NCBI GenBank assembly: GCA_964589415.1
Contig: CAZPRQ010000001.1
Span: 11,368 to 55,489, forward strand
Origin: an uncultured Candidatus Saccharibacteria bacterium
Lineage (GTDB): Bacteria > Patescibacteriota > Doudnabacteria > UBA920
Direction: 5' to 3'
Length of the DNA stretch: 44,122 nt
Part shown: positions 1 to 44,122 of the stretch, piece by piece
Layout: every line of letters starts with the position of its first letter
How positions within the stretch are numbered: position 1 is the first letter of the stretch
The notes under the pieces: generated by a model
Told to the model about the DNA's origin: nothing
What the model saw: the letters and a program-made list of their open reading frames with translations, nothing else
Database searches by the model: none
Translations under genes and position numbers: made by a program

Positions 1-50
1 AAAATAAAAACCCTCCAAAATTCACAAAATAATTTGTGATCTTGGAGGGG
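1..50 (-). terminator. Intrinsic-terminator-like hairpin downstream of ORF 91..1068
   Basis: Outer stem CCCTCCAA (11-18) / TTGGAGGG (42-49), inner stem TCACAAA (22-28) / TTTGTGA (33-39). On the minus strand it is followed by TTTTTATTTT (1-10). Confidence 0.7.
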
Positions 51-90
51 TGGCAAAGCATCTTGCAAACGCTCCGCCGGATTGCCGCTA

Positions 91-1068
91 CTACTTCTTT
101 TTCTTATCGGCCGGAACCCCGCCGATACTAACGATGTAATCTGCACCGGCCTGGATGCGCCGCCAGTCTTTGTGTTCTAACAACGACCGGTAGGCGTAAG
201 CCATTATGCCCAGATCCATGCGGACGTCGTAATCATCAAAATCAAATTCGTTTTCCAGGACACGAGGTTTTTCCAGGTCCGCCATTTCTTGGCGTGCCCG
301 TTCCACAGCATCGAGGCACTGACCCGGACCGGCGACTTCAAACAACCTGCCCACCTGCTCGAAGGTGAAACCGCATTCGACGCGTAGAAACTTTCCGACT
401 TCCCTGGCGTAGTCCCTGCGGCGGTTTTCGCGTTCGCCCTCAGCCATCTTTATTCCGGCTTGAAATTCTTGGTCAAGTCGGTCCCGCTGGGCCCTTAGTT
501 CGGCTTCGTTGTTAGTTACTACCGCCTTACCATCAATATTTGTAATCTTGTCGACAATCTGGGTAATAACCCTTTCCTGTTCACGAACCCGTCGCCAATT
601 TCCGCCGTTCACTGTCCGAGGTGTTAGGTCAATACGCTCAGTGTGATTCAGGGTGCGGATTGCTAGCATGGACTCACCGTTTTTGAGAAACTTGCCGGAT
701 GAAACCATTTCTGGCCCGACAATGCTGCCGGCCGCATATTCCTTATGCGACTCAATGTGGTAACGCTCCTCTTGAACCACCAGGACCTGGTCTTTTGGGA
801 CACGTTTGTAAATCCCGACAGCCAATAGAAGTTCGGGCGGTGCATTTTCCACTAACTTTCCGCTGTCGCAGGAATGGTCACATACCGTGTACGTCGACGG
901 AATAGGGTGACCTTTACCTTTGACGAACTTTACGCTATAGTGCCGCCTTTGTTCGGCACATAACTTGTAGTGTTGGAAGCCTTTGTCATCAGGAACAAGG
1001 CAAACATCAAACCGGACGACTCCGGCTTGCCTGCGGATCTGCTCGACCCTGTAAGTCGTTGTAAACAT
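91..1068 (-). CDS. Hypothetical protein, 325 aa, no recognisable domain; central coiled-coil-like charged segment
   Basis: Long ORF with ATG start. AGGAGG (revcomp of 1081-1086) lies about 12 nt upstream. Visibly more GC-rich than the backbone. Confidence 0.75.
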   Translation of the reverse strand: MFTTTYRVEQIRRQAGVVRFDVCLVPDDKGFQHYKLCAEQRRHYSVKFVKGKGHPIPSTYTVCDHSCDSGKLVENAPPELLLAVGIYKRVPKDQVLVVQEERYHIESHKEYAAGSIVGPEMVSSGKFLKNGESMLAIRTLNHTERIDLTPRTVNGGNWRRVREQERVITQIVDKITNIDGKAVVTNNEAELRAQRDRLDQEFQAGIKMAEGERENRRRDYAREVGKFLRVECGFTFEQVGRLFEVAGPGQCLDAVERARQEMADLEKPRVLENEFDFDDYDVRMDLGIMAYAYRSLLEHKDWRRIQAGADYIVSIGGVPADKKKK

Positions 1069-1110
1069 ACTAACTAAAATTCCTCCTACTAAGATTTTAA
1101 AAACTTCTTC

Positions 1111-1175
1111 CCTTCCAAATTCACAAAATAATTTATGAACTTAGAAGGAATTGGCAGATGGTGCGAACATCTGCC
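1111..1175 (-). terminator. Two tandem hairpins downstream of ORF 1247..1915; the first is a paralog of hairpin 11-50
   Basis: 1111-1148 shares the core TTCACAAAATAATTT(G/A)TGA with 21-39 and has flanking CCTTC/GAAGG arms. Second hairpin is GGCAGATG (1153-1160) / CATCTGCC (1168-1175). On the minus strand, GTTTTT follows the first. Confidence 0.55.
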
Positions 1176-1246
1176 GGTATGAAACGAATGTATAATCGTG
1201 GCCTTCGCACAGCCAAGTGGATCCGTTGCTTGTACAGATCCTCTTA

Positions 1247-1915
1247 CTAACCTTCATCGATTTCTGCGTCAGAATCGGGTTCGTGCCTTCGGTTGTATTC
1301 TTCGAGCGTGCAAATGCGCTGAATTCGGTCTAACTTTTTGCACATCGCTACAATGCACGGGTTTCCCAATTGCCCACGACCCTTCCTTAAAGCCTGCTCG
1401 GCCAGATGATAGATCGCAGCAATCTCCAAGAAGAACAAGGTCTCGCCCTGCAACCACTTGAGGTCCTGTGTGAAGAAATAGTGACCTAGATCGGTCTTCC
1501 GGCCGAGGTTGATCTGCAAACGGTTGAGGCCATCGCTGTCACGACACTCACCGATTGAAGATCGAGTCTTGTCGTTGATGGCGGAAAAACGATGGACGCC
1601 GTGCTTGCGGAACTGCACGTTGGTCGCGACTGCAACCGATTCCACATACCACGACCACCGGGTCGTGCTTCCATAAGTGGAGAGTGAGCAATCCTGTTCA
1701 ATGCTCGGTATATGGAGCACGTCGGAATAAATCCGGCGCCACTCCAACCTCTCCTCCTTGCCTTTTCCAACCCTGCATATCATAAAGTTGGGCTTGGGGT
1801 CGTTCTCCGAGAAACTATGGTTGTCTCCCCAGTTAATAACAGCACTTAGGAGACGGTCACGGTCTCGCTCAGGAATTTCCTGAAGCGGGATCGTAGTACA
1901 AATAAGGTGGATCAC
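1247..1915 (-). CDS. Hypothetical protein, 222 aa from the GTG start, no recognisable domain
   Basis: The ORF track opens at TTG 1978 with no SD. GTG at 1915 is preceded by GGGGAGG plus a 5-nt spacer (revcomp of 1921-1930), so I take 1915 as the start. GC-rich like 91..1068. Confidence 0.7.
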   Translation of the reverse strand: MIHLICTTIPLQEIPERDRDRLLSAVINWGDNHSFSENDPKPNFMICRVGKGKEERLEWRRIYSDVLHIPSIEQDCSLSTYGSTTRWSWYVESVAVATNVQFRKHGVHRFSAINDKTRSSIGECRDSDGLNRLQINLGRKTDLGHYFFTQDLKWLQGETLFFLEIAAIYHLAEQALRKGRGQLGNPCIVAMCKKLDRIQRICTLEEYNRRHEPDSDAEIDEG

Positions 1916-2058
1916 TTTTTCCTCCCCTATATTCTTTTCCTCCTGCGAGGACAGAAACGACTGTGATTTTGGGGCCAATCGTTAACCCATGTGGACATTG
2001 GTTCGTCCTAAATAGTGACAAAAAATCACCACTTAGCGCAAACCAAATTTTACCTACA

Positions 2059-2087
2059 ATTATGCTACTTTTTAGCTATTTTGTCAA
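2059..2087 (-). promoter_or_regulatory. Sigma70-type promoter for the 1915..91 cassette
   Basis: On the minus strand: TTGACA (2087-2082), 17-nt spacer, CATAAT (2064-2059). Lies directly after the rpsI terminator. Confidence 0.6.
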
Positions 2088-2092
2088 TAGTC

Positions 2093-2122
2093 AAAAAAAA
2101 CCACCCATTTCTGGGTGGTTTT
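2093..2122 (-). terminator. Rho-independent terminator of the ribosomal protein operon (after rpsI)
   Basis: CCACCCA (2101-2107) / TGGGTGG (2112-2118) stem, flanked by A8 (2093-2100) and T4. On the minus strand the stem is followed by T8. Confidence 0.85.
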
Positions 2123-2206
2123 AATCTGTGCAATCTGTTCCCTATCTGTGCTTCTGTGGATACTAGCGTTTAGCCAATCCATTCGATAAGCTCAGGATGG
2201 TCCAAG

Positions 2207-2758
2207 TTAACGTTTGGCCCACTGAGGAGAGCGGCGGGCGCGCTTAAGGCCTGGCTTCTTTCTTTCTTTACGCCTGTCATCGCGTGTCAAAAATCCATTT
2301 TTCTTCAAAATTTTTCTAACATCATCGTTTAACTTGGAAAGGGCTGTGGCCAAACCGTGGCGGACAGCCTCTGCCTGGGAATGAATTCCGCCGCCGTTTA
2401 CATGGGCAACAAAATAAAAGTCCCCACCAAGTCCGGTAACATCAAAAGGCTTTAAAGCTTTGTCCTGGTCAAAATTAAAATAAAAATAGTTCTTAAAAGG
2501 CTTTTTGTTTATTACAATATCCCCTTTGCCGGAAAACAAGCGGACATTAGCCACGGAAGTTTTTCTGCGTCCGGTGGCAAATACGTACCTGCCTGCTGGT
2601 ACGGACACTTCCGCGACTTTGGGAACATCTTCGACAGCTTTAACATGAACCGCTTTATGAGCGGGCTTTTCCGCGGTTTCTTTCTTTACGCGCGGAGCTC
2701 TGGGCTTTTTGACCGGCTTCTCTGCCGCGGTCTTGGTTGTAGTAGTTTTAGTTGGCAT
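2207..2758 (-). CDS. rpsI: 30S ribosomal protein S9 with a ~55-aa Lys/Ala/Pro-rich N-terminal extension
   Basis: GRRKTSVANVRL...HVNGGGIHSQAEAVRHGLATAL...KKPGLKRARRSPQWAKR is a typical S9 core and C-terminus. Confidence 0.95.
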   Translation of the reverse strand: MPTKTTTTKTAAEKPVKKPRAPRVKKETAEKPAHKAVHVKAVEDVPKVAEVSVPAGRYVFATGRRKTSVANVRLFSGKGDIVINKKPFKNYFYFNFDQDKALKPFDVTGLGGDFYFVAHVNGGGIHSQAEAVRHGLATALSKLNDDVRKILKKNGFLTRDDRRKERKKPGLKRARRSPQWAKR

Positions 2759-2838
2759 AGTATATTCGCAGATGCGCGGATATCACGGATAGCACGTTTC
2801 TGCGTAATGCAGTTAAGTTCCGGATAATTCCGCGGGAT

Positions 2839-3264
2839 TTAGATATTCTTATCTATTTTATAATTATGTTCTGTACCATTTACAGTTTTCAAACGTGACA
2901 TTATTTTCTTGCGGAATTTCAATTCATCTATCATGCTCATTACCGCCCGTTTTAAAACCTGATCCGGATGCTTCTGCATTTCCACCTTTAACTTGGATGA
3001 CTTTAAACCGCCCAAGTATCCGGAGTGTCTGTAGTAAGTTTTCTGGTCAAGCTTCCGCCCGGTAAACTTAAGCTTATCCGCGTTTACGGCCACTACAAAG
3101 TCGCCCATATCCATGTGAGGGGTAAAATTGCGCTTGTGTTTGCCTCGCAAATAATTTGCTATTTGACTGGCAACACGCCCCATGGTCTGCTTGGAAGCAT
3201 CCACCTGAATCCACTGGCGGCTAATCTCTGAAACTTTCGGTAATGTAATTTTTTGAGTCTTCAT
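2839..3264 (-). CDS. rplM: 50S ribosomal protein L13
   Basis: WIQVDASKQTMGRVASQIANYLRGKHKRNFTPHMDMGDFVVAVNADK matches the L13 signature region. Sits next to rpsI as in the canonical rplM-rpsI pair. Confidence 0.95.
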   Translation of the reverse strand: MKTQKITLPKVSEISRQWIQVDASKQTMGRVASQIANYLRGKHKRNFTPHMDMGDFVVAVNADKLKFTGRKLDQKTYYRHSGYLGGLKSSKLKVEMQKHPDQVLKRAVMSMIDELKFRKKIMSRLKTVNGTEHNYKIDKNI

Positions 3265-3348
3265 AAATAATCACTGAATGACACGGAACTTTACGCTGAA
3301 TAACGCGGAAGCCTGCATCATTTTATTTAATTCTCCATGCTTCCCATT

Positions 3349-3693
3349 TTAATCTACTAATTCAAGTATTACTTTCGACTTACCGGCTGTAGGATCGTTT
3401 AATTTAATAAGCCGGGTATATCCGCCTTTGCGTTCCTTATACTTAGGGCCCAGCACTTCCATGGCCTTCTTCGCGGCCATTGGCGTCAATTTTGCCAAAA
3501 GCTGGCGTCTGGCGTGCAAAGTACTGTCTTTGGCAGTTGTAATGGCACGCTCAACATAGCTTCGAGCTGCTCGGCCATTGGCAAAGCTGGTTTCAATACG
3601 CTCATATAAAATAGCGGACGAAGCCAAAGTCCGAAGTAGCTTCCTTCTATGGTCAGTCCCTTTTCCAAGTTTTTTCTTCTTTGCGTGTCTCAT
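3349..3693 (-). CDS. rplQ: 50S ribosomal protein L17
   Basis: MRHAKKKKLGKGTDHRRKLLRTLASSAILYERIETS is an L17 N-terminus. Follows rpoA. Confidence 0.95.
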   Translation of the reverse strand: MRHAKKKKLGKGTDHRRKLLRTLASSAILYERIETSFANGRAARSYVERAITTAKDSTLHARRQLLAKLTPMAAKKAMEVLGPKYKERKGGYTRLIKLNDPTAGKSKVILELVD

Positions 3694-3764
3694 ATAAAAT
3701 CGCTGAATGACGCGGAACCTAACGCGGAATCCACAATAATGTGGGTGCGAAAAGCTGCATCTGA

Positions 3765-4691
3765 TTATTTTCTGCCAATAAACTCTATAATTTCGTTAAT
3801 CGTCTTGTCGCCCAAACCGGAAAGATTGGAAATATCTTCACCTGAAAGCGCGTTCAATTGCGCGAAGGTTGAAATACCATTTTTAGACAGAGCGTTTTTT
3901 GCCCGTGTAGACAAGGCCGATGATTCAATTTCATTTTCACCGGAACTTTCCACTAAAGGCTCGGCCTCGGGGGCAACAACCTCTTCCGGTAAAGAAATTG
4001 CCGGAGATGATTCCAAAAACATCATGCTAAAATGATCCACCAAAATATGGGAAGCGATTGTAATAGCCTCTTCCCCTGTCATACTGCCATCGGTTTCCAT
4101 AACTAAAGTAAGTTTGTCAAAATTGGTCAATTGACCTACACGCACGTTCGTCACGTCGAAATGTACAGATTTAATGGGTGTAAAAATAGCGTCTATGGCA
4201 ATCATGCCTATTTCCGGCTTGTGGCTTTCGCGGGCTTCCACAGGCTGATAACCCCGTCCTTGCTCAATAACAAATTCCATATCCAGTTCAGCATTTTTTC
4301 CGTCTAGCGTGCCAATGTGGAGGTCTTTATTTATTATTTCAACCTGGTCAGTCTCTTTAATATCCGCCGCGGTCACCACTTTTTCACCCTTAACCTTTAA
4401 CTGAACCTTTACCGGCTCGGCCGAATGGCTTTTTACTCGCAGTTGTTTTAAATTTAATATTATTTGTATGACGTCTTCCTTAACATGAGGAATGGTTGAA
4501 AACTCATGGTCAACAAATTTTATTTTTACCGAAGTTACCGCGGCTCCGGGGAGCGACGACAAAAGAACGCGGCGCAGCGCGTTGCCAATAGTAACACCGT
4601 ATCCCGGGTATAAAGGTTCCAGGCTTATGCTGTATTTATTGTTGCCCAGGTCTTCCGACTTGGCGCGATTGGGAAGTGGAATTGCTTCCAT
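3765..4691 (-). CDS. rpoA: DNA-directed RNA polymerase alpha subunit
   Basis: LEPLYPGYGVTIGNALRRVLLSSLPGAAVTSVKI in the N-terminal domain, and a C-terminal HhH domain (LSTRAKNALSKNGISTFAQL). GGAG SD before the ATG. Confidence 0.95.
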   Translation of the reverse strand: MEAIPLPNRAKSEDLGNNKYSISLEPLYPGYGVTIGNALRRVLLSSLPGAAVTSVKIKFVDHEFSTIPHVKEDVIQIILNLKQLRVKSHSAEPVKVQLKVKGEKVVTAADIKETDQVEIINKDLHIGTLDGKNAELDMEFVIEQGRGYQPVEARESHKPEIGMIAIDAIFTPIKSVHFDVTNVRVGQLTNFDKLTLVMETDGSMTGEEAITIASHILVDHFSMMFLESSPAISLPEEVVAPEAEPLVESSGENEIESSALSTRAKNALSKNGISTFAQLNALSGEDISNLSGLGDKTINEIIEFIGRK

Positions 4692-4779
4692 AGATTCTCC
4701 AAAACTTATAACGGATAAGTCATAACCGATAACTTACCCTCGAAATCGTCATCAGTTATAAGTATTAGTTAGTTGTAAA

Positions 4780-5388
4780 TTATGTTCTGCTATAATGCTC
4801 AACTATTAGCTGAGTATTTATAATATTGCCTATCATATCTGGCGTTGGCTGAGTCAATACCTTGCCGGATAATTTTTGGGCATCCAGCTCTACCCACTCC
4901 TGAGTTTTAAAACTTTTAAGTTTTTCCTTAATTTTCTCCATATAAGCGCTTTTTTGCTTTAACGGTCTAACAGTTACTGTGTCGCCAACTTTAACCGTGT
5001 ACGAAGGTATGTCTACTTTTTTGCCATTTACTTCAAAAAATCCGTGACTCACCAACTGTCTGGACTGCGCGCGCGTTTCGGCAAAACCGAGCCTGAAAAC
5101 TATATTGTCGAGCCTCAACTCTAACAAACGAAGCAAGTTTTCACCGGTAACCCCAACTTGTTTTAAAGCGCGCTCAAAATAATTGGCAAACTGGCGTTCT
5201 TGTACGCCATAATTAATTTTCGCTTTTTGCTTTTCTCTTAGCTGTATGCCGTATTCCGAAAGCCTTACCCTGCTTTGCCCGTGCTGACCGGGAGCGTAAC
5301 TGCGTTTTTGAAGGACTTTGGCATCTTTAGTGGTAAATGCCATGCCTAGCCGGCGGGCTTTTTTCGATTTAGGGCCAGTGTATCTCAT
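4780..5388 (-). CDS. rpsD: 30S ribosomal protein S4
   Basis: MRYTGPKSKKARRLG...LEKQFANY-like segment...RLDNIVFRLGFAETRAQSRQLVSHGFFEVNGKKVDIPSY (S4 domain). Confidence 0.95.
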   Translation of the reverse strand: MRYTGPKSKKARRLGMAFTTKDAKVLQKRSYAPGQHGQSRVRLSEYGIQLREKQKAKINYGVQERQFANYFERALKQVGVTGENLLRLLELRLDNIVFRLGFAETRAQSRQLVSHGFFEVNGKKVDIPSYTVKVGDTVTVRPLKQKSAYMEKIKEKLKSFKTQEWVELDAQKLSGKVLTQPTPDMIGNIINTQLIVEHYSRT

Positions 5389-5526
5389 AGATTAACTAAT
5401 AATAATTCTCATCTAGTAAAAATAAAGTTTTCCCTCCGCAAGCCGCGGGGTATTGAAACCTGTATTAGCTCCTCGGCTCGCTTATCCCGCCATGGCGGGA
5501 TAGACTCGCCTACGTCGCGAATAAAA
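5389..5526 (-). promoter_or_regulatory. Structured rpsK-rpsD spacer (possible attenuator or autoregulatory leader)
   Basis: 20-nt perfect palindrome TATCCCGCCATGGCGGGATA (5483-5502). On the minus strand there is also a GC hairpin CCCCGCGGCTTGCGGAGGG followed by AAAACTTTATTTTT. Confidence 0.4.
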
Positions 5527-5994
5527 CTATACGCGTCTGGGTTTTTTGGGGCGTATACCGCCATGTGGAATGGGTGTTTGGTCTTTAATGGAAATAACGT
5601 TTAAACCACTTCCCTGCAGAGCCCTTACCGCGGACTCTCGTCCGCTGCCAATGCCCTTAATAAAAACATCAACTTCGGTCAAACCTCTCTCCTTTAGGCG
5701 CGCGAGAGTATCTTCCATGGTTTTTTGCCCCGCGTAGGGAGTAGATTTCTTAGAGCCTTTAAACCCAATTTTACCCGCGGAACTCCATAAAATAACATTA
5801 CCCGTAAGGTCGGTTACCGAAACTATGGTGTTGTTGTATGTGGAATTAATAAAAATTTTGCCTTTTGTAATTTTAGCTTTAGACTTCTTTTTCTTTGACT
5901 TGATTTTAGTGGCAACTTCAACAGAAGCTTCCGTCTTGGGAGCTTCTTCTGTTACTGCCGCTGTTAAGATTTGAGTTGTAGTTGTTTCTTCCAT
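5527..5994 (-). CDS. rpsK: 30S ribosomal protein S11 with a ~25-aa N-terminal extension
   Basis: GKIFINSTYNNTIVSVTDLTGNVILWSSAG...TPYAGQ...IKGIGSGRESAVRALQ...DQTPIPHGGIRPKKPRRV. Confidence 0.95.
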   Translation of the reverse strand: MEETTTTQILTAAVTEEAPKTEASVEVATKIKSKKKKSKAKITKGKIFINSTYNNTIVSVTDLTGNVILWSSAGKIGFKGSKKSTPYAGQKTMEDTLARLKERGLTEVDVFIKGIGSGRESAVRALQGSGLNVISIKDQTPIPHGGIRPKKPRRV

Positions 5995-6033
5995 ATTTTA
6001 TCCGCAAATTAATTGCTGATTGGTAAGCTGTGT

Positions 6034-6423
6034 CTAGGTTTTTTCCGCGGATGTCTTACGTCCACTGCCAGCCGTTTTTCTTACATTCCCTCTGCGCGTC
6101 CGGGAATTGGTTTTAGTGCGCTGTCCCCGTACCGGCAAACCCCGAATATGGCGAATCCCTCTATAAGCACCCATTTCTTTTAGCTGCTTAATGTTGAGCA
6201 GGATTTGCTGGCGCAGTTCGCCTTCTACCTTAAAATTCTTTTCTATATATTCACGAATTCTATTCAATTCTTCTTCGCTTAAGTCTTTGGTTCGCTTATC
6301 CGCGTTTATGCTTATCTCTTTAAGAATTTTTTTTGCCAAGGACAAGCCAATACCATAAATATACGGCAGGGCCGCTTCAATTCTTTTTTCGTTGGGGATA
6401 TTTACACCTGCGATTCTAGCCAT
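6034..6423 (-). CDS. rpsM: 30S ribosomal protein S13
   Basis: [26 protein letters not shown]...[26 protein letters not shown]. Confidence 0.95.
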
Positions 6424-6511
6424 ACTGTTAAGTTAAAAGTTTATCAAGTTATCAAGTCAAGGAAAGTTTATCAAGTAAGTATTTTTCGCCTACACCTTGA
6501 TAATTTATACA

Positions 6512-6625
6512 CTAGCCCTGTCTTTGCTTATGCTTTGGATTTTCACAAATTATATAAACTCGGCCAAATCGTTTGACTACTTTACATTTTTTACACATTG
6601 GTTTTACCGAAGATCTAACTTTCAT
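6512..6625 (-). CDS. rpmJ: 50S ribosomal protein L36 (37 aa; below the ORF-track cutoff)
   Basis: My translation of the minus strand gives [37 protein letters not shown]. This has the classic L36 Cys/His pattern and lies between infA and rpsM. Confidence 0.9.
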
Positions 6626-6692
6626 ATGTTTAAATAATTTGGCGGAAAGTATTCCGCGTCTTATAATAATTGAAATCTGGCGCTATTTTTAT

Positions 6693-6944
6693 CTACCTTA
6701 ACCTTCGAGTAATTCTACCTTTGCTTAGATCATACGGGGTCATTTCAATTAACACCCTATCACCCGGCAAAATACGTATCATGTTAATTTTCATTTTTCC
6801 TGCCAAATACCCCAAAACAAGCTGTCCGGAATCTAATTGGACGCGAAAAATAGCACTGGGTAAATTCTCTATGACTTTGCCCTCAAGTTCAATGCTATCT
6901 TTATTTTTTCCAGACTTCCCAAAGTCTTGCGTGCGGTGAGACAA
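6693..6944 (-). CDS. infA: Translation initiation factor IF-1 (start uncertain, apparent TTG)
   Basis: [64 protein letters not shown] is an S1-like IF-1 core. The only canonical in-frame start upstream of the core is TTG 6944, which has no SD. Confidence 0.88.
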
Positions 6945-6980
6945 AATATAATAAAACGAAGTTACTTAATATACTGCTAT

Positions 6981-7008
6981 ATTTTAACACAAATAAAAAA
7001 CTTGTCAA
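6981..7008 (-). promoter_or_regulatory. Sigma70-type promoter with extended -10, driving the infA-to-rpsI operon
   Basis: On the minus strand: TTGACA (7008-7003), 16-nt spacer, TGT-TAAAAT (6989-6981). About 35 nt upstream of the infA start. Confidence 0.65.
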
Positions 7009-7082
7009 ATTTTTTACGTAATAAATTTTGGCTTATTTAAAAGGCTATTTTATATTTTCTTACGGAAACCTGCTTTGTTTGG

Positions 7083-8768
7083 TTATTCTAACTTTTTAAT
7101 TACTATTTTGCCGGCAAACCATGGAAAATTATCCTGCCATGAAGGAGTGAGAGTAATGTCTATTGTCTGAATTTCCGGCCTGGAACCGAGCATTTCCTGC
7201 ACATCTGTTTTAGATTTGCCTCTTAATTGCCTGTTCATTTCTGAAATGTCAACGTTATGAATTATTTTACCTTCAAAATGAGCGCTAAACACAGCTTGCT
7301 GGTTTAAAAAATCCACAGACTTTAATTTCAATGACATTTGATTGTCATTGCTAAAATCAAGCAACTTATTTGTTGAAAGAGTACGCTCAATACGCCCCTT
7401 TATTAATTCTTTCATTTGACCGCCATTAAACGCCATTGCCGTAAATTTCACCTTTAAATGGGCTTCGAAACTGGGACTTTCGCTGCCCGCGGGCTTGTCC
7501 GTTGTAAAGCTTAATGGTTCCAATATATAAGTTTTATCTAAAATGACTAAATTTTTAGCTTTGGCCTGCTCCCGGTACTGGCTAACTAATTTCTCCGCTA
7601 AGGAATTTTGCGCGTTTGTTATATCTAGTTCTGAAATTAGGGACAAATAGCGCGAGGTGCCGCCCGTTATGGCGCTTTCGGTTTTAGCATACAAAAATTG
7701 GGGCTTGCTTCCAAAAACCTGATTGGTAATTTCCATTCGGGTACCGGCTGGTACGTTAAAACTTTCCCCACCAGCCGAGGCTATTACCTCAACCGCGGGA
7801 CTTAAGCTTTCGGGGTCAATTTCTTTTGTCGCTTCATTTTTATACTCCGTAGGCTTAATGCCTGTTAAATCCTCGGCGAGCACATAAGTTTTTCCCCCAA
7901 TAGCCAGGGAAGTGGTGTTAGCCTTTAAATTTAAAGGCGCGCGAGTAAAATTGTATATTACAACTTTTCCGTAAGCTTTGTTTCCAACCTCCTTCTTCCC
8001 TTGGCTTTGAAAACGCTCAGTAATTTCCAAAGTTTCACTTATAAAGGTTCCGGGCAATGCCATGCGAGTCTCGTTTTCCGGCTGAGTAATTTGACTGGAT
8101 ACCAATATTTCCGGCCAATCCCTGGTAATAACCTCTGTTTTCGCGTGTACAACAACTTCCGCCCTTGGCAAAATAACAAACATCGCGAGTAAGACTAAAA
8201 TTAGCGACAGTGCTACTAAGGCAGTGAGAACGGTGCTTAACTTCCTACCTGATTTTTTAATGGGCTCGGGATTAGAATTTTTACCACCACTAACGGCACG
8301 GGTGGCTGGATCTGTCGGCCAATCAATAAATTCTTCCTTTTGGACCACCGGAGCGCGGGCGATACTTTTTTCAGTTTTCGACGTAAGTGCCGGCTTGGTA
8401 GTTACAACAGCTGAATTTAAATTTCGCTTAACTACAGTTCCGGACGACGTTAAATTTACGGGCCTTGAAATTTTAACGTCAGAAAACGCCCCTGACACAT
8501 GGCCTTTGGGCAAATATTTTAAACCGAACCCCGCCTCTTTAGCATACATTTGACCCTTCTCATCCATGGTCAAAATAAAAACCTCTTTTTTTAAAAGTTC
8601 AGCCTGTTTTTTTAGAAGTCTTAAATTTATGGAGTCTGAAAATAGCTGGCACTTTCTTGGGCAAACCAAAACCACCTGGCTAGCCTTTTCACGCTTAAGC
8701 CTGGTAACAATACGGTTGACATCGTCCTCTAAATTTATGTAAATACTTGGTAGCCTAGACATACTCAT
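7083..8768 (-). CDS. Hypothetical single-pass membrane protein, 561 aa
   Basis: Long ORF with ATG start. Cytoplasmic N-terminal domain, one hydrophobic helix (LSTVLTALVALSLILVLLAMFVIL), then a large extracytoplasmic beta-rich region. No motif I can name. Confidence 0.75.
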   Translation of the reverse strand: MSMSRLPSIYINLEDDVNRIVTRLKREKASQVVLVCPRKCQLFSDSINLRLLKKQAELLKKEVFILTMDEKGQMYAKEAGFGLKYLPKGHVSGAFSDVKISRPVNLTSSGTVVKRNLNSAVVTTKPALTSKTEKSIARAPVVQKEEFIDWPTDPATRAVSGGKNSNPEPIKKSGRKLSTVLTALVALSLILVLLAMFVILPRAEVVVHAKTEVITRDWPEILVSSQITQPENETRMALPGTFISETLEITERFQSQGKKEVGNKAYGKVVIYNFTRAPLNLKANTTSLAIGGKTYVLAEDLTGIKPTEYKNEATKEIDPESLSPAVEVIASAGGESFNVPAGTRMEITNQVFGSKPQFLYAKTESAITGGTSRYLSLISELDITNAQNSLAEKLVSQYREQAKAKNLVILDKTYILEPLSFTTDKPAGSESPSFEAHLKVKFTAMAFNGGQMKELIKGRIERTLSTNKLLDFSNDNQMSLKLKSVDFLNQQAVFSAHFEGKIIHNVDISEMNRQLRGKSKTDVQEMLGSRPEIQTIDITLTPSWQDNFPWFAGKIVIKKLE

Positions 8769-8839
8769 TTATGCGTGTTATCTACACACATTCTAGGCCT
8801 TTTTTAAGAGCTTAGCAAGAAATATATTTTTCTCAAGAA

Positions 8840-10006
8840 CTATAACAGCCCTTTACTTTTCAGCCTTTTATCGAAAGATATAATTTTACTGTTTTCCACC
8901 TGGGGTTGGTTAAACGGGTCCACACCTCTTAAAACGGATGAATACACAGCAAAAAGCTGCCAAAACGCGGTAAATGGTCCAATCTCTTGGGCATTAAAAC
9001 CGTTAATTTCTACATGTGCAAAAGGAATACCGGCAATGCGCGCGTCCTCCATAGTGCCATCTGCCTCAAAATGCATGCTGTCTGCCAAACGAATCTGGTC
9101 CATATTTTTTAGCTGGCCGGACTTAATCCACACCTCATGAACCGGATTCGGGTAAGTAATCATAGTGTCATGTACAAATGAGTCTGTAGTTACAAAGCAG
9201 CCGCATATATTTTTTGGGCCGCCAAAAAAACGCTGATTTGTGTGATGCTGGCTTTCCGGCCCTTCGTGCGCGAAATAGGTTTGCCCCCTGCCTGACTTTC
9301 CAAAACTTTCATGGCACAGCTGGACAATTAACGCGGACATGGGAAAAAGGCTGTGCGAATAAAAAGGCATAAAAACATCGGTGTAACCTTGCTGTTCAAG
9401 CTGCCAAAATACGCTTGCCGCGTGCCAAGCCGGATTATCCTTTCCAAATTGCGCGTACAATTGTGCCGCGCCGTCGTATATGCCCTCAGCGTCCAAACCG
9501 GCTATCATGGCTGGCAATAAAGCCACCTCCGTTAGACCGGAAAAACGTCCGCCAATTGGCGGATGGTTTATAATTTTTCCGCCTAGCTTTTCCACGTACG
9601 CGCGCAAACTGCTATTGGTACCGGTTATGCACAAAATATTGTACCCGCTAAATTGGGAAAGGGCTTCAAAGACCGTTATATTTTCACCGGATTTTGAAAT
9701 TACAATAACTAAAGTTTCCTTTTCCGGCAAACTTAATTTTAACTTGTAAATATAATCCGGATCCGTAGTGCTTAAAAAATATACCTGCTTTACGGCCTGG
9801 CTATTTAAGGCGGAATAATACCCGTAAAAGCTGGTAACACTTCCACCATGTCCAATTATTAAAATATTTTTATACCCGGCGTAGCCCTTTGCCACATCTT
9901 CAATTAATTTAAAATCCGGCACATGGTTTAAAAACCCAACTTCTTGGGGTAAACTGCGGGGATCCATTTCTTCCCACTTAGGACAATTGTGGAATTGTAG
10001 TTTCAT
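8840..10006 (-). CDS. pgi: Glucose-6-phosphate isomerase (short form)
   Basis: SIS-type VIVISKSGENITV, PGI signature 1-like PPIGGRFSGLTEVALLPA, and signature 2-like GVDPFNQPQVENSK. Confidence 0.85.
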   Translation of the reverse strand: MKLQFHNCPKWEEMDPRSLPQEVGFLNHVPDFKLIEDVAKGYAGYKNILIIGHGGSVTSFYGYYSALNSQAVKQVYFLSTTDPDYIYKLKLSLPEKETLVIVISKSGENITVFEALSQFSGYNILCITGTNSSLRAYVEKLGGKIINHPPIGGRFSGLTEVALLPAMIAGLDAEGIYDGAAQLYAQFGKDNPAWHAASVFWQLEQQGYTDVFMPFYSHSLFPMSALIVQLCHESFGKSGRGQTYFAHEGPESQHHTNQRFFGGPKNICGCFVTTDSFVHDTMITYPNPVHEVWIKSGQLKNMDQIRLADSMHFEADGTMEDARIAGIPFAHVEINGFNAQEIGPFTAFWQLFAVYSSVLRGVDPFNQPQVENSKIISFDKRLKSKGLL

Positions 10007-10012
10007 ATAGCT

Positions 10013-10447
10013 TTAATTTTTTGTCTCAGGGAGCAGGTTACAAGCAGGGGTTTTTCTCCCCCTTTTTAAGGGGGAGTTAGAGGGGGTAAGTTCTTTGATT
10101 GTTTTATCGATTTCAAACATTACTCCTTCAATGTTATTCATAATATCAATATTACCAAATCTTACCAAATTTAATCCAAGCGATTTTAAAAATTTTTCTC
10201 TTAAATTATCATACTCAATTGCTTTAGAGCTAAAATGCGAATCTCCATCAGCCTCAAGCACCAATTTGAGTTTAGGACAATAAAAATCAACTATATAATT
10301 CCCAATACTAACCTGCCTTCTAAATTTATAGCCAAGTAATTGATTCTTGCGCAAATAATCCCAAAGGACTATTTCAGGCTGTGATCTGTGGTTCCTCAAA
10401 AACTTTCTTTGCTCAGTTTTTGCTTTGGTATTAAATATTTGGGTCAT
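10013..10447 (-). CDS. DUF559 (Vsr-like endonuclease fold) domain protein
   Basis: PEIVLWDYLRKNQLLGYKFRRQVSIGNYIVDFYCPKLKLVLEADGDSHF...LGLNLVRFGNIDI is a typical DUF559 core. The last ~25 codons read through the left flanking repeat. Confidence 0.85.
   Translation of the reverse strand: MTQIFNTKAKTEQRKFLRNHRSQPEIVLWDYLRKNQLLGYKFRRQVSIGNYIVDFYCPKLKLVLEADGDSHFSSKAIEYDNLREKFLKSLGLNLVRFGNIDIMNNIEGVMFEIDKTIKELTPSNSPLKRGRKTPACNLLPETKN
10056..10087. repeat. Palindromic element family A, left copy (inside the 3' end of the DUF559 ORF)
   Basis: CTCCCCCTTTTTAAGGGGGAGTTAGAGGGGGT resembles the reverse complement of 10449-10482. Confidence 0.7.
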
Positions 10448-10448
10448 T

Positions 10449-10482
10449 AACCCCTCCTAACCTCCCCTTTGAAAAGGGGAGG
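10449..10482. repeat. Palindromic element family A, right copy (between the alaS stop and the DUF559 start)
   Basis: AACCCCTCCTAACCTCCCCTTTGAAAAGGGGAGG. Inverted relative to 10056-10087 and closely similar to the revcomp of 15551-15600. Confidence 0.7.
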
Positions 10483-10491
10483 AACTAGACA

Positions 10492-12396
10492 TCAAGTTAC
10501 TTGCGCTTTAATTCTTCTAATACCCGCACTTGAGGCTTCTTCTTTTTGTATTTTAAATTTACCTATTATTCCGGTATGTTCTACATGCGGTCCGCCGCAC
10601 AACTCACGAGACACGACTTCGTCCGTTTTAGGATCATACGCCGTATAGACTGATACAGTGTCAGGATATTTCTCACCAAAAACGCCAATGGCATCTAACT
10701 TCCGCGCCTCCTCTAAGGACATAATTTCCTTTTTCATAGTCAAATCGCGCTCTACCCAACCGTTAACCAATTTTTCAACTTCTGCAATTTCCTCCGGGGT
10801 CATTTTTTTATCGTGCGTAAAATCAAACCGAGTGCGTTCTTCTGTAATATTACTCCCCTTCTGCCAGACATTCTCACCAATAACTTTACGCAAAGCCGCG
10901 TTCATTAAATGGGTAGCGGTATGGAGCCTGACAATCTTATCCGAATGACTTGCCAGCCCACCCTTAAACTGCCCGGCACTGGCCGTACGGGATAGGTCCT
11001 GGTGTTTTTTGAATTCTGTTTCAAATTCCTTTTTATCTATAACAAAACCGCTTTCCTCTGCTAACTCAGCTGTTACTTCCCAAGGAATACCATAAGTTTG
11101 ATAGACATCGAATGCTTCTTTACCGGTTATTTTTTGGTCTTTTAATATGGATTCGGAATTTTTTATTATTTTAGCCAGCTCTTTAAGCCCCTTTTCAAGA
11201 GTCAATTCAAACTTTTTCTGCTCCGTCTCAATTACGGCAAATATATTTTGTGATCGTTCCACTAATTCTGAATAACTCTCCGCATATATACTCACAACTT
11301 TCCCTACAAGAGCCTGGAGCCAATGACCTTGCAAGTTTAGAAGCTTTCCCATAACCAGAGTTCGACGAATAAGGCGACGTAAAAAGTATCCTCTATCCTT
11401 ATTTGAAGGCTCAATACCGTCTGACACCATAAACACGCTGGCTCTAATGTGATCAGCAATTATTCGAACTTTCTTCACCTCTTCGCCCGTCAGAAGTTCA
11501 TTCCCTCGTCCCAAAGATTCATAAAGCACATCAAACAAAGGCTTGAAGAGATCTGTATCAAAAATTGCTTGCTGGCCGCTTGCAGCCGCTAAAATACGCT
11601 CCAAGCCACCTCCAAAGTCTACATTTTGATTTTCGAGCTTCTTAAAACCATTCTCAGTTTTAACATACTCCATGAAAACGTTGTTGCCAATTTCTAAAAA
11701 ACGACCGCAGTCACAATTAACATGACAAGGCAAGTTGTGGTAAGGAGAACTTTCATGAATTTTAAGATGTTCGCCATAATCCCAAAACATTTCAGAATCG
11801 GGACCACCAGGTTCATTTACCGGCATATGAGATGTTATCCCAGCTCGTGACCACCAATTCTTTTCCTCGGGGTAATAAAATATCCTACCGCTTTGCATTC
11901 CATCACGCTCAGAAAAATCAACAATTTTGGCTTCAATCCCCTTGTTTGAAAATAATCCTTGCCAAATTCCGGCAGACTCCTCATCACGAGGAATTCCAAT
12001 ATCTTCTTTGCCGCGAAATACGGTGACATACAAATATTTTGGATCCAAACCAACATGCTCTGTTAGGAACTCAAACATCCATGAAATTTGCTCCTTTTTA
12101 AAATAATCCCCCAAACTCCAATTTCCGAGCATTTCGAAAAATGTAGTATGCCTATTATCACCAACTTCTTCAACATCCTGAGAACGGAAACACTTTTGTG
12201 AATCTGCAAGACGTGTTCCCTTTGGATGTTTTGCCCCCAACAAATATGGAACCATAGGTTGCATGCCGGACCCAGTAAATAAAGTAGTAGCATCATTCTC
12301 GGGTACCAAAGAAGACGAGGGTATAATAATATGATTTTTAGACTTGAAGAAATTAAGATACTTTTCTCTTAATTCCTGTGCTGTAATTTTAGGCAT
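10492..12396 (-). CDS. alaS: Alanine--tRNA ligase, short form ending after the editing domain
   Basis: N-terminus is ELREKYLNFFKSKNHIIIPSSSLVPENDATTLFTGSGMQPMVPY. Editing-domain motifs HTATHLMNAAL and CGGPHV are present. The ORF stops ~35 aa after CGGPHV. Confidence 0.92.
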   Translation of the reverse strand: MPKITAQELREKYLNFFKSKNHIIIPSSSLVPENDATTLFTGSGMQPMVPYLLGAKHPKGTRLADSQKCFRSQDVEEVGDNRHTTFFEMLGNWSLGDYFKKEQISWMFEFLTEHVGLDPKYLYVTVFRGKEDIGIPRDEESAGIWQGLFSNKGIEAKIVDFSERDGMQSGRIFYYPEEKNWWSRAGITSHMPVNEPGGPDSEMFWDYGEHLKIHESSPYHNLPCHVNCDCGRFLEIGNNVFMEYVKTENGFKKLENQNVDFGGGLERILAAASGQQAIFDTDLFKPLFDVLYESLGRGNELLTGEEVKKVRIIADHIRASVFMVSDGIEPSNKDRGYFLRRLIRRTLVMGKLLNLQGHWLQALVGKVVSIYAESYSELVERSQNIFAVIETEQKKFELTLEKGLKELAKIIKNSESILKDQKITGKEAFDVYQTYGIPWEVTAELAEESGFVIDKKEFETEFKKHQDLSRTASAGQFKGGLASHSDKIVRLHTATHLMNAALRKVIGENVWQKGSNITEERTRFDFTHDKKMTPEEIAEVEKLVNGWVERDLTMKKEIMSLEEARKLDAIGVFGEKYPDTVSVYTAYDPKTDEVVSRELCGGPHVEHTGIIGKFKIQKEEASSAGIRRIKAQVT

Positions 12397-12533
12397 AGCT
12401 AAATTAATTAAAATTGACCAAAATTAAATAAAATTCCATCGCGGATGTCTTCCCATTTTAAATATCAAATGAATATAGGACCCACTAATTCCCAAATTTA
12501 GTCATTAGACATTAGGACTTGATTTAAAATTTG

Positions 12534-13778
12534 TTATTTGGAATTTGTTATTTGCTGCAACGCAGCCTCCATCTGCGGATCTTTACCTGCCGCCACATCC
12601 TCTTCCGTAAGCTTAATCGCGATATCCGGCTCCAGCCCGTCCTTATTTAAATTCTTCCCACCTGGTGTTATCCACTTGGCAATGGTAATCTTTACCGCGC
12701 TACCGTCTTTCAAATCCACCAGCTCCTGAACGCTTCCTTTGCCAAAGGACTTTTCGCCGACTAATGTAGCCAGTTTATAATCATGCAAAGCACCGGACAA
12801 TATTTCAGACGCCGAAGCGCTACCGCCGTTTATGAGAATTACCGTTTTTATTCCCGCCAATCTGGAATTTCCGGCAGAATTAAAATCGTCTTCTCCGTCT
12901 GCTCTTTTTTCCTTAACCACCAGTTTGCCATTTTCCACCCAGTTTGAAGCCAATTCCACCGAGGTGTTTAAATACCCACCCGGATTATTACGCAAATCGA
13001 GCACAATGCCATTGACCGCCTTGGTAAGGGCCTCCTGCGCTGCCTGGTCAAATAATTTTTTGGTATCCGCGCCAAACTTGCTAATACCAATTACCATTAT
13101 TTTTTTGCCGTCAATTTCCTTAATTTCCCATTTCACACTTTTTACTTCTATTTTGTCTCTGGTTATGGAAAACTCCATGGGCTTTTCCTTACCCTCACGT
13201 AAAATAGTAAGTTTGACCTGCGTGCCCTTTGGGCCGCGAATTTCGCTTACCGCTTCCTCCACAGACCATTCCTGAGTGCTCTTTCCATTTACTTCCGCAA
13301 TTATGTCTTTTGGCAAAAGCCCTGCCTTATGGGCCGGCGTACCGTCCAGCGGGGCAACAACCACAATCACGCCTCCACGCCTGGATATTTCGGCCCCAAT
13401 GCCGGTGAACTCTCCCTGTAAATCGGTTTTAAAATTTTCTGACTGCTTGGGTTCAAAAAAATCTGTATATTGGTCACCGGTAGCCTGCACAGCCCCTCGA
13501 ATGGCACCGTACAAAATTTTCTGCTGGTCTACCGGCCGTTCAATGTATTTTGTGTTTACCACGTCTATGGCGTCCCACAAAAGCTGATAATTTACATCTT
13601 TGGGCTGGTTCTGTTGATTTACAATCTTAAACTCTTTTGGCTGAAATACATACCCCTTTTTCCCGGTCTGGAAACCCATGCCAAAAGCAGCAATAATTAA
13701 GAGTAAAATTAATAAAGCGCTGCCCTTAGGCCGCGGTTTTTGCAATTCAGGTTCAGATTGGTTTAATAAATTTTCCAT
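12534..13778 (-). CDS. ctpA: C-terminal processing peptidase, family S41, with PDZ domain
   Basis: N-terminal TM helix. PDZ segment FTGIGAEI...PLDGTPAHKAGLLPKDIIAEVNG. S41 motifs LDLRNNPGGYL and ILINGGSASASEI. Confidence 0.9.
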   Translation of the reverse strand: MENLLNQSEPELQKPRPKGSALLILLLIIAAFGMGFQTGKKGYVFQPKEFKIVNQQNQPKDVNYQLLWDAIDVVNTKYIERPVDQQKILYGAIRGAVQATGDQYTDFFEPKQSENFKTDLQGEFTGIGAEISRRGGVIVVVAPLDGTPAHKAGLLPKDIIAEVNGKSTQEWSVEEAVSEIRGPKGTQVKLTILREGKEKPMEFSITRDKIEVKSVKWEIKEIDGKKIMVIGISKFGADTKKLFDQAAQEALTKAVNGIVLDLRNNPGGYLNTSVELASNWVENGKLVVKEKRADGEDDFNSAGNSRLAGIKTVILINGGSASASEILSGALHDYKLATLVGEKSFGKGSVQELVDLKDGSAVKITIAKWITPGGKNLNKDGLEPDIAIKLTEEDVAAGKDPQMEAALQQITNSK

Positions 13779-13816
13779 GATAAATAATTACAGCTAATAT
13801 AAAAACAGTATACCAG

Positions 13817-13850
13817 AAAAAAAGCCCGACTCAAAGCTTTTCAGGCGGGA
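13817..13850 (-). terminator. Probable terminator after the glycan operon
   Basis: On the minus strand, an imperfect CCCGCC...GTCGGGC hairpin is followed by TTTTTTT (A-run 13817-13823 on plus). Confidence 0.5.
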
Positions 13851-13856
13851 ATGCCT

Positions 13857-14762
13857 TTATTTGCTTACCCTCGGCTCCGCTTTAAACATGTTAATAAAAG
13901 TCAAAAATGCCAGCCTGCCGTAAATTCCAAGCCATACAAACCAATTTAAGAAAAAAGGATACCGCGTTTTATAGTGCTTGCGGTAAAAAATCCACATGGA
14001 ATCATGAAACCACCTTAAAGCCAGGAAAGGGATTTTTTTGGATGATTCTCCTTTGTAGTGCAGCGCTTGGGCTTTAGGACAGTACCACACTTTATACCCC
14101 GCAAATTTAGCCCGCCAGCAATAATCCAAATCCTCACCGTACATAAAAAAGTCTTCGTCCAAAAGCCCAATATGACTAAACAGCTCGCGGCGAATAAGCA
14201 TAAAAGCACCTACCACGCTGTCAACTTCCATTTCCATATCCTCAGGCAAATTGGAATAATTGTAATTTGAAGTATTTTTTAAAAACAGCCTGGCAAAACC
14301 GCTCCATGGATTTGGAAACCTGCGTCGGCAAGCTAAATCCAGACTGCCATCCGCCTTTAGCAGCTTGCAGCCGGAAATCCCTATTTCAGGGCGCCTTTCC
14401 ATTAGCTCAATCATTATACTCAAAGTATTAGGAAATACTTCCGTATCGGGATTTAAAAGCAGAATATAGCGTCCTTTGGCCTGGTTTATTCCAATATTAT
14501 TTCCGCTAGCAAAACCGGTATTGCCGTTTCGTATGGCGGTTACAAAAAAACCTTGTTCCTTCAAATCGCGAAATTCAGCATTAAGCCATTCATAAGTGCC
14601 GTCGCCCGAGCCGTTATCGACCACAATAACTTCGCCAAAATATTTCTTGGACTGAGCCGTCTTGCTAAAAACAACGTCCTCGCTAGACCACAAGGATGGC
14701 AAAAGCACGCTCAAGTGTTTTTTAGATTTATACGCGAGAATAACTACGGAAATGTCCACCAT
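13857..14762 (-). CDS. Family 2 glycosyltransferase
   Basis: VVILAYKSKKHL...VVDNGSGDGT...NTGFASGNNIGINQAKGRYILLLNPDTEV...DEDFFMYGEDLDYCWR are typical GT2 (rhamnosyltransferase-like) motifs. Confidence 0.88.
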   Translation of the reverse strand: MVDISVVILAYKSKKHLSVLLPSLWSSEDVVFSKTAQSKKYFGEVIVVDNGSGDGTYEWLNAEFRDLKEQGFFVTAIRNGNTGFASGNNIGINQAKGRYILLLNPDTEVFPNTLSIMIELMERRPEIGISGCKLLKADGSLDLACRRRFPNPWSGFARLFLKNTSNYNYSNLPEDMEMEVDSVVGAFMLIRRELFSHIGLLDEDFFMYGEDLDYCWRAKFAGYKVWYCPKAQALHYKGESSKKIPFLALRWFHDSMWIFYRKHYKTRYPFFLNWFVWLGIYGRLAFLTFINMFKAEPRVSK

Positions 14763-14768
14763 AATATA

Positions 14769-15839
14769 TTATACCGGCTTAATCTTAAATTTTTGTGCGA
14801 ATTTTCTTTTCTTCCACATTAAAGTAATTTTACTCAGCATCTCTGGCAGTACCCGCAGGGTTGAAATTTCAAACAGCACTACATACAAAAACATGGCGAA
14901 TTCTCGAACAAAAAACTGCGGATAAAACCACGGGGAATTTTTTATATACATAAAGATATGGTTTTTGTAATTTAACTGCCTTATTTTTTCGGGAATTTTA
15001 CTGTGATGAGCTATGAATCCTAAAACATCTTTGTACCCGCCTTTCGAAGACCCGGCCGTACGTCCGTGATAGCCAATCGCGCTCGGAACAAACACATGCT
15101 TCCAACCTTTATTTGTCATTCGCCAGCTTAAATCCACATCCTCCCAATACGAATGGAAATCTTCATCGAAATATTCATAGTGGTTAGCGTTTAGCGGATA
15201 GCTTATAGCCTGCAAAGTCGAAGCACGGTACATAGCGCCAGCACCTGAGACCGCGTCAACAAAAATTGATGCGTCAAATTGCCCCCTATCTTCTTCGTGC
15301 TGTCCCCTGTCCCTCGCCCGCCCCGATTTGCTTATACTGACTCCTGTTGTATCCAAAACACAAGGGGAATCCTTGTGCCGCACAAGGATTCCCCTTGTGG
15401 GCGCGTCATCATGTTTTTGAATCTTTAAATCTTTAAATTGATACAGTTTCCCCGTCGCCGCCCCCACTTTCCCGTCCTCAAATACCTTTAGCATCTCTTC
15501 TATGTAATTCGGCTCTAAAATTAGGTCCGGGTTCACAAGCTGAAAAAATTCAACCTCTCCCCCATCCCTCCCCTCATGAGGGAAGGGATTAAGGGAGGGG
15601 TTGCAGTATCTATCGAATACCAAATTATGGCCTTTTGCAAAACCAATATTATATCCCGGATCTATTATTTCGACGTTAGGGAATTTTGACGCAAGTAACT
15701 CTTTTGAGCCGTCATTATTTCCGGAAATTACAGCTACAACATTAAAATCCTTGAAAGTCTGGTTAAAAATAGCCGAAAACACCGGTTCAATCCACTGGCG
15801 GTTATTGTATATTACTTGGACTATGGTAACTTTTGACAT
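14769..15839 (-). CDS. Family 2 glycosyltransferase carrying two in-frame palindromic-element insertions
   Basis: GT2 motifs: IVQVIYNN, NIGFAKGHN, LVNPDLILEP, DEDFHSYWEDVDLSWR. These are interrupted by peptide segments CNPSLNPFPHEGRDGGEVE and APTRGILVRHKDSPCV, each encoded by palindromic DNA. Confidence 0.85.
   Translation of the reverse strand: MSKVTIVQVIYNNRQWIEPVFSAIFNQTFKDFNVVAVISGNNDGSKELLASKFPNVEIIDPGYNIGFAKGHNLVFDRYCNPSLNPFPHEGRDGGEVEFFQLVNPDLILEPNYIEEMLKVFEDGKVGAATGKLYQFKDLKIQKHDDAPTRGILVRHKDSPCVLDTTGVSISKSGRARDRGQHEEDRGQFDASIFVDAVSGAGAMYRASTLQAISYPLNANHYEYFDEDFHSYWEDVDLSWRMTNKGWKHVFVPSAIGYHGRTAGSSKGGYKDVLGFIAHHSKIPEKIRQLNYKNHIFMYIKNSPWFYPQFFVREFAMFLYVVLFEISTLRVLPEMLSKITLMWKKRKFAQKFKIKPV
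15359..15399. repeat. Palindromic element family B, copy inside the GT2 CDS
   Basis: Perfect 19-bp arms CACAAGGGGAATCCTTGTG / CACAAGGATTCCCCTTGTG around a CCG loop. Related to 27824-27866. Confidence 0.85.
15551..15600. repeat. Palindromic element family A, solo copy inside the GT2 CDS
   Basis: CAACCTCTCCCCCATCCCTCCCCTCATGAGGGAAGGGATTAAGGGAGGGG. Continuing into 15601-15602, its revcomp (AACCCCTCCCTTAATCCCTTCCCTCATGAGGGGAGG...) aligns with 10449-10482 (AACCCCTCCTAACCTCCCCTTTGAAAAGGGGAGG). Confidence 0.75.
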
Positions 15840-15855
15840 AATTAAATTTTAGGGC

Positions 15856-17454
15856 CTACCCGCGGCCGCTTTTTGGGCCGACAAAACCTGTTAATTCATT
15901 TCCAATTATACCTTCAGTCTTAATATTTCTTAAAATAGCTCCGGAGGCCGCCAATTCTAAAAAGAAAAATATAAGAGCCTTGTCATTGTACCAGGTAACG
16001 TCAAAAAAAGCCGCCGCCGCAAGCCACAAAAAAACCAAACCCGCCTGCAGTACCAAAAACAGCCAGATTGTGTTTTCTTTTTGGTTTACTTTCACATATT
16101 TCCAAAACTCCCGGCAAACTGTTAGCCAAAAAAGCGCGAACAAAACCAACCCAAGCCAACCAAGCTCAACGGCGATATGTAAATACAAGTTATGAGCTGT
16201 AACGTACTTTTGCGGCAAATTATACCGCAAGTTTTTTTGTTCCGCCAAAAGTTCATATTTAACATTTGCCAACGCTTCGGGCGTAGCCGCCGAAACTAAA
16301 AAATTTGCCGCCCCGGTTCCAAGTGGATGCGAAATGGCATAGCGTGCGCTTTCTTTCCATATAAGTATACGCCCCGCGTTGGAAGTTTCATTTAAATCGT
16401 AAATGCTCTGGGCGCGATTTAAGAAATTTTCTTCAAACACCCCTCCGGCGCGTACAAATGCCAGCCCCCTATTTATGAGAGGAGAAATTGCAAATAATAC
16501 AACAATAATTAAAAGCGGCCAAAAAAAAGTTTTAACAGCTGGCCTCAAAAAAGTTTTTGCGTACGAAATTATTATTGCCAAAAGCGGGGCAAGCATTCCC
16601 ACCCACACGGCTCGCGTGCCGGACAAAATTAGCGCCAACGAAGCAAAACGGATTCCAGACCAAATAAAGCGGCGAAGTCTCTGGGATGCACCCATGGTTA
16701 GCGCGGCGCCTATACCAATTGCATAAACACACAAATAGGCAAACGACTGCGAATCCGGCATTATGCCAAACATGCGCAGCTGACGCCCATCGGTAAATGA
16801 AAACCAAGAATTGGAATACAGAGAAACGACGGCAAAATTCACTCCATAATACGCTTGTGTAAATGTGGTCGCCCAAAAAACCCAAAAAGTGTCCAGTGGC
16901 GTAAAAAAAGTGTAAGCTAACTGCCCAAAACCCGCGGCAATAAAAACCGATAAACTTACGGCCGCGTACCTAAAAAGCGCGAGCACCTGCTCTTTAGTTT
17001 GAATAGTTTGGACCATGACGAAATAAAACAAAAAAATATTAAAAAAGAACAAAAATTGCATTAGTGCTGGCAATCGAAATGACGACCAAATACTGCTAAT
17101 AAGTATAAGCGCGCCAAAGGCATACAAATACCGATCCCAAGGCAAAAACACTATGCGTTTTAAACTAAATTTATTTTCCTTAAAAAACCAAACTACAAAA
17201 AGCCAGGCCACCAGCGGCCGCCAGGCTGACAATGTTTCAAAAAAACCGTTAGGCACAATGACCATGGCCGGCAAGGAGGCCACAAGCACGTATACACCTT
17301 CCTCGAGTGGCCGAAAAACAATATAAAGCATTACAATGGCCATATTCACCCATACAAGCCAAGTTGGCCAGCCAAACACAGCCATTAGAAGCACGGAAAA
17401 TAGTTGCCAAACAACCAGTATGGCTATATAAAATTTTCTTGAAAAATTATGCAT
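15856..17454 (-). CDS. O-antigen ligase/polymerase-like (Wzy_C family) polytopic membrane protein
   Basis: At least 10 hydrophobic helices. AHNLYLHIAVELGWLGLVLFALF resembles the Wzy_C/O-antigen ligase motif. Overlaps the GT4 stop by 8 nt. Confidence 0.8.
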   Translation of the reverse strand: MHNFSRKFYIAILVVWQLFSVLLMAVFGWPTWLVWVNMAIVMLYIVFRPLEEGVYVLVASLPAMVIVPNGFFETLSAWRPLVAWLFVVWFFKENKFSLKRIVFLPWDRYLYAFGALILISSIWSSFRLPALMQFLFFFNIFLFYFVMVQTIQTKEQVLALFRYAAVSLSVFIAAGFGQLAYTFFTPLDTFWVFWATTFTQAYYGVNFAVVSLYSNSWFSFTDGRQLRMFGIMPDSQSFAYLCVYAIGIGAALTMGASQRLRRFIWSGIRFASLALILSGTRAVWVGMLAPLLAIIISYAKTFLRPAVKTFFWPLLIIVVLFAISPLINRGLAFVRAGGVFEENFLNRAQSIYDLNETSNAGRILIWKESARYAISHPLGTGAANFLVSAATPEALANVKYELLAEQKNLRYNLPQKYVTAHNLYLHIAVELGWLGLVLFALFWLTVCREFWKYVKVNQKENTIWLFLVLQAGLVFLWLAAAAFFDVTWYNDKALIFFFLELAASGAILRNIKTEGIIGNELTGFVGPKSGRG

Positions 17455-18592
17455 GCCGGGTATTATTTAAAATTGACAACGTTTCCTTCGCGCACTTTTC
17501 CCAAGAATACTCGTTAAGCCTGACATAGCCTTTTTGTGTCATGTCATGCTTGAGTGATTCATCCAGCAGCAATGCTTTAAGGGACTGCTTCATGTCAGCA
17601 ACATTTTCCGGGTTAAAATATACGGCCGCCTCCCCGGCAACTTCCGGCAGGCTGGAAACATTGGAACAAGCCACGGGCACAGCGGAGGCAAAAGCTTCCA
17701 ATATTTGCATACCAAAACCTTCATACAAAGCAGGCTGGACCAATACGTCTGCTCCTTTTAATATTTCCAGGCGCTCTCGGTCTGAAACATAATTTTTATA
17801 TATAACAATATCTTTATTGGCCTCCAGTTTTTGCAAAATGCTTTCAAAACGCCACCCGGGCTTACCTACAACCACAAGCTTATGCGGCAAGTCGGGCAGT
17901 TCGGTTTTTAACATACGAAAAGCGTCTATTAGACGCTCTAAATTTTTTCTTGGCTGCAACGTAGAAAGAAATAAAACGTAAGGTGTTGGTAATTTATTAA
18001 CTAATTGGTTTTGTGATTTGCTTATTAGCTGATTTGCTGATTTGCTTATTAGCTTATCAGCTGATTTGCTTATTAGCGTATTTGTTTGCTCAAATCCATG
18101 ATGAACCACAGAAACTTTTTCTTCCGATATATTGTACTCATTTACGAGATCTTTTTTAGTTGCCGAAGATACCGCTATTATGCGCGAGGCATTATTAACG
18201 GCAAACTTGGTTGACCACTCCAGAAACCAACGCATAAATGGCGTAAAGGTTTCGGGGTAATATTTCCAGGCAATGTCGTGAATGGTAACAACACATTTTT
18301 TGGGATGCACAAGGGGCAAAGCCGACGCGGGAATAAACAGGACATCAACCGGGCTGGTAAGCATTTCCCAAGAAAGCCTGACTTGAGTCCAAAAAAGCGG
18401 AAAGGGCATGACTTTAATACGAAAGTTTTTAGGCAAAGCTAAAAACCACTCCTCCGGCTGAGTGCGAAGGTATAATATATAAGAATTGACCTTATCTACT
18501 TCAGCCAAATGCAAAATTAGCTGCTTGGCGTAATGCTCAACTCCGGTTTTATGGGGCGTATTGGCCCGTTCTGCCTCTATGCCAATAGTCAT
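17447..18592 (-). CDS. Family 4 (GT-B) glycosyltransferase with a repeat-encoded interdomain insertion
   Basis: N-terminus is MTIGIEAERANTPHKTGVEHY. C-terminal EGFGMQILEAFASAVPVACSNVSSLPEVAG is the EX7E region. The insert LISKSADKLISKSANQLISKSQNQL sits between the two Rossmann halves. Confidence 0.88.
   Translation of the reverse strand: MTIGIEAERANTPHKTGVEHYAKQLILHLAEVDKVNSYILYLRTQPEEWFLALPKNFRIKVMPFPLFWTQVRLSWEMLTSPVDVLFIPASALPLVHPKKCVVTIHDIAWKYYPETFTPFMRWFLEWSTKFAVNNASRIIAVSSATKKDLVNEYNISEEKVSVVHHGFEQTNTLISKSADKLISKSANQLISKSQNQLVNKLPTPYVLFLSTLQPRKNLERLIDAFRMLKTELPDLPHKLVVVGKPGWRFESILQKLEANKDIVIYKNYVSDRERLEILKGADVLVQPALYEGFGMQILEAFASAVPVACSNVSSLPEVAGEAAVYFNPENVADMKQSLKALLLDESLKHDMTQKGYVRLNEYSWEKCAKETLSILNNTRHA
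18014..18077. repeat. About 2.7 tandem copies of a 24-bp word repeat, in-frame in GT4
   Basis: TGATTTGCTTATTAGC occurs at 18014, 18038 and 18062, separated by TGATTTGC and TTATCAGC. Encodes (L)ISKSxxxL x3. Confidence 0.85.
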
Positions 18593-18837
18593 TAGTGAAT
18601 AGAGTAATTATTTGGATCTTTATGGGGTTCAGATTGGTCGTCCGGCGGCAAATACAAAACCGGCTCTTCAGAAAAATCAAAGTCAGTTTGCTCCGGCTTG
18701 CTTTCCACTTGTTTGAATGTCGGCCGACTATGTTCAGTGTCAGGGCCTATTTTCATGCCAGGTACATTTTTAAAAAGCGGGCCTGCATCTAACTGGTTAA
18801 AAACCGGGTCTTCATTATTAGACTTTTTTCTGTTCAT
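18592..18837 (-). CDS. Small acidic/Pro-rich hypothetical protein, 81 aa
   Basis: ATG start. Its TAA overlaps the GT4 ATG (TAATG), and its start overlaps the upstream gene by 20 nt, suggesting translational coupling. No SD and a low-complexity sequence. Confidence 0.45.
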   Translation of the reverse strand: MNRKKSNNEDPVFNQLDAGPLFKNVPGMKIGPDTEHSRPTFKQVESKPEQTDFDFSEEPVLYLPPDDQSEPHKDPNNYSIH

Positions 18838-19231
18838 AGGGCAATAATTTAGATGATTTATATAAACGAGGCTTAAAAGCCTTAAGCCTTTTAATTGTAA
18901 CAGGTAACCCTTTAGCTTTCAAAGCCTTTCCAAGGCCTTTTACATATGCCTTTTGGTCATAACCTAAGGCAATTATGTGGGGTTTTTGCTGTATGATATG
19001 TGTTATGTGATTTTTTAGGCCACCAAGCACTGCCTCATTTACAAATCTTGATACTCTTACAACCGCCAACCTCTTGCGTTCGTTATTTGTCGGACTGAGA
19101 CCTTTAATTTTTTTTACATTTTTGTCCCGCGCGACAGAGACAATCAAATACGGTTTTTTAGCAAGTTTTCGCGCCTGTTTAAAAAAGCTAATATGCCCTT
19201 TGTGCAAAATATCAAAGGTGCCAAATACCAT
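18818..19231 (-). CDS. Cytidylyltransferase-family nucleotidyltransferase (TagD/RibL-like)
   Basis: MVFGTFDILHKGHISFFKQAR carries the HxGH motif. I prefer ATG 19231 (AAAGGA upstream) over the track's GTG at 19267. Confidence 0.75.
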   Translation of the reverse strand: MVFGTFDILHKGHISFFKQARKLAKKPYLIVSVARDKNVKKIKGLSPTNNERKRLAVVRVSRFVNEAVLGGLKNHITHIIQQKPHIIALGYDQKAYVKGLGKALKAKGLPVTIKRLKAFKPRLYKSSKLLPYEQKKV

Positions 19232-19304
19232 TATCCTTTCTTTTTTGCCTTGTTTTATTAAATTCACAACTATTGTATAATTGTTTTAAGCCAAAGGAGG
19301 CTGC

Positions 19305-19877
19305 GTGATAAAAACATTCTGCATAACTTTTGGGGCCATGCTTTTGTCCGCCATATTCTGGCACATTGCTACACCCGCACACCCGCCACCTATTTTCCTG
19401 CTTGGTGGCCTTCACAGCCTGCAAATACCCTTTAACAGGACATTACTGGACATTTCCGGCATTGGATTTTTCGGAGCAGTTTTGGGACTCATGACTTTCG
19501 AGCCTCAATCTGTGAAACTGCTTGACCCAAAATCCTGGTTTAAATGGATGTGTGCCGGACTTCTGTGCTCGCCAATCCCGGTTTTCCTTACCGGTCTTTT
19601 GACGCTACCGCTCATGATACTTCCCCTTTCTATAGTCCTTACAATTGGCTGGAACTACGAAAGGACCGAAATATCTGCAACAAGGCCAGGGAAGTTCGAA
19701 GCCTACTTCCGCAACGTAACAATTTCCATTTTCGGCTGCGGCTTCGTATGTGGCATAATGTACGGCTACCTTACAGGGTTTCTAATTGCCCTCTTTCTCA
19801 CCATAGTGCACGAACTCGTCGGCGGAGCAATCCGTACACTCTCGCTAGACGCAGAAGAAATGGAATACGAGGACTAG
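19305..19877 (+). CDS. Hypothetical polytopic membrane protein, 190 aa
   Basis: GTG start 4 nt after AAGGAGG (19294-19300). Four to five hydrophobic helices and an acidic tail (DAEEMEYED). Lone plus-strand gene here, and more GC-rich than its neighbours. Confidence 0.7.
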   Translation: MIKTFCITFGAMLLSAIFWHIATPAHPPPIFLLGGLHSLQIPFNRTLLDISGIGFFGAVLGLMTFEPQSVKLLDPKSWFKWMCAGLLCSPIPVFLTGLLTLPLMILPLSIVLTIGWNYERTEISATRPGKFEAYFRNVTISIFGCGFVCGIMYGYLTGFLIALFLTIVHELVGGAIRTLSLDAEEMEYED

Positions 19878-19899
19878 GCGCAAGTTTTTCTAGCAAGGC

Positions 19900-21375
19900 T
19901 CAGGTCAACCCGACTTTGAGCCTTTTTATAATGTTAAAATCTTCTTTCTTAATAAATCCTAACGCGAGTAAGCTTAGCGCGTATACAACTGCTCCAACAA
20001 AAACCAATGCCACCAAATTCATTTCCCTAACCTGCCAAATAGCCCCGCCCATAATGGCCGATGCCAAAACCGGCTTCCATAAAATTGAGAAAAATTTAAA
20101 ATTCGCTATATTTTTTCTCACAAAATAAAAATAGAATATCCCTTGGATTAATTCGCTAACAACCGTCATTATGGCCGCGCCTAAAATACCGTATATGGGA
20201 ATTAAAATTATGTTGCCGATTATATTTACCAAAACATTCAGGCCGGTAATTACCATGGCTTTCTTTGTAAGCTGAGAAATAATTAAAGAATTGACCGGAA
20301 TATAAATAAACAGAATGGCGATTGACCATATTAAAATAGATAAAACCGGGGCGGAGGCCTCAAAATCCTTGCCCGCTATAAGCAGCATCAATTGCTTTGA
20401 AAGCAGCATTCCGCCGACTGCCATTGGCAAGGCTGCCGCGATCATAAGTTTCAAATATTTTTCCAACGTGGCCTTAACGTCCGATATCAAATTTTTCGCC
20501 ATAAGCCCGGCCAAGACCGGAAACAGCACATGACTGACGGAGGCCGGAAAAAAGTTTAGAATGTCAAAAAACTTATAGGCCGCCGAGTAAAGTCCGGTTT
20601 GGGTGTAACCTAAAAGTTTGGTAATTATAATTACGTCTATGCGGTTATAAATGGCGCTAAACCCGACCAGCAAAGCAAACGGCCAAGCGGATTTTAAAAT
20701 ATTTATTATGGCCGCGGCATCGAAAAAGGTTAATTTTTCACCATTTAAACCAGGCGTACTTTTACGAAAAAAATTCCCAAACAATGGTCCTGGCAAAAAT
20801 TTTCCAACATAAACGCGGTATAAAATTAAGTCCAATATCCCAAACACCAACTGGATGCTGGCCAAAAAAATAATGTATTTTTTAAAAGCAACGGCAAGAA
20901 AAATAATTGTAATATTGACCAGGGAATTTAAAAAGTTTATAAACGCCACTTTTTTTAAATCCTGCCTGGCGGTTAGCACCGACAAAAACGGGTAGCATAG
21001 CGAATTGGCCACCATTCCTAACCCTGTTATAGCAACAGCCTTAAATACAATTGGCTCAAAGTTTTTAAAATAAGCTATGGCAATAAGCAAGGCGTAAAGA
21101 GCCAGGGAGGCTATAACTTCAAAAGCTATGAAATTTTGAAAATATTTTCTGGTATTAGGTTCATCCTCTGCCATTTTTTTAGTCATGAACTGCTGGACGC
21201 CAAAATCCACAACCGTCGAAAATATAAGGACATAGGAAAGCGCGAACTGATACTGGCCGTAGGCTTTAGGGCCCAAATATCTAAACAAGCTGGCATAAGC
21301 AAAAAACAGCAGCACCAGGGCTGCCGCGCGAGAAACTGCCAGCCAAAAAATGTTTTTTGACGCGCTTTCAGACAT
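19900..21375 (-). CDS. wzx: Polysaccharide/oligosaccharide flippase (Wzx, MOP superfamily)
   Basis: About 12-14 TM helices. N-terminus KNIFWLAVSRAAALVLLFFAYASLFRYLGPKAYGQYQFALSYV is typical of Wzx-type flippases. Confidence 0.82.
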   Translation of the reverse strand: MSESASKNIFWLAVSRAAALVLLFFAYASLFRYLGPKAYGQYQFALSYVLIFSTVVDFGVQQFMTKKMAEDEPNTRKYFQNFIAFEVIASLALYALLIAIAYFKNFEPIVFKAVAITGLGMVANSLCYPFLSVLTARQDLKKVAFINFLNSLVNITIIFLAVAFKKYIIFLASIQLVFGILDLILYRVYVGKFLPGPLFGNFFRKSTPGLNGEKLTFFDAAAIINILKSAWPFALLVGFSAIYNRIDVIIITKLLGYTQTGLYSAAYKFFDILNFFPASVSHVLFPVLAGLMAKNLISDVKATLEKYLKLMIAAALPMAVGGMLLSKQLMLLIAGKDFEASAPVLSILIWSIAILFIYIPVNSLIISQLTKKAMVITGLNVLVNIIGNIILIPIYGILGAAIMTVVSELIQGIFYFYFVRKNIANFKFFSILWKPVLASAIMGGAIWQVREMNLVALVFVGAVVYALSLLALGFIKKEDFNIIKRLKVGLT

Positions 21376-21447
21376 GCCTTAATTATAGCATCATTGGGGA
21401 ATAGATTTAAGTTGAAAGATCTAAGTAAAGGAACTAGGCTGAAAACC

Positions 21448-21489
21448 CCCTGTCCTCATTTTTTACGGCCGTAAAAAATGAGGACAGGG
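21448..21489. repeat. 42-nt perfect palindrome in a non-coding gap
   Basis: CCCTGTCCTCATTTTTTACGG / CCGTAAAAAATGAGGACAGGG, 21-nt arms with no loop. Confidence 0.9.
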
Positions 21490-21632
21490 TAGCGTATTTT
21501 TTGACCCAATTTACCATAACGCCGGTGTTTGGTTATGCAAGCTATTAGCCATTTTAATAACGCCCGATTATGATTATGCGAAGGATGTATCCATTCTCGC
21601 TGATATCTCAAACACCATCTTTCGCCACACTA

Positions 21633-21666
21633 ATCAACTAAGTTCGCAATTGCGAACTTAGTTGAT
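21633..21666. repeat. 34-nt perfect palindrome in a non-coding gap
   Basis: ATCAACTAAGTTCGCAA / TTGCGAACTTAGTTGAT, 17-nt arms with no loop. Confidence 0.9.
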
Positions 21667-21763
21667 AGTTAATGTTTGAGAAAATTATTTATAAATCATT
21701 ACTATGGGAGAGTAACATTATGTTTTTATTAGAATGGAGCTTGAAATTAAAATAAATGTGCAA

Positions 21764-21790
21764 CTAAAAGACCCACACTGCGGTGTGGGC
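21764..21790 (-). terminator. Terminator of gene 21807..23696
   Basis: On the minus strand: CCCACAC-CGCA-GTGTGGG followed by TCTTTTAG. Confidence 0.65.
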
Positions 21791-21806
21791 CATTTTTACA
21801 TATTAG

Positions 21807-23696
21807 TTATTTTTCCAAAGTTTCGCCTTTAGCGTAGTTGTCGACTTCAGCTTGCGGCAATATGTTAATGCTTTTAGCCGTCAGTCTCCTGGCTTTAAAA
21901 GCCTTTTCAGTCATTGGCCGCAGCTGTCCCTTACTGACATAATAAACTGTCTTGGAATTATCTCCCTTTATGACAGTTCCGTCCTTAGGCGGATACGGCA
22001 TGCCAATTTGCCATTCCTGTATTTCCGTCTGGCTGAATTTGTAATCCGGAGTAATTCTCCTTTGCTTGGCCACAAACGCGGATATTGGATGAAGTGACCC
22101 GTCCTTAAACAAAAACTGCTCGCCGGTACTGGCATTGGCTAGCCAAGTTTTTTCTTTCGGTGTGGCAAAGGCACCAATGGTTAAACCATTCACCTCATCC
22201 GAGGAAAGAGTAACAACATTTTTAAAGCTTAGTCCCAAATTCTTAAATAATTCGGCGGTCAATGGCCGCTTAAAACCCTTCTCCACCGTATAAACCGTAT
22301 TGCTACTCGCGGATTTTATTAATGTTTTATCTAGGGGAGCTACGAAACCCTGCTTGGGATAGGTTACAACTTCCGCGTCTGGCACAATAGTAATTTGCTT
22401 GGCTAAAATTTTGCGCTGACTAAATGTATACCCGGAAAACAGTTTTAGCAGTCCATTTTCAACCAAATAGACAGCCGGATCCTTTTCCCCTCGAATAACC
22501 GTACCATCGGCCGGAGTTAAAATGGATCCATTTTTAAACAATTGCGCTTCTTGCGCCGTTATGGCCAAAACCTTCAGCGGATCCAAACCTCTCTGGCTAA
22601 TTACAAAATCTGAAGCCGGATGCTTAATATTATTTATAAATACATAGGCCTGGACTTCGCCATCTACTTTCACAATAGTATTGTCATCCGGCCCAAGCAT
22701 TTCCGCGGTCGGTATATTCCCAAACTCGGTAGGTGAAACCGTTATTGCGCTGCCCAAATTTAACTTCCGGGCAGCAGCCACAAACGCCGGTACCAACATT
22801 TTACTTCCATTTTGAACAATGTATGCTTCGCTGCCGCCGCTCAATTTTAAAATAGTTCCACTGGGATACTTGAACCATTCGTTAAAAAATCGCCAAAAAT
22901 TATAATTGCCGTTAAAAATATGGGGGGTATACCTATACAAAGCGGTTGTCGCGCGGTTAGCAAGGGTTACAATACTTTGCGGCGGCGGGGAAAAGGCGGA
23001 AGATGAATCATTATTAAAAATAACAATGTCCCCCACTTTCGCCGTTCGCGTGCTCCCCGTTGATCCTTTAACCGTGCCCTGCTGGTCAATAGCCGGACCG
23101 CGTCCTCCTTCGGTATTGAAGGACCGCATTAAACTTTTTGTCGCTCCTAAGTACCTATTACCTTCCGAATCATAATTGCCAAACAGCTGAAAATAAAAGC
23201 CCGGCAGCATGCTGGTACTGCATCCGGTTGAATCGGGACAATCAAAGCCCATGGCAAAATCTAATGCTCTCTGTAGCCGCTCCGGACTTGAATTTTGGTG
23301 CCCGGAAATTAAACTTTGCTCCTTGTTTAAAGTAACCAGTATAACCTGTGGGTTAAGGCCGCTTTGGCGTGAAGCGTCCCAAATAAGCTCAGCAGCTGTT
23401 CTTAACCGCCCCAAATTTGGCTGAGGATCTTCCAATCCGGTTTTGAGCTGGACGCTACCCGGCTCTTTTAGTTTCAGTAAAAAATTCATTTCCGTATTTG
23501 CCAAAAGTGAGCCCTTACTTTCCAAAAATTTTTGTATGCCTTCCGCTCCGCCAAAAGTTTGAACATCACTAAACACCAAATCGTCTATCAGATTACCCGG
23601 ATTAAACGCGACATCCACTTGAGCAAAAGCAGAAAAAGGCATAAGCCCACCTAAAAAAATAAGAATAGACGCTATTATTTTTTTTGTTTTAAGCAT
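21807..23696 (-). CDS. Secreted protein with a putative cell-wall-active N-terminal domain and tandem ~65-aa beta-rich C-terminal repeats
   Basis: I prefer ATG 23696 (GGAG 7 nt upstream), which gives the signal peptide MLKTKKIIASILIFLGGLMPFSAFA. Repeats take the form xVYxVxxGxxRPxxxxxF. Confidence 0.8.
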   Translation of the reverse strand: MLKTKKIIASILIFLGGLMPFSAFAQVDVAFNPGNLIDDLVFSDVQTFGGAEGIQKFLESKGSLLANTEMNFLLKLKEPGSVQLKTGLEDPQPNLGRLRTAAELIWDASRQSGLNPQVILVTLNKEQSLISGHQNSSPERLQRALDFAMGFDCPDSTGCSTSMLPGFYFQLFGNYDSEGNRYLGATKSLMRSFNTEGGRGPAIDQQGTVKGSTGSTRTAKVGDIVIFNNDSSSAFSPPPQSIVTLANRATTALYRYTPHIFNGNYNFWRFFNEWFKYPSGTILKLSGGSEAYIVQNGSKMLVPAFVAAARKLNLGSAITVSPTEFGNIPTAEMLGPDDNTIVKVDGEVQAYVFINNIKHPASDFVISQRGLDPLKVLAITAQEAQLFKNGSILTPADGTVIRGEKDPAVYLVENGLLKLFSGYTFSQRKILAKQITIVPDAEVVTYPKQGFVAPLDKTLIKSASSNTVYTVEKGFKRPLTAELFKNLGLSFKNVVTLSSDEVNGLTIGAFATPKEKTWLANASTGEQFLFKDGSLHPISAFVAKQRRITPDYKFSQTEIQEWQIGMPYPPKDGTVIKGDNSKTVYYVSKGQLRPMTEKAFKARRLTAKSINILPQAEVDNYAKGETLEK

Positions 23697-23777
23697 AATT
23701 TTCTCCAATTCTTTAAGTTTTAATGGCAAGTTTCTTTTTTAATACAACACTCAACCAATACTACCTTATATTTCAAT

Positions 23778-25643
23778 TTATTTTATAAAAGCTTCGCCTT
23801 TGGCAAATCCGGGAATATCGCTATCGCTAACATACATGACCGGAAAAACATTCAAACCCCTGTCTAAATAAAAATTATAATTTATTGGGTGCAGCACGCC
23901 ATTTACCACCCAATACACGGTTTTATTTTTGGCCGTCCTTAACAATGTACCTTCTGTAGGCGATAAAAAATTACCAATTGGCCAGCTATCCAATTCGACA
24001 AAACTTACGGTATTAACCTTAGCAAAATCCAGATTTTGTTGCACAAATACCGAATAGGTTACGGGCAATTTTTTACCTCTCAAAATAATATAGACGGTAT
24101 TTTCGCCTTCGCGTTTCACCAAAGTATTTTCTTCAGGCAGCGCGTACGATCCGTCCGGGCTGGCGTTTAGCAATGCCTGATTTACCGTTCGAACAGATTT
24201 GCCTAAAAACCTCTGATTCATAACAAAAGAAGAAATAATTCGCTTTTGCCCGCCGGAAATAAGATAAACTAACGGACTTATGTCACTTTTTACCAACTCT
24301 CCTTCCTTTAAATACTGAACTGGTATTTCGGTTTCCAAACTGCGCTCTACATTTATTCTGCCACTGCCTACCAGTGCGCGGCACGATATGCCCTGGCAAT
24401 CTGGAAAATTATCTCCGTAAACAGGTTCTGTAGTGGCTATAATCCTATCACGTATCTGCTCGTTTGTCGCGAGCGGATACAAAGTCCGAATAAGCGCGGC
24501 CTGGCCCGCGACAAATGGCGCTGCCAAACTGGTGCCTGAAGCATAGGCATAAGAATTTGGTGAAGCATTTCCTGTAACTGGATCGCGATTTATTGTGGAA
24601 AGTATGCGCTTGCCCGGTGCCGCTACATCTATACAATTTTTCCCGAAATTCGCGAAAGAAGGCTTTCTGTCGGAAGCGTCCAAAGCAGTTACGCCAATAA
24701 CCATATTTAAGTTATTGTCATCGCATATGGGGTATAACGGATTTTGATCCAAATTTAATCCATTATCCGCGGAGTCATTTCCGGCCGCCGCAATAATAAC
24801 GACATTTTTCCCAAAAGCATATGCTATGGCATTTGCCAAGGTAGTATCGTGACCAAAACCAATACCTCCTAAAGAGAGATTTATAATATTCGCTCCATGA
24901 TCCGAAGCCCATACTATCGCCTCCGCTATATCTGAAGACTTTCCCCTGCCTTCTTTATCAAGTGCCTTAATGGGCATAACGCTTACCTGCCAGTTTGTGC
25001 CTGCAATCCCGAGTCCATTTTGGGGTGTCGCCGCCAATATTCCGGCAATGAGGGTCCCATGACCGTTGTCATCGGAATTAGTATATGCTTCAATGTTTTG
25101 CCGGCCAATAAAATCAAAGCCTTTAACCGAATTTGATGCTTTTAAATCTTCATGGGTAAAATCAATTCCGGTATCTACAATTGCCACCACATTTCCGCTA
25201 CTGCCCCTGGTTATTTCCCAAGCGTCTAAAAAACCGGTTTTCGGCAATGCCCACTGCTTATCTATATCTGCCGGATTTGCCGTGTAACCGGGATCATTGG
25301 TTACGGTCAGGGAAGAAACACTTATGTCTTCCACATTAAGTTCAGCGTCGGCATGCGCGTATTCTATGTGGCCGTACAGCCTACTTTGAATTTCCAAAAG
25401 CCCCAAACCGGAACGAATGGAGTATATGTTTTTAAAATTTTTGCGGTCGCTAAAGGAAAATCTTTTTTCAAACGCTAGAGCAACTCGGCGCAAATATTTT
25501 TCGTCTTCTGCTTTGTTTAGTTTTACAACATACCATTTTTCAACGCTCTCCGCTTTTGTCATTGCGACGCCAAAAAACGGCCCCAAAAAAAATTGAGCGG
25601 CCAGCAACATAAAAATCAAACAAAATAGGATGGTCTTTTTCAT
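23778..25643 (-). CDS. Secreted subtilisin-like serine protease (S8) with the same C-terminal repeat type
   Basis: Signal peptide, then the catalytic triad motifs VAIVDTGIDFTHEDL (Asp), GHGTLIAGILAA (His) and GTSLAAPFVAGQAALI (Ser). Three C-terminal repeats (VYLISGGQKR.., VYIILRGKKL.., VYWVVNGVLH..). Confidence 0.92.
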   Translation of the reverse strand: MKKTILFCLIFMLLAAQFFLGPFFGVAMTKAESVEKWYVVKLNKAEDEKYLRRVALAFEKRFSFSDRKNFKNIYSIRSGLGLLEIQSRLYGHIEYAHADAELNVEDISVSSLTVTNDPGYTANPADIDKQWALPKTGFLDAWEITRGSSGNVVAIVDTGIDFTHEDLKASNSVKGFDFIGRQNIEAYTNSDDNGHGTLIAGILAATPQNGLGIAGTNWQVSVMPIKALDKEGRGKSSDIAEAIVWASDHGANIINLSLGGIGFGHDTTLANAIAYAFGKNVVIIAAAGNDSADNGLNLDQNPLYPICDDNNLNMVIGVTALDASDRKPSFANFGKNCIDVAAPGKRILSTINRDPVTGNASPNSYAYASGTSLAAPFVAGQAALIRTLYPLATNEQIRDRIIATTEPVYGDNFPDCQGISCRALVGSGRINVERSLETEIPVQYLKEGELVKSDISPLVYLISGGQKRIISSFVMNQRFLGKSVRTVNQALLNASPDGSYALPEENTLVKREGENTVYIILRGKKLPVTYSVFVQQNLDFAKVNTVSFVELDSWPIGNFLSPTEGTLLRTAKNKTVYWVVNGVLHPINYNFYLDRGLNVFPVMYVSDSDIPGFAKGEAFIK

Positions 25644-25651
25644 TCGCCGTA

Positions 25652-26371
25652 CTATTTATATTTCCCCGTCCATAAATTAATTCTCGTTTGCAGAACCTCA
25701 AAAAGCATTTTTACCATGCCGGAAAACTTTACATGGCTCTGTTCGTCGTTTATCCAGGTAATGGGAACTTCCTGTATTTTGAATTTCGCCCGCCTGGCCA
25801 ACGCCAAAATTTCCACGTCAAACGCCCAGCGGTATATTGTCTGCTTGGGAAATATTACCATGGCAGCCTTCTCGGTAAATGCCTTAAAGCCGCACTGGGT
25901 ATCGGTTACCCTAACCGGCACCAGCGTATGGACTATAAAGCGGAACACGCCGCCCAAAAAATCTCTAATCCAAGGCTGGTGCACCGCGATTTTTGAGCCC
26001 TGAATTCGCCTGGAACCAACCACAATATCGAAACCCTGTTCGAAAAAAGGTAAAAATTTGGTTATTTCATTTATTTTAGTGGAATTATCCGCGTCCATAA
26101 AAACCCGAATATCTCCGTTTGCCCTAAGCATTCCTTGTTTAACCACGCCTCCTTTACCTTGATTTTGCTTATTATCTATAAATCTTATGCGCGGAATTTG
26201 GCCGCAAAGTTCTTCAATAACCGCGGAAGTGTTATCGGTGGATCCGTCATTTACTACTACAATTTCCGACTCATATGGCTGCCCAGACAAGAATTCATTA
26301 ACTTCCTTAAGCGTCGCTGTAATACGAGCTCCTTCATTATAAGCAGGAATTACCACGGAAAGTTTTTGCAT
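25652..26371 (-). CDS. Family 2 glycosyltransferase (polyprenyl-phosphate hexosyltransferase-like)
   Basis: MQKLSVVIPAYNEGARI...VVNDGSTDNT...FMDADNS. Start placed at ATG 26371, because the 31 upstream codons in the track look non-native. Confidence 0.85.
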   Translation of the reverse strand: MQKLSVVIPAYNEGARITATLKEVNEFLSGQPYESEIVVVNDGSTDNTSAVIEELCGQIPRIRFIDNKQNQGKGGVVKQGMLRANGDIRVFMDADNSTKINEITKFLPFFEQGFDIVVGSRRIQGSKIAVHQPWIRDFLGGVFRFIVHTLVPVRVTDTQCGFKAFTEKAAMVIFPKQTIYRWAFDVEILALARRAKFKIQEVPITWINDEQSHVKFSGMVKMLFEVLQTRINLWTGKYK

Positions 26372-26506
26372 GGAATTTGTGTTTAATTTATTGACGATTT
26401 TACTGTCATAATTATAGCAAAAAACCGCGCAAAAGATAAATGCGCCATGGAAAAATTCAAACATTTTGGGCCTAAAAGCAATATATTTTTACATCCGAAA
26501 GCTTGG

Positions 26507-27664
26507 CTATTTCGCTTCCCAACTGGTTTTTATTATTGTCTCCAGATCGCTGTATTTTAGCGAAAAACGCAACAAATTTTTCATTCGTTCATCATTGGCA
26601 ACAGTAACGGGCGCGTCGCCTATTCTGCGCGGCCCGATTTCCATGGGAATTATGCGGTTTAAAATCTCAGAAGCGCAATTAACAACCTGCTCCACGCTAT
26701 AACCCCTGCCGGTGCCAATATTAATTACAGAAAAATTATCCAACTCCGGCATGTGTAAAATGGCCGCGGTATGCGCTTGGGCAATGTCCAGTACGTGCAC
26801 ATAATCCCGAACGCATGTACCGTCAAAAGTATCATAATCGTTCCCAAAAACAGTAAGATGCGGCTTTTCACCCCGGGCCACTTTTAAAACATTTGGAATT
26901 AAATGGCTTTCGTGGGCAGAGCTAATGCTGCCGTCAAAATCAGTCCCGCACGCGTTGAAATAGCGGAAAACAACCGCCTGAAAACCGGAAAATTGACAAT
27001 AATACTCAATCAATTTTTCAGCCAAAAATTTGGAATAGGCATATGGATTATTTGGATCCAAACTTGCCGTTTCCCTAATTGGCATTTCCTGCTGCTGCCC
27101 ATACACTGCCGCGGTGGATGAAAAAACAATTTTTTTCACTCCGGATTCATCCATTGCCTTTAACAGTACAGCCGTATTTAAAACGTTATTGCTTAAATAA
27201 TCGCCGGGCTTTTCAACAGACTCGCCGACTTCTATGCTGGCTGCCATATGAATGACAAAATCTATATGCTCATTGGCAAACACGTCGCGAAGTAAATTCA
27301 TGTCCCCCACATTACCCTCTATAAACTTTGCCTCCGCGGGTATATTTTCTCTTTTGCCTGTGGAAAGATTGTCCAAAACAACTATTTTATGGCCGGCTTT
27401 TAAAAGGCTCCTCGCCACGTGCGCGCCAATATACCCGGCCCCGCCCGTAACCAAAACCGTGCATGAAATTTTCTCATTTTCTGAATTACTGATTTTCTGA
27501 TTTTCCGATTGGCTTATAAGCTTATTTGCCGATTCGCTTATTAACTCATTGTATTTTTCTAAAGTCAAAACCACGGCTTCCGGCTTTTCGTGTACGCTTA
27601 ATAAAATTCCCCCTCCCCGCTGTTTAACTTCGGCTATTAAATCTTCCAAATATTTATTGTCCAT
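26507..27664 (-). CDS. galE: UDP-glucose 4-epimerase fused to a ~45-aa N-terminal module through a word-repeat linker
   Basis: VLVTGGAGYIGAHVARSLLKAGHKIVVLDNLSTG and the YxxxK region (YAYSKFLAEK) are typical GalE motifs. They are preceded by MDNKYLEDLIAEVKQRGGGILLSVHEKPEAVVLTLEKYNEL plus ISESANKLISQSENQKISNSENEKIS. Confidence 0.85.
   Translation of the reverse strand: MDNKYLEDLIAEVKQRGGGILLSVHEKPEAVVLTLEKYNELISESANKLISQSENQKISNSENEKISCTVLVTGGAGYIGAHVARSLLKAGHKIVVLDNLSTGKRENIPAEAKFIEGNVGDMNLLRDVFANEHIDFVIHMAASIEVGESVEKPGDYLSNNVLNTAVLLKAMDESGVKKIVFSSTAAVYGQQQEMPIRETASLDPNNPYAYSKFLAEKLIEYYCQFSGFQAVVFRYFNACGTDFDGSISSAHESHLIPNVLKVARGEKPHLTVFGNDYDTFDGTCVRDYVHVLDIAQAHTAAILHMPELDNFSVINIGTGRGYSVEQVVNCASEILNRIIPMEIGPRRIGDAPVTVANDERMKNLLRFSLKYSDLETIIKTSWEAK
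27480..27545. repeat. Word repeat related to 18014-18077, in-frame in the galE ORF
   Basis: GATTGGCTTATAAGC and GATTCGCTTATTAAC each match GATTTGCTTATTAGC at 13/15, plus CTGATTTTC words. Confidence 0.7.
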
Positions 27665-27823
27665 AGAACCATTAAATAAGTTTATTGGTCAACTAATTAA
27701 ATATTATTTTATTGCCCGAAACAAATAAAAACAGCTCGAAAATGGCTGTTTTTGTTTTGATTTTACCGAAATTTAAATGTCTATAATTATAGTATCATGA
27801 CAAAAAAATAGAGTCAAAAATAG

Positions 27824-27866
27824 TCAAGGATTCCCTTTACTAGGGCCTAGCAAGGGGGATCCTTGA
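27824..27866. repeat. Palindromic element family B, intergenic copy
   Basis: TCAAGGATTCCCTT (27824-27837) pairs with AAGGGGGATCCTTGA (27852-27866). Shares the AAGGATTCCC/GGGAATCCTT core with 15359-15399. Confidence 0.7.
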
Positions 27867-27875
27867 GATTACAAT

Positions 27876-27906
27876 AAAACCGTCCCGGCGTTGGCGGGAC
27901 GGTTTT
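27876..27906 (-). terminator. Bidirectional rho-independent terminator after the giant surface-protein gene
   Basis: AAAACCGTCCCG (27876-27887) / CGGGACGGTTTT (27895-27906), 12-bp arms, 7-nt loop, with A/T runs on both sides. Confidence 0.85.
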
Positions 27907-27922
27907 ATATTTTATTTATGTA

Positions 27923-30900
27923 TTATTGGCCGAGCAGCAAACCAAGCAAGGTTTCGCGCTTTTTGAAAGCCGCGAACAGACCGGTTAAAGCAGCGGCAAA
28001 TATGCCGGCAGTCATGGCATCAGACCCGGTTTTGGGGGCTACGTAAGCGCCCAAAACTTGCGGGGTGTTTACGCGCACCGTTACGGTATTGCCATAAGTG
28101 TTAGTCATTACATAGCTTAGGTTTTGCGCCAAATAATATTTAACGCGAACCTTAAAGCTCTTGGTTACGGTACTGCCGGACGGAATAGTTACGGCAGGAT
28201 AAGTTATAACGTTTCCGGAAATCTGGCCTCCGCCGTTGTCCACAATATCCGCGTAAGGCAACACCTGCGACAAATCGTCGGTTATTACAAAGCTATTGGC
28301 CGGAGTATTACCGGAATTGGTCACTGTAAGTGTGTAAGTAATATAGTCCTCGCGGGCAGCCGGGGTGCTTTGGGCGTCAATATTTTTAGTATCGTTCCAA
28401 GCTTTCTTGCTATAGGTAAGGCTTACATTTCCACCGGCCACATTGGTGGTGAAAACCCAAGCGTCATCTTGGACTTCGCTTACGCTATCGCCGCTAACTC
28501 TGGCAATATTTTGAATGCCGTTAGAAACGCTTCCGTTTACGCGAACTTGGAAGGTTAAGGTGCGGCTTTGTCCGGCCATAAGGCTGCCAACATAATAATT
28601 CTGGTAATCGTTCCCTGAAACATAAGACAACCCTGTCGGCAAATAGTCGGTAACACGAACATTGTTTACAACCTGGTTGCCGGAATTGGTAACCACAATT
28701 TGGAATTCAACGGTATCGTTTCCATTTACCGTAACTGAGTTTGTAAACGAACCGTTTTGGCTTCGAACAGACTTCGTTATAGCCAGCTGGCGGAATTCAT
28801 TGGCAGGAACCGTGCTACCTTGGTTGGTTATGTAATACCAGTTATTGCAGGAATTATTTACGCAAGTATTTACATTGTTAACCGTATTGTTATTTCCGTT
28901 AATATTGGTGTTGTTAGTAACGGTGTTATTGTTGTTGCCGGTTACCGTTGTGGTATTGTTATTGTTATTGCAGGAATTGGTGCTGTTGTTGCAATTGCCA
29001 CCCGTAGAAGTTTCCGCTGGAATATTTACCGTGGCAGTCGCAAGTGTAGTGTTACACTCCGCGTCTATCATGTAGAAGCTGTGGCTTGAACCCAAGGCCA
29101 AACCGGTAACAGTAAATGAGCCGGTGTTATTTCCCGTCGCTATAACATTGCCCGTGGAATTCTGGGAAATTTTAATTTGATGACTGCCCGTAGAAGTCCA
29201 GTTTAAGGTGGCATTGTAAGTTGAACCGGATTTGACCACATTGCTGACATTTAAAGCAAAGTTAGAGTTTGGCACGCATACAGTGCTTGTGGTTTTGCGC
29301 AGGACAAAAGTGGACATTAATCCGCCGCAACTGGACAAATCATAGAGCTTAAAAACATAATCCTTGTTAGGATCAAAATTATTAAACTGCTTGCTGCCCG
29401 ACTGATTAACAGAGGCAACAAATACGACTTCCTGACCGTTGTCGGGATTTATATAACTTACTTTAACAGGATTATTTCCGGAAAAAGACCAGGAAATGTT
29501 TGTGCTGTACTTGCCACCAAATAATTCGGAAATCGCCGAAGCGGAAATAACACCATTGGTGTTTGGCACGCATACCGGTGCTGGGTTTACAACGACCACA
29601 GTCGGGCAATTGGCAGTCTGAGTTCCGCGCGTAACTCTTACATTATAAGTACCGGCTTGGGAAAAAGCGGCGGAATAGGCGGAAGAATTGTTGCCAACAT
29701 TGGTGTTGTTTACATTCCAGCTATAAGCGCCTTCCCCGCCTTGGGCGGTAAAATTAACCACCTGTCCGGTTTGGACATTGGTAGCCGAAGCCGAGCAAGT
29801 TAAAGTTGGCGTCTGAGCAGGCTGAGTAACAGCCACAGCCGGACAATTTACGGACTGGCTGCCGCGAGTTACCGTGGCAACATAGGAACCGGCCTGATTA
29901 AAAGTAGCTGTGTAATTTGAGGAATTTCCGCTAACCGAAGCATTGTTTACTTTCCAGCTAAACGCGCCCTCGCCGCCGGCAGCGGTAAAGCTAACGGATT
30001 GTCCGGCAAGAATTGAACTGGCAGAAGCTGAACAAGTAAGAGGGTTAGGCTGAACAGTGGTTTGAGAAACATTTACATTACAATAAACAGTTTGGCCGCC
30101 GCTATGAACCGCTACAGGATAATTACCGGGATTGGTAAAGCGAGTAGAAAAACTTGAACCGGTGCCAACCTGGGGATTTCCGCCGGTAATTGTCCACTGG
30201 TAAGCGCCTTCGCCGCCGGTTGCGGTTAAGTTCACAAATTGATTAACTTGCGCGTTTTGGTTTAAAGGAGAACATACCAGGGTTGCCGGAACACTAACAG
30301 TAACTCCGCAACTGGCGCTTTGAGTGCCGCTAATAACCCTGACTTCATAACTGCCCCTTGAAGCATAGGAAGTGGCAAAATCTCTGCCGCTGCCAATTAC
30401 TTTTGTGGAACCTATGGCGGTCCAATTATAAACTCCGGTACCGCCGGAAGCGGTGAAATTTACGGAAGTATAAGGCTCAGTAGTACGGTTTTGGGGGCTG
30501 CAAATCAAAGTTTGCACAACAGGAGTTGGGTCAACCGGTTCACTGCAATTTTTTACCCTAAAAGGCACAGTTCGTGATACACCGTTTATTTTTGCGGTCT
30601 TTGTCCAAGACCCTATTTGGCTTTCATTTTGATTATGGTTAAATACTCCGCCGGGACCTGACCAGGAACCATTGCTTCCAACAGTATGTCCATAATAGGT
30701 ATCCACTTCCAAAGTAGGATTGTTATTAAAAGAAGAACTCCATAAAATTTGCTTACCAATTAACCCGGCCGTGGCATTGCTTACGGTAAAAACAGGCACG
30801 TTCGTATTGGCACAAATATCCGTCATGCTAATGGATAAATTAAAACTTTCCTCGGAAGGAGTTGTGGGGCTGCCGCAATTTAAAGCAGCTCCGGCCGGCA

Positions 30901-31912
30901 TCCAGGATTCGCTAAGCAATTTAACCATATAACTTTGTCTGCCTTCGTTGTATACGCGGAAAGACTGCGACTGGCCGCCTTGGGCGGGATTTACTTCCCA
31001 TAAAGTAAAGCGATAAGGCTTTTCCGGCTGTATCCATCCTACGGTCTGGTTGCCGTTGTCTCCGCTGGCAAAAACGGTGTCGTTGCCGTAGTAATTGTTG
31101 CTGTTTAAATCCGGATCGGAAACGGTTACCAACACATCATTTACATTGGCGGTATTCCAAACAACAGTACCGTTGTACAAACACTCTGCGGTAGGACTGC
31201 CTAGCTGGGTGCTTATGTTATAGGAAGGATTAACCGGGGTTTGGCCTTGGGTCTTCACTACGCGCACTTTAAAAACTACAAATTTGCTTTGATCAAAACA
31301 GCCTGGCAAGTCGTTTAAAAACGCTTTTACGGCAGGCTCGCCGTTATGGGAAGTTACACTAACCGAACCGGCGCCATTGTCTGCCTGTCCAAACCAGTTC
31401 TGTAAATGGGCGGAGCCGGGAACTATTTCCAATTTTTCGTCGGCTGCCGTACGTATGGCAAAAGATCCGTTCACTGTTCCGGCATTGCTAGAAGTAACGG
31501 TGGAACCAATAACATGCTCAGGTTCGGCGGTGTCGTTTACGGTAACCACGGCATTAACGCCGCGGGCCGCGTCCGGACTGCCCGCCGGCTGGCCATTGTG
31601 TATATACACGCGCACTTCAAATTCGTCTCCACTTGTAGCATTCCAACCGCCATAAAGCTGATCGAAACTGGTTGGGTACTGGCCGTTTTTACCGGCCCAA
31701 ATTGCGGGCCAGTCTTTACATGCCTCATTGGTCAAAGTAACCGGATAAGGGTTTAATGTGGGGTTCTGGGGGGCGTTGGCGCAAGTAGCCGGAGTGTCGG
31801 CATAAAGCGCTTGGTAGGCGCGCGGGGCGCCAAATAAAGCCACCACGGCAAAAACCGCAACCGCAGTCGCGACTTTCCAATTCATGGTGACCTTTGAGAT
31901 AAATTTATTCAT
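27923..31912 (-). CDS. Giant secreted surface protein (1329 aa): tandem Cys-bounded Ig-like repeats, Asn/Cys-rich tract, DUF11-type repeats, C-terminal sortase sorting signal
   Basis: N-terminal signal/TM segment. Four ~75-aa repeats of the form L(I/V/T)CS...GG(T/E)G.Y.W...C. DUF11-like TVTNSGN..A..V.V.D.LP. C-terminus is APKTG plus a hydrophobic helix plus KKRE. Confidence 0.88.
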   Translation of the reverse strand: MNKFISKVTMNWKVATAVAVFAVVALFGAPRAYQALYADTPATCANAPQNPTLNPYPVTLTNEACKDWPAIWAGKNGQYPTSFDQLYGGWNATSGDEFEVRVYIHNGQPAGSPDAARGVNAVVTVNDTAEPEHVIGSTVTSSNAGTVNGSFAIRTAADEKLEIVPGSAHLQNWFGQADNGAGSVSVTSHNGEPAVKAFLNDLPGCFDQSKFVVFKVRVVKTQGQTPVNPSYNISTQLGSPTAECLYNGTVVWNTANVNDVLVTVSDPDLNSNNYYGNDTVFASGDNGNQTVGWIQPEKPYRFTLWEVNPAQGGQSQSFRVYNEGRQSYMVKLLSESWMPAGAALNCGSPTTPSEESFNLSISMTDICANTNVPVFTVSNATAGLIGKQILWSSSFNNNPTLEVDTYYGHTVGSNGSWSGPGGVFNHNQNESQIGSWTKTAKINGVSRTVPFRVKNCSEPVDPTPVVQTLICSPQNRTTEPYTSVNFTASGGTGVYNWTAIGSTKVIGSGRDFATSYASRGSYEVRVISGTQSASCGVTVSVPATLVCSPLNQNAQVNQFVNLTATGGEGAYQWTITGGNPQVGTGSSFSTRFTNPGNYPVAVHSGGQTVYCNVNVSQTTVQPNPLTCSASASSILAGQSVSFTAAGGEGAFSWKVNNASVSGNSSNYTATFNQAGSYVATVTRGSQSVNCPAVAVTQPAQTPTLTCSASATNVQTGQVVNFTAQGGEGAYSWNVNNTNVGNNSSAYSAAFSQAGTYNVRVTRGTQTANCPTVVVVNPAPVCVPNTNGVISASAISELFGGKYSTNISWSFSGNNPVKVSYINPDNGQEVVFVASVNQSGSKQFNNFDPNKDYVFKLYDLSSCGGLMSTFVLRKTTSTVCVPNSNFALNVSNVVKSGSTYNATLNWTSTGSHQIKISQNSTGNVIATGNNTGSFTVTGLALGSSHSFYMIDAECNTTLATATVNIPAETSTGGNCNNSTNSCNNNNNTTTVTGNNNNTVTNNTNINGNNNTVNNVNTCVNNSCNNWYYITNQGSTVPANEFRQLAITKSVRSQNGSFTNSVTVNGNDTVEFQIVVTNSGNQVVNNVRVTDYLPTGLSYVSGNDYQNYYVGSLMAGQSRTLTFQVRVNGSVSNGIQNIARVSGDSVSEVQDDAWVFTTNVAGGNVSLTYSKKAWNDTKNIDAQSTPAAREDYITYTLTVTNSGNTPANSFVITDDLSQVLPYADIVDNGGGQISGNVITYPAVTIPSGSTVTKSFKVRVKYYLAQNLSYVMTNTYGNTVTVRVNTPQVLGAYVAPKTGSDAMTAGIFAAALTGLFAAFKKRETLLGLLLGQ

Positions 31913-32343
31913 ACGCGTGTATATAATTAATATATTAATTAAATTAAATGATGATTAAATTAATGATGATTGAAGTGCAAAAGACAAAATTTACCTTTTG
32001 CAACAAAACCACCAGGGGAAGAATTTAGAATTTAGGATTTAGAATCTAGGATAAAGGCAACCTGCAGTACTTGATAACTTATGATTATACCCAATTTTAA
32101 TTATTTTGTCAATTACTTTAAATAATATATGGCTTAAATAAAGGATATTTTATTTTAAACCCCTTTATTCATAGTCATTTTTGATTTTTGTGGGCTTTTT
32201 CGCACTATCCTACCTAAATTGTTTAATAATGGCGATATTGTAGTTTGCCCATTTATGGGCCATAAAACTACATTTAAAGTCATTTTTTCCTTTCAATCCT
32301 AATTTACTATACAGAATTTCCTGCTATATCGCTATATCAAATT

Positions 32344-32382
32344 TAAAAAAAAGTGGGGGCCAACATAAGTAGAAGGCCCCCA
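32344..32382 (-). terminator. Rho-independent terminator of gene 32412..34628
   Basis: On the minus strand: TGGGGGCC-(13-nt loop)-GGCCCCCA followed by CTTTTTTTT. Confidence 0.85.
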
Positions 32383-32411
32383 ATGTACAGTTAGTTTTCG
32401 GTATGGAACCC

Positions 32412-34628
32412 CTATGGGTTCCAATTCCCTGTTCTGTCCCCATCCAACTTAATGAGGGCGCCCTTACCACCACCCCTTGTTAGCAGGAAAATGGCCAGGC
32501 CTGCGCCAACAGCAGCCAAAATCCACAACCACTTCTTACTTCCTTTCTTTTTGATTGTGAACTGGCGATCGCAGCGGACTTGGCAGGTTTTGCCGTTAGA
32601 GAGTCTGGACTCGCCAACCAAGGTAATGCTATATGTCCCTGGTTCAAAATCCAGCGTGTTAATGGTAAGCCGATCATCCGTAAGGTCAGCACGGGAGTAT
32701 CGCTTACCCCCAAGGGTGACGGTATAGTCCACCCACTCCGCCCGAAGGTTATCGAGCGCGAAAGTGAATGTAGCCGTCTCGTTAATCTTGAGACTCTTGG
32801 GCCCCTGCACATTGCAATTGGGACACACTTCAGGAATCTCAAAAGTGTTTGCCTGACCGTCGCCGGGGCAGGTAAACAACACGTTCCCATGCTTGTCTAC
32901 GCCCTGAACGGTAATAGCGTACCGAACTCCGGGGATAATCTCCTTGCCAGGTCGGAAAGTGAACGGGGAATGTAAACTCTCCCCCACCTTACGACCGTCA
33001 ATGAAGTAAACGAGCTTTGAAAGCCGACCGGCTTCGTCTAGGTAGTTGGTCACTACTTCAACTTGGCCGTTCTCCAGCACACTAACCCGCACACTATCAC
33101 ACGCAAGCGCTGGCGGAATGATCGGTGGCGGCGGTGGGGGTAGACGCTTCACTAGCGGCACACTGCACTTCACAGTGTAAGTGGTCGGGCTTCCTTTTGC
33201 CCTAACAGTCCCAGTGTAAACCAAGTCTGTCTGGGTTTCGGAAACTTGCGACCCCCGAAGGGTAAGTTCGAAGTTGTTACCGACAACACTGCCCCCAAAC
33301 ATCCACTCAGATTTTAAAACTTCAACATCCTGGTCCATGATGGGTTTATATTGCCCAATCTGTTCTTCAGACGTAAAGTCTTTTACCGAAGCTTGGATTG
33401 TTTGGCAGACAGCACTGACAGCCTCAGTACGAAATACCGTACCTTTAGTCTGTACCACATTGGCATTCCCGCCACACTCGAGACCGTTCTCCACCAAAAG
33501 CGGGATTTCGAGTAGCATGAGGCGCAAGACCTCAAACCGCTCTTGTCCCGACTTCAAGTTAAGACGATAACCCGCACGGGTAACACCACCGCGGCCGCTG
33601 CCTTGTTTCCAAATTAGGCTCGGCTTGTCGACCTTGGCGAGATTGAGCACAAATGGCCAGTTGTACTTCATGGCCAAGACAAGTCGCCGCTTCCACGCAT
33701 TTTTGATTTCCATTTCCTGGGAAGCATGCTCCCCAAGGATTTGGATTTCATCAATGTGTGTCAGCACCCGCTGAAAGTCCTTCCGCATTTCGCTTATGTC
33801 TGCGAAACGGTTACCAGCCGGCAAAGTCGCCCACTCAGTAAAAGGTTTAAAATCTTTAAAGAATGGGTTTGCGAGGTCAGTTTCGGGTTGGAGATCTTCT
33901 GGATAAGCGTATTTGGGATCCGCCTTTATCGCGTACGCCTTTGGGTACATGCCCGTTATGAGATGCACCAGATCTTCCGGCGACGTGACTTCCTTTTCTC
34001 GCCGTTCGAACTCTGCCATCTGCTCAGGGCTCAAATCTTTTTCCATCGAATCCCAAACCGTTAGCAAGCGTGGGGCGTCGAACACTTCATCACGACGGTC
34101 ATTCCGAACACTTCCTTGTCCCGGAACTTCGGGCGTCGATCGCACCGAGGTATCCGTAGGTTGAGAGGCGGAAGAATTACGCAGTCGCTGAATTGCTTCG
34201 TCGGCACGCAACCGCGCCTCGCGGGCTTCGCGTTCCAGACGTTGAATTTCCGTCTCAGAGTTCTGGTTTTGGGCCAGAACCACTGTTTCGGAAAGTGGCG
34301 TCGCCGTTGGAATACGAGAAAGCCTTAACCGGCTAGGTGTTGTGTAGAGGTCAGAGTTAACTTCGTTGTAAGCCAGGAGCACTGGCTCCTCAAGTTCCAA
34401 TGTCACCGGTAAATCCACATGAATATAGGGTAAGTGGAATTTTTCAGTAACCGTAAGAACCGTAGGCTTGTTGGCCACCACCATCAACGGAAACATCACT
34501 CCGATGGTGGGTATAGAGCTGGAAGTCGGTGGGATGAGTTGCACCGGCAACGCGGCGTTGGCCGTCGCTGTGGTGAGTAAAGCGAAAACGCAAATGAGGG
34601 CCACTAGGGCCCGGTTCGGGGTCGTCAT
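32412..34628 (-). CDS. Hypothetical surface protein, 738 aa, with signal peptide and C-terminal TM anchor; GC-rich
   Basis: AAGGAGAA SD 5 nt before the ATG. Signal peptide ALVALICVFALLTTATANA. Contains a coiled-coil segment, a PPPPPPIIPP linker, Ig-like C-terminal modules and the TM helix WLWILAAVGAGLAIFLL. No domain I can name. Confidence 0.8.
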   Translation of the reverse strand: MTTPNRALVALICVFALLTTATANAALPVQLIPPTSSSIPTIGVMFPLMVVANKPTVLTVTEKFHLPYIHVDLPVTLELEEPVLLAYNEVNSDLYTTPSRLRLSRIPTATPLSETVVLAQNQNSETEIQRLEREAREARLRADEAIQRLRNSSASQPTDTSVRSTPEVPGQGSVRNDRRDEVFDAPRLLTVWDSMEKDLSPEQMAEFERREKEVTSPEDLVHLITGMYPKAYAIKADPKYAYPEDLQPETDLANPFFKDFKPFTEWATLPAGNRFADISEMRKDFQRVLTHIDEIQILGEHASQEMEIKNAWKRRLVLAMKYNWPFVLNLAKVDKPSLIWKQGSGRGGVTRAGYRLNLKSGQERFEVLRLMLLEIPLLVENGLECGGNANVVQTKGTVFRTEAVSAVCQTIQASVKDFTSEEQIGQYKPIMDQDVEVLKSEWMFGGSVVGNNFELTLRGSQVSETQTDLVYTGTVRAKGSPTTYTVKCSVPLVKRLPPPPPPIIPPALACDSVRVSVLENGQVEVVTNYLDEAGRLSKLVYFIDGRKVGESLHSPFTFRPGKEIIPGVRYAITVQGVDKHGNVLFTCPGDGQANTFEIPEVCPNCNVQGPKSLKINETATFTFALDNLRAEWVDYTVTLGGKRYSRADLTDDRLTINTLDFEPGTYSITLVGESRLSNGKTCQVRCDRQFTIKKKGSKKWLWILAAVGAGLAIFLLTRGGGKGALIKLDGDRTGNWNP

Positions 34629-34686
34629 GATATTTCTCCTTCGAAATTTTTTCGGCCTGTTCGGCCGGCATTACTGCTGGCCGTTA

Positions 34687-34742
34687 AGCCGAACAGAAGG
34701 GAATCTCTAATAAAAATATTAGTAACTTCCTTCTGCTCGGCT
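34687..34742 (-). promoter_or_regulatory. Long hairpin in the 5' leader of gene 34628..32412
   Basis: AGCCGAACAGAAGG (34687-34700) pairs with CCTTCTGCTCGGCT (34729-34742) at 13/14, and the mismatch is G-U in the mRNA. Inner stem is CTAATA/TATTAG. Confidence 0.5.
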
Positions 34743-34789
34743 GGACCTAAAAAATTTTCAAAGACATCCTGTCCCCTTTTCCATATTTT

Positions 34790-34893
34790 TCCGCGACTTT
34801 TCCGCGCCTTCCCTTTCCGCGAGTAATCCGCGTAGTAATCATCTGCGTGTAATCCGCGTTTTTTACTTCCGCGTTAAATCCGCGCTTTTAAAA
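34790..34893. repeat. Four tandem 26-bp units, each holding two TCCGCG words 11 bp apart
   Basis: TCCGCG starts at 34790, 34801, 34816, 34827, 34853, 34868 and 34879, with a degenerate TCTGCG at 34842. Spacing alternates strictly 11/15 bp. Confidence 0.85.
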
Positions 34894-35044
34894 CCGAAAA
34901 CTTTTTCCTCCCTATAAATTGTTAAGGTTATGCCTAAAGCGTTTCCTCAGGCATATTTTTACCCGCTAACAAATGCAAAAACCGCATTCACAAACGGACA
35001 ATCAATGCTTAAGGTTATAATTTTATTTTAGTTTTAGAGAGTTT

Positions 35045-35081
35045 AGAGAGGGTCATCTTCTCAGAGAAGATGACCCTCTCT
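35045..35081. repeat. 37-nt near-perfect palindrome downstream of the sortase gene
   Basis: AGAGAGGGTCATCTTCTC-A-GAGAAGATGACCCTCTCT, 18-nt arms. No T-run on either strand. Confidence 0.85.
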
Positions 35082-35133
35082 GCCTTAACTACCTGGGTTA
35101 ATTCTCCCTTCGACAGGCTTGAGGACGAGCTAT

Positions 35134-36561
35134 CTATTTTACAACTTGAGTAAGCTCGCCAAACACGACTAAGCGCTTTTGGGTGGTGCCAACCGGCCAG
35201 CAAGTAGAAAGAGCGACAGTAGAAACTCCCGAATTCATAAACTGCGCCTGGTCGTCGGGCTTGTATTCTTTTCGGCTTTTAACCACATAATGCAGCACGG
35301 CATCTTTGCCGTTTTTTTGCACTACGGTAACTTTAAAGGAAGTATAGTCGGCCAAATTGCCGAGCTTTGCAAACACGCTGTTGTAATTGCCTTTGGCCCA
35401 CACGTAATTGCTGGAGTGTCCGGAAATATATGAAGTCCCAATTTGTCCGGGAAGCGCCGTGCCGGGATAATGTATTACACCGCTTTGCAAATCTTTTTCA
35501 AAGTTGTCCGGATTGCTGCTCCATATAATGGGCACGTTTATTTTTAGCGACGGAATTTCCAATCGGCCGGGTATTTTCTCGTCAATGTCAAGCAGGGCGC
35601 CGTCTAAATTCGCGCCTCCAATGGGCGCCGGCCCTGTTACTACCGGCTGCCTATAAACAGTCGGATTTTCCATAGCTGTCTCCGGGCTGGAAGTCTGGGC
35701 AGGCGCGAAACTATTATTATAAACCGGGACGCTTTCGGAAGACTCGGCGTAAGTGTTAGCCCTCAAACCTTCAAGCGAAGGTTCAATAGTCGTTGACTCT
35801 CCCGCCACCCGGCCGTTTTCCTGCATTTGCTGGAGGGTAAAACGGTTCATAATAACTTCCATATCAAAATATTTTTCTACAATCTGCTCTTGCTGTTTTG
35901 TAAGCTTGCCGCCAGTGAGCGGATTGATGCCCTGAGAAATGGCCTGGCTGTCAGCAATGCCGAGACCCAATGTATCGTAGGATTTAGGATTCAAATTTAG
36001 TAAAAATTTCTGAAAATTGGACAAACCGTTGCCGGAATTATCCCTGTCGGCCGCCAAAACCGACTCGTCGGATACATCGTAATAGTAAGAACGGATCCAA
36101 GTTTCATAGGCTGCCATATTGCCTTTCATGATGCCTTCAAGCTCAGTCTGTTTAACTGTCGCGGCCTTGGGGGTGGACTTAAATATTTTGCCAAAATCCA
36201 ACGTTTGAAAAAAGAAAAAATACAGCGTTAAACCAATAACAAATACCAAAAGGTATGGCACTGCGGTGCGTATAAACCCGCCCGTACCGCCGCCCTTGGC
36301 AGCCTCAATATCGCGGCTAATTACTTCCTCGCGGGAATGACTGTCATTGCTTACCGCGGACGAGACAATTTCATGCGCATTACCCACCAATTCCTCACCC
36401 ACAGGTAAATTGGCTGGTCCAGGTGCGGTAATGGGGCTATTGGCATTTTCTTCATGCAAAAGCACGCTTCCATCATTTTCGGCTATTGGGCCGTTTAAAT
36501 TGAGCATGGAAGCTATTTCGCTAGTCGCAGCGGGAAAGCTTTTTTCCTTGGAATTAGACAT
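35134..36561 (-). CDS. Sortase-domain transpeptidase with a ~320-aa N-terminal extension (disordered region, TM helix, unknown middle domain)
   Basis: The C-terminal ~150 aa carry ISGHSSNY (His), VALSTCWP (TLxTC-like Cys) and KRLVVFGEL (Arg). TM helix is LLVFVIGLTLYFFFF. Confidence 0.85.
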   Translation of the reverse strand: MSNSKEKSFPAATSEIASMLNLNGPIAENDGSVLLHEENANSPITAPGPANLPVGEELVGNAHEIVSSAVSNDSHSREEVISRDIEAAKGGGTGGFIRTAVPYLLVFVIGLTLYFFFFQTLDFGKIFKSTPKAATVKQTELEGIMKGNMAAYETWIRSYYYDVSDESVLAADRDNSGNGLSNFQKFLLNLNPKSYDTLGLGIADSQAISQGINPLTGGKLTKQQEQIVEKYFDMEVIMNRFTLQQMQENGRVAGESTTIEPSLEGLRANTYAESSESVPVYNNSFAPAQTSSPETAMENPTVYRQPVVTGPAPIGGANLDGALLDIDEKIPGRLEIPSLKINVPIIWSSNPDNFEKDLQSGVIHYPGTALPGQIGTSYISGHSSNYVWAKGNYNSVFAKLGNLADYTSFKVTVVQKNGKDAVLHYVVKSRKEYKPDDQAQFMNSGVSTVALSTCWPVGTTQKRLVVFGELTQVVK

Positions 36562-36606
36562 AGTTACCAGTTTTTAGCAGATTAAACTGTTTAATTACAA
36601 CTATAT

Positions 36607-36635
36607 ATATTGACATAATTTTGACATTTTGTCAA
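36607..36635 (-). promoter_or_regulatory. Candidate sigma70 promoter for the sortase gene, overlapping an operator-like palindrome
   Basis: On the minus strand: TTGACA (36635-36630), 17 nt, CAATAT (36612-36607). The palindrome TTGACATTTTGTCAA lies at 36621-36635. Confidence 0.45.
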
Positions 36636-36705
36636 GATTTTATCTTTGGCTGAAATAAGGGGGATTTTTAGAGAAACTAGCCAAAAAGTGGGTAATGCGC
36701 CTTTA

Positions 36706-36733
36706 TTAGCCAGCACTGGGAATATGCTACAAT
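36706..36733 (+). promoter_or_regulatory. Candidate promoter with extended -10 for gene 36748..38157
   Basis: TTAGCC (36706-36711), 16 nt, TGC-TACAAT (36725-36733). This implies a very short leader. Confidence 0.5.
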
Positions 36734-36747
36734 ATAAGTAATCTTCA

Positions 36748-38157
36748 TTGATCATGAATAAAATATTTAACTTTTTCTTTCCAACCGACGAAAACAAACT
36801 AAAACCAGGCATTTTGCAATCCAAACTAATTTTTGCATTGCTAATAATATTTATATTTTTCCAGCTTTTGGCAATTTGGGTTGAAGCCAATACGCCCATA
36901 AACGCCTCGGATATAACCATTCAAAATGTTTTATCGGCCATAAACAACGAACGCGGCTTGCGTAATTTACCCACGCTTCAAACCGATGAAAGACTTTCTT
37001 CCGCGGCAGGAGCCAAATCGGACGACATGATAGCTCGCAAGTACTTTAGCCACACCGATCCTGAAGGCAATTATATTTGGCCAAAAATTGTTGCTGCCGG
37101 CTATAACCCGTACAAAACACTTGGAGAAAATTTGGCCATAGAATTTACCAATACCGAGAGTATGGTGCAAGCGTGGATGAACAGTCCCACACACCGCGCT
37201 AACATAGTAAACGAAAATTTTCTCGACCAGGGCATGGGCGTAGCCTTTGGCAATGTCAGCCAAGGACAATATTTTTCCGCCGTAACAAATACGTTTGGTG
37301 CCATACAAATTAAAAAACCGGCCCCTGTACAAGTTGCCCAACAGGCACCGAAACCGGCAAGCCAGCCGGCACCCGAACCAGTTAAAGAAACGCCGGTTTT
37401 GGCCGCAAAACCATTACCGGAAAAACCCAAGTCCCAGACAATCACTGAAATCCCGCCAAAAGCTGAACCTGAAAAACAACAAACACAGCCAAAAACAGAA
37501 ATTACCAAATCCGCTCCCCCAACCATCCAGAACGCCACATCTGCCGCCTTGACCATTATTTCGCCCACCTTGCAAATTCAGGGAGAAATGGCAGGAGAAA
37601 GTATTCATGTTACCCTTAGTATTTTTATAACAGGCAATCCCTCCCTTGTAACCGCGCATGTTGGCGGTGGCAAATGGGAGCTTGCTGCCACTCTGGAGGC
37701 TTTGGAAGCAAGGGCTTATTCAGGGGAATTAACCATACCCTACGCGCCCGGCATAAATGAACAATCTATTAAAATTCTGGCGCAAGACAGCAAGGGCGGC
37801 GAGGCTGCTTATGAATTCCCGCTTAGAAAAATTTCTTTCGGCCGTTCTGAGTATACCACTCAGCAAATTCTTGATGCCTGGGCCAAACAGCAGGAATTGG
37901 CAACAAGCACTCCAGATCAACTAACTTTTTCCGGCGGCTCTGGGCTGCGACCAAACTTTAAATCCGACTCTTTGCAATTATTTTTTAAATACAACCGCTA
38001 CATAAGTTTGGGGTTTGGCATACTATTTTTACTGCTTATGCTTACGGATATTAACCTGGTTGTGGAAAAAAAGCTGCAGCGTTTTGACAAACGAGCCGGC
38101 AACATGTTCGTACTTTTACTTTCTCTAATTATTATCGCGTTAATGTATTGGTTGTAA
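36748..38157 (+). CDS. Membrane-anchored CAP/SCP (PR-1, YkwD-like) domain protein with a Pro/Lys-rich linker and C-terminal TM region
   Basis: NNERGLRNLPTLQTDERLSSAAGAKSDDMIARKYFSHTDPEG...GENLA...WMNSPTHRANIVN are CAP-domain motifs. The real start is probably ATG 36754, as the track starts at TTG 36748. Confidence 0.85.
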   Translation: MIMNKIFNFFFPTDENKLKPGILQSKLIFALLIIFIFFQLLAIWVEANTPINASDITIQNVLSAINNERGLRNLPTLQTDERLSSAAGAKSDDMIARKYFSHTDPEGNYIWPKIVAAGYNPYKTLGENLAIEFTNTESMVQAWMNSPTHRANIVNENFLDQGMGVAFGNVSQGQYFSAVTNTFGAIQIKKPAPVQVAQQAPKPASQPAPEPVKETPVLAAKPLPEKPKSQTITEIPPKAEPEKQQTQPKTEITKSAPPTIQNATSAALTIISPTLQIQGEMAGESIHVTLSIFITGNPSLVTAHVGGGKWELAATLEALEARAYSGELTIPYAPGINEQSIKILAQDSKGGEAAYEFPLRKISFGRSEYTTQQILDAWAKQQELATSTPDQLTFSGGSGLRPNFKSDSLQLFFKYNRYISLGFGILFLLLMLTDINLVVEKKLQRFDKRAGNMFVLLLSLIIIALMYWL

Positions 38158-38281
38158 ATGGTTTATCTTATTCACGAACAAGCATATTTACACAAATTAT
38201 ACAGATTGGAATTGTTAATTTTTGCGCATTTGTAAAATTAGTGACTATTAGCGTATTAGTGGGCAAAGCAAACTCTACCAT

Positions 38282-39223
38282 ATGAATATAAAAAATCCAA
38301 AACTAATTTCCGCGGCGCTTATTTCAATAGTTGTTGTCGGAGGTTTGCAGGCGCTTATTTACATATTAAATTTAAACCAGCTTCGCATTTATTTGCATGT
38401 GGCATTTTGGATTTATATATATCTAATTTTAAAAATTACCTTGCTATACGATTTGCATTACAAAAATCCGGAAGCCTGGGAACAATTGGAGGCAAAATAT
38501 CCGGGAGCTAAACTAATGCAAAAAATTAAGGCTTTAGGCAAAGCATTTTGGGAAAGACTCGCCCACTTACGGCGCTGGAGCGAACTAAAACAATGGCTCA
38601 ATTACCTAATTTTACCCGGATTTCTATACTGGCCTTCGGTCTGCTTGTTTTATTTGCATATGGGTGACTTAAAAACTCAGCAGCTCATAGCCACACTCTC
38701 TGGTTTCGCCCTTATTTTTACTTATTGGCATTTAAAAGAAATATTTACCCGTAAAGACGAACAAATAAAAACAGGGGCCATTACCGCCCTCTCACTCATA
38801 AAACTCTACGCCGCGTTTTTGGTTTTCACCTCGGCCATTGGAATAACCAGGCATTTTTGCCTGGGTCTTGAGCATTATGCCCTGGGAATTTTTAGCTTAA
38901 GCTACCTTCTCATTCATCAGGCATTATTCCAATTCCGGTTATTGAGCCTTAAAGCTGTCGGGCTTACACTGTTATTTTCAGCCATAATTACGCTGTTTGC
39001 CCTTATTGTTTACATTCACTGGGGACTAAACTATTTTACAGCCGGGGCTTTTCTCATGGTTTGGTACAATTTTTTCTGGAACCTGCTCCACCATTACGCG
39101 GAAAAGCACCTGACATGGTCGGGACTTATGGAACTTCTGGCCGTAACTATAATTGCGAGCGTAATGCTATTGGGTGCTACAAATTTCCGCTCTCGCATTT
39201 CCGACACCTGCGGGATTTCATAG
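38282..39223 (+). CDS. Hypothetical polytopic membrane protein, 313 aa
   Basis: ATG start with 8-9 hydrophobic helices. No recognisable motif. Confidence 0.7.
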   Translation: MNIKNPKLISAALISIVVVGGLQALIYILNLNQLRIYLHVAFWIYIYLILKITLLYDLHYKNPEAWEQLEAKYPGAKLMQKIKALGKAFWERLAHLRRWSELKQWLNYLILPGFLYWPSVCLFYLHMGDLKTQQLIATLSGFALIFTYWHLKEIFTRKDEQIKTGAITALSLIKLYAAFLVFTSAIGITRHFCLGLEHYALGIFSLSYLLIHQALFQFRLLSLKAVGLTLLFSAIITLFALIVYIHWGLNYFTAGAFLMVWYNFFWNLLHHYAEKHLTWSGLMELLAVTIIASVMLLGATNFRSRISDTCGIS

Positions 39224-39267
39224 GCAGTATATGTCGTATAACTCTTATGTGGCCTATTTGTCCTATT

Positions 39268-40011
39268 TCATTTTACCGATTTTTTTCTAGCTAATTCAGA
39301 AGCACTATAAAGCGACTCAAATGTACCCGCGTCTATCCACTCGCCTTTGACTATGTCAACGGCGAGTTCGTTTTTTGACAAATACCAATTGTGGATATCG
39401 GTAATTTCCAACTCCCCCCTGGCGGAAGGTTTTACGGATTTTGCGGCCTCTGTTACTCGCTGGTCATACACGTATAATCCGGTTATGGCGTAGTTGGAAA
39501 TAAATTCTTTTGGTTTTTCTACTATTTTTACGGCGCGCATTTGTTCGTCAAATTGAACCACTCCAAAACGTTCCGGATCCGGCACCTGCTTGGCAAACAC
39601 CTGTCCGCCGCTTTTAAAATTCTTTATTGAAGCAATTAGAGAACTATTGCCGCTGTCGGAAGAGTTTCCCTCGTCCAAAAAAATATTGTCCCCAAGTATC
39701 ATGCAGACATTATCACCGTCAATAAACTCCTCGCCAATTAAGAAAGCCTGAGCCAACCCTTCGGGTTTGTCTTGTATTTCATATGCAAAACGGGCGCCGT
39801 ATTCACGCCCGGATCCCAACAATTTCAAATAATCTCCGGCGTGGTCCGGGGCAATAATTATTAATATGTCCTTTATCCCCGCTTTAAGCAATATATCCAA
39901 AGGATAAAAAATCATTGGCTTGTTATAAACGGGAAGCAGCTGCTTGCTTGTAACACGCGTTAGAGGTAACAGCCGAGTACCGGAACCTCCGGATAAAATA
40001 ATTCCTTTCAT
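39268..40011 (-). CDS. rfbA: Glucose-1-phosphate thymidylyltransferase (short form)
   Basis: MKGIILSGGSGTRLLPLTRVTSKQLLPVYNKPMIFYPLDILLKAGIKDILII and DPERFGVVQFD are RmlA hallmarks. Confidence 0.92.
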   Translation of the reverse strand: MKGIILSGGSGTRLLPLTRVTSKQLLPVYNKPMIFYPLDILLKAGIKDILIIIAPDHAGDYLKLLGSGREYGARFAYEIQDKPEGLAQAFLIGEEFIDGDNVCMILGDNIFLDEGNSSDSGNSSLIASIKNFKSGGQVFAKQVPDPERFGVVQFDEQMRAVKIVEKPKEFISNYAITGLYVYDQRVTEAAKSVKPSARGELEITDIHNWYLSKNELAVDIVKGEWIDAGTFESLYSASELARKKSVK

Positions 40012-40035
40012 AAATATTTAAACTGGACAATACAA

Positions 40036-40881
40036 TTAAGGTTTAACGTTAAGCAAAAACTCTCTCAATGCGTCCTGCCATTTTGGCATGGCATATAGTT
40101 TGGTGTTTAAAAGCACTGCTTTTTTTGGCCTCAGTGCTTTCCGTGTAAAAGCACTCGCGGATACCGGCACCAATTTTACTTCGCGCTTAAGAAAACCGAA
40201 CAATTCACTGGCCAACTCAAACCAGCTGGCAAAACCGCTGTTGGTTATGTGATATATACCATATGGTTTATGCTCCGTGAGTAAATATTTGACTGCTTCT
40301 GCCAAATGCACCACATAAGTCAGGCTATTTATTTCGTCAGTAACCACCTTAATCTCATTCATACTGGCGGAAAGCTCCAGCATGACGTCTAGAAAACTCT
40401 TTTTGGAAAGCGCACTTTCACCTTTTGGACCAAACAATACAGCGGTACGCACAATATAATACTTTTCGCATTTTTCAGCAATTAACTGTTCCCCGCCAAA
40501 TTTAGTACGGCCGTACTCAGAGAGCGGCGACGGCAGGGCGGATTCGTCATACTCCCCTTTTTCACCGTTAAAAACATAATTGCTGGAAAAATGCAAGAAA
40601 GGCACGTCTATTTCCTTGCACAAAGCTGCCAACTTACCCGGGAATTCCGCGTTTAGCAAAAACGCCGTTTGGCGATTGTCTTCCGCGCCGTCCACGTCGT
40701 TGTAAGCGACGCAATTTATTATGGCTTGCGGAGTTTCCGGAAGCTTTAAAATTTTTTCCTGCAGCGCGTTAAAATTGGTTACGTCAACATCTTCGCGGTC
40801 CCACGCGAGCACACTGGGAAATGTTTTTTTTAGCTGCCCGCCAAGCATGCCCTTGGCTCCTAAAATTAAAATTGGATTCAT
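40036..40881 (-). CDS. rfbD: dTDP-4-dehydrorhamnose reductase
   Basis: ILILGAKGMLG Rossmann motif, then INCVAYNDVDGAE and SSNYVFNG...Y.E...P.P...YGRTK (YxxxK), in RmlD context. Confidence 0.88.
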   Translation of the reverse strand: MNPILILGAKGMLGGQLKKTFPSVLAWDREDVDVTNFNALQEKILKLPETPQAIINCVAYNDVDGAEDNRQTAFLLNAEFPGKLAALCKEIDVPFLHFSSNYVFNGEKGEYDESALPSPLSEYGRTKFGGEQLIAEKCEKYYIVRTAVLFGPKGESALSKKSFLDVMLELSASMNEIKVVTDEINSLTYVVHLAEAVKYLLTEHKPYGIYHITNSGFASWFELASELFGFLKREVKLVPVSASAFTRKALRPKKAVLLNTKLYAMPKWQDALREFLLNVKP

Positions 40882-40977
40882 TTTTCTCCTCCCCGCTTAG
40901 GCGCCCATATGCACATAGCGGTATTTGTTAAAATTTTGTTTTTTCTTTAAATTTTGCCCGCAATTCTTTCTCTGCTT

Positions 40978-41955
40978 CTAATTTTTTAGCTTTTTCCACC
41001 ATCCTTCGTTGGCTTTATACCATTCTACCATTTGTTTAAGTGTTTCATCCAACTTATACTTTGGCTGCCAGCCCAGCTCATTGGAGATTTTTTGATGCGA
41101 CATAGCATAGCGCTGGTCGTGGCCCGGGCGGTCGGCGACGAACTCCAAACAGTCATCTCCCTTATCCATAATAGACAAAAGCTTTTTGATGACTTCCAAA
41201 TTGCTAAGCTCGGGGTTATCGGGCCCCACAAAATAAGTTTCGCCGGGCTTGCCTTTCTGTAAAACCAAATCAATCGCGCTGCAATGGTCATCCACGTTCA
41301 GCCACTCCCTCACCTGGTTGCCGGGTTTGTAAATGGGAACTTTTTTGCCCCGGAGCAGATTAGTGATAGCGAGAGGGATAAGTTTTTCCGGAAACATAAA
41401 CGGGCCAATATTGTTCGCGCAGTTGGTGATAGTCACAGGCAAACCGTACGTACGGTAATAAGCGCGGACCAAATGGTCAGAAGCGGCCTTGGAGGCCGAA
41501 TAGGGACTGCTTGGGTTATACGGCGTGTTCTCGTTCCATTTTTCCTTTGAGCCTAAGGGCAAATCGCCGAAGACTTCGTCAGTGGAAACATGATGAAATC
41601 TCTTTATCCCATATTTCAGCGATGCCTTTAACAATTCGTGCGTGCCGACAACGTTGGTTTGAATAAAGGCATCGGGGCCGGTAATAGAACGGTCTACGTG
41701 GCTTTCCGCGGCGAAATGTACAACGGTATCACACCCCTCGATTGCTTTTTCAACATCAGATGTTTCGCAAATATCGCCTTTGACAAACTTAATTTTGTCT
41801 TTGACGGATTCCAAATTTTCCAAATTTCCGGCATATGTCAATTTATCTAAAACAACAACATTATGATCCGGATAATTTTTTACCCAGTAATGGACAAAAT
41901 TGGAGCCTATAAAGCCGGCTCCGCCGGTAATTAATATTTTTTTATGCGAAGGCAT
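40978..41955 (-). CDS. rfbB: dTDP-glucose 4,6-dehydratase
   Basis: KKILITGGAGFIGSNFVHYW...VLDKLTYAGNLENL...HFAAESHVDRSI...STDEVFG...YSASKAASDHLVRAY. Confidence 0.93.
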   Translation of the reverse strand: MPSHKKILITGGAGFIGSNFVHYWVKNYPDHNVVVLDKLTYAGNLENLESVKDKIKFVKGDICETSDVEKAIEGCDTVVHFAAESHVDRSITGPDAFIQTNVVGTHELLKASLKYGIKRFHHVSTDEVFGDLPLGSKEKWNENTPYNPSSPYSASKAASDHLVRAYYRTYGLPVTITNCANNIGPFMFPEKLIPLAITNLLRGKKVPIYKPGNQVREWLNVDDHCSAIDLVLQKGKPGETYFVGPDNPELSNLEVIKKLLSIMDKGDDCLEFVADRPGHDQRYAMSHQKISNELGWQPKYKLDETLKQMVEWYKANEGWWKKLKN

Positions 41956-41974
41956 TCTATATATAATTAGTAAT

Positions 41975-43027
41975 TTAATTTTCTGCTAAAATCTCAAGCG
42001 TGAGCCGCTGGCTTTTTCTTATAACCTCAAATTGCGCTTTTTCCCCAGGCTTTATTCTCTGCAAAAGCTCCTCGAGCTGCTCATCTTGCGTAATGGCCGT
42101 GTTATTTAATTTTACAATTATATCATTGGTCAAAAGCCCGGACTTAAAAGCAGGCGTACCCGTCCTAACCTCCAAAACACGGCTACCCAATGTTAAATTA
42201 AGCTCTTGGGCTTCCGCCGGACCAATAAAATTATAGGAAAAACCGTAAGTCATGGCCGCGAAATTTTCAATGCCAGACAAATACGCGCCGGTAATTTGCT
42301 TAAGCACATCGGAGGAAACAATTTTATCCTGAGCCCAAATTCCGACAATTTCCCCCCGCAAATTTATTACCGCCTGACCTGCCATGACACCCGCGTCTTG
42401 AGGCAAAAAACTTCGCGAAAGTACGTCTGAATTAAACCTTTGACCTGAAGTATCATTTTGTGATCTGCTTACGAAACTCGCTTTAAACCGCACAACATTT
42501 GGCTGACTGGAATTGGCCATATAAAATATGCGTTCTCCGGAAACCAAAGCTTCCGACTGTCCAAACGTCGCAACCGCCACATTTTCCAAAGAAGCTTGGA
42601 AAAACATAATGCCCGTGGTTTTATGCACTGCGGTTTTAATAATTGGAGCTGTGAGTCCGTCGCTTGACATAACATAATACTGTGCGCCCGGCGTTTTAAA
42701 AGTTTCAACGGAAGTTAAAAAACTTCCCGCAGAAGTTATATTTATGGCGCTGCCGGCTTCTGTCCATTGTCCGTCTTTTACGTAAAATACAAAGCTTAGG
42801 CGTGACTTTGACTCGGCCGCGGCCTGCAATAAATCCCCGCCGTCTGTTACTCTTACCTCCTGCCTGCGTTCTATTATAATTGGCGCCTGAGGCTGAATAA
42901 TGTTCCAGCGGTTAAAAATTGGCATCATGGAGACCTGGGCCGCAATAAACCTGCCGAACAACACGTTAAATAAAACTCCGAAAAATACCGAAACAATAAT
43001 AACCGCTGCTATGACTTTTTTTGACAT
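41975..43027 (-). CDS. Membrane-anchored HtrA-like protein with PDZ domain; protease triad apparently absent
   Basis: N-terminal TM helix. PDZ segment LGSRVLEVRTGTPAFKSGLLTNDIIVKLNN. VMAGQAVINLRGEIVGIW sits where HtrA has GNSGGPL.N..G.vIGI. No His or Asp motifs found. Confidence 0.75.
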   Translation of the reverse strand: MSKKVIAAVIIVSVFFGVLFNVLFGRFIAAQVSMMPIFNRWNIIQPQAPIIIERRQEVRVTDGGDLLQAAAESKSRLSFVFYVKDGQWTEAGSAINITSAGSFLTSVETFKTPGAQYYVMSSDGLTAPIIKTAVHKTTGIMFFQASLENVAVATFGQSEALVSGERIFYMANSSQPNVVRFKASFVSRSQNDTSGQRFNSDVLSRSFLPQDAGVMAGQAVINLRGEIVGIWAQDKIVSSDVLKQITGAYLSGIENFAAMTYGFSYNFIGPAEAQELNLTLGSRVLEVRTGTPAFKSGLLTNDIIVKLNNTAITQDEQLEELLQRIKPGEKAQFEVIRKSQRLTLEILAEN

Positions 43028-43097
43028 ATAAATTTATATATAACAATTTGAAAACTAAACATATATCTGGCTTCAAATGGCAAGCGCGTAAGTCCTG

Positions 43098-43889
43098 CTA
43101 AGAAATAATTTCCCATGGAGTAGCAATTAGTATAGCCAGGGAGGTTAACCCCAAAAGCCATAAATGAAATGCTAATTTTTTAGCATTAAGGGTATTAAAT
43201 AACGAATAAAACGTTAAGACAATAAAAAAATAATACGCGTTAAATAACAATAAGCCGGAAACCGAATAATGCAAAGGCAAAAACATAAGCGCCCAGTACA
43301 GTTCCACCATAAACAGGCTAATTGCCAGGGCAGTAGCCAGTTTGAATCGGGGGGTCTTTGGCACAAAATCCAGATATGCCCTCGTAACAATTAAACTTGC
43401 GGTAAATACTCCAATTAAATATAAATTTTGATAAGATGGAAAATAAAAATTATAGGCGGACAAAGCCATGTACACGGCAAAACTAATAATCAGGCTTTGA
43501 TTAAGTATGACATTTTCCGCGAAACTTCCCAAAAATAACAAAAAGAAAATTCCGAGCCCAAAAGTTAAGATTAAAAATATGCCCTTAACAAAATACCAGG
43601 GAATTATGGCGTAAAGAGCAAACGCGGCGGTATAAAACAAAGTCGGAATCAACCATGTCCAAACCGAAAATTTTTCTATGCTTTTTAAATACCAACGCGT
43701 ATACGCCAACAAGATAAAAAAATACGCGAGAATTGTAAGGGCTAAAAATCTAAACAACGGCCTGTCGGTTGGGAACTGTTGTAAAATAATCAAAAACGCC
43801 AGTGAAAAGGCTGTAACAATATATTTATGGTATTTTGTCTGTATCATATCGAATACGGTATAAAAACAGGGTCCCGCAAAGAAACACAA
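43098..43889 (-). CDS. Hypothetical polytopic membrane protein (start uncertain; possibly ATG 43847)
   Basis: Long ORF with ~8 hydrophobic helices. Its 5' end overlaps the lgt 3' end. Confidence 0.65.
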   Translation of the reverse strand: MCFFAGPCFYTVFDMIQTKYHKYIVTAFSLAFLIILQQFPTDRPLFRFLALTILAYFFILLAYTRWYLKSIEKFSVWTWLIPTLFYTAAFALYAIIPWYFVKGIFLILTFGLGIFFLLFLGSFAENVILNQSLIISFAVYMALSAYNFYFPSYQNLYLIGVFTASLIVTRAYLDFVPKTPRFKLATALAISLFMVELYWALMFLPLHYSVSGLLLFNAYYFFIVLTFYSLFNTLNAKKLAFHLWLLGLTSLAILIATPWEIIS

Positions 43890-44122
43890 GCAGTAAGCTA
43901 ATAATGGAATTTAGCCTAAAATGGCCAATCCAAGTACTGTCAATCCGAATATTTTCCAGGAAAAACCTGCCTATATTATACATTAACAAGTAGAGGGTGA
44001 AAAGGCTGCCGGACGGTAGCTTTTGCCTCTTTTCCCATAACAAAATTGTAAATAATATTAAAACGTTTAGTAGTATCTCGTACAAAAACCAAGGGTGAAA
44101 ATGCGTATTTGAAACATAAGAC
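43825..44122 (-). CDS. lgt: Prolipoprotein diacylglyceryl transferase, C-terminal part (gene runs off the window)
   Basis: The frame stays open to the window edge. HFHPWFLYEILLNVL (HP..LYE motif) and YNIGRFFLENIRID (Y..gRf..E..R.D) are typical Lgt motifs. Confidence 0.8.
   Translation of the reverse strand, partial: SYVSNTHFHPWFLYEILLNVLILFTILLWEKRQKLPSGSLFTLYLLMYNIGRFFLENIRIDSTWIGHFRLNSIISLLLVFLCGTLFLYRIRYDTDKIP

Follow-up and report, generated by a model that had tools for sequence, protein, structure and literature searches.

The window, by which we mean the whole stretch of 44,122 nt of DNA analysed here, carries two open reading frames on the minus strand distal to rpsI (Ribosomal_S9, E = 8e-42), ORF A and ORF B. 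Both genes are adjacent and lie on the same strand with 178 nt between them, and the segment is flanked by rpsI, rplM, rplQ and rpoA. The features are given below in the direction of transcription; all are on the minus strand.

2097..2122 (-): end of the rplM-rpsI operon, intrinsic terminator with an 11-bp stem, a loop of 4 nt and a T-run
2059..2087 (-): sigma-70-type promoter of module B, TTGACA-17-CATAAT, scoring 11/12
1916..2052 (-): structured 5' leader of B, MFE -43.7 kcal/mol, z = -3.6
1998-2046 (-): leader P0, a long hairpin specific to the subclade of the window
1957-1982 (-): leader P1, a covarying helix
1938-1951 (-): leader P2, a covarying helix
1921-1927 (-): leader Shine-Dalgarno sequence (SD) GGGGAGG; the anti-SD tract is UUUCU
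1247..1915 (-): ORF B, 222 aa, GTG start 6 nt past GGGGAGG
1153..1175 (-): first 3'-UTR hairpin of B, GGCAGAUG-UUCGCAC-CAUCUGCC, kept after the 83%-identical B of locus L053
1109..1150 (-): D1 hairpin copy 1, 19-bp AU-rich stem, T-run starting 5 nt past the stem
1069..1100 (-): remnant of the A-family leader with the ribosome-binding site GGAGG, aligned to L001/L002/L003
91..1068 (-): ORF A, 325 aa, ATG start
52..78 (-): first 3'-UTR hairpin of A, 12-bp stem, in both MFE and centroid folds
11-49 (-): D1 hairpin copy 2, followed directly by a U-run (1-10)

The segment behind rpsI is self-contained and deviates in composition

A preliminary description of this DNA had placed both ORFs behind a strong rpsI terminator, as a GC-rich and compositionally distinct segment with its own promoter and terminators. 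The 11-bp stem with its T-run and both ORFs were confirmed, and the segment is indeed self-contained. The rplM-rpsI terminator is the putative upstream boundary of the inserted material; sequence similarity to the homologue loci L053 and L054 sets in only near 2092, immediately 5' of the -35 hexamer. At the other edge, an extension by 190 nt beyond the window, taken from L006, revealed only a convergent terminator, located at 1945-1995 of that locus.

The compositional checks bore out the deviation. GC content was 0.50 over positions 1-2000 compared to an average of 0.431 for the window (sd 0.045 among 500-nt windows), and by tetranucleotide distance the same region ranked second among the outliers of the window (z = +3.2), behind 32.5-34.5 kb. 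GC3 amounted to 0.563 for A and 0.622 for B, compared to 0.439 ± 0.046 for the 31 other genes of the window. As GC3 deviates in both genes, the shift occurs at synonymous sites and is not an amino-acid effect alone. It could nevertheless reflect selection rather than transfer. For B, selection on mRNA structure was rejected as its source, since shuffling of synonymous codons in three B genes gave z-scores of -1.3 to +0.07, the same as for controls. A tRNA-linked island was dismissed as well: no tRNA was found in the 44-kb window, and among the homologues a tRNA-Ile is near only L007, after a 16S gene at 5224-6827 of that locus.

Module B combines a conserved promoter with a structured leader

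The near-consensus promoter at 2087-2059 had also been part of the preliminary description. Both strands of the 44 kb together contain only three sites with a score of at least 11/12, this promoter being one of them; it aligns in all B loci that extend that far (L053, L054, L007, L010, L011, L012 and L056). From its position, we infer that transcription of B starts near 2052.

The transcript would begin with a leader whose conserved core of about 85 nt comprises two covarying helices and an alternative, SD-sequestering fold. Across eight leader sequences, P1 and P2 formed standard pairs in 92% of the cells, compared to 27-47% with slid partners, and three pairs in total were compensated, one in P1 and two in P2. 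The core is preserved even in L056, where B is 41% identical and P2 is wholly rewritten. In the alternative anti-SD fold 96% of the positions are paired; this fold is compatible with all sequences, and the changes in its helix are one-sided only. Pairing of a pyrimidine tract with an SD sequence is an easy chance outcome. A pseudoknot between the invariant UGGCC of the P1 loop and a segment past P2 was discarded upon inspection, as the pairing is lost in the window subclade and in L011.

Rfam 15 gave no match to the window at gathering score, and positions 1-2300 gave only chance-level matches at E ≤ 1. When a metagenome collection was scanned with the leader pattern, 40 loci were obtained, two of which were true leaders, both preceding a B gene; the other 38 were judged to be chance matches because the rest of the leader was missing. 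Viral matches to the pattern included none with the remaining leader or a B gene. The B leader is accordingly put forward as a candidate structured RNA that was previously undescribed and lacks an Rfam counterpart.

The B protein belongs to an orphan family

The 222-aa product of B is found identically in public gene calls (P0008). Its homologues are 39-83% identical and form an orphan family of 11 known members; as the exhaustive profile search covered family A alone, family B may exceed this number. The AlphaFold model (pLDDT 73.6, pTM 0.70) predicts an alpha/beta domain followed by a C-terminal helical hairpin, with a ferredoxin-like beta-alpha-beta-beta layout at the N-terminus. Foldseek against the PDB yielded nothing at E ≤ 1e-3, and the sequence had no match in Pfam, NCBIfam, PHROGs, PADLOC or PDB profiles. 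A SerRS, CYTH/TTM, START or ACT/PII fold was rejected, all Foldseek matches having E > 0.01 and TM < 0.35. Likewise, B is no HUH/RAYT-type enzyme (the HUH+Y motif is absent and no Tyr is invariant) and no 2H phosphoesterase (the two HxT/S motifs are absent).

This architecture raises the question whether the leader acts as a small RNA partner of the B protein, in a layout like that of retron, IS110 bridge-RNA or omega-RNA loci. The leader is exclusive to B, by eye it seems less variable between loci than the protein, and the ferredoxin-like N-terminus would fit such a role. However, the variable parts of the RNA are covarying stem positions rather than a guide-like segment, the RNA runs straight into the SD and start codon, and no nuclease, reverse transcriptase or recombinase signature was found in B with Pfam or by Foldseek against the PDB. 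We regard an RNA partnership of this kind as most improbable.

Gene A has lost its own promoter and most of its leader

Family A is likewise an orphan, with about 26 members. Its predicted layout starts with a beta-rich N-terminal domain bearing a conserved Cys37/His42/Cys63/Cys67 cluster, and continues with a long helix predicted as a coiled coil (188-230), an HTH-like domain of three helices (236-266) and a predicted linker that is acidic and disordered; the C-terminus is a basic, conserved AGADYIVSIGGVPADKKKK tail. The AlphaFold model reached a pLDDT of 80.6. Foldseek against the PDB and BFVD returned nothing at E ≤ 1e-3, no match was found in Pfam, NCBIfam, PHROGs, PADLOC or PDB profiles, and HTH-type matches were non-significant. 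An apparent A match in a Neisseriaceae MAG (GTDB) turned out to be a chance match of 39 residues within a PpiD-like ORF. As a guess from the motif patterns and these HTH-type matches, we would most readily take A for a zinc-dependent protein that binds nucleic acids or has a regulatory role. For both proteins, the family and structure searches agree with the earlier statement that no motif can be assigned to a family.

All homologues, of A as well as of B, carry a TTGACA-17-(TG)TATAAT promoter and a conserved leader, which in family A includes a hairpin of the form ACGCUUGCC-AAAA-GGCAAGC. Both the promoter and the leader hairpins are missing at the A gene of the window, where similarity to L001, L002 and L003 is confined to the last ~30 nt before the ATG. 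On the minus strand of the B-A spacer (1069-1246), no promoter-like site was found. Gene A is truncated at its 5' side, where only the ribosome-binding region is kept, and a copy of the B-associated hairpin D1 lies on either side of it.

Two related D1 hairpins bracket gene A

The regions following both genes are highly structured (fold z -5.9 and -6.4, the latter for D1 copy 2). The preliminary description had noted a hairpin after each gene; the hairpins are real, but the D1 copies are 85% identical over 39 nt and hence not independent. The D1 core pattern occurs twice in the window, compared to 0.02 expected occurrences. Across the 400 kb of homologue loci retrieved, D1-like hairpins were confined to sites beside B genes, in three lineages and either within the 3' UTR or within the 5' leader, and compensatory changes preserve the stem. 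Since L053 also has a D1 hairpin behind its B gene and L056 has one within its 5' leader, we assigned copy 1 to the B module, which as observed is complete from about 1090 to 2092. Copy 1, located between B and A, probably acts as a leaky terminator or as a processing hairpin, and copy 2 is the putative terminator that ends the whole unit.

As A lies between direct D1 copies and is devoid of its native promoter and leader, D1 might be a recombination site by which A was captured as a promoterless cassette, with the B modules serving as integron-like expression platforms. The restriction of D1-like hairpins to the vicinity of B genes in three lineages and the compensatory changes in the stem would be in line with this. 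Against it stand that there is a single instance, that no recombinase is nearby (the nearest ORFs are ribosomal) and that D1 is absent from IMG/VR. Moreover, copy 2 is an ordinary intrinsic terminator, and a duplication during illegitimate recombination would look alike. An identification of D1 as an integron attC site fails because the stem ends read CCTTC...GAAGG and lack RYYYAAC...GTTRRRY core sites. Capture through D1 therefore strikes us as very unlikely. D1 was also rejected as an abundant REP-like repeat, as it is found only beside B genes.

A and B do not occur together elsewhere

The preliminary description had treated both genes as a two-gene cassette and, tentatively, as a defence or toxin-immunity pair. 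The co-occurrence check did not support the cassette: A and B were adjacent in 0 of 12 independent homologue loci. The other family was never found next to A in L001, L002 and L003, nor next to B in L007/8, L010, L011, L012, L048, L053, L054 and L056. The neighbouring genes vary and include RNase H, NAD synthase/PaaX, enolase, CTP synthase and a 2H RNA ligase; B adjoins 16S-tRNA-Ile and enolase in L007 and CTP synthase in L010. Among these loci the pair is not conserved at the position behind rpsI, and the homologues' other positions together with the lack of a housekeeping match give no sign of an extension of the rplM-rpsI operon. In summary, none of the outcomes that the preliminary description had named as refuting it was obtained: the composition departs from the average, the position is not conserved and neither protein matches a housekeeping family.

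A functional accessory system of two genes (toxin-immunity, toxin-antitoxin or anti-phage) co-transcribed from the promoter at 2087 would account for the shared strand, the 178-nt spacing, the single strong promoter upstream with none in between, the shared terminator element and the deviant composition. In addition, HepT/MNT and SocA_Panacea genes lie 2-6 kb from the A homologue of L001. Nevertheless, the partner is never adjacent in the 12 loci, each family has a separate promoter and leader elsewhere, and the neighbours are mostly housekeeping genes. PADLOC 2.0 gave no match for the window proteins and, across 36 family members, only isolated noise (E ≥ 0.004, in 1 of 25 A members or 1 of 11 B members). 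Pfam and NCBIfam revealed neither a toxin nor an antitoxin domain in the window proteins, nor did any family member match Pfam. With co-occurrence failing, the defence or toxin-immunity label is left without positive evidence, and we consider a two-gene system very improbable.

The families are extremely rare. All members of A and B are singletons among about 15 billion proteins, and no relatives were found in 185,579 GTDB species genomes. Judged from gene content, the hosts may be CPR-like. Phage or plasmid origin was rejected, as INPHARED and PLSDB, searched with tblastn, and IMG/VR, which was scanned, were all negative. An ORF upstream of B in L053 that by eye resembled an integrase was not confirmed by Pfam. 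The dN/dS ratios of 0.08-0.28 overall (B, 0.08-0.28; A, 0.09 against L001) were counted as showing that the genes are functional.

The context differs even between close homologues with 76-83% identity. In L053, with its 83%-identical B, the sequence past the terminator differs from that of the window, and L007 and L011 share 80% identity in B but not their surroundings. Synteny is kept between B and the 2H RNA ligase in L011/L012 (65% identity) and between A and RNase H in L002/L003, which speaks for a long period of vertical inheritance in some lineages. GC3 across the homologue loci was 0.55-0.58 for A (neighbours 0.44-0.54) and 0.63-0.71 for B (neighbours 0.34-0.62); with the window included, B spans 0.62-0.71.

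Such data could also be accommodated if A and B were lineage-specific, vertically inherited and highly expressed genes of a poorly sampled clade, with GC3 reflecting codon selection and the leaders being ordinary 5' UTRs with autoregulatory or stabilising roles, as in ribosomal-protein operons. In favour of this, the genes adjoin core genes: rpsI in the window, 16S-tRNA-Ile with enolase in L007, and CTP synthase in L010. The consensus promoters, the strong purifying selection and the retained synteny point the same way. Against it, no relative was found in any of the GTDB species representatives, all members are singletons, the context changes even at such high identity, and the ribosomal-protein genes of the window themselves have a GC3 of only 0.43-0.50. 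This reading appears unlikely.

A model of two separate units placed side by side

We favour, with moderate confidence, the explanation that A and B are unrelated, very rare orphan single-gene units that were probably acquired horizontally and do not form one system. Each family would usually travel as a sigma-70 promoter, a structured leader, the coding sequence and one or more terminator hairpins, and in the window two such units would have become neighbours at the 3' end of rplM-rpsI. As A has no promoter or leader of its own and lies between two D1 copies, it is probably expressed by read-through: transcription from the B promoter may pass D1 copy 1, in which the T-run is set off from the stem, and would stop at D1 copy 2, where the U-run is adjacent. 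Translation of B may be tuned by the leader, with P1 competing with a fold that pairs a UUYCU tract to the SD purines. The most economical trigger would be the B protein itself, and such autoregulation would make B an RNA-binding protein.

A more far-reaching version of the model holds that the B module is a new type of small unit for gene expression that moves horizontally, that its leader represents a new class of riboregulator with mutually exclusive folds and SD sequestration responding to B or a ligand, that D1 is where further genes, here A, are captured and expressed, and that both families have new folds. We consider this combination improbable.

If two separate single-gene units are the correct reading, tiny accessory genes of small-genome soil bacteria would spread as ready-made units that insert behind core operons with high transcription. 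The locus also yields an RNA motif that is unmatched in Rfam 15, supported by covariation and provided with a testable switching model, and two protein families without relatives in Pfam or PDB or, for A, in BFVD. It leaves unexplained how the B family keeps a GC3 near 0.7 in hosts with a GC3 of 0.35. The locus also serves as a warning that compact gene pairs of deviant GC should not be called defence or toxin-antitoxin systems without a co-occurrence test.

Comparison with known systems

Phage morons have been described as independent promoter-gene-terminator units added to prophage genomes, defined by their own promoter and terminator and a deviant GC content (PMC3594210). The segment resembles them in having its own promoter and terminator, for A the promoter only in the homologues, and a GC content unlike that of the neighbours; as in morons, single genes are spread patchily into varied contexts. 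Unlike morons, A and B are chromosomal, lie beside a ribosomal-protein operon, have no relatives in IMG/VR, INPHARED or, for A, BFVD, and as families carry a long conserved structured leader, which is outside the moron definition. A and B may thus be regarded as accessory, horizontally spread genes that are moron-like but chromosomal.

With the autoregulatory leaders of ribosomal-protein genes and with translational riboswitches, the B leader shares its specificity for one gene family, covarying helices and exclusive folds, one of which would occlude the SD; it differs from them in having no Rfam match, ligand or protein partner assigned. Type II toxin-antitoxin and two-gene defence systems similarly consist of small adjacent genes on one strand with one promoter and a deviant composition near core genes. 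A and B, however, are not found together elsewhere, contain no toxin, antitoxin or defence domains, and are atypical in size (325 and 222 aa) and architecture.

Integron cassettes offer a further parallel, as the promoterless gene A lies between two copies of an imperfect-palindrome hairpin and would depend on an external promoter. In contrast to them, D1 lacks R''/R' core sites; neither integrase nor attI was seen on the rpsI side, the view on the A side extending to D1 copy 2 and the 190 nt from L006. Finally, the array comprises two units only, and the upstream unit B, unlike a cassette, brings its own promoter and leader.

Layout of the start of the window

The window opens with the end of a ribosomal cluster on the minus strand, in which rpsM, rpsK, rpsD, rpoA, rplQ, rplM and rpsI were all confirmed by Pfam. 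Past rpsI, two genes follow on the same strand, ORF B and ORF A.

Features past rpsI
2122-2097, minus strand: rpsI terminator, an 11-bp stem followed by a T-run
2087-2059, minus strand: promoter TTGACA-17-CATAAT (11/12 match), directly past the rpsI terminator
Between this promoter and ORF B, minus strand: untranslated B leader, 137 nt
1915-1247, minus strand: ORF B, 222 aa, GTG start with GGGGAGG ahead
Between ORF B and ORF A, minus strand: B-A spacer, 178 nt, several hairpins
1068-91, minus strand: ORF A, 325 aa, two further hairpins 3' of it

Promoters scoring at least 11/12 occur only three times in the 44 kb, at 32112, 7008 and 2087. The first of these (32084-32112, minus strand) is a perfect 12/12 sigma-70 consensus ahead of a 1329-aa DUF11/PKD surface protein (27923-31912). 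RpsI (2207-2758, minus strand) carries an N-terminal extension of about 60 residues rich in Lys, Thr, Ala and Pro, its S9 domain starting at residue 63. Two large minus-strand ORFs of 561 and 388 aa (7083-8768 and 8840-10006), neither with a Pfam match at E<=1e-5, are situated between the ribosomal cluster and alaS. Wedged between alaS and the 388-aa orphan is a 144-aa DUF559/Vsr-like endonuclease gene (10013-10447, minus strand), which has the lowest GC of the window (0.33) and looks like a low-GC insertion. Neither tRNA genes nor Rfam families at gathering score were found anywhere in 1-44122. The sortase, the giant DUF11/PKD surface protein, the short AlaRS and the small gene sets suggest, by gene content, a CPR/Patescibacteria-like host with a Gram-positive-type envelope.

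Base composition

The preliminary description had noted a GC-rich, compositionally distinct segment past rpsI, and the composition figures confirm this observation. GC is 0.50 in 1-2000 compared to 0.431 window-wide, the tetranucleotide distance of this segment (z=+3.2) is exceeded only by 32.5-34.5 kb, and GC3 reaches 0.563 in A and 0.622 in B compared to 0.439±0.046 in the 31 other window genes; the ribosomal genes range from 0.43 to 0.50. The GC excess of A and B is located at third codon positions. The top tetranucleotide outlier of the window is a 738-aa ORF (32412-34628, minus strand; GC 0.52, GC3 0.56), which has a signal peptide at its N terminus and matched nothing in Pfam. This makes it another gene of foreign composition besides A and B, with no kinship to either.

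Distribution and genomic contexts of A and B

With a word index over 5.8 billion proteins, 7 homologues of A (family A) and 9 of B (family B) were retrieved. A profile search brought the B count up to 11. When 1.84 billion representatives were searched exhaustively with a HMMER profile, family A came to 26 proteins. Ten members were looked up, and each forms a singleton cluster known from a single contig. No A or B relatives were found in GTDB (one genome per species, 185,579 species), nor in IMG/VR, INPHARED or PLSDB; the lone GTDB "hit" was a 39-residue chance match within a PpiD-like ORF.

Contexts of homologues in metagenome loci
L001, A: after NAD synthase and a PaaX-like gene
L002 and L003, A: after RNase H
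L007 and L008, B: between a 16S rRNA-tRNA-Ile locus and enolase
L010, B: after CTP synthase
L011 and L012, B: after a 2H (2'-5' RNA ligase-like) gene, with or without a NUDIX gene between
L056, B: adjoining a 1478-aa HD protein
L053, B: after an orphan ORF

RNase H lies directly upstream of A (L002, 1588-1992; L003, 3544-4275), and these A homologues are about 35-47% identical to that of the window. RNase H at two A loci and the 2H gene at two B loci may reflect synteny or may point to functional ties with RNA metabolism. The B gene of L007 comes roughly 400 nt after a 16S rRNA gene (5224-6827) and tRNA-Ile(GAT) (7536-7608); since enolase and not a 23S gene follows, the rRNA operon is unlinked there.

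In all contexts examined, no A homologue had an adjacent B and no B homologue an adjacent A. The only other contig with both genes, L006, encodes A and B products identical to those of the window and seems to come from the same strain. At L053 (B 83% identical), the 3' UTR matches that of the window through the terminator formed by D1, a 39-nt hairpin, and the sequence diverges beyond. The proposed two-gene pair was thus not borne out: the partner is adjacent in none of the independent homologue loci, and therefore the co-occurrence required of a toxin-immunity or defence pair failed. Pfam and PADLOC gave only isolated noise for the window A and B together with 25 A-family and 11 B-family members. 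With both lines negative, nothing speaks for a defence or TA function, and a true two-gene system of this kind is highly improbable. The best-supported reading is that A and B are single-gene expression units, accessory and horizontally spread, which are independent of one another and juxtaposed here by happenstance.

The GC3 excess is held by the homologues, with 0.63-0.71 in B genes compared to 0.34-0.62 in their neighbours (L007, 0.71 vs 0.35; L011, 0.69 vs 0.34) and 0.55-0.58 compared to 0.44-0.54 for A, while dS among members runs from 0.4 up to >1. Synonymous-codon shuffles revealed no excess mRNA structure in the coding sequences (z -1.3 to +0.07, control-like). The excess could stem either from repeated movement out of a GC-richer pool or from selection of an unknown kind on synonymous sites. 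Between L007 and L011, the B genes show 80% identity in different contexts, which counts in favour of movement. L011 and L012 (B 65% identical) have the 2H-ligase neighbour in common, the ligase itself being 71% identical, which counts in favour of residence. That A and B are lineage-specific, vertically inherited, highly expressed genes is unlikely.

Leaders of the two families

All homologues have a promoter of the consensus form TTGACA-17-(TG)TATAAT, plus a leader specific to the family; in alignments between B loci, similarity starts at the promoter, with none before it. The B leader core spans about 85 nt and contains a helix, P1 (GAYGRYUG paired with CAGYCRUU), which changes from C-G to U-A in L010 and L048 and from A-U to G-U in L056, together with a conserved loop with invariant UGGCC, a UUYCU tract and a purine-rich Shine-Dalgarno (SD) sequence. 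The stem of a short hairpin, P2, varies by locus (CCCGA/UCGGG, CCCAA/UUGGG, CCCU/AGGG, CCUC/GAGG) and is wholly rewritten to CCGCAA/UUGCGG in the most distant B member. Among eight sequences, P1 and P2 show standard pairs in 92% of cells, compared to 27-47% for slid partners, with compensatory changes at three pairs. RNAalifold favours an alternative fold (96% paired), in which an upstream GGGYUG captures the P1 5' arm and the SD is paired to UUYCU. The two predicted folds are mutually exclusive, the layout of a putative translational switch. The subclade of the window, L053 and L054 has an additional 19-bp hairpin (P0) between promoter and core, its stem rewritten by eye among the three copies.

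The B leader matched no Rfam family. A degenerate leader pattern scanned against the metagenome collection found 40 loci; only two were true leaders, both ahead of B genes, and none occurred in the viral contigs scanned. B is probably autoregulated via its leader, albeit with low confidence, which would make B an RNA binder. An RNA-protein system proper is very improbable.

In the A family, the leader has a stem-loop and, after it, ACGCUUGCC-AAAA-GGCAAGC, whose 3' arm, by eye, differs across three loci with pairing preserved. L010 (8640-8760) and L011 (3575-3670), whose B proteins are only 56% identical, have a conserved two-hairpin 3' UTR in common (GGGCCAGU...ACUGGCCC, then CUCUCACC...GGUGAGAG), which is unlike the D1 module of the window and whose first arm is complementary to ACUGGCC, invariant in the 5' leader.

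D1 hairpins bracket A in the window

The window A has neither the promoter nor the leader hairpins of its family; resemblance to the L001 A leader is confined to roughly 30 nt just ahead of its ATG, and the B-A spacer contains no promoter-like site. Two direct copies of D1 flank the gene (1110-1148 and 11-49; 39 nt, 85% identical), with a chance expectation of 0.02 for the core pattern. D1 also sits 3' of B in L053 and within the 5' leader of the L056 B (41% identical); beyond these two loci and the window, it was absent from 400 kb of fetched loci and from IMG/VR. By this distribution, D1 belongs to the B family. Stem changes between D1 copies look compensatory by eye. The T-run of copy 1 is displaced from the stem; in copy 2 a U-run follows directly. 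B and A may be co-transcribed from the 2087 promoter; the real terminator would then be copy 2, copy 1 being a processing hairpin or a leaky terminator. Recombination at D1 and terminator duplication are both possible origins of the bracket. Capture of A at D1 acting as a recombination site is improbable as the overall explanation.

The A and B proteins

With dN/dS of 0.08-0.28 for the two families, A and B are real genes under purifying selection. The two window proteins had no matches in NCBIfam or PHROGs, and profile searches with A and B had none among PDB sequences. AlphaFold models were usable (A, pLDDT 80.6; B, pLDDT 73.6, pTM 0.70); Foldseek returned nothing at E<=1e-3 for either against PDB or for A against BFVD. 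In family A, Cys37, Cys63 and Cys67 are near-invariant and His42 is kept in most members; other features are a long helix (188-230), the motif N..GK, a conserved tail at the C terminus, AGADYIVSIGGVPADKKKK, and a helical segment (GF....Q...L....AGPGQ...AVE.A) whose HTH-type hints are all non-significant. A is probably a zinc-dependent nucleic-acid-binding protein, an assignment of low confidence. Family B has an N-terminal beta-alpha-beta-beta unit, more strands and a long helical hairpin; polar residues that are invariant across the family include H3, E58, R60, R61, R103, R109 and E123.

Discussion

Of the initial interpretation, the accessory, foreign-looking, self-contained segment is supported; the pair and its defence or TA function are not. 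Among the alternatives to two independent units, vertical inheritance carries the most weight, followed by capture at D1, a defence or TA system and an RNA-protein system. The segment consists of moron-like orphan modules with an RNA leader motif that has no Rfam match and two protein families without database relatives. Expectations are not overturned; the leader motif, the D1 bracket and the lasting GC3 excess are concrete and testable. Morons are defined by their own promoter and terminator and by deviant GC (PMC3594210). The A and B units differ from them in not residing in a phage, and resemble them in each of these defining features.

Follow-up and report, generated by a model that had tools for sequence, protein, structure and literature searches.

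The alaS-pgi junction of this member of the Patescibacteria (Doudnabacteria-like) is tight but for a unit of ~430 bp (arms and gene together) in which a small nuclease gene is enclosed by two inverted repeats. This raises the question of whether the unit is an autonomous mobile or homing cassette, as an initial annotation of the sequence proposed, or whether gene and repeats are connected in some other way. Within the window (the whole 44-kb stretch of DNA analysed here; 44,122 nucleotides), the gene is an intact open reading frame (ORF) of 144 amino acids on the minus strand (positions 10013 to 10447) that matches DUF559 (PF04480; Vsr-like PD-(D/E)xK) over residues 11 to 117 (nucleotides 10097 to 10417; E = 8.6e-31, 106.5 bits against a Pfam gathering cutoff of 20.6), with all 18 invariant family columns present. 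The only other Pfam match was MTES_1575, below its threshold, and the NCBIfam PRK09767/YcjD profile scored 67.7 bits (E = 8.8e-19), under its equivalog cutoff of 218; judged by these profiles, the predicted protein is a member of the DUF559 family and no YcjD orthologue. A PDB profile match was found to 3HRL (E = 1.8e-32), and the homing endonuclease I-Bth0305I (3R3P) was matched weakly and over the core only (E = 9e-4). Homologues align over only ~75 to 90% of the ORF, which over its last ~25 codons runs on into the downstream repeat arm (tail ...TPSNSPLKRGR...). The sequence, the coordinates and this read-through were as first annotated, as was the gap of 44 nt between the alaS stop and the DUF559 ATG, while the gap between the DUF559 stop and the pgi ATG, given as 7 nt, measured 6 nt. 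A scan of positions 9000 to 16500 against Rfam at permissive E-values returned nothing relevant.

The repeats (10053 to 10087 and 10450 to 10484) are terminal inverted repeats of 35 nt, 77% complementary and 362 nt apart, whose loops are mutually reverse-complementary; the observation that each arm is itself a hairpin was correct, and arms and gene belong together. What had been missed is a third block: after the hairpin and a TTA, the purine arm is mirrored at seven of seven positions on both sides (GGGGGAG/GAGGGGG left, GGGGAGG/GGAGGGG right), where 2.4% of random positions score at least 6/7. Read on the gene strand, the upstream arm (10450 to 10484, minus strand) consists of a C-arm CCTCCCCTTT, a loop, a G-arm AAAGGGGAGG, TTA and the G-box GGAGGGG (10451 to 10457); its hairpin (10461 to 10482) has a perfect 10-bp stem (DNA hairpin, −9.6 kcal/mol), and its G-box doubles as a GGAGG Shine-Dalgarno-like sequence 5 nt ahead of the DUF559 ATG. 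The downstream arm (10053 to 10087, plus strand in motif orientation) has the same order, with a C-arm CTCCCCCTT, a loop, a G-arm AAGGGGGAG, TTA and the G-box GAGGGGG (10080 to 10086), and a perfect 9-bp stem (10056 to 10076); on the gene strand it reads as C-box, TAA and hairpin and encodes the tail TPSNSPLKRGR.

With the mirrored block included, the arms are the published BoxC/PIT/TM intrastrand triplex motif in a variant sequence, and no new type of terminal repeat; the motif has been known since 1992, 2000 and 2015 under its successive names. Such repeats have been linked to genome instability and catalogued for about three decades, the BoxC reports reportedly being those of Bergler in 1992, of Bachellier and of Hoyne. 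Holder et al. (NAR 2015, PMC4666352) trace BoxC to Escherichia coli work of the 1990s and credit Maher and colleagues with its rediscovery, in 2000, under the name PIT element. In 262 proteobacterial genomes they found 3,610 copies of the triplex motif (TM); they also noted its abundance in cyanobacteria, and reported that TM_ECO oligonucleotides form a triplex in vitro, with no stable triplex in vivo; they described no associated gene, mobile-element link or flanking-gene consensus, and ycjD and endonucleases go unmentioned (PMC4666352). The window arms share with these repeats the C-rich arm, the loop of 3 to 6 nt, the complementary G-rich arm, the 3-nt loop (TTA) and the mirroring G-rich block, and BoxC/PIT/TM repeats are dispersed, intergenic and frequently arranged as close inverted pairs. 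The window arms differ in their host, in the pairing with DUF559 that is added here, and in their stems, CTCCCCC/CCTCCCC, which do not match the enterobacterial TM_ECO consensus (CCCTCNCCC N3-6 GGGNGAGGG N3 GGGNGAGGG) despite the identical architecture.

Chance is excluded as the origin of the arms: when the 44-kb window was shuffled 100 times with its dinucleotides preserved, the mean was 0.14 polypyrimidine hairpins and none of the 100 gave one with a mirrored third strand, against two in the real window that converge on one gene. Across variants, changes in the purine arm are matched in its mirror box: agreement is 6.9/7 within a TM and 5.1 to 5.4/7 between the arms of a pair, and the constraint therefore acts inside each TM. 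The apparent complementarity of G-box and C-box prompted us to consider a long-range stem enclosing the gene (IVS-like, or of RNase III type), which was rejected, as the arms agree with each other at only 5.1 to 5.4/7 while each is internally near-perfect. The evidence here for a putative triplex is this mirror covariation. A scan for promoters and terminators found no T-runs after the hairpins on the gene strand, and counts were not above those of the shuffles.

To establish how widely gene and repeat occur together, 80 DUF559 loci from many phyla were compared. Within 100 nt of DUF559, TM-type hairpins reached a density of 6 to 14 per kb per locus, against 0.03 to 0.09 per kb beyond 1 kb, an enrichment of more than 100-fold at the gene ends. 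A TM-type hairpin lay within 200 nt of the gene at 73 of the 80 loci, a full TM at 62, and TMs on both sides at 34. The pairing is also polar, the third-strand boxes facing the gene: at 38 of 48 loci the nearest upstream TM reads hairpin-then-G-box, and at 36 of 48 the nearest one downstream reads C-box-then-hairpin. The repeat is better conserved than the gene that it flanks. Tails of the arm-encoded TPSNSPLKRGR type recur in homologues whose core identity is only 44 to 53%, and in four Nitrospira species the TMs are near-invariant and the spacers vary. Searches of the literature on DUF559, ycjD and PF04480/COG2852, and of papers citing Holder et al., gave no report of such a pairing, which appears to be new.

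Could the resemblance arise from G/C-rich low complexity, or from a conserved C-terminal peptide? Both arms are short and of simple composition, and a loose pattern search (three mismatches allowed) gave three matches where 0.59 were expected. The initial annotation had itself raised the prospect that a conserved protein tail alone explains the repeat similarity; the tail, however, lies outside the DUF559 domain, the motif also occurs in the non-coding DNA upstream, and homologues read their tails in different frames. Coincidence or a protein-level artefact is refuted by these observations, by the mirrors at seven of seven positions, by the shuffles and by the enrichment at 80 independent loci, and we regard it as having a negligible probability.

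Another reading makes the TMs elements that control expression of the nuclease gene in cis, in the role of stem-loops that insulate or stabilise, of a Shine-Dalgarno/anti-Shine-Dalgarno switch, or of 3' RNA structure that restrains a potentially toxic nuclease, with their dispersal unrelated to the protein. The C-arm mimics an anti-Shine-Dalgarno sequence (CCUCC), the G-arm and G-box are GGAGG-like, the G-box of the window stands just ahead of the start codon, the boxes consistently face the gene, and TMs are conserved at vertically inherited loci. Against this, the distance from TM to start codon ranges widely (interquartile range of 20 to 74 nt), the motif stands at both ends of the gene and mostly in gene-less doublets beside unrelated genes, and an RNA hairpin function does not explain the mirror symmetry. 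PIT elements were also without promoter or terminator activity in the tests of Maher and colleagues, as related by Holder et al. (PMC4666352). This reading is improbable in our assessment.

Sampling TM sites without regard to the gene gave the reverse view. Among 80 randomly retrieved TM-bearing metagenome loci, the commonest form was an inverted doublet without a gene and with a spacer of 10 to 79 nt. Gaps between box-facing doublets were either 10 to 79 nt (21 cases) or 358 to 372 nt (3 cases), and all three long gaps contained DUF559. No other protein family recurred next to the TMs of this sample, leaving DUF559 as the sole recurrent cargo; GIY-YIG and four-helix-bundle proteins, which we had expected between such arms, were not recurrent. 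DUF559 was adjacent at only ~5% of TM sites, ~95% having no DUF559 gene nearby. At one locus an empty doublet and a DUF559-bearing doublet have identical arms, including the TAGATC/GATCTA extensions, and with the short gene-less doublets this bears out the suggestion of MITE-like derivatives.

The junction itself was then compared among relatives, where the initial annotation had proposed looking for an empty site. Two relatives have alaS and pgi 25 to 36 nt apart with no cassette, and because alaS there directly abuts pgi, the window cassette is most simply an insertion at this junction. Other relatives carry unrelated ORFs between the two genes, making DUF559 occupancy sporadic, and none of the unoccupied junctions holds a TM doublet. 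Target-site duplications, also suggested as a check, were not found at the cassette, whose outer flanks (GTTTTT and AACTAG) have no common direct repeat, nor at the insertion in a glycosyltransferase gene described below, and no clean duplication was seen at the E. coli hrpB-mrcB doublet. No precise excision footprints were seen at the sites compared, including the relatives' junctions.

The window, besides its two arms, contains one solo copy of the repeat (15551 to 15605, no strand assigned) inside a glycosyltransferase (GT2) ORF on the minus strand (14769 to 15839). The inserted sequence (15558 to 15605, CNPSLNPFPHEGRDGG) is 48 nt, or 16 codons, long, lies in frame, and is absent from all eight glycosyltransferase homologues compared (identity up to 70%). 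It had been listed as a third copy of the same element, and it is indeed a real insertion in a coding gene, but unlike the arms it has the form of a palindrome with a box on either side (C-box, hairpin, G-box; ~15551 to 15602), with a long hairpin of −17 kcal/mol. Rickettsia palindromic elements, reportedly described by Ogata et al. in 2000, are likewise short palindromic repeats found in frame inside protein-coding genes, although their sequence is unrelated and they are said to measure 100 to 150 bp, against 48 bp here.

These data bear on the reading first put forward, a classical cut-and-paste transposon with DUF559 as transposase and gene-less doublets as MITEs. Like such transposons and their MITEs, the window has 35-nt terminal inverted repeats (loops mutually reverse-complementary) around one small gene, and short gene-less derivatives exist; the in-frame GT2 insertion and the unoccupied junctions in relatives also favour movement of this kind. 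Unlike them, the cassette has neither a target-site duplication nor a DDE transposase, its two arms differ from each other though each is internally perfect, and the gene is rare on plasmids and phages and present as one copy per genome where this is visible, at loci fixed in several lineages whose synteny spans 55 to 90% flank divergence. We further know of no PD-(D/E)xK protein of DUF559 size that is a lone transposase, which we count against this explanation, and we consider it very unlikely.

In Nitrospira, Leeuwenhoekiella, a Fusobacteriaceae species and others, DUF559 is single-copy, stays at one syntenic locus, and its divergence keeps pace with that of the genes around it; relatives within the lineage of the window lack it at the alaS-pgi site. 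Among 50,697 phage records three have a DUF559 gene of this type, as do 40 of 72,556 plasmid records, most of these being chromids, and the motif matched once in 2.9 M viral contigs; phage or plasmid cargo was rejected on this rarity. The lack of target-site duplications, a gene that is fixed and single-copy in several lineages and rare on phages and plasmids, and the presence of DUF559 at only ~5% of TM sites all speak against an autonomous transposon or homing cassette. A better fit, by analogy with REPIN-RAYT systems, is a nuclease gene that is resident and has copies of its own dispersed repeats on either side. Vertical inheritance at fixed loci fits a domesticated partner, and fits equally a gene that does no more than tolerate or attract repeats.

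A free-standing homing endonuclease would reverse the relation, with host TM doublets pre-existing as targets rather than products, and DUF559 cutting the centre of an empty doublet and being copied in. I-Bth0305I is intron-encoded and has a separate DNA-binding domain. The window protein shares its nuclease fold family, and that of Vsr, by profile, and is a similarly small, selfish-looking gene, but neither an intron nor an intein is present, and the protein is limited to the core domain. That remote similarity, the position of the gene always exactly in the spacer of box-facing doublets, the empty doublets with identical arms and the sporadic occupancy of alaS-pgi all speak for homing. It is opposed by the relatives' junctions, which offer no empty doublet to enter, by the single copy of the gene despite many doublets on offer (one ycjD and five doublets in E. 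coli K-12), by vertical retention with divergence about equal to that of flanking genes, and by arms of 35 nt, short for homology-driven copying. We judge homing unlikely, though less so than the expression and transposon readings.

In E. coli, where ycjD is the DUF559 gene, K-12 has 23 repeats, with TM_ECO no. 9 just downstream of ycjD. Comparison of genomes (drawing on the supplement of Holder et al. 2015 and on PMC12817139) gave a median of 18 TM-containing places with ycjD against 4 without (P = 9e-10), a difference that follows phylogroup and is hence confounded. The one semi-independent contrast was null (10 to 15 places in ST69-like variants with ycjD, 11 to 13 in O157-type genomes without it), and lineages without ycjD retain 2 to 13 TM places. 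E. coli was therefore rejected as independent proof that presence of the nuclease means more repeats. Nor is ycjD a cassette that is cleanly present or absent: it changes places with the eefRABCD operon, and homology breaks off ~50 nt past the TM.

The locus is an inverted TM doublet in which a DUF559 gene replaces the usual short spacer. We propose that this repeat family has its cognate nuclease in the DUF559 protein, a reading to which we give roughly even credence. We infer its action as follows. The protein would recognise the TM by its fold or by its sequence symmetry (the hairpin and the mirrored purine box) and nick at or near it; nicking may then drive, in trans, the copying, dispersal or upkeep of TM doublets, with TMs remaining on both sides of the gene for the protein itself. 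This would follow the logic of REPIN-RAYT, for which Nunvar 2010 is reportedly a reference, with a Vsr-like PD-(D/E)xK nuclease in place of the HUH transposase. In REPIN-RAYT systems (REPtrons; Bertels and Rainey 2011, PMC3116915), as at the DUF559 loci of several lineages, a single-copy, largely vertical nuclease gene sits between inverted short palindromic repeats that are otherwise dispersed, mainly as gene-less inverted doublets. The RAYT protein differs in being an HUH/Y1 (IS200/IS605-type) transposase, where the locus here has a candidate PD-(D/E)xK nuclease and no HUH/Y1 gene, and REPs have no mirrored third block (the triplex signature). For the cognate-nuclease proposal we count the mirrored arms and their covariation, the enrichment and polarity of TMs at DUF559 loci, the DUF559 cargo of the long doublets, the empty and occupied doublets with identical arms, the conservation of the TM beyond that of the gene, the remote profile kinship with I-Bth0305I, the GT2 insertion, the unoccupied junctions and the TM counts of ycjD-bearing E. 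coli; against it, the ~95% of TM sites without DUF559, the TM places in E. coli lacking ycjD, the confounding of the E. coli counts by phylogroup, the lack of duplications and footprints, the vertical inheritance at fixed loci, which has the two readings given above, and, from Holder et al., the lack of a stable triplex in vivo and of promoter or terminator activity. The wider claim, that nucleases of the DUF559/YcjD family are the missing protein partners of BoxC/PIT repeats throughout Bacteria, as a second REPIN-RAYT-like system, is more tentative, and we put it at somewhat below an even chance.

The pairing with DUF559 provides a first candidate partner protein for an orphan repeat unexplained since the 1990s. 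For annotation, many predicted proteins end in odd tails ("PSNSPLKRGR", "PLLxKEG", "PPxxGG") that are explained as read-through into TM repeats, and TM repeats can lie in frame within real genes. The tight, polar and cross-phylum nature of the pairing makes the questions of both DUF559 and the repeat directly testable, and since K-12 carries one ycjD and 23 repeats, assays of binding, nicking and mobility are straightforward there. If the wider claim is true, it would give a function to a large and widespread nuclease-fold family of domains of unknown function as well as to the BoxC/PIT repeat family, and if the nuclease reads triplex-type or mirror-symmetric DNA, repeats would be recognised in a new way and a new class of repeat-nuclease partnership would stand beside REPIN-RAYT.

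Flanking the DUF559 gene of the window are two inverted arms of 35 nt each (10053-10087 and 10450-10484; 77% complementary). Each arm forms a perfect 9- to 10-bp hairpin with a polypyrimidine 5′ arm, and behind each hairpin lie TTA and a block of 7 nt that exactly mirrors (rather than complements) the purine arm (GGGGGAG/GAGGGGG and GGGGAGG/GGAGGGG). None of 100 dinucleotide-preserving shuffles of the window yielded such a motif, and an Rfam scan of the cassette region returned no match. The arms are thus repeats of the triplex motif (TM), or BoxC, type. On re-examination, the initial annotation was right on the coordinates, on the gap to alaS and on the ORF reading through into the left arm; its 7-nt gap to pgi measures 6 nt. 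The enterobacterial version of the motif, TM_ECO, has 3,610 copies across 262 proteobacterial genomes, and cyanobacteria carry many G/C-rich motifs (2015, PMC4666352). TM oligonucleotides fold into triplexes in vitro, with no stable triplex in vivo; TM sites are tied to local genome variability, and neither a mobile element nor a consensus of flanking genes goes with the motif (PMC4666352). There is no mention of ycjD, DUF559 or endonuclease in that paper.

The genes concerned all lie on the minus strand, in the order S41 peptidase, alaS (10492-12396), a 144-aa ORF (10013-10447), pgi (8840-10006), a 561-aa gene and infA. The 144-aa ORF matches DUF559/PF04480 (E = 8.6e-31, amino acids 11-117), has all residues that are invariant across an alignment of 32 homologues, and is poorer in G+C (27-35%) than its neighbors (40-47%). 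The window PGI and those of relatives score at or just under the Pfam gathering threshold (21.8 versus 22 bits, partial match) and represent a PGI-like family, divergent and short (388 aa), that is typical for the window lineage. The DUF559 family profile matched 3HRL, a solved “endonuclease-like protein” (E = 1.8e-32), and, more weakly, PvuRts1I and the catalytic domain of the homing endonuclease I-Bth0305I (3R3P, E = 9e-4); a homing endonuclease whose target is the inverted TM pair (doublet) is a possible reading of the locus.

The association of DUF559 with TMs is general. Using the homologue alignment, 80 DUF559 loci were fetched from Patescibacteria, Gamma- and Deltaproteobacteria, Bacteroidota, Chloroflexota, Nitrospira, Ignavibacteria, Planctomycetota and others. 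Close to the gene ends (within 100 nt), hairpins with polypyrimidine stems had a density of 6-14 per kb per locus, versus 0.03-0.09 per kb beyond 1 kb. A mirrored third block (≥6/7) was found in 75% of 213 hairpins versus 2.4% of random positions, and TTA was the most frequent second loop. A hairpin lay within 200 nt of the DUF559 gene at 73 of 80 loci, a full TM at 62 and TMs on both sides at 34. The closest upstream TM read hairpin-then-G-box (the third-strand block, named by strand) at 38 of 48 loci and the closest downstream TM read C-box-then-hairpin at 36 of 48, so the boxes face the gene. Hairpin loops of paired arms were mutual reverse complements (e.g., ACC/GGT in L080 and TTC/GAA in L011), and the arms are true inverted repeats, not a duplicated palindromic target. 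Across phyla, DUF559 genes sit inside inverted TM doublets, in a fixed polarity. Both the repeat and the protein family were known already; their pairing is apparently unreported, as no report of it was found in open-access papers and preprints. Among individual loci, L053 carried a TM and spacer in three tandem copies (50-nt period; 2840-2965) directly upstream of its DUF559 gene. The AT-rich Fusobacteriaceae locus L214 kept its upstream TM (2925-2995), in which a ∼37-nt palindromic insert (ATAAACTTGAGACTTTAGTTTAT...) parts the G-box from the hairpin; none was seen downstream of the gene.

The downstream arm typically adjoins or overlaps the end of the DUF559 domain (median offset, −1.5 nt), which accounts for shared protein tails: TPSNSPLKRGR, TPSNSPLVRGR and TPSNSPLKGGE are common to proteins just 44-53% identical to that of the window. 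Other homologues end in PPLLRKEGA or SPPSQGGD, which are the same DNA in other reading frames, so that the tail belongs to the DNA level; a conserved protein tail alone, named in the initial annotation as an explanation of the repeat similarity that would refute its reading, is ruled out. Extensions such as PLLxKEGxGxV, PPLxPPxKGG and TPSNSPLxRGR at the N or C termini of many predicted proteins (e.g., P0015, P0032, P0058, P0088, P0090 and P0102, and spurious ORFs in L090-L169) are likewise translated TM repeats, a recurrent annotation artifact in predicted proteins.

An exact-pattern scan of metagenome contigs gave 88 matches at 80 loci. A DUF559 gene lay ≤170 nt from the motif at just four of these (at a fifth it was 1.5 kb away), no other recurrent protein family adjoined the TMs at the 80 loci, and the remaining “ORFs” were ordinary neighbors or spurious reads through repeats. 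Most TMs were arranged as close inverted doublets, and gene-less doublets are the common form of the motif. Where boxes faced each other, 21 gaps spanned 10-79 nt and 3 spanned 358-372 nt, the latter all with DUF559 inside; where hairpins faced each other, gaps were mostly 7-30 nt (14 cases). L053 contains a doublet with no gene inside (5651-5726), 2.3 kb from the DUF559 gene; its arms match those that flank the gene, down to the TAGATC/GATCTA extensions. The cassette (gene plus arms) is therefore structurally a doublet in which a gene replaces the spacer, a structural match to the autonomous and miniature forms guessed at from the window alone.

Within 28 strictly defined cassettes, the third block mirrored its own purine arm at 6.9/7 positions, a figure partly built in by selection at a mirror score of ≥6/7, while the two arms of one cassette agreed at just 5.1-5.4/7. 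An IVS-like, RNase III-type long-range stem enclosing the gene was dropped on this comparison. Box and purine arm covaried as mirrors across variants (GGGAAGG/GGATGGG, GGGGGAC/CAGGGGG and GAGAAGG/GGATGAG); A-to-T changes give T·A:T triplets, which are permitted in purine-motif triplexes (PMC4666352). Because the mirror is kept within arms that differ from each other, selection acts within each TM, on hairpin and mirror symmetry, and not on a stem spanning the gene. At a locus common to four Nitrospira species, both TMs were almost invariant, with variation in the adjacent spacers and 3′ coding sequence. A role in expression control is possible.

In relatives whose PGI is 61-65% identical, the gene order S41 peptidase-alaS-pgi-56x-aa gene-infA/rpsM is conserved. 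In two of them (L220 and L222) nothing separates alaS and pgi, which are 25 and 36 nt apart; in others (among L081-L084 and L220-L222) the junction is filled by ORFs (340 aa or 132-144 aa) that are unrelated and have no significant Pfam match, and it contains no TMs. Since the junction is otherwise tight or variably filled, the window cassette is most simply an insertion, as the initial annotation had supposed. The junction is a hot spot for small lineage-specific ORFs; one relative (L085, 2973-3591) has an inserted toxin-antitoxin pair of the nucleotidyltransferase/HepT-like type between its 549-aa gene and infA, another indication that small insertions are tolerated in this conserved row of genes. 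The proposed solo copy within a glycosyltransferase gene (15551-15602) also proved genuine: it corresponds to an insert of 16 in-frame codons (15558-15605) that separates the conserved motifs GHNLVF and EFFQLVNPD of a GT2 enzyme and that eight homologues of up to 70% identity lack. The element therefore entered a coding gene in the window lineage. Rickettsia palindromic elements reportedly also lie inside coding genes.

Against brisk mobility stand the lack of duplication, fixed syntenic loci and scarcity in phages and plasmids. The target-site duplications sought at the window cassette and at an E. coli doublet were not found. DUF559 occupied the same syntenic locus in five groups of related species, with identity between species (67-85%) similar to that of the flanking proteins, and one exact Fusobacteriaceae DUF559 protein on 10 contigs had the same context in all six places shown. 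Viral contigs gave one motif match in 2.9 M, and 3 phage and 40 plasmid records contained the protein, the plasmid ones being mostly chromids or mislabeled chromosomes. Among the non-trivial readings, a classical cut-and-paste transposon, with the arms as terminal inverted repeats, has the least support. We infer that the nuclease acts on the TM repeats, the system being a repeat plus its cognate nuclease. The closest functional analogue is REPIN-RAYT, in which a resident, mostly vertically inherited nuclease gene is flanked by the repeat it services, and that repeat is dispersed as inverted doublets (PMC3116915). Lacking an HUH transposase, the window locus is not a member of that system.

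The DUF559 gene of E. coli K-12 is ycjD, behind which lie degenerate TMs and then TM_ECO no. 9; BoxC was reportedly first described in the ycjD-fabI (envM) region. Downstream of ycjD (NC_000913.3 1351039-1351410; ∼4040-4420 of L086), a ∼45-nt direct repeat of the ycjD 3′ end (GGAGACGGTGCTGGAGAATATTC...GAACCG) precedes the degenerate TM remnants and TM_ECO no. 9, and resembles a remnant of a second cassette end or of a rearranged one. Between hrpB and mrcB (L210 445-525 versus L211-L213), the doublet of TM_ECO 1 and 2 is absent in a B2 (ST95) strain; in an O111:H8 strain a deletion between the two hairpins left a single hairpin, which agrees with the tendency of deletions to preserve one (Holder et al., PMC4666352). 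Of 5,426 complete genomes, 3,375 had ycjD and the others had the eefRABCD operon in its place; ycjD is found in phylogroups A, B1 and C plus ST69 and ST182, and eef in the rest (PMC12817139). A nuclease-repeat partnership predicts more TMs where ycjD is present. In 59 evenly spaced E. coli chromosomes, places matched by a TM-containing query had a median of 18 (range, 10-25) with ycjD versus 4 (range, 2-13) without (P = 9e-10), a comparison confounded by phylogeny. With the named strains sorted by phylogroup, the TM_ECO counts of the Holder supplement (PMC4666352) are 19-30 in A/B1-type strains, 10-15 in D/E strains, 6 in IAI39 and 1-2 in B2 strains. Strains with ycjD variants 93% identical to K-12, taken from PMC12817139 to be ST69/ST182-like, had 10-15 places and O157-type strains lacking ycjD had 11-13, showing no difference. 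The pairing of DUF559 with TMs opens two long-standing unknowns to testing in E. coli.

Follow-up and report, generated by a model that had tools for sequence, protein, structure and literature searches.

Two families of dispersed hairpin repeats within the reading frame of a Patescibacteria glycosyltransferase gene

The glycosyltransferase gene and its two hairpin segments

The stretch of DNA analyzed (44,122 nucleotides, termed the window) contains a gene for a family-2 glycosyltransferase (GT2) whose reading frame includes two hairpin-forming segments, termed family A and family B. The features of the gene, together with a related hairpin elsewhere in the window, are listed below.

14769..15839, minus strand: host gene, family-2 glycosyltransferase (GT-A fold), 356 amino acids, intact open reading frame, assigned from Pfam, homologs, AF2 and Foldseek
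15551..15603, minus strand: family A element, a nested hairpin with polypyrimidine/polypurine arms, CAACCCCTCCCTTAATCCCTTCCCTC-ATGA-GGGGAGGGATGGGGGAGAGGTTG, translated in frame as CNPSLNPFPHEGRDGGEVE and occupying residues 79-97 in variable loop 1
15359..15399, no strand assigned: family B element, perfectly palindromic (20+1+20), translated in frame as PTRGILVRHKDSPCV and occupying residues 147-161 in variable loop 2
15420..15440, minus strand: low-complexity sequence forming an older layer of loop 2, AATCTTTAAATCTTTAAATTG, translated as QFKDLKI
27824..27866, no strand assigned: degenerate family-B-like intergenic hairpin, a 43-nt imperfect palindrome with the 11-mer CAAGGATTCCC in common with family B and the two arms in opposite order

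The GT2 protein matches PF00535 with 36.1 bits (Pfam cut-off 23.3), PF13632 and PF13641 likewise exceed their own cut-offs, and its homologs (n = 640) are named as Doudnabacteria or Patescibacteria GT2 proteins. A PDB sequence search returned a weak N-terminal match to TagF and nothing else, and the fold was identified with Foldseek instead, the AF2 model (pLDDT 89, pTM 0.89) matching SpsA, TarP, K4CP and ppGalNAcT with probability 1.0. Residues N103-P104-D105 and D225 are invariant across 120 homologs, and the NPD motif is inferred to substitute for the DXD metal/nucleotide motif. The model is confident except at residues ~80-97 and ~135-160, where pLDDT falls below 62; this restriction of low confidence to the two inserts agrees with their placement in surface loops. 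As the first-pass annotation had stated, both inserts lie between conserved GT2 motifs, bounded by the invariant columns F75/F99 and L132/D163, and both leave the frame open. The insert-bearing loops are read as exposed and dispensable, tolerating 14-18 extra, probably disordered, residues, and continued activity of the enzyme is inferred.

The family B element (41 nt) is built from two inverted copies of a 19-nt unit that is itself palindromic, CACAAGGGGAATCCTTGTG, with the form CACAAGG-GGAAT-CCTTGTG, the doublet consisting of the unit, 1-7 nt and the reverse complement. The inverted repeat is perfect as first described, with arms of 20+20 nt around one central base rather than 19+19 bp. No match to it arose in dinucleotide shuffles of the window, its predicted DNA fold has an energy of -21.7 kcal/mol (z = -10.7), and no stop codon occurs in any of its six frames. 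When the whole window was folded in 60-nt sliding segments the two GT2 inserts ranked first and second (-35.0 and -34.7 kcal/mol; the first percentile is -22.8 kcal/mol) and were the only coding segments at that level. The intergenic element at 27824-27866, previously read as a second copy of family B, is real, but the likeness is only partial, being imperfect with the arm order reversed. A terminator-like hairpin at 27874-27908 adjoins it. Intrinsic termination was ruled out as a function of the in-gene copies, which lack a T-run and are translated. In the sense of the gene, family B lies immediately downstream of the low-complexity layer at 15420-15440, and the QFKDLKI peptide of this layer is the beginning of an FKDL(R/K)FKIEDF-type simple-repeat state that is present whole in many orthologs.

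The family A element is a nested imperfect hairpin of 53 nt (fold z = -3.3) with arms AACCCCTCCC...GGGGGAGAGGTT and an inner stem; an earlier end point of 15600 is extended to 15603. It is small, has no coding capacity of its own, as expected of a miniature inverted-repeat transposable element (MITE), and contains no stop codon in three frames. Larger relatives of 75-125 nt occur in loci L009, L155 and L156. No target-site duplication was found for family A: between filled and empty forms of site 1 two codons are replaced and the flank is not duplicated, the orthologs being too diverged for base-exact boundaries.

Copies in orthologs and at unrelated loci

Alignment with basal GT2 orthologs at 46-55% identity shows minimal loops of 7 amino acids at site 1 and 14 amino acids at site 2 without either insert, indicating that the inserts are additions and not ancestral protein sequence. 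Closer orthologs of Doudnabacteria type (the crown clade) bear inserts of many different kinds, hairpins or simple repeats, in the same three loops, and many orthologs have no hairpin at all. The family B hairpin is found at the identical site in orthologs L001, L002, L004, L009, L010, L019 and L041, and inserts related to family A occupy the family A site in L001, L005, L007, L019 and L050. One compound element occupies site 1 in L010 and site 3 in L012, L021 and L026, a difference in position that argues for mobility. Around the orthologs, 1.07 Mb of sequence holds only 68 strong hairpins. Of the 19 that are coding, 13 fall in the GT2 gene, indicating that the GT2 loops are a special hot spot rather than sites hit by chance. 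In a neighbor-joining tree the B-bearing genes are scattered among empty ones; the tree has no support values and cannot be used to count independent insertions, and repeated hits on one site are not distinguished from the retention and homogenization of an old insert.

Within the 1.07 Mb surrounding 63 orthologs the only further B copies are one in L004, which is intergenic and has the same genome-specific variant as the GT2 copy of that locus, and the degenerate copy of the window. The dispersal of family B is evident only from a metagenome scan, in which 78 loci match with up to three on one contig (no complete genome was scanned). The copies are placed between convergent (17), co-directional (17) or divergent (2) genes or in long open reading frames (16); 62 of the 78 lie outside long open reading frames, the family as a whole favoring the 3' ends of genes. 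One arm position is free to vary, and there the two arms are complementary to each other in 78 of 79 copies, with all four base pairs represented. Arms of 15-19 nt are identical at these unrelated loci, and copies at different loci have genome-specific variants in common. In-frame copies, in all three reading frames, are present in the genes for TypA (10 loci), LigA (zinc-finger loop), DinB, an M16 peptidase, Dus, MnmA and GT2, and the same DNA gives three different peptides in different hosts. The TypA insert is missing from the solved BipA structure, which served as the comparison as no empty-site TypA was present among the loci examined. Across TypA orthologs the hairpin core is identical while flanking codons vary at synonymous sites, suggesting constraint or homogenization beyond simple selfish decay.

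Strict A-type hairpins number 38 in 1.58 Mb, with 21 inside long open frames. Both elements thus have further copies, intergenic as well as within other coding genes and in differing frames, and the census, the ortholog alignment and the structure model support and extend the original proposal of in-frame colonization by palindromic elements as in the Rickettsia palindromic elements (RPEs). Neither observation that would have refuted it was made: the elements are not confined to this gene, and orthologs with the peptide TRGILV.HKDSPC, found in about one-fifth of close GT2 homologs, encode it by palindromic DNA.

Transposase and nuclease genes adjoining the repeats

Genes of the Y1_Tnp family (PF01797, 41 bits, cut-off 23) are flanked by family B in three loci. 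In L085 copies lie 30 nt upstream of, inside and 15 nt downstream of the gene, L098 has one inside and one 7 nt downstream, and L114 has one 10 nt upstream; the internal copies in L085 and L098 are in frame. The best NCBIfam match of these proteins is the REP-associated tyrosine transposase (RAYT) model REP_Tyr_transpos, at 51.8 bits below its equivalog cut-off of 80, and their close homologs are named Doudnabacteria, Paceibacterota or Patescibacteria transposase or RayT. The family B peptide is absent from all of 120 RAYT homologs (0/120), so that internal copies like those of L085 and L098 are not general. A GTAG/CGTC tag is absent beside family B, the flanks of 64 distinct copies being conserved only as (A/T)C...G(T/A). 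No RAYT gene was found in the 44-kb window, and the RAYT gene in the metagenome-assembled genome holding L009 was ruled out as a B-flanked gene, its flanking hairpin being a different one; the cognate enzyme of family B in this genome is therefore unknown. Mobilization of family B by RAYT is somewhat favored, on association alone.

The sole recurrent neighbor of family A is a DUF559 endonuclease gene, which in the window lies 4.3 kb from the family A insert and is bordered as follows.

10013..10447, minus strand: DUF559 gene (Vsr-like PD-(D/E)xK endonuclease), candidate partner of family A, Pfam PF04480, E = 8.6e-31
10449..10485, plus strand: family-A-like element directly upstream of the DUF559 start codon, reading on the gene strand as hairpin + TTAGGAGGGGTTA-ATG
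10054..10091, minus strand: second family-A-like element, inverted relative to the first, at the other side of the DUF559 gene

The gene occupies the spacer between alaS and pgi; many related genomes have only an empty 9-60 nt there. The resemblance of family A to the DUF559 flank, noted earlier for a shorter segment, is confirmed with a span of 10449-10485, and this element provides a Shine-Dalgarno-like GGAGG to the gene. Translation of the element at 10054-10091 yields the C-terminal tail (..TPSNSPLKRGRK..) of the DUF559 protein, outside the Pfam domain. Hairpin-type C-terminal tails are found in 42 of 120 DUF559 homologs, compared with 1 of 120 in each of two control families. A-like elements flank DUF559 genes in the window and in L001, L009, L142, L146, L148, L151, L155, L156 and L157. 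Beyond the window, DUF559 genes flanked in this manner represent at least five further lineages, and relatives of family A border such genes in several phyla. A left and a right A-like end enclose the gene in L148; overall the arrangement is variable, not fixed. No parent insertion sequence for family A was found, and DUF559 is not, to our knowledge, a known transposase. A role for it as a mobilizing or homing nuclease of family A rests on association only and is tentative, weaker than the RAYT case for family B.

Origin of the inserts and relation to known repeats

The two segments are best explained as members of two families of mobile repeats, unrelated to each other, that are short, hairpin-forming and non-autonomous and that reside in the GT2 gene of a Doudnabacteria-type Patescibacterium, an ultra-small bacterium. 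Insertion of such dispersed repeats in frame into the gene is considered well supported by the observations, short of certainty. The most likely route for family B, which is inferred, would be that a RAYT-type enzyme cuts and rejoins the folded single strand as the DNA is replicated; the transposition chemistry of both families is likewise inferred. Coding copies may persist because family B and family A lack stop codons in six and three frames, respectively, because only insertions in multiples of three would survive selection, and because the loops would be tolerant. With candidate enzymes present, the mechanism is testable.

An account that retains the hairpins but dispenses with transposition holds that they are selected functional structures, either signals in RNA or DNA that govern translational pausing or the processing or stability of the mRNA, or unstable palindromes or simple repeats by which a surface-glycan gene is turned on and off. 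The same ortholog site does keep near-perfect hairpins with changes on both arms (L004 and L041), loop 2 of other orthologs has degenerate 7-nt tandem repeats as in contingency loci, and both the invariant TypA core amid variable synonymous sites and the concentration of coding hairpins in GT2 could be read in this way. This account fits poorly with the same sequence lying in intergenic DNA and in unrelated genes in all three frames, with genome-specific variants common to copies at different loci, with a transposase gene flanked by family B and with the many orthologs that have no hairpin; an Rfam search of the window at gathering thresholds also found nothing. Selected structure is thus improbable as the origin, although it retains more weight than the alternatives that follow.

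Local origin of the palindromes, by template switching during replication (quasi-palindrome correction) or slipped-strand events in mutation-prone loops, would require no mobile element and would suit a region with many perfect palindromes of unrelated arms (for example, centered on CGGCCG), palindromes that are perfect almost up to the central base, and a loop 2 found in many unrelated low-complexity states. It leaves unexplained the identical arms at 78 unrelated loci, the compound element that turns up at more than one site, the repeated occurrence beside RAYT and DUF559 genes and the cross-phylum similarity of the flanks; the dispersed copies largely refute it for both families, and it is given very little credence. 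The recurrence of TRGILV.HKDSPC in close homologs might suggest an ancestral protein module encoded by self-complementary DNA by chance, yet the segments are missing in basal orthologs, the same DNA specifies three peptides in other hosts and model confidence is low at the inserts. Frame usage and the basal orthologs already refute this, and the companion explanation by assembly artefact fails on the presence of inserts in more than 60 independent assemblies from different projects, leaving the pair with next to no support.

Set against mobile repeats already described, family B is REPIN-like, family A is MITE-like and neither is a relative of RPEs. REP/REPIN-RAYT systems are established (Nunvar 2010; Bertels & Rainey 2011, PMC3116915; Bertels 2017, PMC5581495), the REPIN-associated RAYT groups 2 and 3 having been studied in Escherichia and Pseudomonas (PMC5581495). 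Family B resembles them in pairing a short palindromic unit with its inverted copy to make a hairpin, in its dispersal mostly near gene 3' ends with lineage-specific variants and in lying on either side of a single Y1 HUH transposase gene. By definition classical REPs lie outside genes, and most have a tag, the GTAG or CGTC tetranucleotide beside the palindrome being conserved (PMC3733652), whereas about one-fifth of the B copies found are in frame inside genes, including the RAYT gene, and family B has no tag, a spacer of only 1-7 nt and Patescibacteria hosts. Family A shares with MITEs its terminal inverted repeats, internal hairpins, absence of coding capacity and occurrence inside open reading frames, and differs in that neither a target-site duplication nor a parent insertion sequence was found. 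MITEs making in-frame fusions include ERIC/IRU, QMITE1 of Coxiella and Anabaena MITEs (PMC10969869).

The in-frame insertion of small palindromic repeats is itself known from RPEs, ERIC and QMITE (PMC10969869), so the suggestion that the present case is undescribed holds for the taxon, the element families and their small size and not for the phenomenon. RPEs are ~100-150 bp elements of Rickettsia found in frame in unrelated conserved genes and also in non-coding DNA (Ogata et al. 2000, as summarized in PMC10969869). Families A and B are similarly in frame in unrelated conserved genes of a small-genome bacterium (TypA, LigA, DinB, M16 peptidase, Dus, MnmA, RAYT and GT2), compatible with the fold and also non-coding. 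They differ in being near-perfect hairpins of 41 and 53 nt in Patescibacteria (no RPE consensus was compared), in adjoining candidate partner genes and in that the loops of one gene are hit by several families in many genomes. Very small dispersed palindromic repeats of cyanobacteria (Elhai et al. 2008) reportedly occur within genes and within other repeats; their tiny units are similar, and the taxon and sequences differ. No prior description of such elements in Patescibacteria/CPR, or of DUF559 with palindromic repeats, was found in the literature searched, which did not cover subscription journals.

A broader conjecture joins two propositions: that DUF559 is the partner nuclease of a cross-phylum superfamily of polypyrimidine/polypurine hairpins including family A, a second, unrecognized nuclease-repeat system as RAYT is to REPIN, and that the REPIN- and MITE-like hairpins of Patescibacteria stay perfect in essential genes over long times through homogenization or selection, without decay. 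Taken together these are doubtful at present. The DUF559 link, if true, would assign a role to a domain that is very common and has no known function. In work on candidate-phyla genomes, the inserts distort and inflate protein families, alignments and structure models, and they yield odd "PLPKGEG"-type peptides in databases. The tiny, gene-dense genomes of Patescibacteria still carry translated mobile hairpins in conserved genes (TypA, LigA, DinB and glycosyltransferases), providing beside Rickettsia a second independent system for how selfish DNA adds peptide loops to proteins.

Two hairpin elements in a glycosyltransferase gene

The gene under study encodes a family-2 glycosyltransferase (GT2) and holds two in-frame hairpin elements, positioned in the window as follows.

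14769-15839, minus strand: GT2 open reading frame, 356-aa product, scoring above cut-off for Pfam Glycos_transf_2 and for two related models of GT2
15359-15399: family B element, perfect 20 + 20 nt inverted repeat with a single central base
15551-15603: family A element, nested hairpin of 53 nt whose arms are polypyrimidine and polypurine

Family B encodes GT2 residues 147-161 (PTRGILVRHKDSPCV) and folds as single-stranded DNA at -21.7 kcal/mol (z = -10.7), with no match to its inverted repeat in any dinucleotide shuffle of the window. Family A encodes residues 79-97 (CNPSLNPFPHEGRDGGEVE) and folds at -16.3 kcal/mol (z = -3.3). A 60-nt sliding fold of the whole 44 kb ranks the places of A and B first and second (-35.0 and -34.7 kcal/mol, the first percentile being -22.8 kcal/mol), with no other coding windows at that level. 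The first-pass annotation, made from the sequence alone, had described two palindromic families inserted in frame in this gene, an observation confirmed here with its interpretation supported. Its coordinates and peptides are right except that inverted-repeat analysis gives family B arms of 20 rather than 19 nt, and that family A ends at 15603 rather than 15600. The likeness of family A to 10449-10485 is real, with an additional copy at 10054-10091, and the proposed second B copy at 27824-27866 does share the 11-mer CAAGGATTCCC but is an imperfect palindrome with the arms in opposite order.

A protein database search returned 640 GT2 homologs of 312 to 407 aa, the named ones being Candidatus Doudnabacteria or Patescibacteria GT2. 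Alignment of 120 homologs places the length variation at site 1 directly after GHNLVF.KY, site 2 bounded by GKL and LDTTGV, and site 3 after the ALxA helix. Among 63 GT2 loci taken from species-representative genomes, orthologs at 46-55% identity have short loops throughout: site 1 measures 7 aa (e.g. AKSDSEF), site 2 measures 14 aa (LRYDFENNKPLNII) and site 3 measures 12 aa. Insertions of many kinds occupy the loops in the closer clade. The AlphaFold model computed from the 120-sequence alignment (mean pLDDT 89.3, pTM 0.89) matches the GT-A fold enzymes SpsA, TarP, K4CP and ppGalNAcT at probability 1.0, and its block-mean pLDDT falls below about 62 only near residues 80-97 and 135-160, the two inserts. 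Both segments are inserts in dispensable loops. Only 68 strong hairpins occur in 1.07 Mb (the 63 loci and the window), 19 of them in long open frames, and the three GT2 loops form a hot spot because 13 of these 19 fall in the GT2 gene.

Near-perfect hairpins are found at site 2 precisely at the family B position in seven orthologs (L001, L002, L004, L009, L010, L019, L041), with changes on both arms in L004 (CACAAGGGGCATCCTTTTG / CAAAAGGATGCCCCTTGTG) and L041 (CACAATGGGCACCATTGTG / CACAATGGTGCCCATTGTG), and hairpins unrelated to family B occupy the site in L011, L018, L026 and L029. Many other orthologs have degenerate 7-nt tandem repeats there (GAATTAT, ATGGAAC, or AAGATTT read as FKDLRFKIEDF), and the start of the FKDL state is retained in the window gene at 15420-15440, just upstream of B. 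Site 1 holds A-type polypyrimidine/polypurine hairpins in L001, L005, L007, L019 and L050 and a TCCGCC..GGCGGA hairpin in L030 and L031. A larger compound element with ends TACCACCCC...GGGGGAGGTGGTA lies at site 1 in L010 and at site 3 in L012, L021 and L026, and the presence of one element at differing sites is direct evidence of mobility. B-bearing GT2 genes are scattered among empty ones in a neighbor-joining tree, and as this tree lacks support values, repeated hits at site 2 cannot be distinguished from one old insert.

Several other repeats were observed. Perfect zero-loop palindromes with CGGCCG at the center and unrelated arms of 12-21 nt (pattern ..TTTTnnCGGCCGnnAAAA..) occur at window 21448-21489, L004:10977-11018, L006:10963-11000, L025:11002-11037, L031:9163-9200, L083:853-888 and elsewhere. 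Arms of 12 nt or more are present at 18 of 732 CGGCCG sites in 1.58 Mb, and arms of 8-11 nt at only one. Several overlap the stop codon of a GT2 ortholog, so that the last residues (..HGRV*, ..HSRP*) come from the palindrome. With a conserved center and variable arms they are unlike a repeat family and remain without explanation. Tandem repeats of 8-nt period, in frame as (K/Q)LISKSAN-type, lie at 18006-18085 within a GT4 gene (17447-18592), where they encode part of the linker joining the two GT4 domains, and at 27474-27529 in the 68-aa N-terminal extension before the epimerase domain of an epimerase gene (26507-27664). They represent a third type of repetitive DNA inside coding genes of this glycan cluster. 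A pair of 39-nt hairpins that are 85% alike (CCCTCCAAAATTCACAAAATAATTTGTGATCTTGGAGGG), at 11-49 and 1110-1148, bracket an ORF (91-1068, 325 aa) without a Pfam match. The ribosomal protein S9 gene (2207-2758, 183 aa) has an unexplained 62-aa N-terminal extension, as its Pfam S9 domain begins at residue 63.

Family B as a dispersed repeat associated with RAYT-type transposases

Each B arm is itself palindromic (CACAAGG-nnnnn-CCTTGTG), and family B is therefore an inverted doublet of a 19-nt unit. Scanning public metagenome contigs with a pattern of 13 fixed bases and one free position per arm gave 78 loci, some contigs having two or three copies. The free positions of the two arms are complementary in 78 of 79 copies (C/G 54, A/T 21, T/A 2, G/C 1) and the variant follows the sample, with the A/T form in all Ga0265316 contigs and the C/G form in all Ga0182027 contigs. 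In L004 an intergenic copy lies 5.5 kb from the GT2 gene, and its arms match those of the GT2 copy in their genome-specific sequence.

Placement of family B copies
Inside long ORFs: 16
Intergenic, convergent neighbors: 17
Intergenic, co-directional neighbors: 17
Intergenic, divergent neighbors: 2

This placement shows the bias towards 3' ends that characterizes REP elements. In-frame copies are found in the translational GTPase TypA/BipA (10 loci), in a zinc-finger loop of NAD-dependent DNA ligase, in DNA polymerase IV, M16 peptidase, tRNA-dihydrouridine synthase and MnmA, and in two further GT2 orthologs. All three frames are used for translation (QG(A/E)SL in 12 copies, TRGIL in 3, KGNPC in 1), and the TypA insert falls in a gap of the alignment with solved BipA, where the G domain meets domain II.

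Some host genes have nested or multiple insertions. The GT2 homolog P0058 has an extra segment inside the site-2 hairpin loop (ITMGTIVQ[LRRPIGVGAPTEAS]VHNGAHCV), one TypA locus (L123) has an additional A-type insert (NPTPILPEGEGLPLGG) absent from nine other TypA loci, and the DinB (L109) and MnmA (L130) hosts have more hairpin-type segments.

In metagenome locus L098 two copies of B are separated by 540 nt, and the ORF between them matches Pfam Y1_Tnp (41 bits, cut-off 23) and shows the HFH and YIHQNP motifs. Its best NCBIfam match is the REP-associated tyrosine transposase (RAYT), with 51.8 bits that fall short of the equivalog cut-off of 80. One copy is in frame within this gene and the other is 7 nt past its stop codon. 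Homologs of about 52% identity adjoin B in L085, where copies precede the gene by about 30 nt, lie within it and follow it by about 15 nt, and in L114, with a copy 10 nt upstream. Relatives number 2,887 at E <= 1e-15, and those named are transposases of Candidatus Doudnabacteria, Paceibacterota or Patescibacteria, or "REP element-mobilizing transposase RayT". Other doublet hairpins flank other family members, with GATGGGAGTCTTC..GAAGACTCCCATC on either side of the gene in L159 (from the MAG that also holds L009) and a GAGGGGCACCCTCTTGC doublet in L160, in line with the established view that a RAYT is paired with a REP population of its own (PMC3116915, PMC5581495). No RAYT gene was found in the window, and since other members of the family go with other hairpins, which enzyme serves B in the genome of the window has not been established.

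The window also contains perfect intergenic palindromes at 35045-35081 and 21633-21666. The former (AGAGAGGGTCATCTTCTC-a-GAGAAGATGACCCTCTCT) resembles the hairpins at 1440-1470 and 2152-2182 on both sides of the Doudnabacteria RAYT gene in L159, suggesting that more REPIN-like families (inverted REP doublets) exist, each with its own RAYTs.

Family A and DUF559 genes

The 1.58 Mb of loci contain 38 strict A-type hairpins, defined by a perfect polypyrimidine/polypurine stem of at least 7, and 21 of these lie inside long open frames. A-like elements also flank the following gene.

10013-10447: DUF559 endonuclease gene (PF04480, E = 8.6e-31)

The two flanking elements are mutually inverted, one lying directly before the start codon and providing GGAGG, the other being translated as the C-terminal tail of the protein. 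DUF559 homologs in L009 and L001 have the same arrangement and count with the window as one observation because all three share the alaS-pgi position. All fetched homologs from other lineages have A-like elements nearby, mostly on both sides.

DUF559 homologs of other lineages with A-like elements within about 200 nt
L142, Brocadiales
L146 and L151, two other Patescibacteria: upstream only
L148, Kapaibacterium: gene between left end and right end
L155, Oceanimonas smirnovii (complete genome): one copy upstream, and downstream two copies of about 125 nt in tandem
L156, Chloroflexi
L157, Fusobacteriaceae: upstream only

The Fusobacteriaceae upstream flank (CCTAGCCTCCCCCTTGAAAGGGGAGGAAC) is nearly identical to window 10458-10485, and 13 aligned flanking elements share the plan (AT)AACC..CCCC-TAA-CCCCTCC-loop-GGAGGGG. 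Hairpin-peptide-type C-terminal tails are present in 42/120 DUF559 homologs compared with 1/120 for GT2 and 1/120 for RAYT. Many related genomes have an alaS-pgi spacer of 9-60 nt, and in others it is occupied by DUF559, by different small ORFs or by solo A-like hairpins. The relation of A to DUF559 is an association and not a mechanism. The arrangement of elements around the gene varies, and the literature search found no paper tying DUF559 to palindromic repeats.

Across about 35 ortholog loci the same spacer (window 10006-10495) contains an "IVS protein"-like four-helix-bundle ORF in L006 and L018, other unknown small ORFs in L003, L004, L019 and L041, and solo A-like hairpins in L024; small selfish genes use it as a landing hot spot.

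Relation to known systems and proposed mechanism

Small palindromic insertions in frame are known, above all the Rickettsia palindromic elements (RPEs) and also ERIC, QMITE1 and Anabaena MITEs (PMC10969869). The window elements work like RPEs but are not members, being three times smaller and from another phylum. In structure and in gene association family B satisfies the criteria for REPIN-RAYT systems, but it lacks the GTAG/CGTC tag (PMC3733652), and roughly one copy in five is intragenic, contrary to the definition of REPs. Family A meets the criteria for MITEs apart from a known parent element and target-site duplication, which was looked for and not found. The literature search found no description of such elements in Patescibacteria.

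The analysis shows that repeats of two unrelated hairpin families, both with dispersed relatives, occupy two exposed loops of GT2 in frame. By inference, a RAYT-type Y1 transposase would cut and rejoin the folded single strand of B, as is established for the E. coli RAYT and REP (work cited in PMC5581495), and the DUF559 nuclease would take part for A. Copies in coding DNA would survive only if they are a multiple of three bases, contain no stop codon and enter a tolerant loop, the second of these being guaranteed for B because it has no stop codon in any of the six frames. The hairpin core is identical among TypA orthologs although neighboring codons differ at synonymous sites, and the GT2 copies track the variant of their own genome, indicating that either the copies are homogenized or the hairpin is selected at the DNA or RNA level.

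Follow-up and report, generated by a model that had tools for sequence, protein, structure and literature searches.

Covalent anchoring of surface proteins by sortases is textbook Gram-positive biology, the textbook sorting motif being LPXTG. Dedicated, locus-encoded sortases with variant signals are also familiar, among them the class B SrtB-IsdC system (NPQTN) and class D enzymes (LPNTA), and to our knowledge the nucleophile position is a cysteine in every characterised sortase. We know of almost nothing on how the ultra-small, host-dependent Patescibacteria build their surfaces. The nearest known case to the locus described here is Clostridioides difficile SrtB with its (S/P)PXTG substrates, an enzyme that cleaves the T-G bond of SPKTG and PPKTG but does not cut LPETG (PMC4155245). 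Recognition of APxTG was confined, in the literature we found, to a weakly active engineered SrtA mutant (PMC9126251).

The window (the whole stretch of DNA analysed, 44,122 nucleotides) encodes a giant, bead-like surface protein, P0001, whose source cell is a Candidatus Doudnabacteria bacterium, ultra-small and uncultivated. A sequence-only reading had proposed P0001 as the likely substrate of a sortase encoded two genes upstream (P0002). Motif conservation, linkage and co-occurrence support this pairing, and we hold with good confidence that P0001 is a Sec-exported, rod-like surface protein, most likely processed by this long sortase. Retranslation of 27923-31912 on the minus strand gave an open reading frame free of internal stops, and the coordinates, the length of 1329 aa and the position of APKTG (28025-28039) all agreed with the earlier reading. 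The features, in window positions, are:

27874..27908, minus strand: putative hairpin terminator with a 14-bp stem, 15 nt past the P0001 stop (pattern scan)
27923..31912, minus strand: P0001 gene, surface protein of 1329 aa, with homologues in 55 of 60 relatives
27926..27964, minus strand: cytoplasmic tail KKRETLLGLLLGQ, residues 1317-1329 (KKRE plus TLLGLLLGQ)
27965..28024, minus strand: hydrophobic membrane-retention segment SDAMTAGIFAAALTGLFAAF, residues 1297-1316, mean Kyte-Doolittle hydropathy 1.4
28025..28039, minus strand: sorting pentapeptide APKTG, residues 1292-1296 (family conservation)
28064..28822, minus strand: two DUF11 (CLIPPER) domains, residues 1031-1283 (Pfam, TIGR01451)
28823..29026, minus strand: Asn/Thr/Cys-rich low-complexity tract, residues 963-1030, with Cys 974, 981, 1017 and 1022
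29027..29578, minus strand: two Cys-clamped modules, residues 779-962, with Cys 781/862 and 879/953 (Cys spacing)
29579..30514, minus strand: four tandem Cys-clamped PKD-type Ig repeats, residues 467-778 (Pfam, alignment)
30515..31798, minus strand: three N-terminal beta-sandwich modules, approximately residues 39-222, 223-350 and 351-466 (AlphaFold2)
31799..31912, minus strand: signal peptide, residues 1-38, with a basic n-region, h-region VATAVAVFAVVALFGA and probable cleavage after ALYA
32084..32112, minus strand: putative promoter, a perfect sigma-70-type consensus match (TTGACA-17-TATAAT) about 170 nt upstream of the P0001 ATG
about 32335-32380: GC hairpin plus T-run, 3' of the stop of the gene upstream of P0001 (pattern)
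32412..34628, minus strand: P0003, secreted protein of 738 aa with a C-terminal TM anchor, between the P0001 and sortase genes
35134..36561, minus strand: long sortase P0002, 475 aa, two genes upstream of P0001
35416-35418, 35200-35202 and 35173-35175, minus strand: P0002 catalytic residues H382, C454 and R463, respectively (conservation)

The scissile bond of APKTG is predicted to be T1295-G1296, and GAYVAPKTGSDA was taken as the candidate P0001 peptide substrate of the long sortase. In the sorting-signal (CWSS) test, P0001 has the 20-residue hydrophobic segment and KKRE together with an unusually long tail of 13 residues, and departs from strict LPXTG in having Ala at position 1, with P, T and G kept; run on the whole protein, the curated anchor models (Pfam Gram_pos_anchor, TIGR01167) gave no match at E <= 0.01 (Pfam, NCBIfam). 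The tail had been read as ending at KKRE, whereas nine more residues, TLLGLLLGQ, lie beyond it. Across the family the tail consensus is KKRKxLxxLIF[TAN], and the tail, counted from its first basic residue, has a median length of 12 residues in the APKTG family compared with 6 in the LPRTG class. xPxTG is kept in 65 of the 67 complete related C-termini examined (P 65/65, T 63/65, G 65/65), and 37 family tails spell APKTG itself. Position 1 of the 65 xPxTG tails is A in 48, P in 10, S in three, I in two, T in two and L in none, SPKTG and PPKTG being minority spellings. The extended motif round the pentapeptide reads G-x-[FY]-[VI]-A-P-K-T-G-[AGP], and all nine database homologues end in APKTG or APRTG; the concern that related copies might lack a conserved C-terminal signal is not borne out by these tails. 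We scanned all 3463 ORFs of the 1.17-Mb genome for xPxT[GASN] followed by a hydrophobic run and a basic tail, which left two credible sorting signals, P0001 and one LPRTG protein on another contig. The search of the proteome for other (A/L/V)PKTG C-termini, recommended at the outset, found P0001 to be the sole (A/P)PxTG protein of this 94.6%-complete genome. As in the SrtB substrates of C. difficile (PMC4155245), a small residue or Pro replaces Leu at position 1, position 3 is often Lys, and the substrates are adhesin-like wall proteins; unlike in C. difficile, the main spelling in the Doudnabacteria family is APKTG.

Co-occurrence of substrate and sortase, a check that had also been recommended, was followed in 60 relatives, where the two genes show matching distributions: 53 carry both, five neither, two the substrate alone and none the long sortase alone, counts that overstate the statistical support because related genomes are non-independent samples. 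In both substrate-only relatives the gene sits on a contig of <=11 kb. In at least 37 relatives, spanning five of the six families of the order, sortase and substrate genes lie on the same contig and strand, about 10 kb or less apart; in at least two (G020, G032) the distance is 175-205 kb on one contig. The wide spacing in those two counts against the pairing, as does the arrangement here: the two genes are non-adjacent, being separated by the gene of the 738-aa protein and two gaps of ~500 bp, and each, judging from sequence, is apparently served by a promoter and a terminator of its own. Outside the order, DUF11 proteins in other Patescibacteria have LPxTG-like ends and no long sortase nearby. 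That tag and long sortase are kept together across the lineage points to a natural specificity variant of a known anchoring system.

The order of modules first proposed for P0001 stands, and we located its two DUF11-type repeats, Asn/Cys tract and two further Cys-bounded modules by Pfam, TIGR01451 and Cys positions; besides the tail end, the descriptions of the N-terminus and of the Ig-like repeats needed correction. The h-region is 16 residues long with a hydropathy of 2.5, and the N-terminal start is conserved among homologues, consistent with a Sec signal peptide that is probably cleaved after ALYA. The N-terminal ~460 aa, previously called unknown, are predicted to form three all-beta modules in the structure prediction that had been suggested (AlphaFold2, 12-sequence alignment, mean pLDDT 81). 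No Pfam family was found in this region, either in P0001 or in seven homologues, and Foldseek matches to the N-terminal 430 residues are generic multi-Ig, S-layer and adhesin structures with TM-score <0.2. Domain annotation, likewise suggested, returned PKD (strongest over 704-761), PKD_3 and BiPBP_C for the repeats and DUF11 beyond them (Pfam, with NCBIfam for DUF11). The four Cys-bounded repeats are confirmed in number and in their Cys pairs (471/535, 547/611, 627/690, 706/769), while their type is more exactly PKD; over residues 468-778 they share 36-40% mutual identity, with both Cys invariant. The two Cys-clamped modules of residues 779-962 have no family match and are kept in homologues P0004, P0006 and P0009-P0012. 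DUF11 was matched in two Pfam stretches (best 1058-1143) with TIGR01451 concordant, and the pair is the most strongly conserved region of P0001 among homologues. The DUF11, or CLIPPER, domain folds like CnaA, a fold also seen in the pilins of Gram-positive bacteria (PMC12617251). We found no PDB match for the DUF11 region of P0001 by phmmer. Conserved positions suggest candidate isopeptide triads, K1047/D1089/N1135 and K1169-1170/D1212/N1271, and the Lys/Asp/Asn spacing in both domains is plausible against K715/D748/N806 of 9IFR, as a comparison of spacing rather than a residue-level structure alignment.

P0001 has both the stalk and the anchor of a fibrillar adhesin, the stalk in its four PKD repeats, its two DUF11 domains and five other beta modules, the anchor in its sorting signal. 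Like such adhesins (PMC12617251, PMC9210967), it begins with a signal peptide, continues in a long Ig-like stalk that includes DUF11 and PKD domains, and ends in a sorting signal. Unlike them, no known adhesive tip domain was found in P0001, and it is the anchor-proximal DUF11 pair, not the tip, that is most conserved. P0001 may be a host-attachment adhesin, which is one reading of a long all-beta protein. It is possible, albeit on balance unlikely, that with unchanged anchoring chemistry P0001 is instead a general surface coat, S-layer-like or glycocalyx-like, and not a host-binding adhesin. Such a role would fit a single-copy protein that nearly all genomes of the order encode, that has its own predicted promoter, a perfect consensus match, and a predicted strong terminator, that is 33% Asn, Thr and Ser with 46 N-x-S/T sequons, and that has no recognisable adhesive head domain (Pfam, Foldseek). 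In Haloferax, archaeosortase A is the dedicated sorting enzyme that processes a C-terminal signal of the S-layer glycoprotein, and Luef and colleagues reportedly saw surface layers on groundwater ultra-small bacteria by cryo-EM in 2015, both of which count in favour of a coat. S-layer proteins (7ptp, 4aq1) are among the Foldseek matches; these matches are however generic Ig strings at the low TM-scores given above. Moreover, homologues range from 683 to 2354 aa, with a highly variable number of modules in the middle region, a pattern usual in the stalks of fibrillar adhesins and atypical of proteins that form a lattice.

The sortase claimed two genes upstream is real: P0002 matches Pfam Sortase PF04203 (MEROPS C60) with E = 3.4e-19, and H382, C454 (the only Cys in the protein) and R463 form a His-Cys-Arg triad that is invariant across 38 homologues. 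P0002 consists of a disordered cytoplasmic segment (residues 1-92), a TM segment (96-120), a helical ectodomain with an invariant DNSGNGLSNF motif (136-248), a disordered linker (254-318) and the catalytic barrel (325-475). Strong matches to its N-terminal extension occur only inside the order (in 24 of 24 sampled genomes). In Foldseek, solved sortases match the predicted barrel with E ~4e-11, and PDB sequence matches are to class C and class D sortases. P0002 fits no curated sortase class, its scores against the NCBIfam class models being far below every cut-off (bits/cut-off: class D 47.1/165, class C 46.4/160, class E 31.9/160, class F 21.9/166), and it barely passes the generic TIGR01076 model (39.6 versus 39.35). 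Unlike C. difficile SrtB, it matches no class B model and has 475 aa, a cytoplasmic tail, a helical ectodomain and a 65-residue linker; C. difficile SrtB is the sole sortase of that species and has seven or eight substrates, whereas P0002 is one of two and has one predicted substrate. The arrangement is like SrtB-IsdC and class D systems in that a second sortase lies near its own substrate, with a variant signal beside a general LPXTG-type system. It differs in that the 'general' partner here has Ser for the catalytic Cys, and in the class D score of P0002 (47 bits versus 165).

That partner, the second sortase of the genome, is a short enzyme next to LPRTG proteins, with Ser replacing the catalytic Cys in a sequence, LTLQTS[YW]P, that is conserved in 21 of 21 copies examined; its His, its Arg and the sequence flanking the Ser are strictly conserved. 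We know of no demonstration of activity for a sortase with a Ser nucleophile. The motif classes split by sortase type in 60 loci: the 43 sorting signals found at 40 long-sortase loci open with A, P, T, I, S or K and never with L, whereas each of the 18 found at 20 short-sortase loci opens with L. This split does not bear out the caveat that the long sortase might prefer another motif. We tentatively suggest, as a scheme that is rather doubtful when taken whole, that two orthogonal sortase systems operate side by side in the ~1.2-Mb genome of Doudnabacteria, with about one substrate each: a Ser-nucleophile short sortase for LPRTG, and a long Cys sortase reading APKTG plus extra determinants (for example, the conserved 12-residue cytoplasmic tail of the substrate and the conserved cytoplasmic and helical segments of the enzyme), the APKTG protein being the main wall-fixed fibre that meets the host. 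The pairing could be different, with the long sortase serving both LPRTG and APKTG and the Ser-type paralogue inactive or otherwise employed, or with the Ser-type enzyme handling APKTG, as the Ser in all 21 copies and the DUF11 domains common to P0001 and the LPRTG protein might suggest. We consider this improbable, since each motif class lies beside its own sortase type without exception in the 60 loci, the conserved His, Arg and Ser surroundings argue that the short sortase works, and none of the 60 relatives has the long sortase without an APKTG-class substrate.

The best barrel matches of P0002 are class C pilus sortases (A. oris SrtC1 2xwg, C. perfringens SrtC 6ixz/7d6p, S. pneumoniae SrtC-3 2w1k) and, as in class C pilus systems, enzyme and substrate genes are clustered; unlike in those systems, there is no lid and no pilin motif or E-box, and the genome has one giant substrate. 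A polymerising, class C-like long sortase, joining APKTG proteins head to tail into a covalent pilus-like fibre, seems to us quite improbable. It would accord with the nearest solved relatives in sequence and fold being class C pilus sortases (7d6p, 6ixz, 8t28, 2xwg), with sister-family loci L038, L040, L041 and L042, which hold two or three APKTG-type proteins, including ~200-220 aa proteins with a single DUF11 that resemble a tip and shaft pilin set, and with the CnaA-like fold that DUF11 shares with Gram-positive pilins (PMC12617251). However, the only substrate in this genome is 1329 aa long, P0001 lacks a YPK pilin motif and an E-box, P0002 lacks a DP[WFY] lid motif, the class C model score is 46 bits against a cut-off of 160, and class A, D and E structures match P0002 nearly as well as class C. 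That the P0001 tail is a plain C-terminal membrane anchor, with APKTG structurally conserved and uncleaved, is highly improbable: a tail longer than classical signals, ending in a conserved hydrophobic motif and matched by no curated LPXTG-anchor model, would fit, but P, T and G are nearly invariant exactly where a sortase would recognise them, in contrast to a freely drifting helix sequence, and the sortase with which P0001 co-occurs has P0001 as its only predicted substrate.

The analysis establishes the gene and its domain anatomy, the conserved motif, the linkage of P0001 to the long sortase and the co-occurrence of the two, and the split between L and A/P at the two kinds of sortase locus. 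Under the preferred reading, processing by the long sortase, we infer from the sequence the cleavage of P0001, its wall nucleophile, its covalent anchoring and its role (attachment fibre or surface coat). The gene would be transcribed alone, from the consensus promoter to the strong terminator, which could work on both strands because its arms are A/T-rich. The signal peptide (residues 1-38) would be taken off during export, about eleven beta-sandwich modules, several of them disulfide-clamped, would fold extracellularly, and the precursor would be kept in the membrane by the C-terminal helix and basic tail. C454, with H382 and R463, would cut APKTG between T1295 and G1296, and the sortase would pass P0001 to an amine of the peptidoglycan precursor, which would fix it covalently to the wall and place the conserved DUF11 pair at its base; four penicillin-binding-protein transpeptidase genes in the genome indicate that the cell makes peptidoglycan. 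Ala or Pro, not Leu, at position 1 would separate P0001 from the LPRTG protein of the Ser-type sortase.

The locus marks the probable main wall-fixed surface protein of the whole lineage, a target for localisation and host-binding work, and P0002 is a natural sortase apparently preferring Ala or Pro at motif position 1. A natural APKTG enzyme that ignores LPXTG would, if true, be a useful orthogonal protein-ligation tool, and the LPRTG/Ser-type and APKTG/Cys-type long sortases within one genome offer a clean system for sortase specificity evolution. The intervening P0003 has no family match and no sorting pentapeptide and is for that reason not a predicted sortase substrate; its slot is filled by other genes in loci L092-L094.

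P0001, the 1329-residue surface protein that had been proposed from sequence as a sortase substrate, is encoded by an open reading frame at 27923-31912 (reverse strand) with no stop inside. The genome that carries it, on contig C1, comprises 1.17 Mb in 82 contigs and is 94.6% complete. The elements that the sequence-only reading had named in P0001 were all found, where it had placed them:

Signal peptide: N-terminus of P0001
Four tandem Cys-clamped repeats, PKD-type by Pfam: residues 468-778
Two more Cys-clamped modules: Cys 781/862 and Cys 879/953
Asn/Thr/Cys tract: residues 963-1030
Two DUF11 domains: Pfam E = 2e-15, TIGR01451 E = 9e-14
APKTG: residues 1292-1296, nucleotides 28025-28039 (reverse strand)

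The four repeats, whose Cys pairs (471/535, 547/611, 627/690 and 706/769) are invariant, were established by direct alignment, in which they share 36-40% pairwise identity; self-BLAST of P0001 gave no internal matches. The N-terminal region lies where it had been placed, but it can no longer be called unknown, since AlphaFold2 (12-sequence alignment, mean pLDDT 81) models its 430 residues as all-beta, in three beta-sandwich modules with linkers at residues ∼223-226 and ∼347-353. Neither Pfam nor Foldseek gave these modules a specific identity, and the Foldseek matches were generic multi-Ig ones with TM-scores below 0.2, from which function is not readable. DUF11 has recently been described under the name CLIPPER (PMC12617251): a stalk domain that resembles CnaA and contains an intramolecular Lys-Asp-Asn isopeptide bond. 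Both DUF11 domains of P0001 have a candidate triad of this kind, with Lys, Asp and Asn conserved at plausible positions; searches of PDB sequences with the whole protein and with its C-terminal 290 residues returned no match even at E = 10. With about eleven beta modules plus the low-complexity tract, mature P0001 would by our estimate be a rod tens of nanometres in length. At its C-terminus APKTG, which lies in the peptide GAYVAPKTGSDA, precedes a hydrophobic segment (20 residues) and KKRE, as claimed, but the tail does not end there, nine residues extending past KKRE.

Homologues of P0001 were found in 55 of 60 related genomes, spanning five of the six families of the order. The C-terminal ∼290 residues are the best conserved part of these proteins, and the N-terminal ∼300 are conserved too; the middle differs in module number, and total length runs from 683 to 2354 residues. 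We took C-terminal regions from 53 relatives, which yielded 67 complete C-termini. The sorting signal is kept in these related copies: in 65 of the 67, xPxTG stands before a hydrophobic helix that leads into a basic tail, with the residues given below.

Residues of the xPxTG motif in 65 tails of the P0001 family
Position 1: A 48, P 10, S 3, I 2, T 2, L 0
Position 2: P 65
Position 3: K 48, R 7, others 10
Position 4: T 63, others 2
Position 5: G 65

Exact APKTG occurs 37 times among the C-termini of the family, and each of the nine homologues taken from a large protein database has APKTG or APRTG as its ending. Conservation of the motif reaches upstream (G-x-[FY]-[VI]-A-P-K-T-G-[AGP]), whereas the helix sequence drifts freely, indicating that the constraint sits on the pentapeptide. 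At seven long-sortase loci of sister families (L038, L039, L040, L041, L042, L065 and L066) there are two or three APKTG-type proteins each, including proteins of ∼200-220 residues with one DUF11 domain directly after the giant protein, a layout that recalls tip-plus-shaft pilin sets.

The gene two upstream of P0001 on the same strand (35134-36561), read earlier as a sortase, does encode one (P0002, 475 residues; PF04203, E = 3.4e-19). An alignment of 38 sequences shows its H382, C454 and R463 to be invariant, and P0002 has no cysteine other than C454. Against the curated class models P0002 scored 47 bits for class D, 46 for class C, 32 for class E and 22 for class F, where the cut-offs are ∼160; among solved structures it comes closest, in sequence and in fold alike, to sortases of classes C and D, and no lid motif was found in it. 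The AlphaFold2 model (mean pLDDT 64, folded parts 75-93) divides the protein as follows:

Residues 1-92: disordered cytoplasmic segment
Residues 96-120: transmembrane helix
Residues 136-248: small helical ectodomain with invariant DNSGNGLSNF
Residues 254-318: disordered linker
Residues 325-475: catalytic barrel

At least 569 database proteins match P0002 at E ≤ 1e-10, the best 120 of them being long forms. The disordered cytoplasmic N-terminus (∼95 residues) has a conserved start with the consensus M......KKYP..T.EVAKMLG. In the helical ectodomain the invariant motif reads DNSGNGLSNFQK..LNLNP, and a disordered linker of ∼65 residues then leads to the barrel; weak matches to this motif region occur in proteins of unrelated size from other Patescibacteria.

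The pairing of P0001 with this sortase is supported across the 60 relatives, in counts that are descriptive, as are those for the signal classes, because the relatives are not independent. The long sortase was found in 53 of them, all 53 also having a P0001 homologue, and in none did it occur without the substrate. Neither gene was found in five (G031, G035, G040, G045 and G054), and the substrate stood alone in two (G046 and G050), in both cases on contigs of no more than 11 kb. At least 37 relatives have the pair on one contig and strand, within ∼10 kb of each other and often adjoining (for example in G002, G015, G029 and G030). Linkage is thus common but not obligatory, since in the relatives G020 and G032 the two genes lie 175-205 kb apart.

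Sortase homologues number exactly two in this genome: P0002 and a short enzyme of 201 residues on contig C8 that adjoins an LPRTG protein. We compared 20 short-sortase loci in the relatives (178 kb) with 40 long-sortase loci (343 kb). All 18 signals at the short-sortase loci begin with Leu (LPRTG 16, LPKTG 1 and LPLTG 1, the last spurious, in a multi-pass membrane protein). In contrast, none of the 43 signals at the long-sortase loci begins with L, the first residue being A (33), P (5), T (2), I, S or K, and the possibility that the long sortase prefers a different motif was therefore not borne out. The two signal classes differ also in their tails: counted from its first basic residue, the tail has a median length of 12 residues in the APKTG class, with the consensus KKRKxLxxLIF[TAN], as against 6 in the LPRTG class. 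This split holds in several families. In other Patescibacteria, outside the order, most DUF11 proteins have LP[NRKATMDH]TG as their ending, a few having other endings or no signal, and no long sortase was found within 7-8 kb of them. Strong matches to the long sortase's N-terminal extension came only from within the order, where 24 of 24 sampled genomes gave them, matches elsewhere being weak and partial.

Outside the window, on locus L072 of contig C8, the short sortase lies at 4593-5198 (reverse strand) and its neighbour, a 488-residue DUF11 protein ending in LPRTG, at 5251-6717 (reverse strand). The short enzyme has Ser at the position of the catalytic Cys (LTLQTSYPLGTALKR), with His and Arg kept; in each of the 21 copies from 20 relatives this stretch is LTLQTS[YW]P or close to it. 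The Ser form is also present in the Patescibacteria families f28 and f100; family f14 has Cys.

When all 3463 open reading frames of the genome were searched for xPxT[GASN] ahead of a hydrophobic run and basic tail, two credible sorting signals emerged, those of P0001 and of the 488-residue LPRTG protein on C8, and a BLAST search of the genome found P0001 to have no paralogue. PEP-CTERM-like tails (GTPIPE[TA]STW..., a helix, then YRRRQ) are carried by two paralogous secreted proteins, at C8:31904-32638 (L072:6905-7639, reverse strand) and C74:258-974 (reverse strand); NCBIfam gave a weak PEP-CTERM match (E = 0.003), and a relative of the same genus has a clearer tail of this kind (PVPEPATY...YRRRRG). 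Exosortase-type processing was considered on account of these two tails and set aside: no exosortase gene (PF09721) was found in the 94.6%-complete genome, and the motif of P0001 is of the sortase type.

The best-supported reading of these sequence data is that P0001 would be anchored by the classical chemistry of sortases, the recognition residue alone being altered. P0001 would be exported through Sec and retained in the membrane by its C-terminal helix and tail; C454 of P0002 would then attack the T1295-G1296 bond and transfer the protein to an amine of a peptidoglycan precursor. Four PBP-type transpeptidase genes in the genome indicate that the cell makes peptidoglycan. The nearest characterised case is SrtB of C. 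difficile, which cuts the T-G bond of SPKTG, PPKTG, SPSTG and SPQTG but does not cleave LPETG (PMC4155245); SPKTG and PPKTG are minority spellings in the P0001 family. In the literature that we found, the only enzyme with APKTG itself among its substrates is an engineered SrtA mutant (PMC9126251). We looked in the literature for natural APKTG signals and for substrates of sortases in Patescibacteria/CPR and found no description of this system; the papers on that group that we consulted for sortase mention it only in passing. Given the SrtB precedent and the lack of an earlier description, we rate the chemistry as ordinary and known, and the variant part as the recognition motif, unusual and lineage-wide, together with a long, unclassified enzyme.

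As to role, P0001 may be a host-binding stalked adhesin, consistent with a family in which the middle is variable and tip and base are conserved. Alternatively, it may form a general surface coat, a reading favoured by its universality in the order, its single copy, the strong promoter (a consensus match) before its gene, its richness in Asn, Thr and Ser with 46 sequons, and the failure to find a known adhesive domain in it. That the APKTG system builds a pilus is improbable, there being a single substrate in this genome and no pilin, E-box or lid motifs found.

The P0001 gene looks like its own transcription unit, as judged from pattern matches only: a hairpin and T-run 3′ of the gene upstream, a perfect TTGACA-17-TATAAT at 32112-32084, ∼170 nt 5′ of the ATG, and a 14-bp hairpin at 27874-27908, 3′ of the stop. 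No obvious Shine-Dalgarno sequence was seen before the conserved start. The ∼170-nt leader from the promoter match to the ATG (31913-32083, reverse strand) holds two short tandem repeats, at 31938-31971 (period 15) and 32020-32052 (period 7/14). Next to the long sortase gene and divergent from it, 36748-38157 (forward strand) encodes a secreted CAP/YkwD-domain protein with a Pro/Lys/Ala-rich linker and membrane helices at its C-terminus. Two in-frame tandem arrays with an 8-nt unit (24-nt, 8-residue period) lie elsewhere in the window, at 18010-18084 within a glycosyltransferase gene (17447-18592) and at 27468-27510 within the N-terminal extension of GalE (26507-27664), and the linkers that they encode are similar, (L/K)IS(K/Q/N)S(A/E)N(Q/K).

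Follow-up and report, generated by a model that had tools for sequence, protein, structure and literature searches.

A fast-evolving surface-protein gene in the slot between sortase and giant adhesin of Doudnabacteria-type Patescibacteria

The window analysed here is a whole stretch of 44,122 nucleotides of DNA from a Patescibacterium, in which a gene encoding a 738-aa protein (gene X and protein X) is placed between a sortase and a giant adhesin. The locus raises the question of how a gene of unusual base composition came to lie in this position, and of what its product does at the cell surface. From position and composition, the earlier note suggested a horizontal acquisition into an adhesion locus, with a second host-interaction factor or a phage-derived receptor-binding or superinfection-exclusion protein as possible roles. 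The features of the locus are collected in Table 1.

Table 1. Features of the gene X locus, in coordinates of the 44-kb window, from the sortase to the adhesin; L015 is the locus of the nearest relative
Feature	Position	Strand	Evidence or remark
Sortase, upstream neighbour	35134..36561	minus	Pfam PF04203, 3.4e-19; NCBIfam sortase
Eight direct CGCGGAW repeats, alternating 11/15-nt spacing	34789..34884	minus	repeats D1, D2; upstream of the leader
Leader hairpin, 26-bp arms	34687..34742	minus	inverted repeat I2; MFE fold
Conserved leader motif	34647..34696	minus	CTGTTCGGC, then GGCC...GGCC hairpin, then GCCGAA; L015 comparison and covariance model R1
Shine-Dalgarno GAAGGAG	34636..34642	minus	7 nt before ATG; within the loop of a small hairpin AUUUC/GAAAU
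Gene X CDS (738-aa slot protein)	32412..34628	minus	ORF list, ATG start; homologues at 20-38% identity; AF2 model
Exchangeable cassette, approximate extent	32190..34625	minus	no DNA similarity to L015 (blastn)
Signal peptide, aa 1-25 (...ATANA/A)	34554..34628	minus	MTTPNRALVALICVFALLTTATANA; hydrophobic maximum 2.4
Long charged helix, aa 114-152, contains EIQRLEREAREARLRADEAIQRL	34173..34289	minus	AF2, pLDDT 77-90
Conserved family core, aa 183-400	33429..34082	minus	alignments A1 and A2; profile search matches cover the region
Stalk, three Ig/FN3-like beta-sandwich domains, aa 405-495, 509-597 and 605-693	32544..33416	minus	AF2 pLDDT 80-91; Foldseek
PPPPPP hinge, aa 497-502	33123-33140	minus	sequence
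C-terminal TM anchor, aa 699-718	32475..32534	minus	AF2 model and hydrophobicity
Gene X intrinsic terminator	32345..32382	minus	hairpin TGGGGGCC/GGCCCCCA, 8-bp GC stem, 12-nt loop, T8; read by eye
Adhesin sigma-70 promoter, consensus TTGACA-17-TATAAT	32084..32112	minus	promoter scan
DUF11/PKD adhesin, downstream neighbour	27923..31912	minus	C-terminal APKTG sorting signal

The gene product and its expression signals

Gene X is real, and its product is a surface protein anchored in the membrane, which belongs to a rapidly evolving family not described before. The identical protein recurs in a second sample (SRR12762304), on an independent contig and between the 3' end of the sortase and the 5' end of the adhesin, which rules out an assembly artefact. 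The earlier statement that no domain can be recognised stands, with no match in Pfam, NCBIfam, PHROG, PADLOC, PDB or IMG/VR. In Pfam, Big_7 reaches 15.2 bits, below the gathering cutoff of 24.1, and other proteins found in the same position have PKD, Cna_B or DUF11 matches that are sub-threshold as well.

The architecture was read from an AF2 model based on an 11-sequence alignment (overall pLDDT 67.5); the Foldseek output of an initial 2-sequence model (pLDDT 41) was disregarded. The N-terminus contains a Sec signal peptide of the type common to nearly all slot proteins, followed by a disordered segment and then by the long helix. The conserved core, which AF2 places with moderate confidence only (aa 185-400), is a helical bundle with a small beta unit ending in ENGLECGGNANVV, and its residues D334, L368, C385 and N388 are invariant in alignments A1 and A2. 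Despite the lack of a Pfam Ig domain above the gathering score, the fold in AF2 and Foldseek is that of a beta-sandwich, and Foldseek retrieves tandem Ig-like stalks, e.g., SiiE, MpIBP and CD22. The charged coiled-coil, the poly-Pro hinge and the Ig-like C-terminal modules that the earlier note had read from the sequence are therefore all recovered, as the AF2 helix, the PPPPPP stretch and the three beta-sandwiches. In the model, a distal helical/beta head is carried on a stalk composed of a beta-sandwich domain, the hinge and two Ig-like domains. The anchor lies between KKKGSKK and a Gly-rich tail of 20 aa (RGGGKG...NWNP), and it is predicted to be the single helix that holds the protein in the membrane. 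The segment formed by the TM helix and the tail is homologous to the C-termini of three other slot proteins (L037, L052 and L043).

The C-terminal half resembles tandem Ig-like/FN3 adhesins (SiiE, 2yn3/2yn5; MpIBP, 4p99; GhpA, 9g8b), matched by Foldseek with an E-value of 1e-8 and a probability of 1.0. Unlike in these stalks, there are three modules only, and the identity (10-15%) and TM scores (0.1-0.3) are low. No counterpart of the head with its CGGN motif was detected in searches that covered head and stalk together.

The unit was described in the earlier note as self-contained, which is confirmed by the presence of its own Shine-Dalgarno sequence, structured leader, terminator, signal peptide and TM anchor. 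The predicted fold of the leader has an energy of -52.4 kcal/mol (z = -7.3), and strong folding is found in all slot-gene leaders (z -2.9 to -8.9). The leader motif, with the consensus CTGYTCGGC...GCCGAR, is seen upstream of slot genes only, and slot-gene leaders are the only matches of covariance model R1 in 1.38 Mb. This model was built from the window locus and L015 only, the remaining leaders being aligned by Infernal; MAFFT alignments left the motif's inner 3' arm unplaced, and regex or descriptor scans were over-strict or, in GC-rich loci, over-loose. The covariation is thin, with one outer pair that is U-A in three and C-G in three of the R1 leader matches and with one C.A mismatch. The 3' arm of the 26-bp hairpin overlaps the conserved motif and alternative pairing is therefore possible. 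A search of positions 31800-35300 against Rfam gave no leader match, the sole match being a chance mir-263 inside the CDS (E 0.37). The conserved motif is a candidate new cis-regulatory RNA, and the CGCGGAW array upstream is a candidate set of regulator-binding sites. At the other end, the terminator escaped the automated scan because its loop has 12 nt. The adhesin has its own sigma-70 promoter and is therefore transcribed separately from gene X; the corresponding TTGACAAA...TATAAT precedes the adhesin in every locus, whether gene X is present or not. By these signals, gene X forms a transcription unit of its own, with a structured conserved leader, a Shine-Dalgarno sequence in a hairpin loop and a terminator.

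The slot and its occupants among relatives

A sortase family is reported in more than half of CPR genomes (PMC6744442). Via the sortase, 77 GTDB species loci were collected. A slot gene is found in approximately 37 of them and none in 21. The contigs of L003 and L004 end roughly 90 nt beyond the sortase. The syntenic order is CAP(-), sortase, gene X, APxTG adhesin, epimerase, GT2 and S8 peptidase. Around 60% of the Doudnabacteria-like species have the slot filled, by a secreted and C-terminally anchored protein. In about one third of the related species the adhesin directly follows the sortase, e.g., in L006, and the slot gene is therefore dispensable. Nearly all slot proteins share the Shine-Dalgarno sequence, the signal peptide, a C-terminal Gly/Ala-rich TM helix and a G/P-rich tail, and 23 of them are joined with protein X in one homology network.

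A word-based search gave one homologue, a word-based search with the 11-sequence profile gave three proteins, and an exhaustive profile search of 1.84 billion representatives gave approximately ten. All eight readable homologue contexts adjoin the sortase, the adhesin or both, and both flanks are visible in L009, L010, L011/L012 and L014. No paper on the sortase-adhesin slot locus was found in the literature. The gene is thus conserved in this position, which speaks against an insertion, yet it belongs to no known family.

The placement between a PF04203 sortase and a giant DUF11/PKD protein is reminiscent of Gram-positive sortase-substrate loci, and an N-terminal signal peptide is shared with LPXTG-type substrates. 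The adhesin ends in a sorting signal of APKTG, a hydrophobic segment and KKRE, and APxTG is present in 46 of the 49 adhesin orthologues. In contrast to the Gram-positive loci, protein X lacks [LA]PxTG, ends in a TM helix and a Gly-rich tail and is encoded in a separate transcription unit. No [LAIVM]PxTG motif occurs anywhere in protein X, which by sequence is therefore not a sortase substrate. A link between gene X and a particular type of adhesin N-terminus was considered and rejected, as segment queries show that the N-terminus is homologous (approximately 30% identity) with or without gene X. Whole-protein tblastn had first suggested that it differs by the presence of the gene.

Divergence is more rapid in the slot gene than on either side of it. 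Pairs of loci with sortase identities of 96, 89, 81 and 79% have slot-protein identities of 70, 76-80, 65 and 67%, respectively. In other pairs the similarity of the slot proteins is undetectable, at 79-80% sortase identity (L057 compared with L059, L072 and L075) and at 74% (the window compared with L015). In this last pair, the flanking proteins are 74-86% identical and the leader has 91% DNA identity over 86 nt, whereas the slot CDS are unalignable (BLASTP E 0.1-0.45). The blastn blocks end at the start codon and restart some 280 nt before the adhesin gene begins. By these comparisons, the slot gene outpaces its flanks and in some cases is replaced altogether, next to a leader and an adhesin promoter region that are both conserved. 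The coding sequence is exchanged wholesale among close relatives, and some horizontal or recombinational replacement is therefore real. No near-identical slot allele was found in a distant host, and exchange between lineages is consequently inferred from the replacements only. The divergence relative to the flanks also suggests that gene X is under diversifying selection.

Loci where alleles are replaced between conserved flanks include capsule and O-antigen loci and pneumococcal surface-protein alleles. The slot resembles them in its conserved flanks, its sharp breakpoints and an interior that cannot be aligned between close relatives. It differs from them in that the cassette holds a single gene that is GC-richer, not AT-richer, than the genome, and in that the conserved flank includes a structured 5' leader, itself conserved.

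Base composition of the slot genes

The CDS of gene X has a G+C content of 52.1%, compared with 43.1% for the window and 43.0 +/- 3.7% for the other 32 ORFs, and it is the GC-richest 2217-bp stretch of the whole window (windowed mean 0.431, sd 0.026). The GC3 is 0.562 vs 0.441 +/- 0.059 in the other 32 ORFs. The amino-acid composition of protein X under the codon usage of the window gives an expected GC3 of 0.455, and the excess is therefore synonymous. The atypical composition proposed earlier from hand counts thus survives both the windowed G+C and the codon-usage analysis, and a recount of the two lines gives exactly the same values, 45.0% (32521-32580) and 60.0% (33121-33180). Of the AT-rich gaps claimed on both sides, the downstream one is AT-rich (31913-32411, 29.3% G+C), but the upstream one (34629-35133, 42.0%) is at the genome average. 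Two other GC-rich ORFans in the window (91-1068 and 1247-1978) were considered as paralogues or silent cassettes of gene X and rejected, having neither similarity to it nor a signal peptide.

The same excess is found across lineages. In 40 loci the slot-gene GC3 is 0.61 +/- 0.09 at a background GC3 of 0.25-0.85, with a slope on the background of 0.18 (p = 0.13). The excess averages +0.16 and is positive in 34 of the 40 loci (Wilcoxon 1.6e-9), compared with +0.007 for the adjacent adhesin; the slot genes of the window and of L010 show similar codon shifts. A G+C of approximately 52-60% is hence characteristic of the family at any genomic G+C, and it is not a mark left by foreign or phage DNA that was inserted recently. 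The ribosomal-protein and RpoA genes of the window have no such GC3 shift, so ordinary expression-linked codon bias is not the cause.

Two causes may be considered. The slot genes may belong to a pan-lineage allele pool whose members recombine, at the leader and in the promoter region of the adhesin, too quickly for their composition to ameliorate, or selection may act directly on the slot gene or its mRNA as a nucleic acid, for example for a long-lived structured mRNA. For the composition alone, selection at the nucleic-acid level rather than descent from a GC-rich allele pool is a serious contender, although somewhat short of an even chance. It is favored by the constancy of GC3 near 0.6 over hosts of 0.25-0.85, with values slightly below the background in GC-rich hosts, by the extremely structured leaders and the terminators, and by orthologous alleles that have co-diverged with their flanks (third-position difference 0.29-0.37) and keep a GC3 of 0.68-0.73 in hosts of approximately 0.25-0.34. 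Polarised substitutions have a ratio of S->W to W->S of approximately 2.2:1, compared with a rough 5-6:1 expected under host bias alone; this ratio comes from a biased parsimony polarisation, with a mirror artefact in the flanks, which weakens the case. Tentatively, the slot genes combine a composition set independently of the genome (approximately 55-60% G+C and GC3 of about 0.6, in hosts of 36-64% G+C) with a conserved, previously undescribed leader RNA, and either the allele pool or nucleic-acid selection would be the cause.

The vlsE gene and the vls cassettes of Borrelia have about 50% G+C in a genome of 28%. Gene X is similar in that it encodes a surface-exposed, fast-varying protein and is much GC-richer than the genome, across related species. 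On the other hand, its variation is seen between lineages and not within a genome, the GC skew is unremarkable, and neither vls-like silent cassettes nor internal repeats are found within the 44-kb window. No repeat of gene X DNA longer than 20 nt, such as the template of a diversity-generating retroelement would form, occurs elsewhere in the window.

Role of the slot protein

The preferred reading, with a probability of roughly 0.55, is that protein X is an allele of a hypervariable, recombination-swapped family of surface recognition proteins with a fixed place between the sortase and the APxTG giant adhesin in Doudnabacteria-type Patescibacteria (CPR). The protein would act, alongside the adhesin, as a strain-specific determinant of recognition of, or attachment to, a host or partner cell. 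Homologous recombination within the conserved flanks would bring in new alleles.

A slot gene that is always found between the sortase and its substrate, that encodes a membrane-anchored protein as the sortase is, and whose TM helix and tail are more widely shared among the subfamilies than any other part might also encode an accessory factor of the sortase pathway, either a presenting protein, chaperone or scaffold for the adhesin or a regulator of the sortase. This is unlikely. Assembly factors are normally conserved, whereas gene X changes more rapidly than either partner gene and is exchanged or missing in loci that keep both sortase and adhesin. It is also transcribed separately from both, and the N- and C-termini of the adhesin are homologous whether the gene is present or absent.

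The hypervariability, the allele replacement and the dispensability would fit equally well a protein that is itself targeted in an arms race, as a phage receptor or a shield masking one, and that does not bind a host; the stalked, surface-exposed architecture fits as well. Sequence alone does not separate such a decoy from a recognition protein. With no match to known defence proteins in PADLOC, the decoy is regarded as distinctly improbable.

The recent insertion of a foreign, possibly phage-derived gene for receptor binding or superinfection exclusion, which would explain the atypical composition and codon usage, the empty slot in about one third of the relatives and a unit bounded by terminator and promoter, is largely refuted by positional conservation and has only a slight probability: homologous or similarly built genes fill the slot across the clade, the GC excess recurs in most lineages without tracking the host, the leader is older than the allele, and integrase, att-like repeats and mobile-element genes are absent around the unit. 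The horizontal acquisition suggested earlier thus holds as replacement between relatives, in a slot that some of them leave empty, and fails as a sporadic insertion, since the syntenic slot is the same throughout. The phage-derived receptor-binding or superinfection-exclusion protein finds no backing. The best PHROGs E-value for protein X is 0.37, IMG/VR holds no relative of it, and PADLOC gives 0 families for it and four other slot proteins. A search with alignment A1 for related loci in viral, genome and metagenome collections returned nothing. The BFVD matches, obtained with head and stalk searched together, are generic tandem Ig/FN3 arrays (Hoc-like and FN3 proteins) at approximately 11% identity and TM 0.1-0.25. 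The neighbouring genes in the window are those of a chromosome (sortase, CAP, rml genes, adhesin, GT2, S8 peptidase, ribosomal protein S9, RpoA and AlaRS).

Very little is known about the recognition of, and attachment to, partner cells by CPR/Patescibacteria outside Saccharibacteria. The locus offers a candidate strain-specific surface determinant beside a conserved sortase-anchored adhesin, in a recombination cassette whose conserved flanks make it traceable in metagenomic populations. It also shows cleanly, in nature and over dozens of species, a gene with a G+C that does not follow that of the genome, and for which atypical composition, taken as evidence of horizontal transfer, would mislead. 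If the composition is indeed set independently of the genome, either of the two mechanisms would represent an uncommon way for CPR genes to evolve and would provide a handle on the surface variation of these episymbionts.

The slot protein and its family

The window comes from the chromosome of a Patescibacteria (CPR) bacterium and bears ribosomal protein S9, RpoA, AlaRS, glycosyltransferase and rml genes. Public records label the nearest relatives of its sortase Candidatus Doudnabacteria or Patescibacteria. The 738-aa protein under study is encoded between the genes of the sortase and of the adhesin, a site referred to here as the slot. All the sequence features listed for it in the earlier note (SD, structured leader, signal peptide, helix, poly-Pro run, beta modules, TM segment and terminator) are present. 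An assembly chimera is ruled out, because the identical gene with both flanks is also found on an independent contig from a different sample.

Features of the slot gene and its surroundings (window coordinates unless a relative's locus, L, is named)
Feature	Position	Strand	Remark
Slot CDS	32412-34628	-	ORF, 738 aa
SD GAAGGAG	7 nt ahead of ATG		
Slot-gene leader			predicted fold -52.4 kcal/mol, z = -7.3
Signal peptide			cleavage end ATANA/A
Long charged helix	aa 114-152		
PPPPPP	aa 497-502		
Beta-sandwich modules			3
C-terminal TM	aa 699-718		then 20-aa Gly-rich tail
Terminator	32345-32382		GC-stem and T8
SD in hairpin loop	34629-34650		
CGCGGAW array	34789-34884	-	8 direct repeats
Sortase	35134-36561	-	
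Sortase N-terminal extension	sortase aa 1-330		about 330 aa, with TM segment
TCGTCYTSARCYTGTCGAARGGRGAATTAACCCAGGT element	~35090-35133; L014 3107-3150		about 40 nt
TCGTCYTSARCYTGTCGAARGGRGAATTAACCCAGGT element, two copies	L006 11351-11440		
Inverted repeat	35045-35081		18-bp arms, 1-nt loop
Adhesin C-terminus	27923-28060		
Split adhesin	L007 11114-15379; L011/L012 12154-17065		
GC-rich ORFan	91-1068	-	G+C 0.52, GC3 0.56
GC-rich ORFan	1247-1978	-	G+C 0.51, GC3 0.62
PG_binding_1 slot genes	L063 11676-13262; L067 11427-13358		
Antisense-only gaps	L016 11404-12799; L017 9852-11250; L074 11296-12601		1.1-1.4 kb
ORF after adhesin	L032 15772-16998		408 aa

The earlier note recognised no domain, and the searches agree: nothing significant was found for the protein in Pfam, NCBIfam, PHROGs or PADLOC, for its profile in the PDB sequences, or for its leader in Rfam. 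Back-translated patterns of the family also retrieved nothing significant from IMG/VR, GTDB genomes and JGI metagenomes. The sole homologue from a word-indexed search of 5.8 billion proteins is P0002 (38% identity over the core), and an exhaustive HMMER search of 1.84 billion representatives gives about 10, the weaker matches being confined to the Ig-like modules. Residues D334, L368, C385, N388 (motif CGGN), C408, W442 and C488, together with the Pro run after C488, are invariant in the 11-sequence alignment. The AlphaFold2 model built from this alignment has an overall pLDDT of 67.5, rising to 80-91 in the stalk. Foldseek comparison of the model with PDB and BFVD retrieves only tandem Ig/FN3 stalks (SiiE, MpIBP, CD22, Hoc-like proteins), and the N-terminal helical/beta head has no match there. 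The protein belongs to a real family with no known family assignment.

A fixed slot and its occupants

Every homologue on a readable contig adjoins a sortase, an adhesin or both. Both flanks are seen in L009, L010, L011/L012 (GCA_003151625.1) and L014, only the downstream adhesin homologue in L001 and L008, and only the upstream sortase in L013. Synteny holds throughout, in the order rmlA, a 300-aa membrane protein, CAP (opposite strand), sortase, slot gene, adhesin, epimerase, GT2 and S8 peptidase. Among 77 species-level loci gathered with the sortase as probe, the family profile places more members right after the sortase in L015, L018, L036, L037, L050 and L055. The slot, which the earlier note took for a site of insertion, is empty in 21 of these loci, where the adhesin lies directly 3' of the sortase, but it holds a non-adhesin ORF in about 37 and its position is conserved. 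One homology network, which includes the window protein, comprises 23 slot proteins; two other clusters have 7 and 8 members. The features common to nearly all slot proteins are a strong SD, a signal peptide, in many cases with AQQ at its end, and a Gly/Ala-rich TM at the C-terminus followed by a Gly/Pro-rich tail.

A separate cluster (L063, L067 and relatives) ends in a peptidoglycan-binding PG_binding_1 domain that replaces the TM anchor, and has little or no GC3 excess (slightly negative in L063 and L065). The sortase-adhesin gaps with only antisense ORFs may be decayed slot genes. The L032 ORF stands after the adhesin, not before it, has a GC3 of 0.60 vs 0.45 and shows no clear signal peptide at its called start. 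In L003 and L004, which carry the closest relative's sortase from two samples, both contigs stop about 90 nt past the sortase stop, which fits assembly breaks at a slot that varies between strains.

The slot protein is less conserved than the sortase in all locus pairs compared (70 vs 96%, 76-80 vs 89%, 65 vs 81% and 67 vs 79% identity), and several close pairs have slot proteins with no detectable similarity. Between the window and its nearest relative, L015, protein identity is 84% for RmlA, 79% for the membrane protein, 74% for CAP, 74% for the sortase and 86% for the adhesin N-terminus. The DNA aligns at 70-76% identity on both sides of the slot gene, and an 86-nt block over leader and start codon is 91% identical. 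The similarity ends at the ATG and returns near window position 32190, some 280 nt before the adhesin gene begins; the slot proteins themselves (738 and 660 aa) are linked only by the family profile, with BLASTP E values of 0.1-0.45. This pattern is the signature of an allele replaced through recombination in the conserved flanks.

The adhesin is a giant DUF11/PKD protein, and its sorting signal is APxTG instead of LPxTG in 46 of 49 orthologues (L006-L080), which suggests a clade-specific sortase specificity. The signal is absent from the slot protein, which is predicted to be membrane-anchored, not sortase-anchored. Since the adhesin keeps its own promoter, TTGACAAA-N-TATAAT, in all loci, the slot gene is an independent unit wedged between sortase terminator and adhesin promoter. 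Some genomes have the adhesin as two parts, a separate gene for the N-terminal domain (about 380 aa) and the repeat/anchor part. The sortase extension contains an invariant DNSGNGLSNFQK...NPKSYDT block covered by no Pfam model. Directly past the sortase stop, several lineages conserve the TCGTCYTSARCYTGTCGAARGGRGAATTAACCCAGGT element, with no match in Rfam. The perfect inverted repeat lies about 55 nt past this stop, and the tract that follows it is A-rich, not T-rich, on the sortase strand.

Base composition and leader of slot genes

The hand-counted G+C values of the earlier note are exact on recount. The slot CDS is the GC-richest 2.2-kb stretch in the window (52.1% vs 43.0 +/- 3.7% in the other ORFs), with a G+C at third codon positions (GC3) of 0.562 vs 0.441. 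This excess is synonymous, because the GC3 expected from its own amino acids and the window codon usage is only 0.455. Of the two gaps that the earlier note called very AT-rich, only the downstream one is so (29% G+C); the upstream one has 42%. The two further GC-rich ORFans are highly charged and cytoplasmic-looking, with no signal peptide, Pfam or PHROG match, or similarity to the slot protein.

Across 40 loci, slot-gene GC3 is 0.61 +/- 0.09 while the background GC3 spans 0.25 to 0.85; the regression has a slope of 0.18 (p = 0.13). Slot genes exceed the background by +0.16 on average (Wilcoxon 1.6e-9), and the adhesin next door by only +0.007. Extreme cases are L059 (0.68 vs 0.25), L072 (0.71 vs 0.29) and L062 (0.75 vs 0.34); in the GC-rich hosts L009 and L050 slot-gene GC3 equals the background or falls slightly under it. 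The composition is thus atypical, as previously proposed, but it is not the mark of a single recent foreign insertion, because the excess recurs in 34 of the 40 loci. The slot genes of the window and L010 have similar codon shifts (up TTC, ATC, AAC, TAC, AAG, CTC and CGG; down ATA, TTA and AGA), not shared by the window's ribosomal-protein and RpoA genes. In alleles co-diverged with their flanks (L059, L072, L060), synonymous S->W:W->S is about 2.2:1, by a biased parsimony polarisation and with a mirror effect in the flanks; a rough estimate under host bias alone is 5-6:1. The cause may be selection on DNA or mRNA, or else exchange between lineages from a shared pool of GC-rich alleles.

All slot-gene leaders examined are strongly structured (z -2.9 to -8.9). 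Usually the SD occupies the loop of a small hairpin, and the 3' arm of that hairpin stops immediately ahead of the start codon; the window and most leaders (L005, L059-L079) are built this way, across unrelated slot-gene clusters. At least 11 family members share an element 20-45 nt ahead of the start. It runs from YTCGG(C) to (G)CCGAR, and between them lies a GGCC-type hairpin of variable length, set off by a short spacer on each side. A covariance model from the window and L015 leaders was run on both strands of 1.38 Mb. Seeds and their palindromic reverse strands aside, five matches either score E < 0.1 or lie in a leader, and all of them fall in slot-gene leaders (L026 4.5e-5, L011 4e-4, L001 0.02, L052 0.07, L037 0.5). 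One outer pair is U-A in the window, L015 and L011, C-G in L026, L037 and L052, and mismatched in L001; the inner hairpins keep complementarity with differing sequences. These data suggest a candidate RNA element; a DNA inverted repeat is another possibility. An alternative pairing is possible in the window, where the motif is overlapped by the 3' arm of a 26-bp hairpin. The CGCGGAW repeats, 130-230 nt upstream of the start with alternating 11/15-nt spacing (seven exact copies within 96 nt, one degenerate, CGCAGAT), look like candidate regulator-binding sites and are absent from L015.

Role of the slot protein

The secretion signal, the single predicted C-terminal TM segment, the fixed position beside the sortase-adhesin pair and the separate transcription signals are established, as are the head-on-stalk predicted model, rapid divergence, replacement of whole alleles and dispensability. 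Most likely, the protein serves strain-specific recognition or attachment at the cell surface, alongside the conserved adhesin. A receptor or decoy in a phage arms race is not separable by sequence from host recognition. An assembly factor for the sortase/adhesin system would agree with the position of the gene, but is at odds with its variability and losses. The phage origin proposed earlier is without support, with nothing significant in PHROGs and no homologue among the viral sequences of IMG/VR.

Hypervariable surface-protein loci with conserved flanks are already known as a kind. The protein family, the fixed slot in CPR sortase loci, the genome-independent G+C and the leader motif are undescribed as far as the searches show; on this point Méheust et al. 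2019 (PMC6744442) say no more than that CPR commonly have sortases. As a strain-specific recognition or attachment protein, the slot protein would face diversifying selection exerted by hosts, by competitors or by phages.
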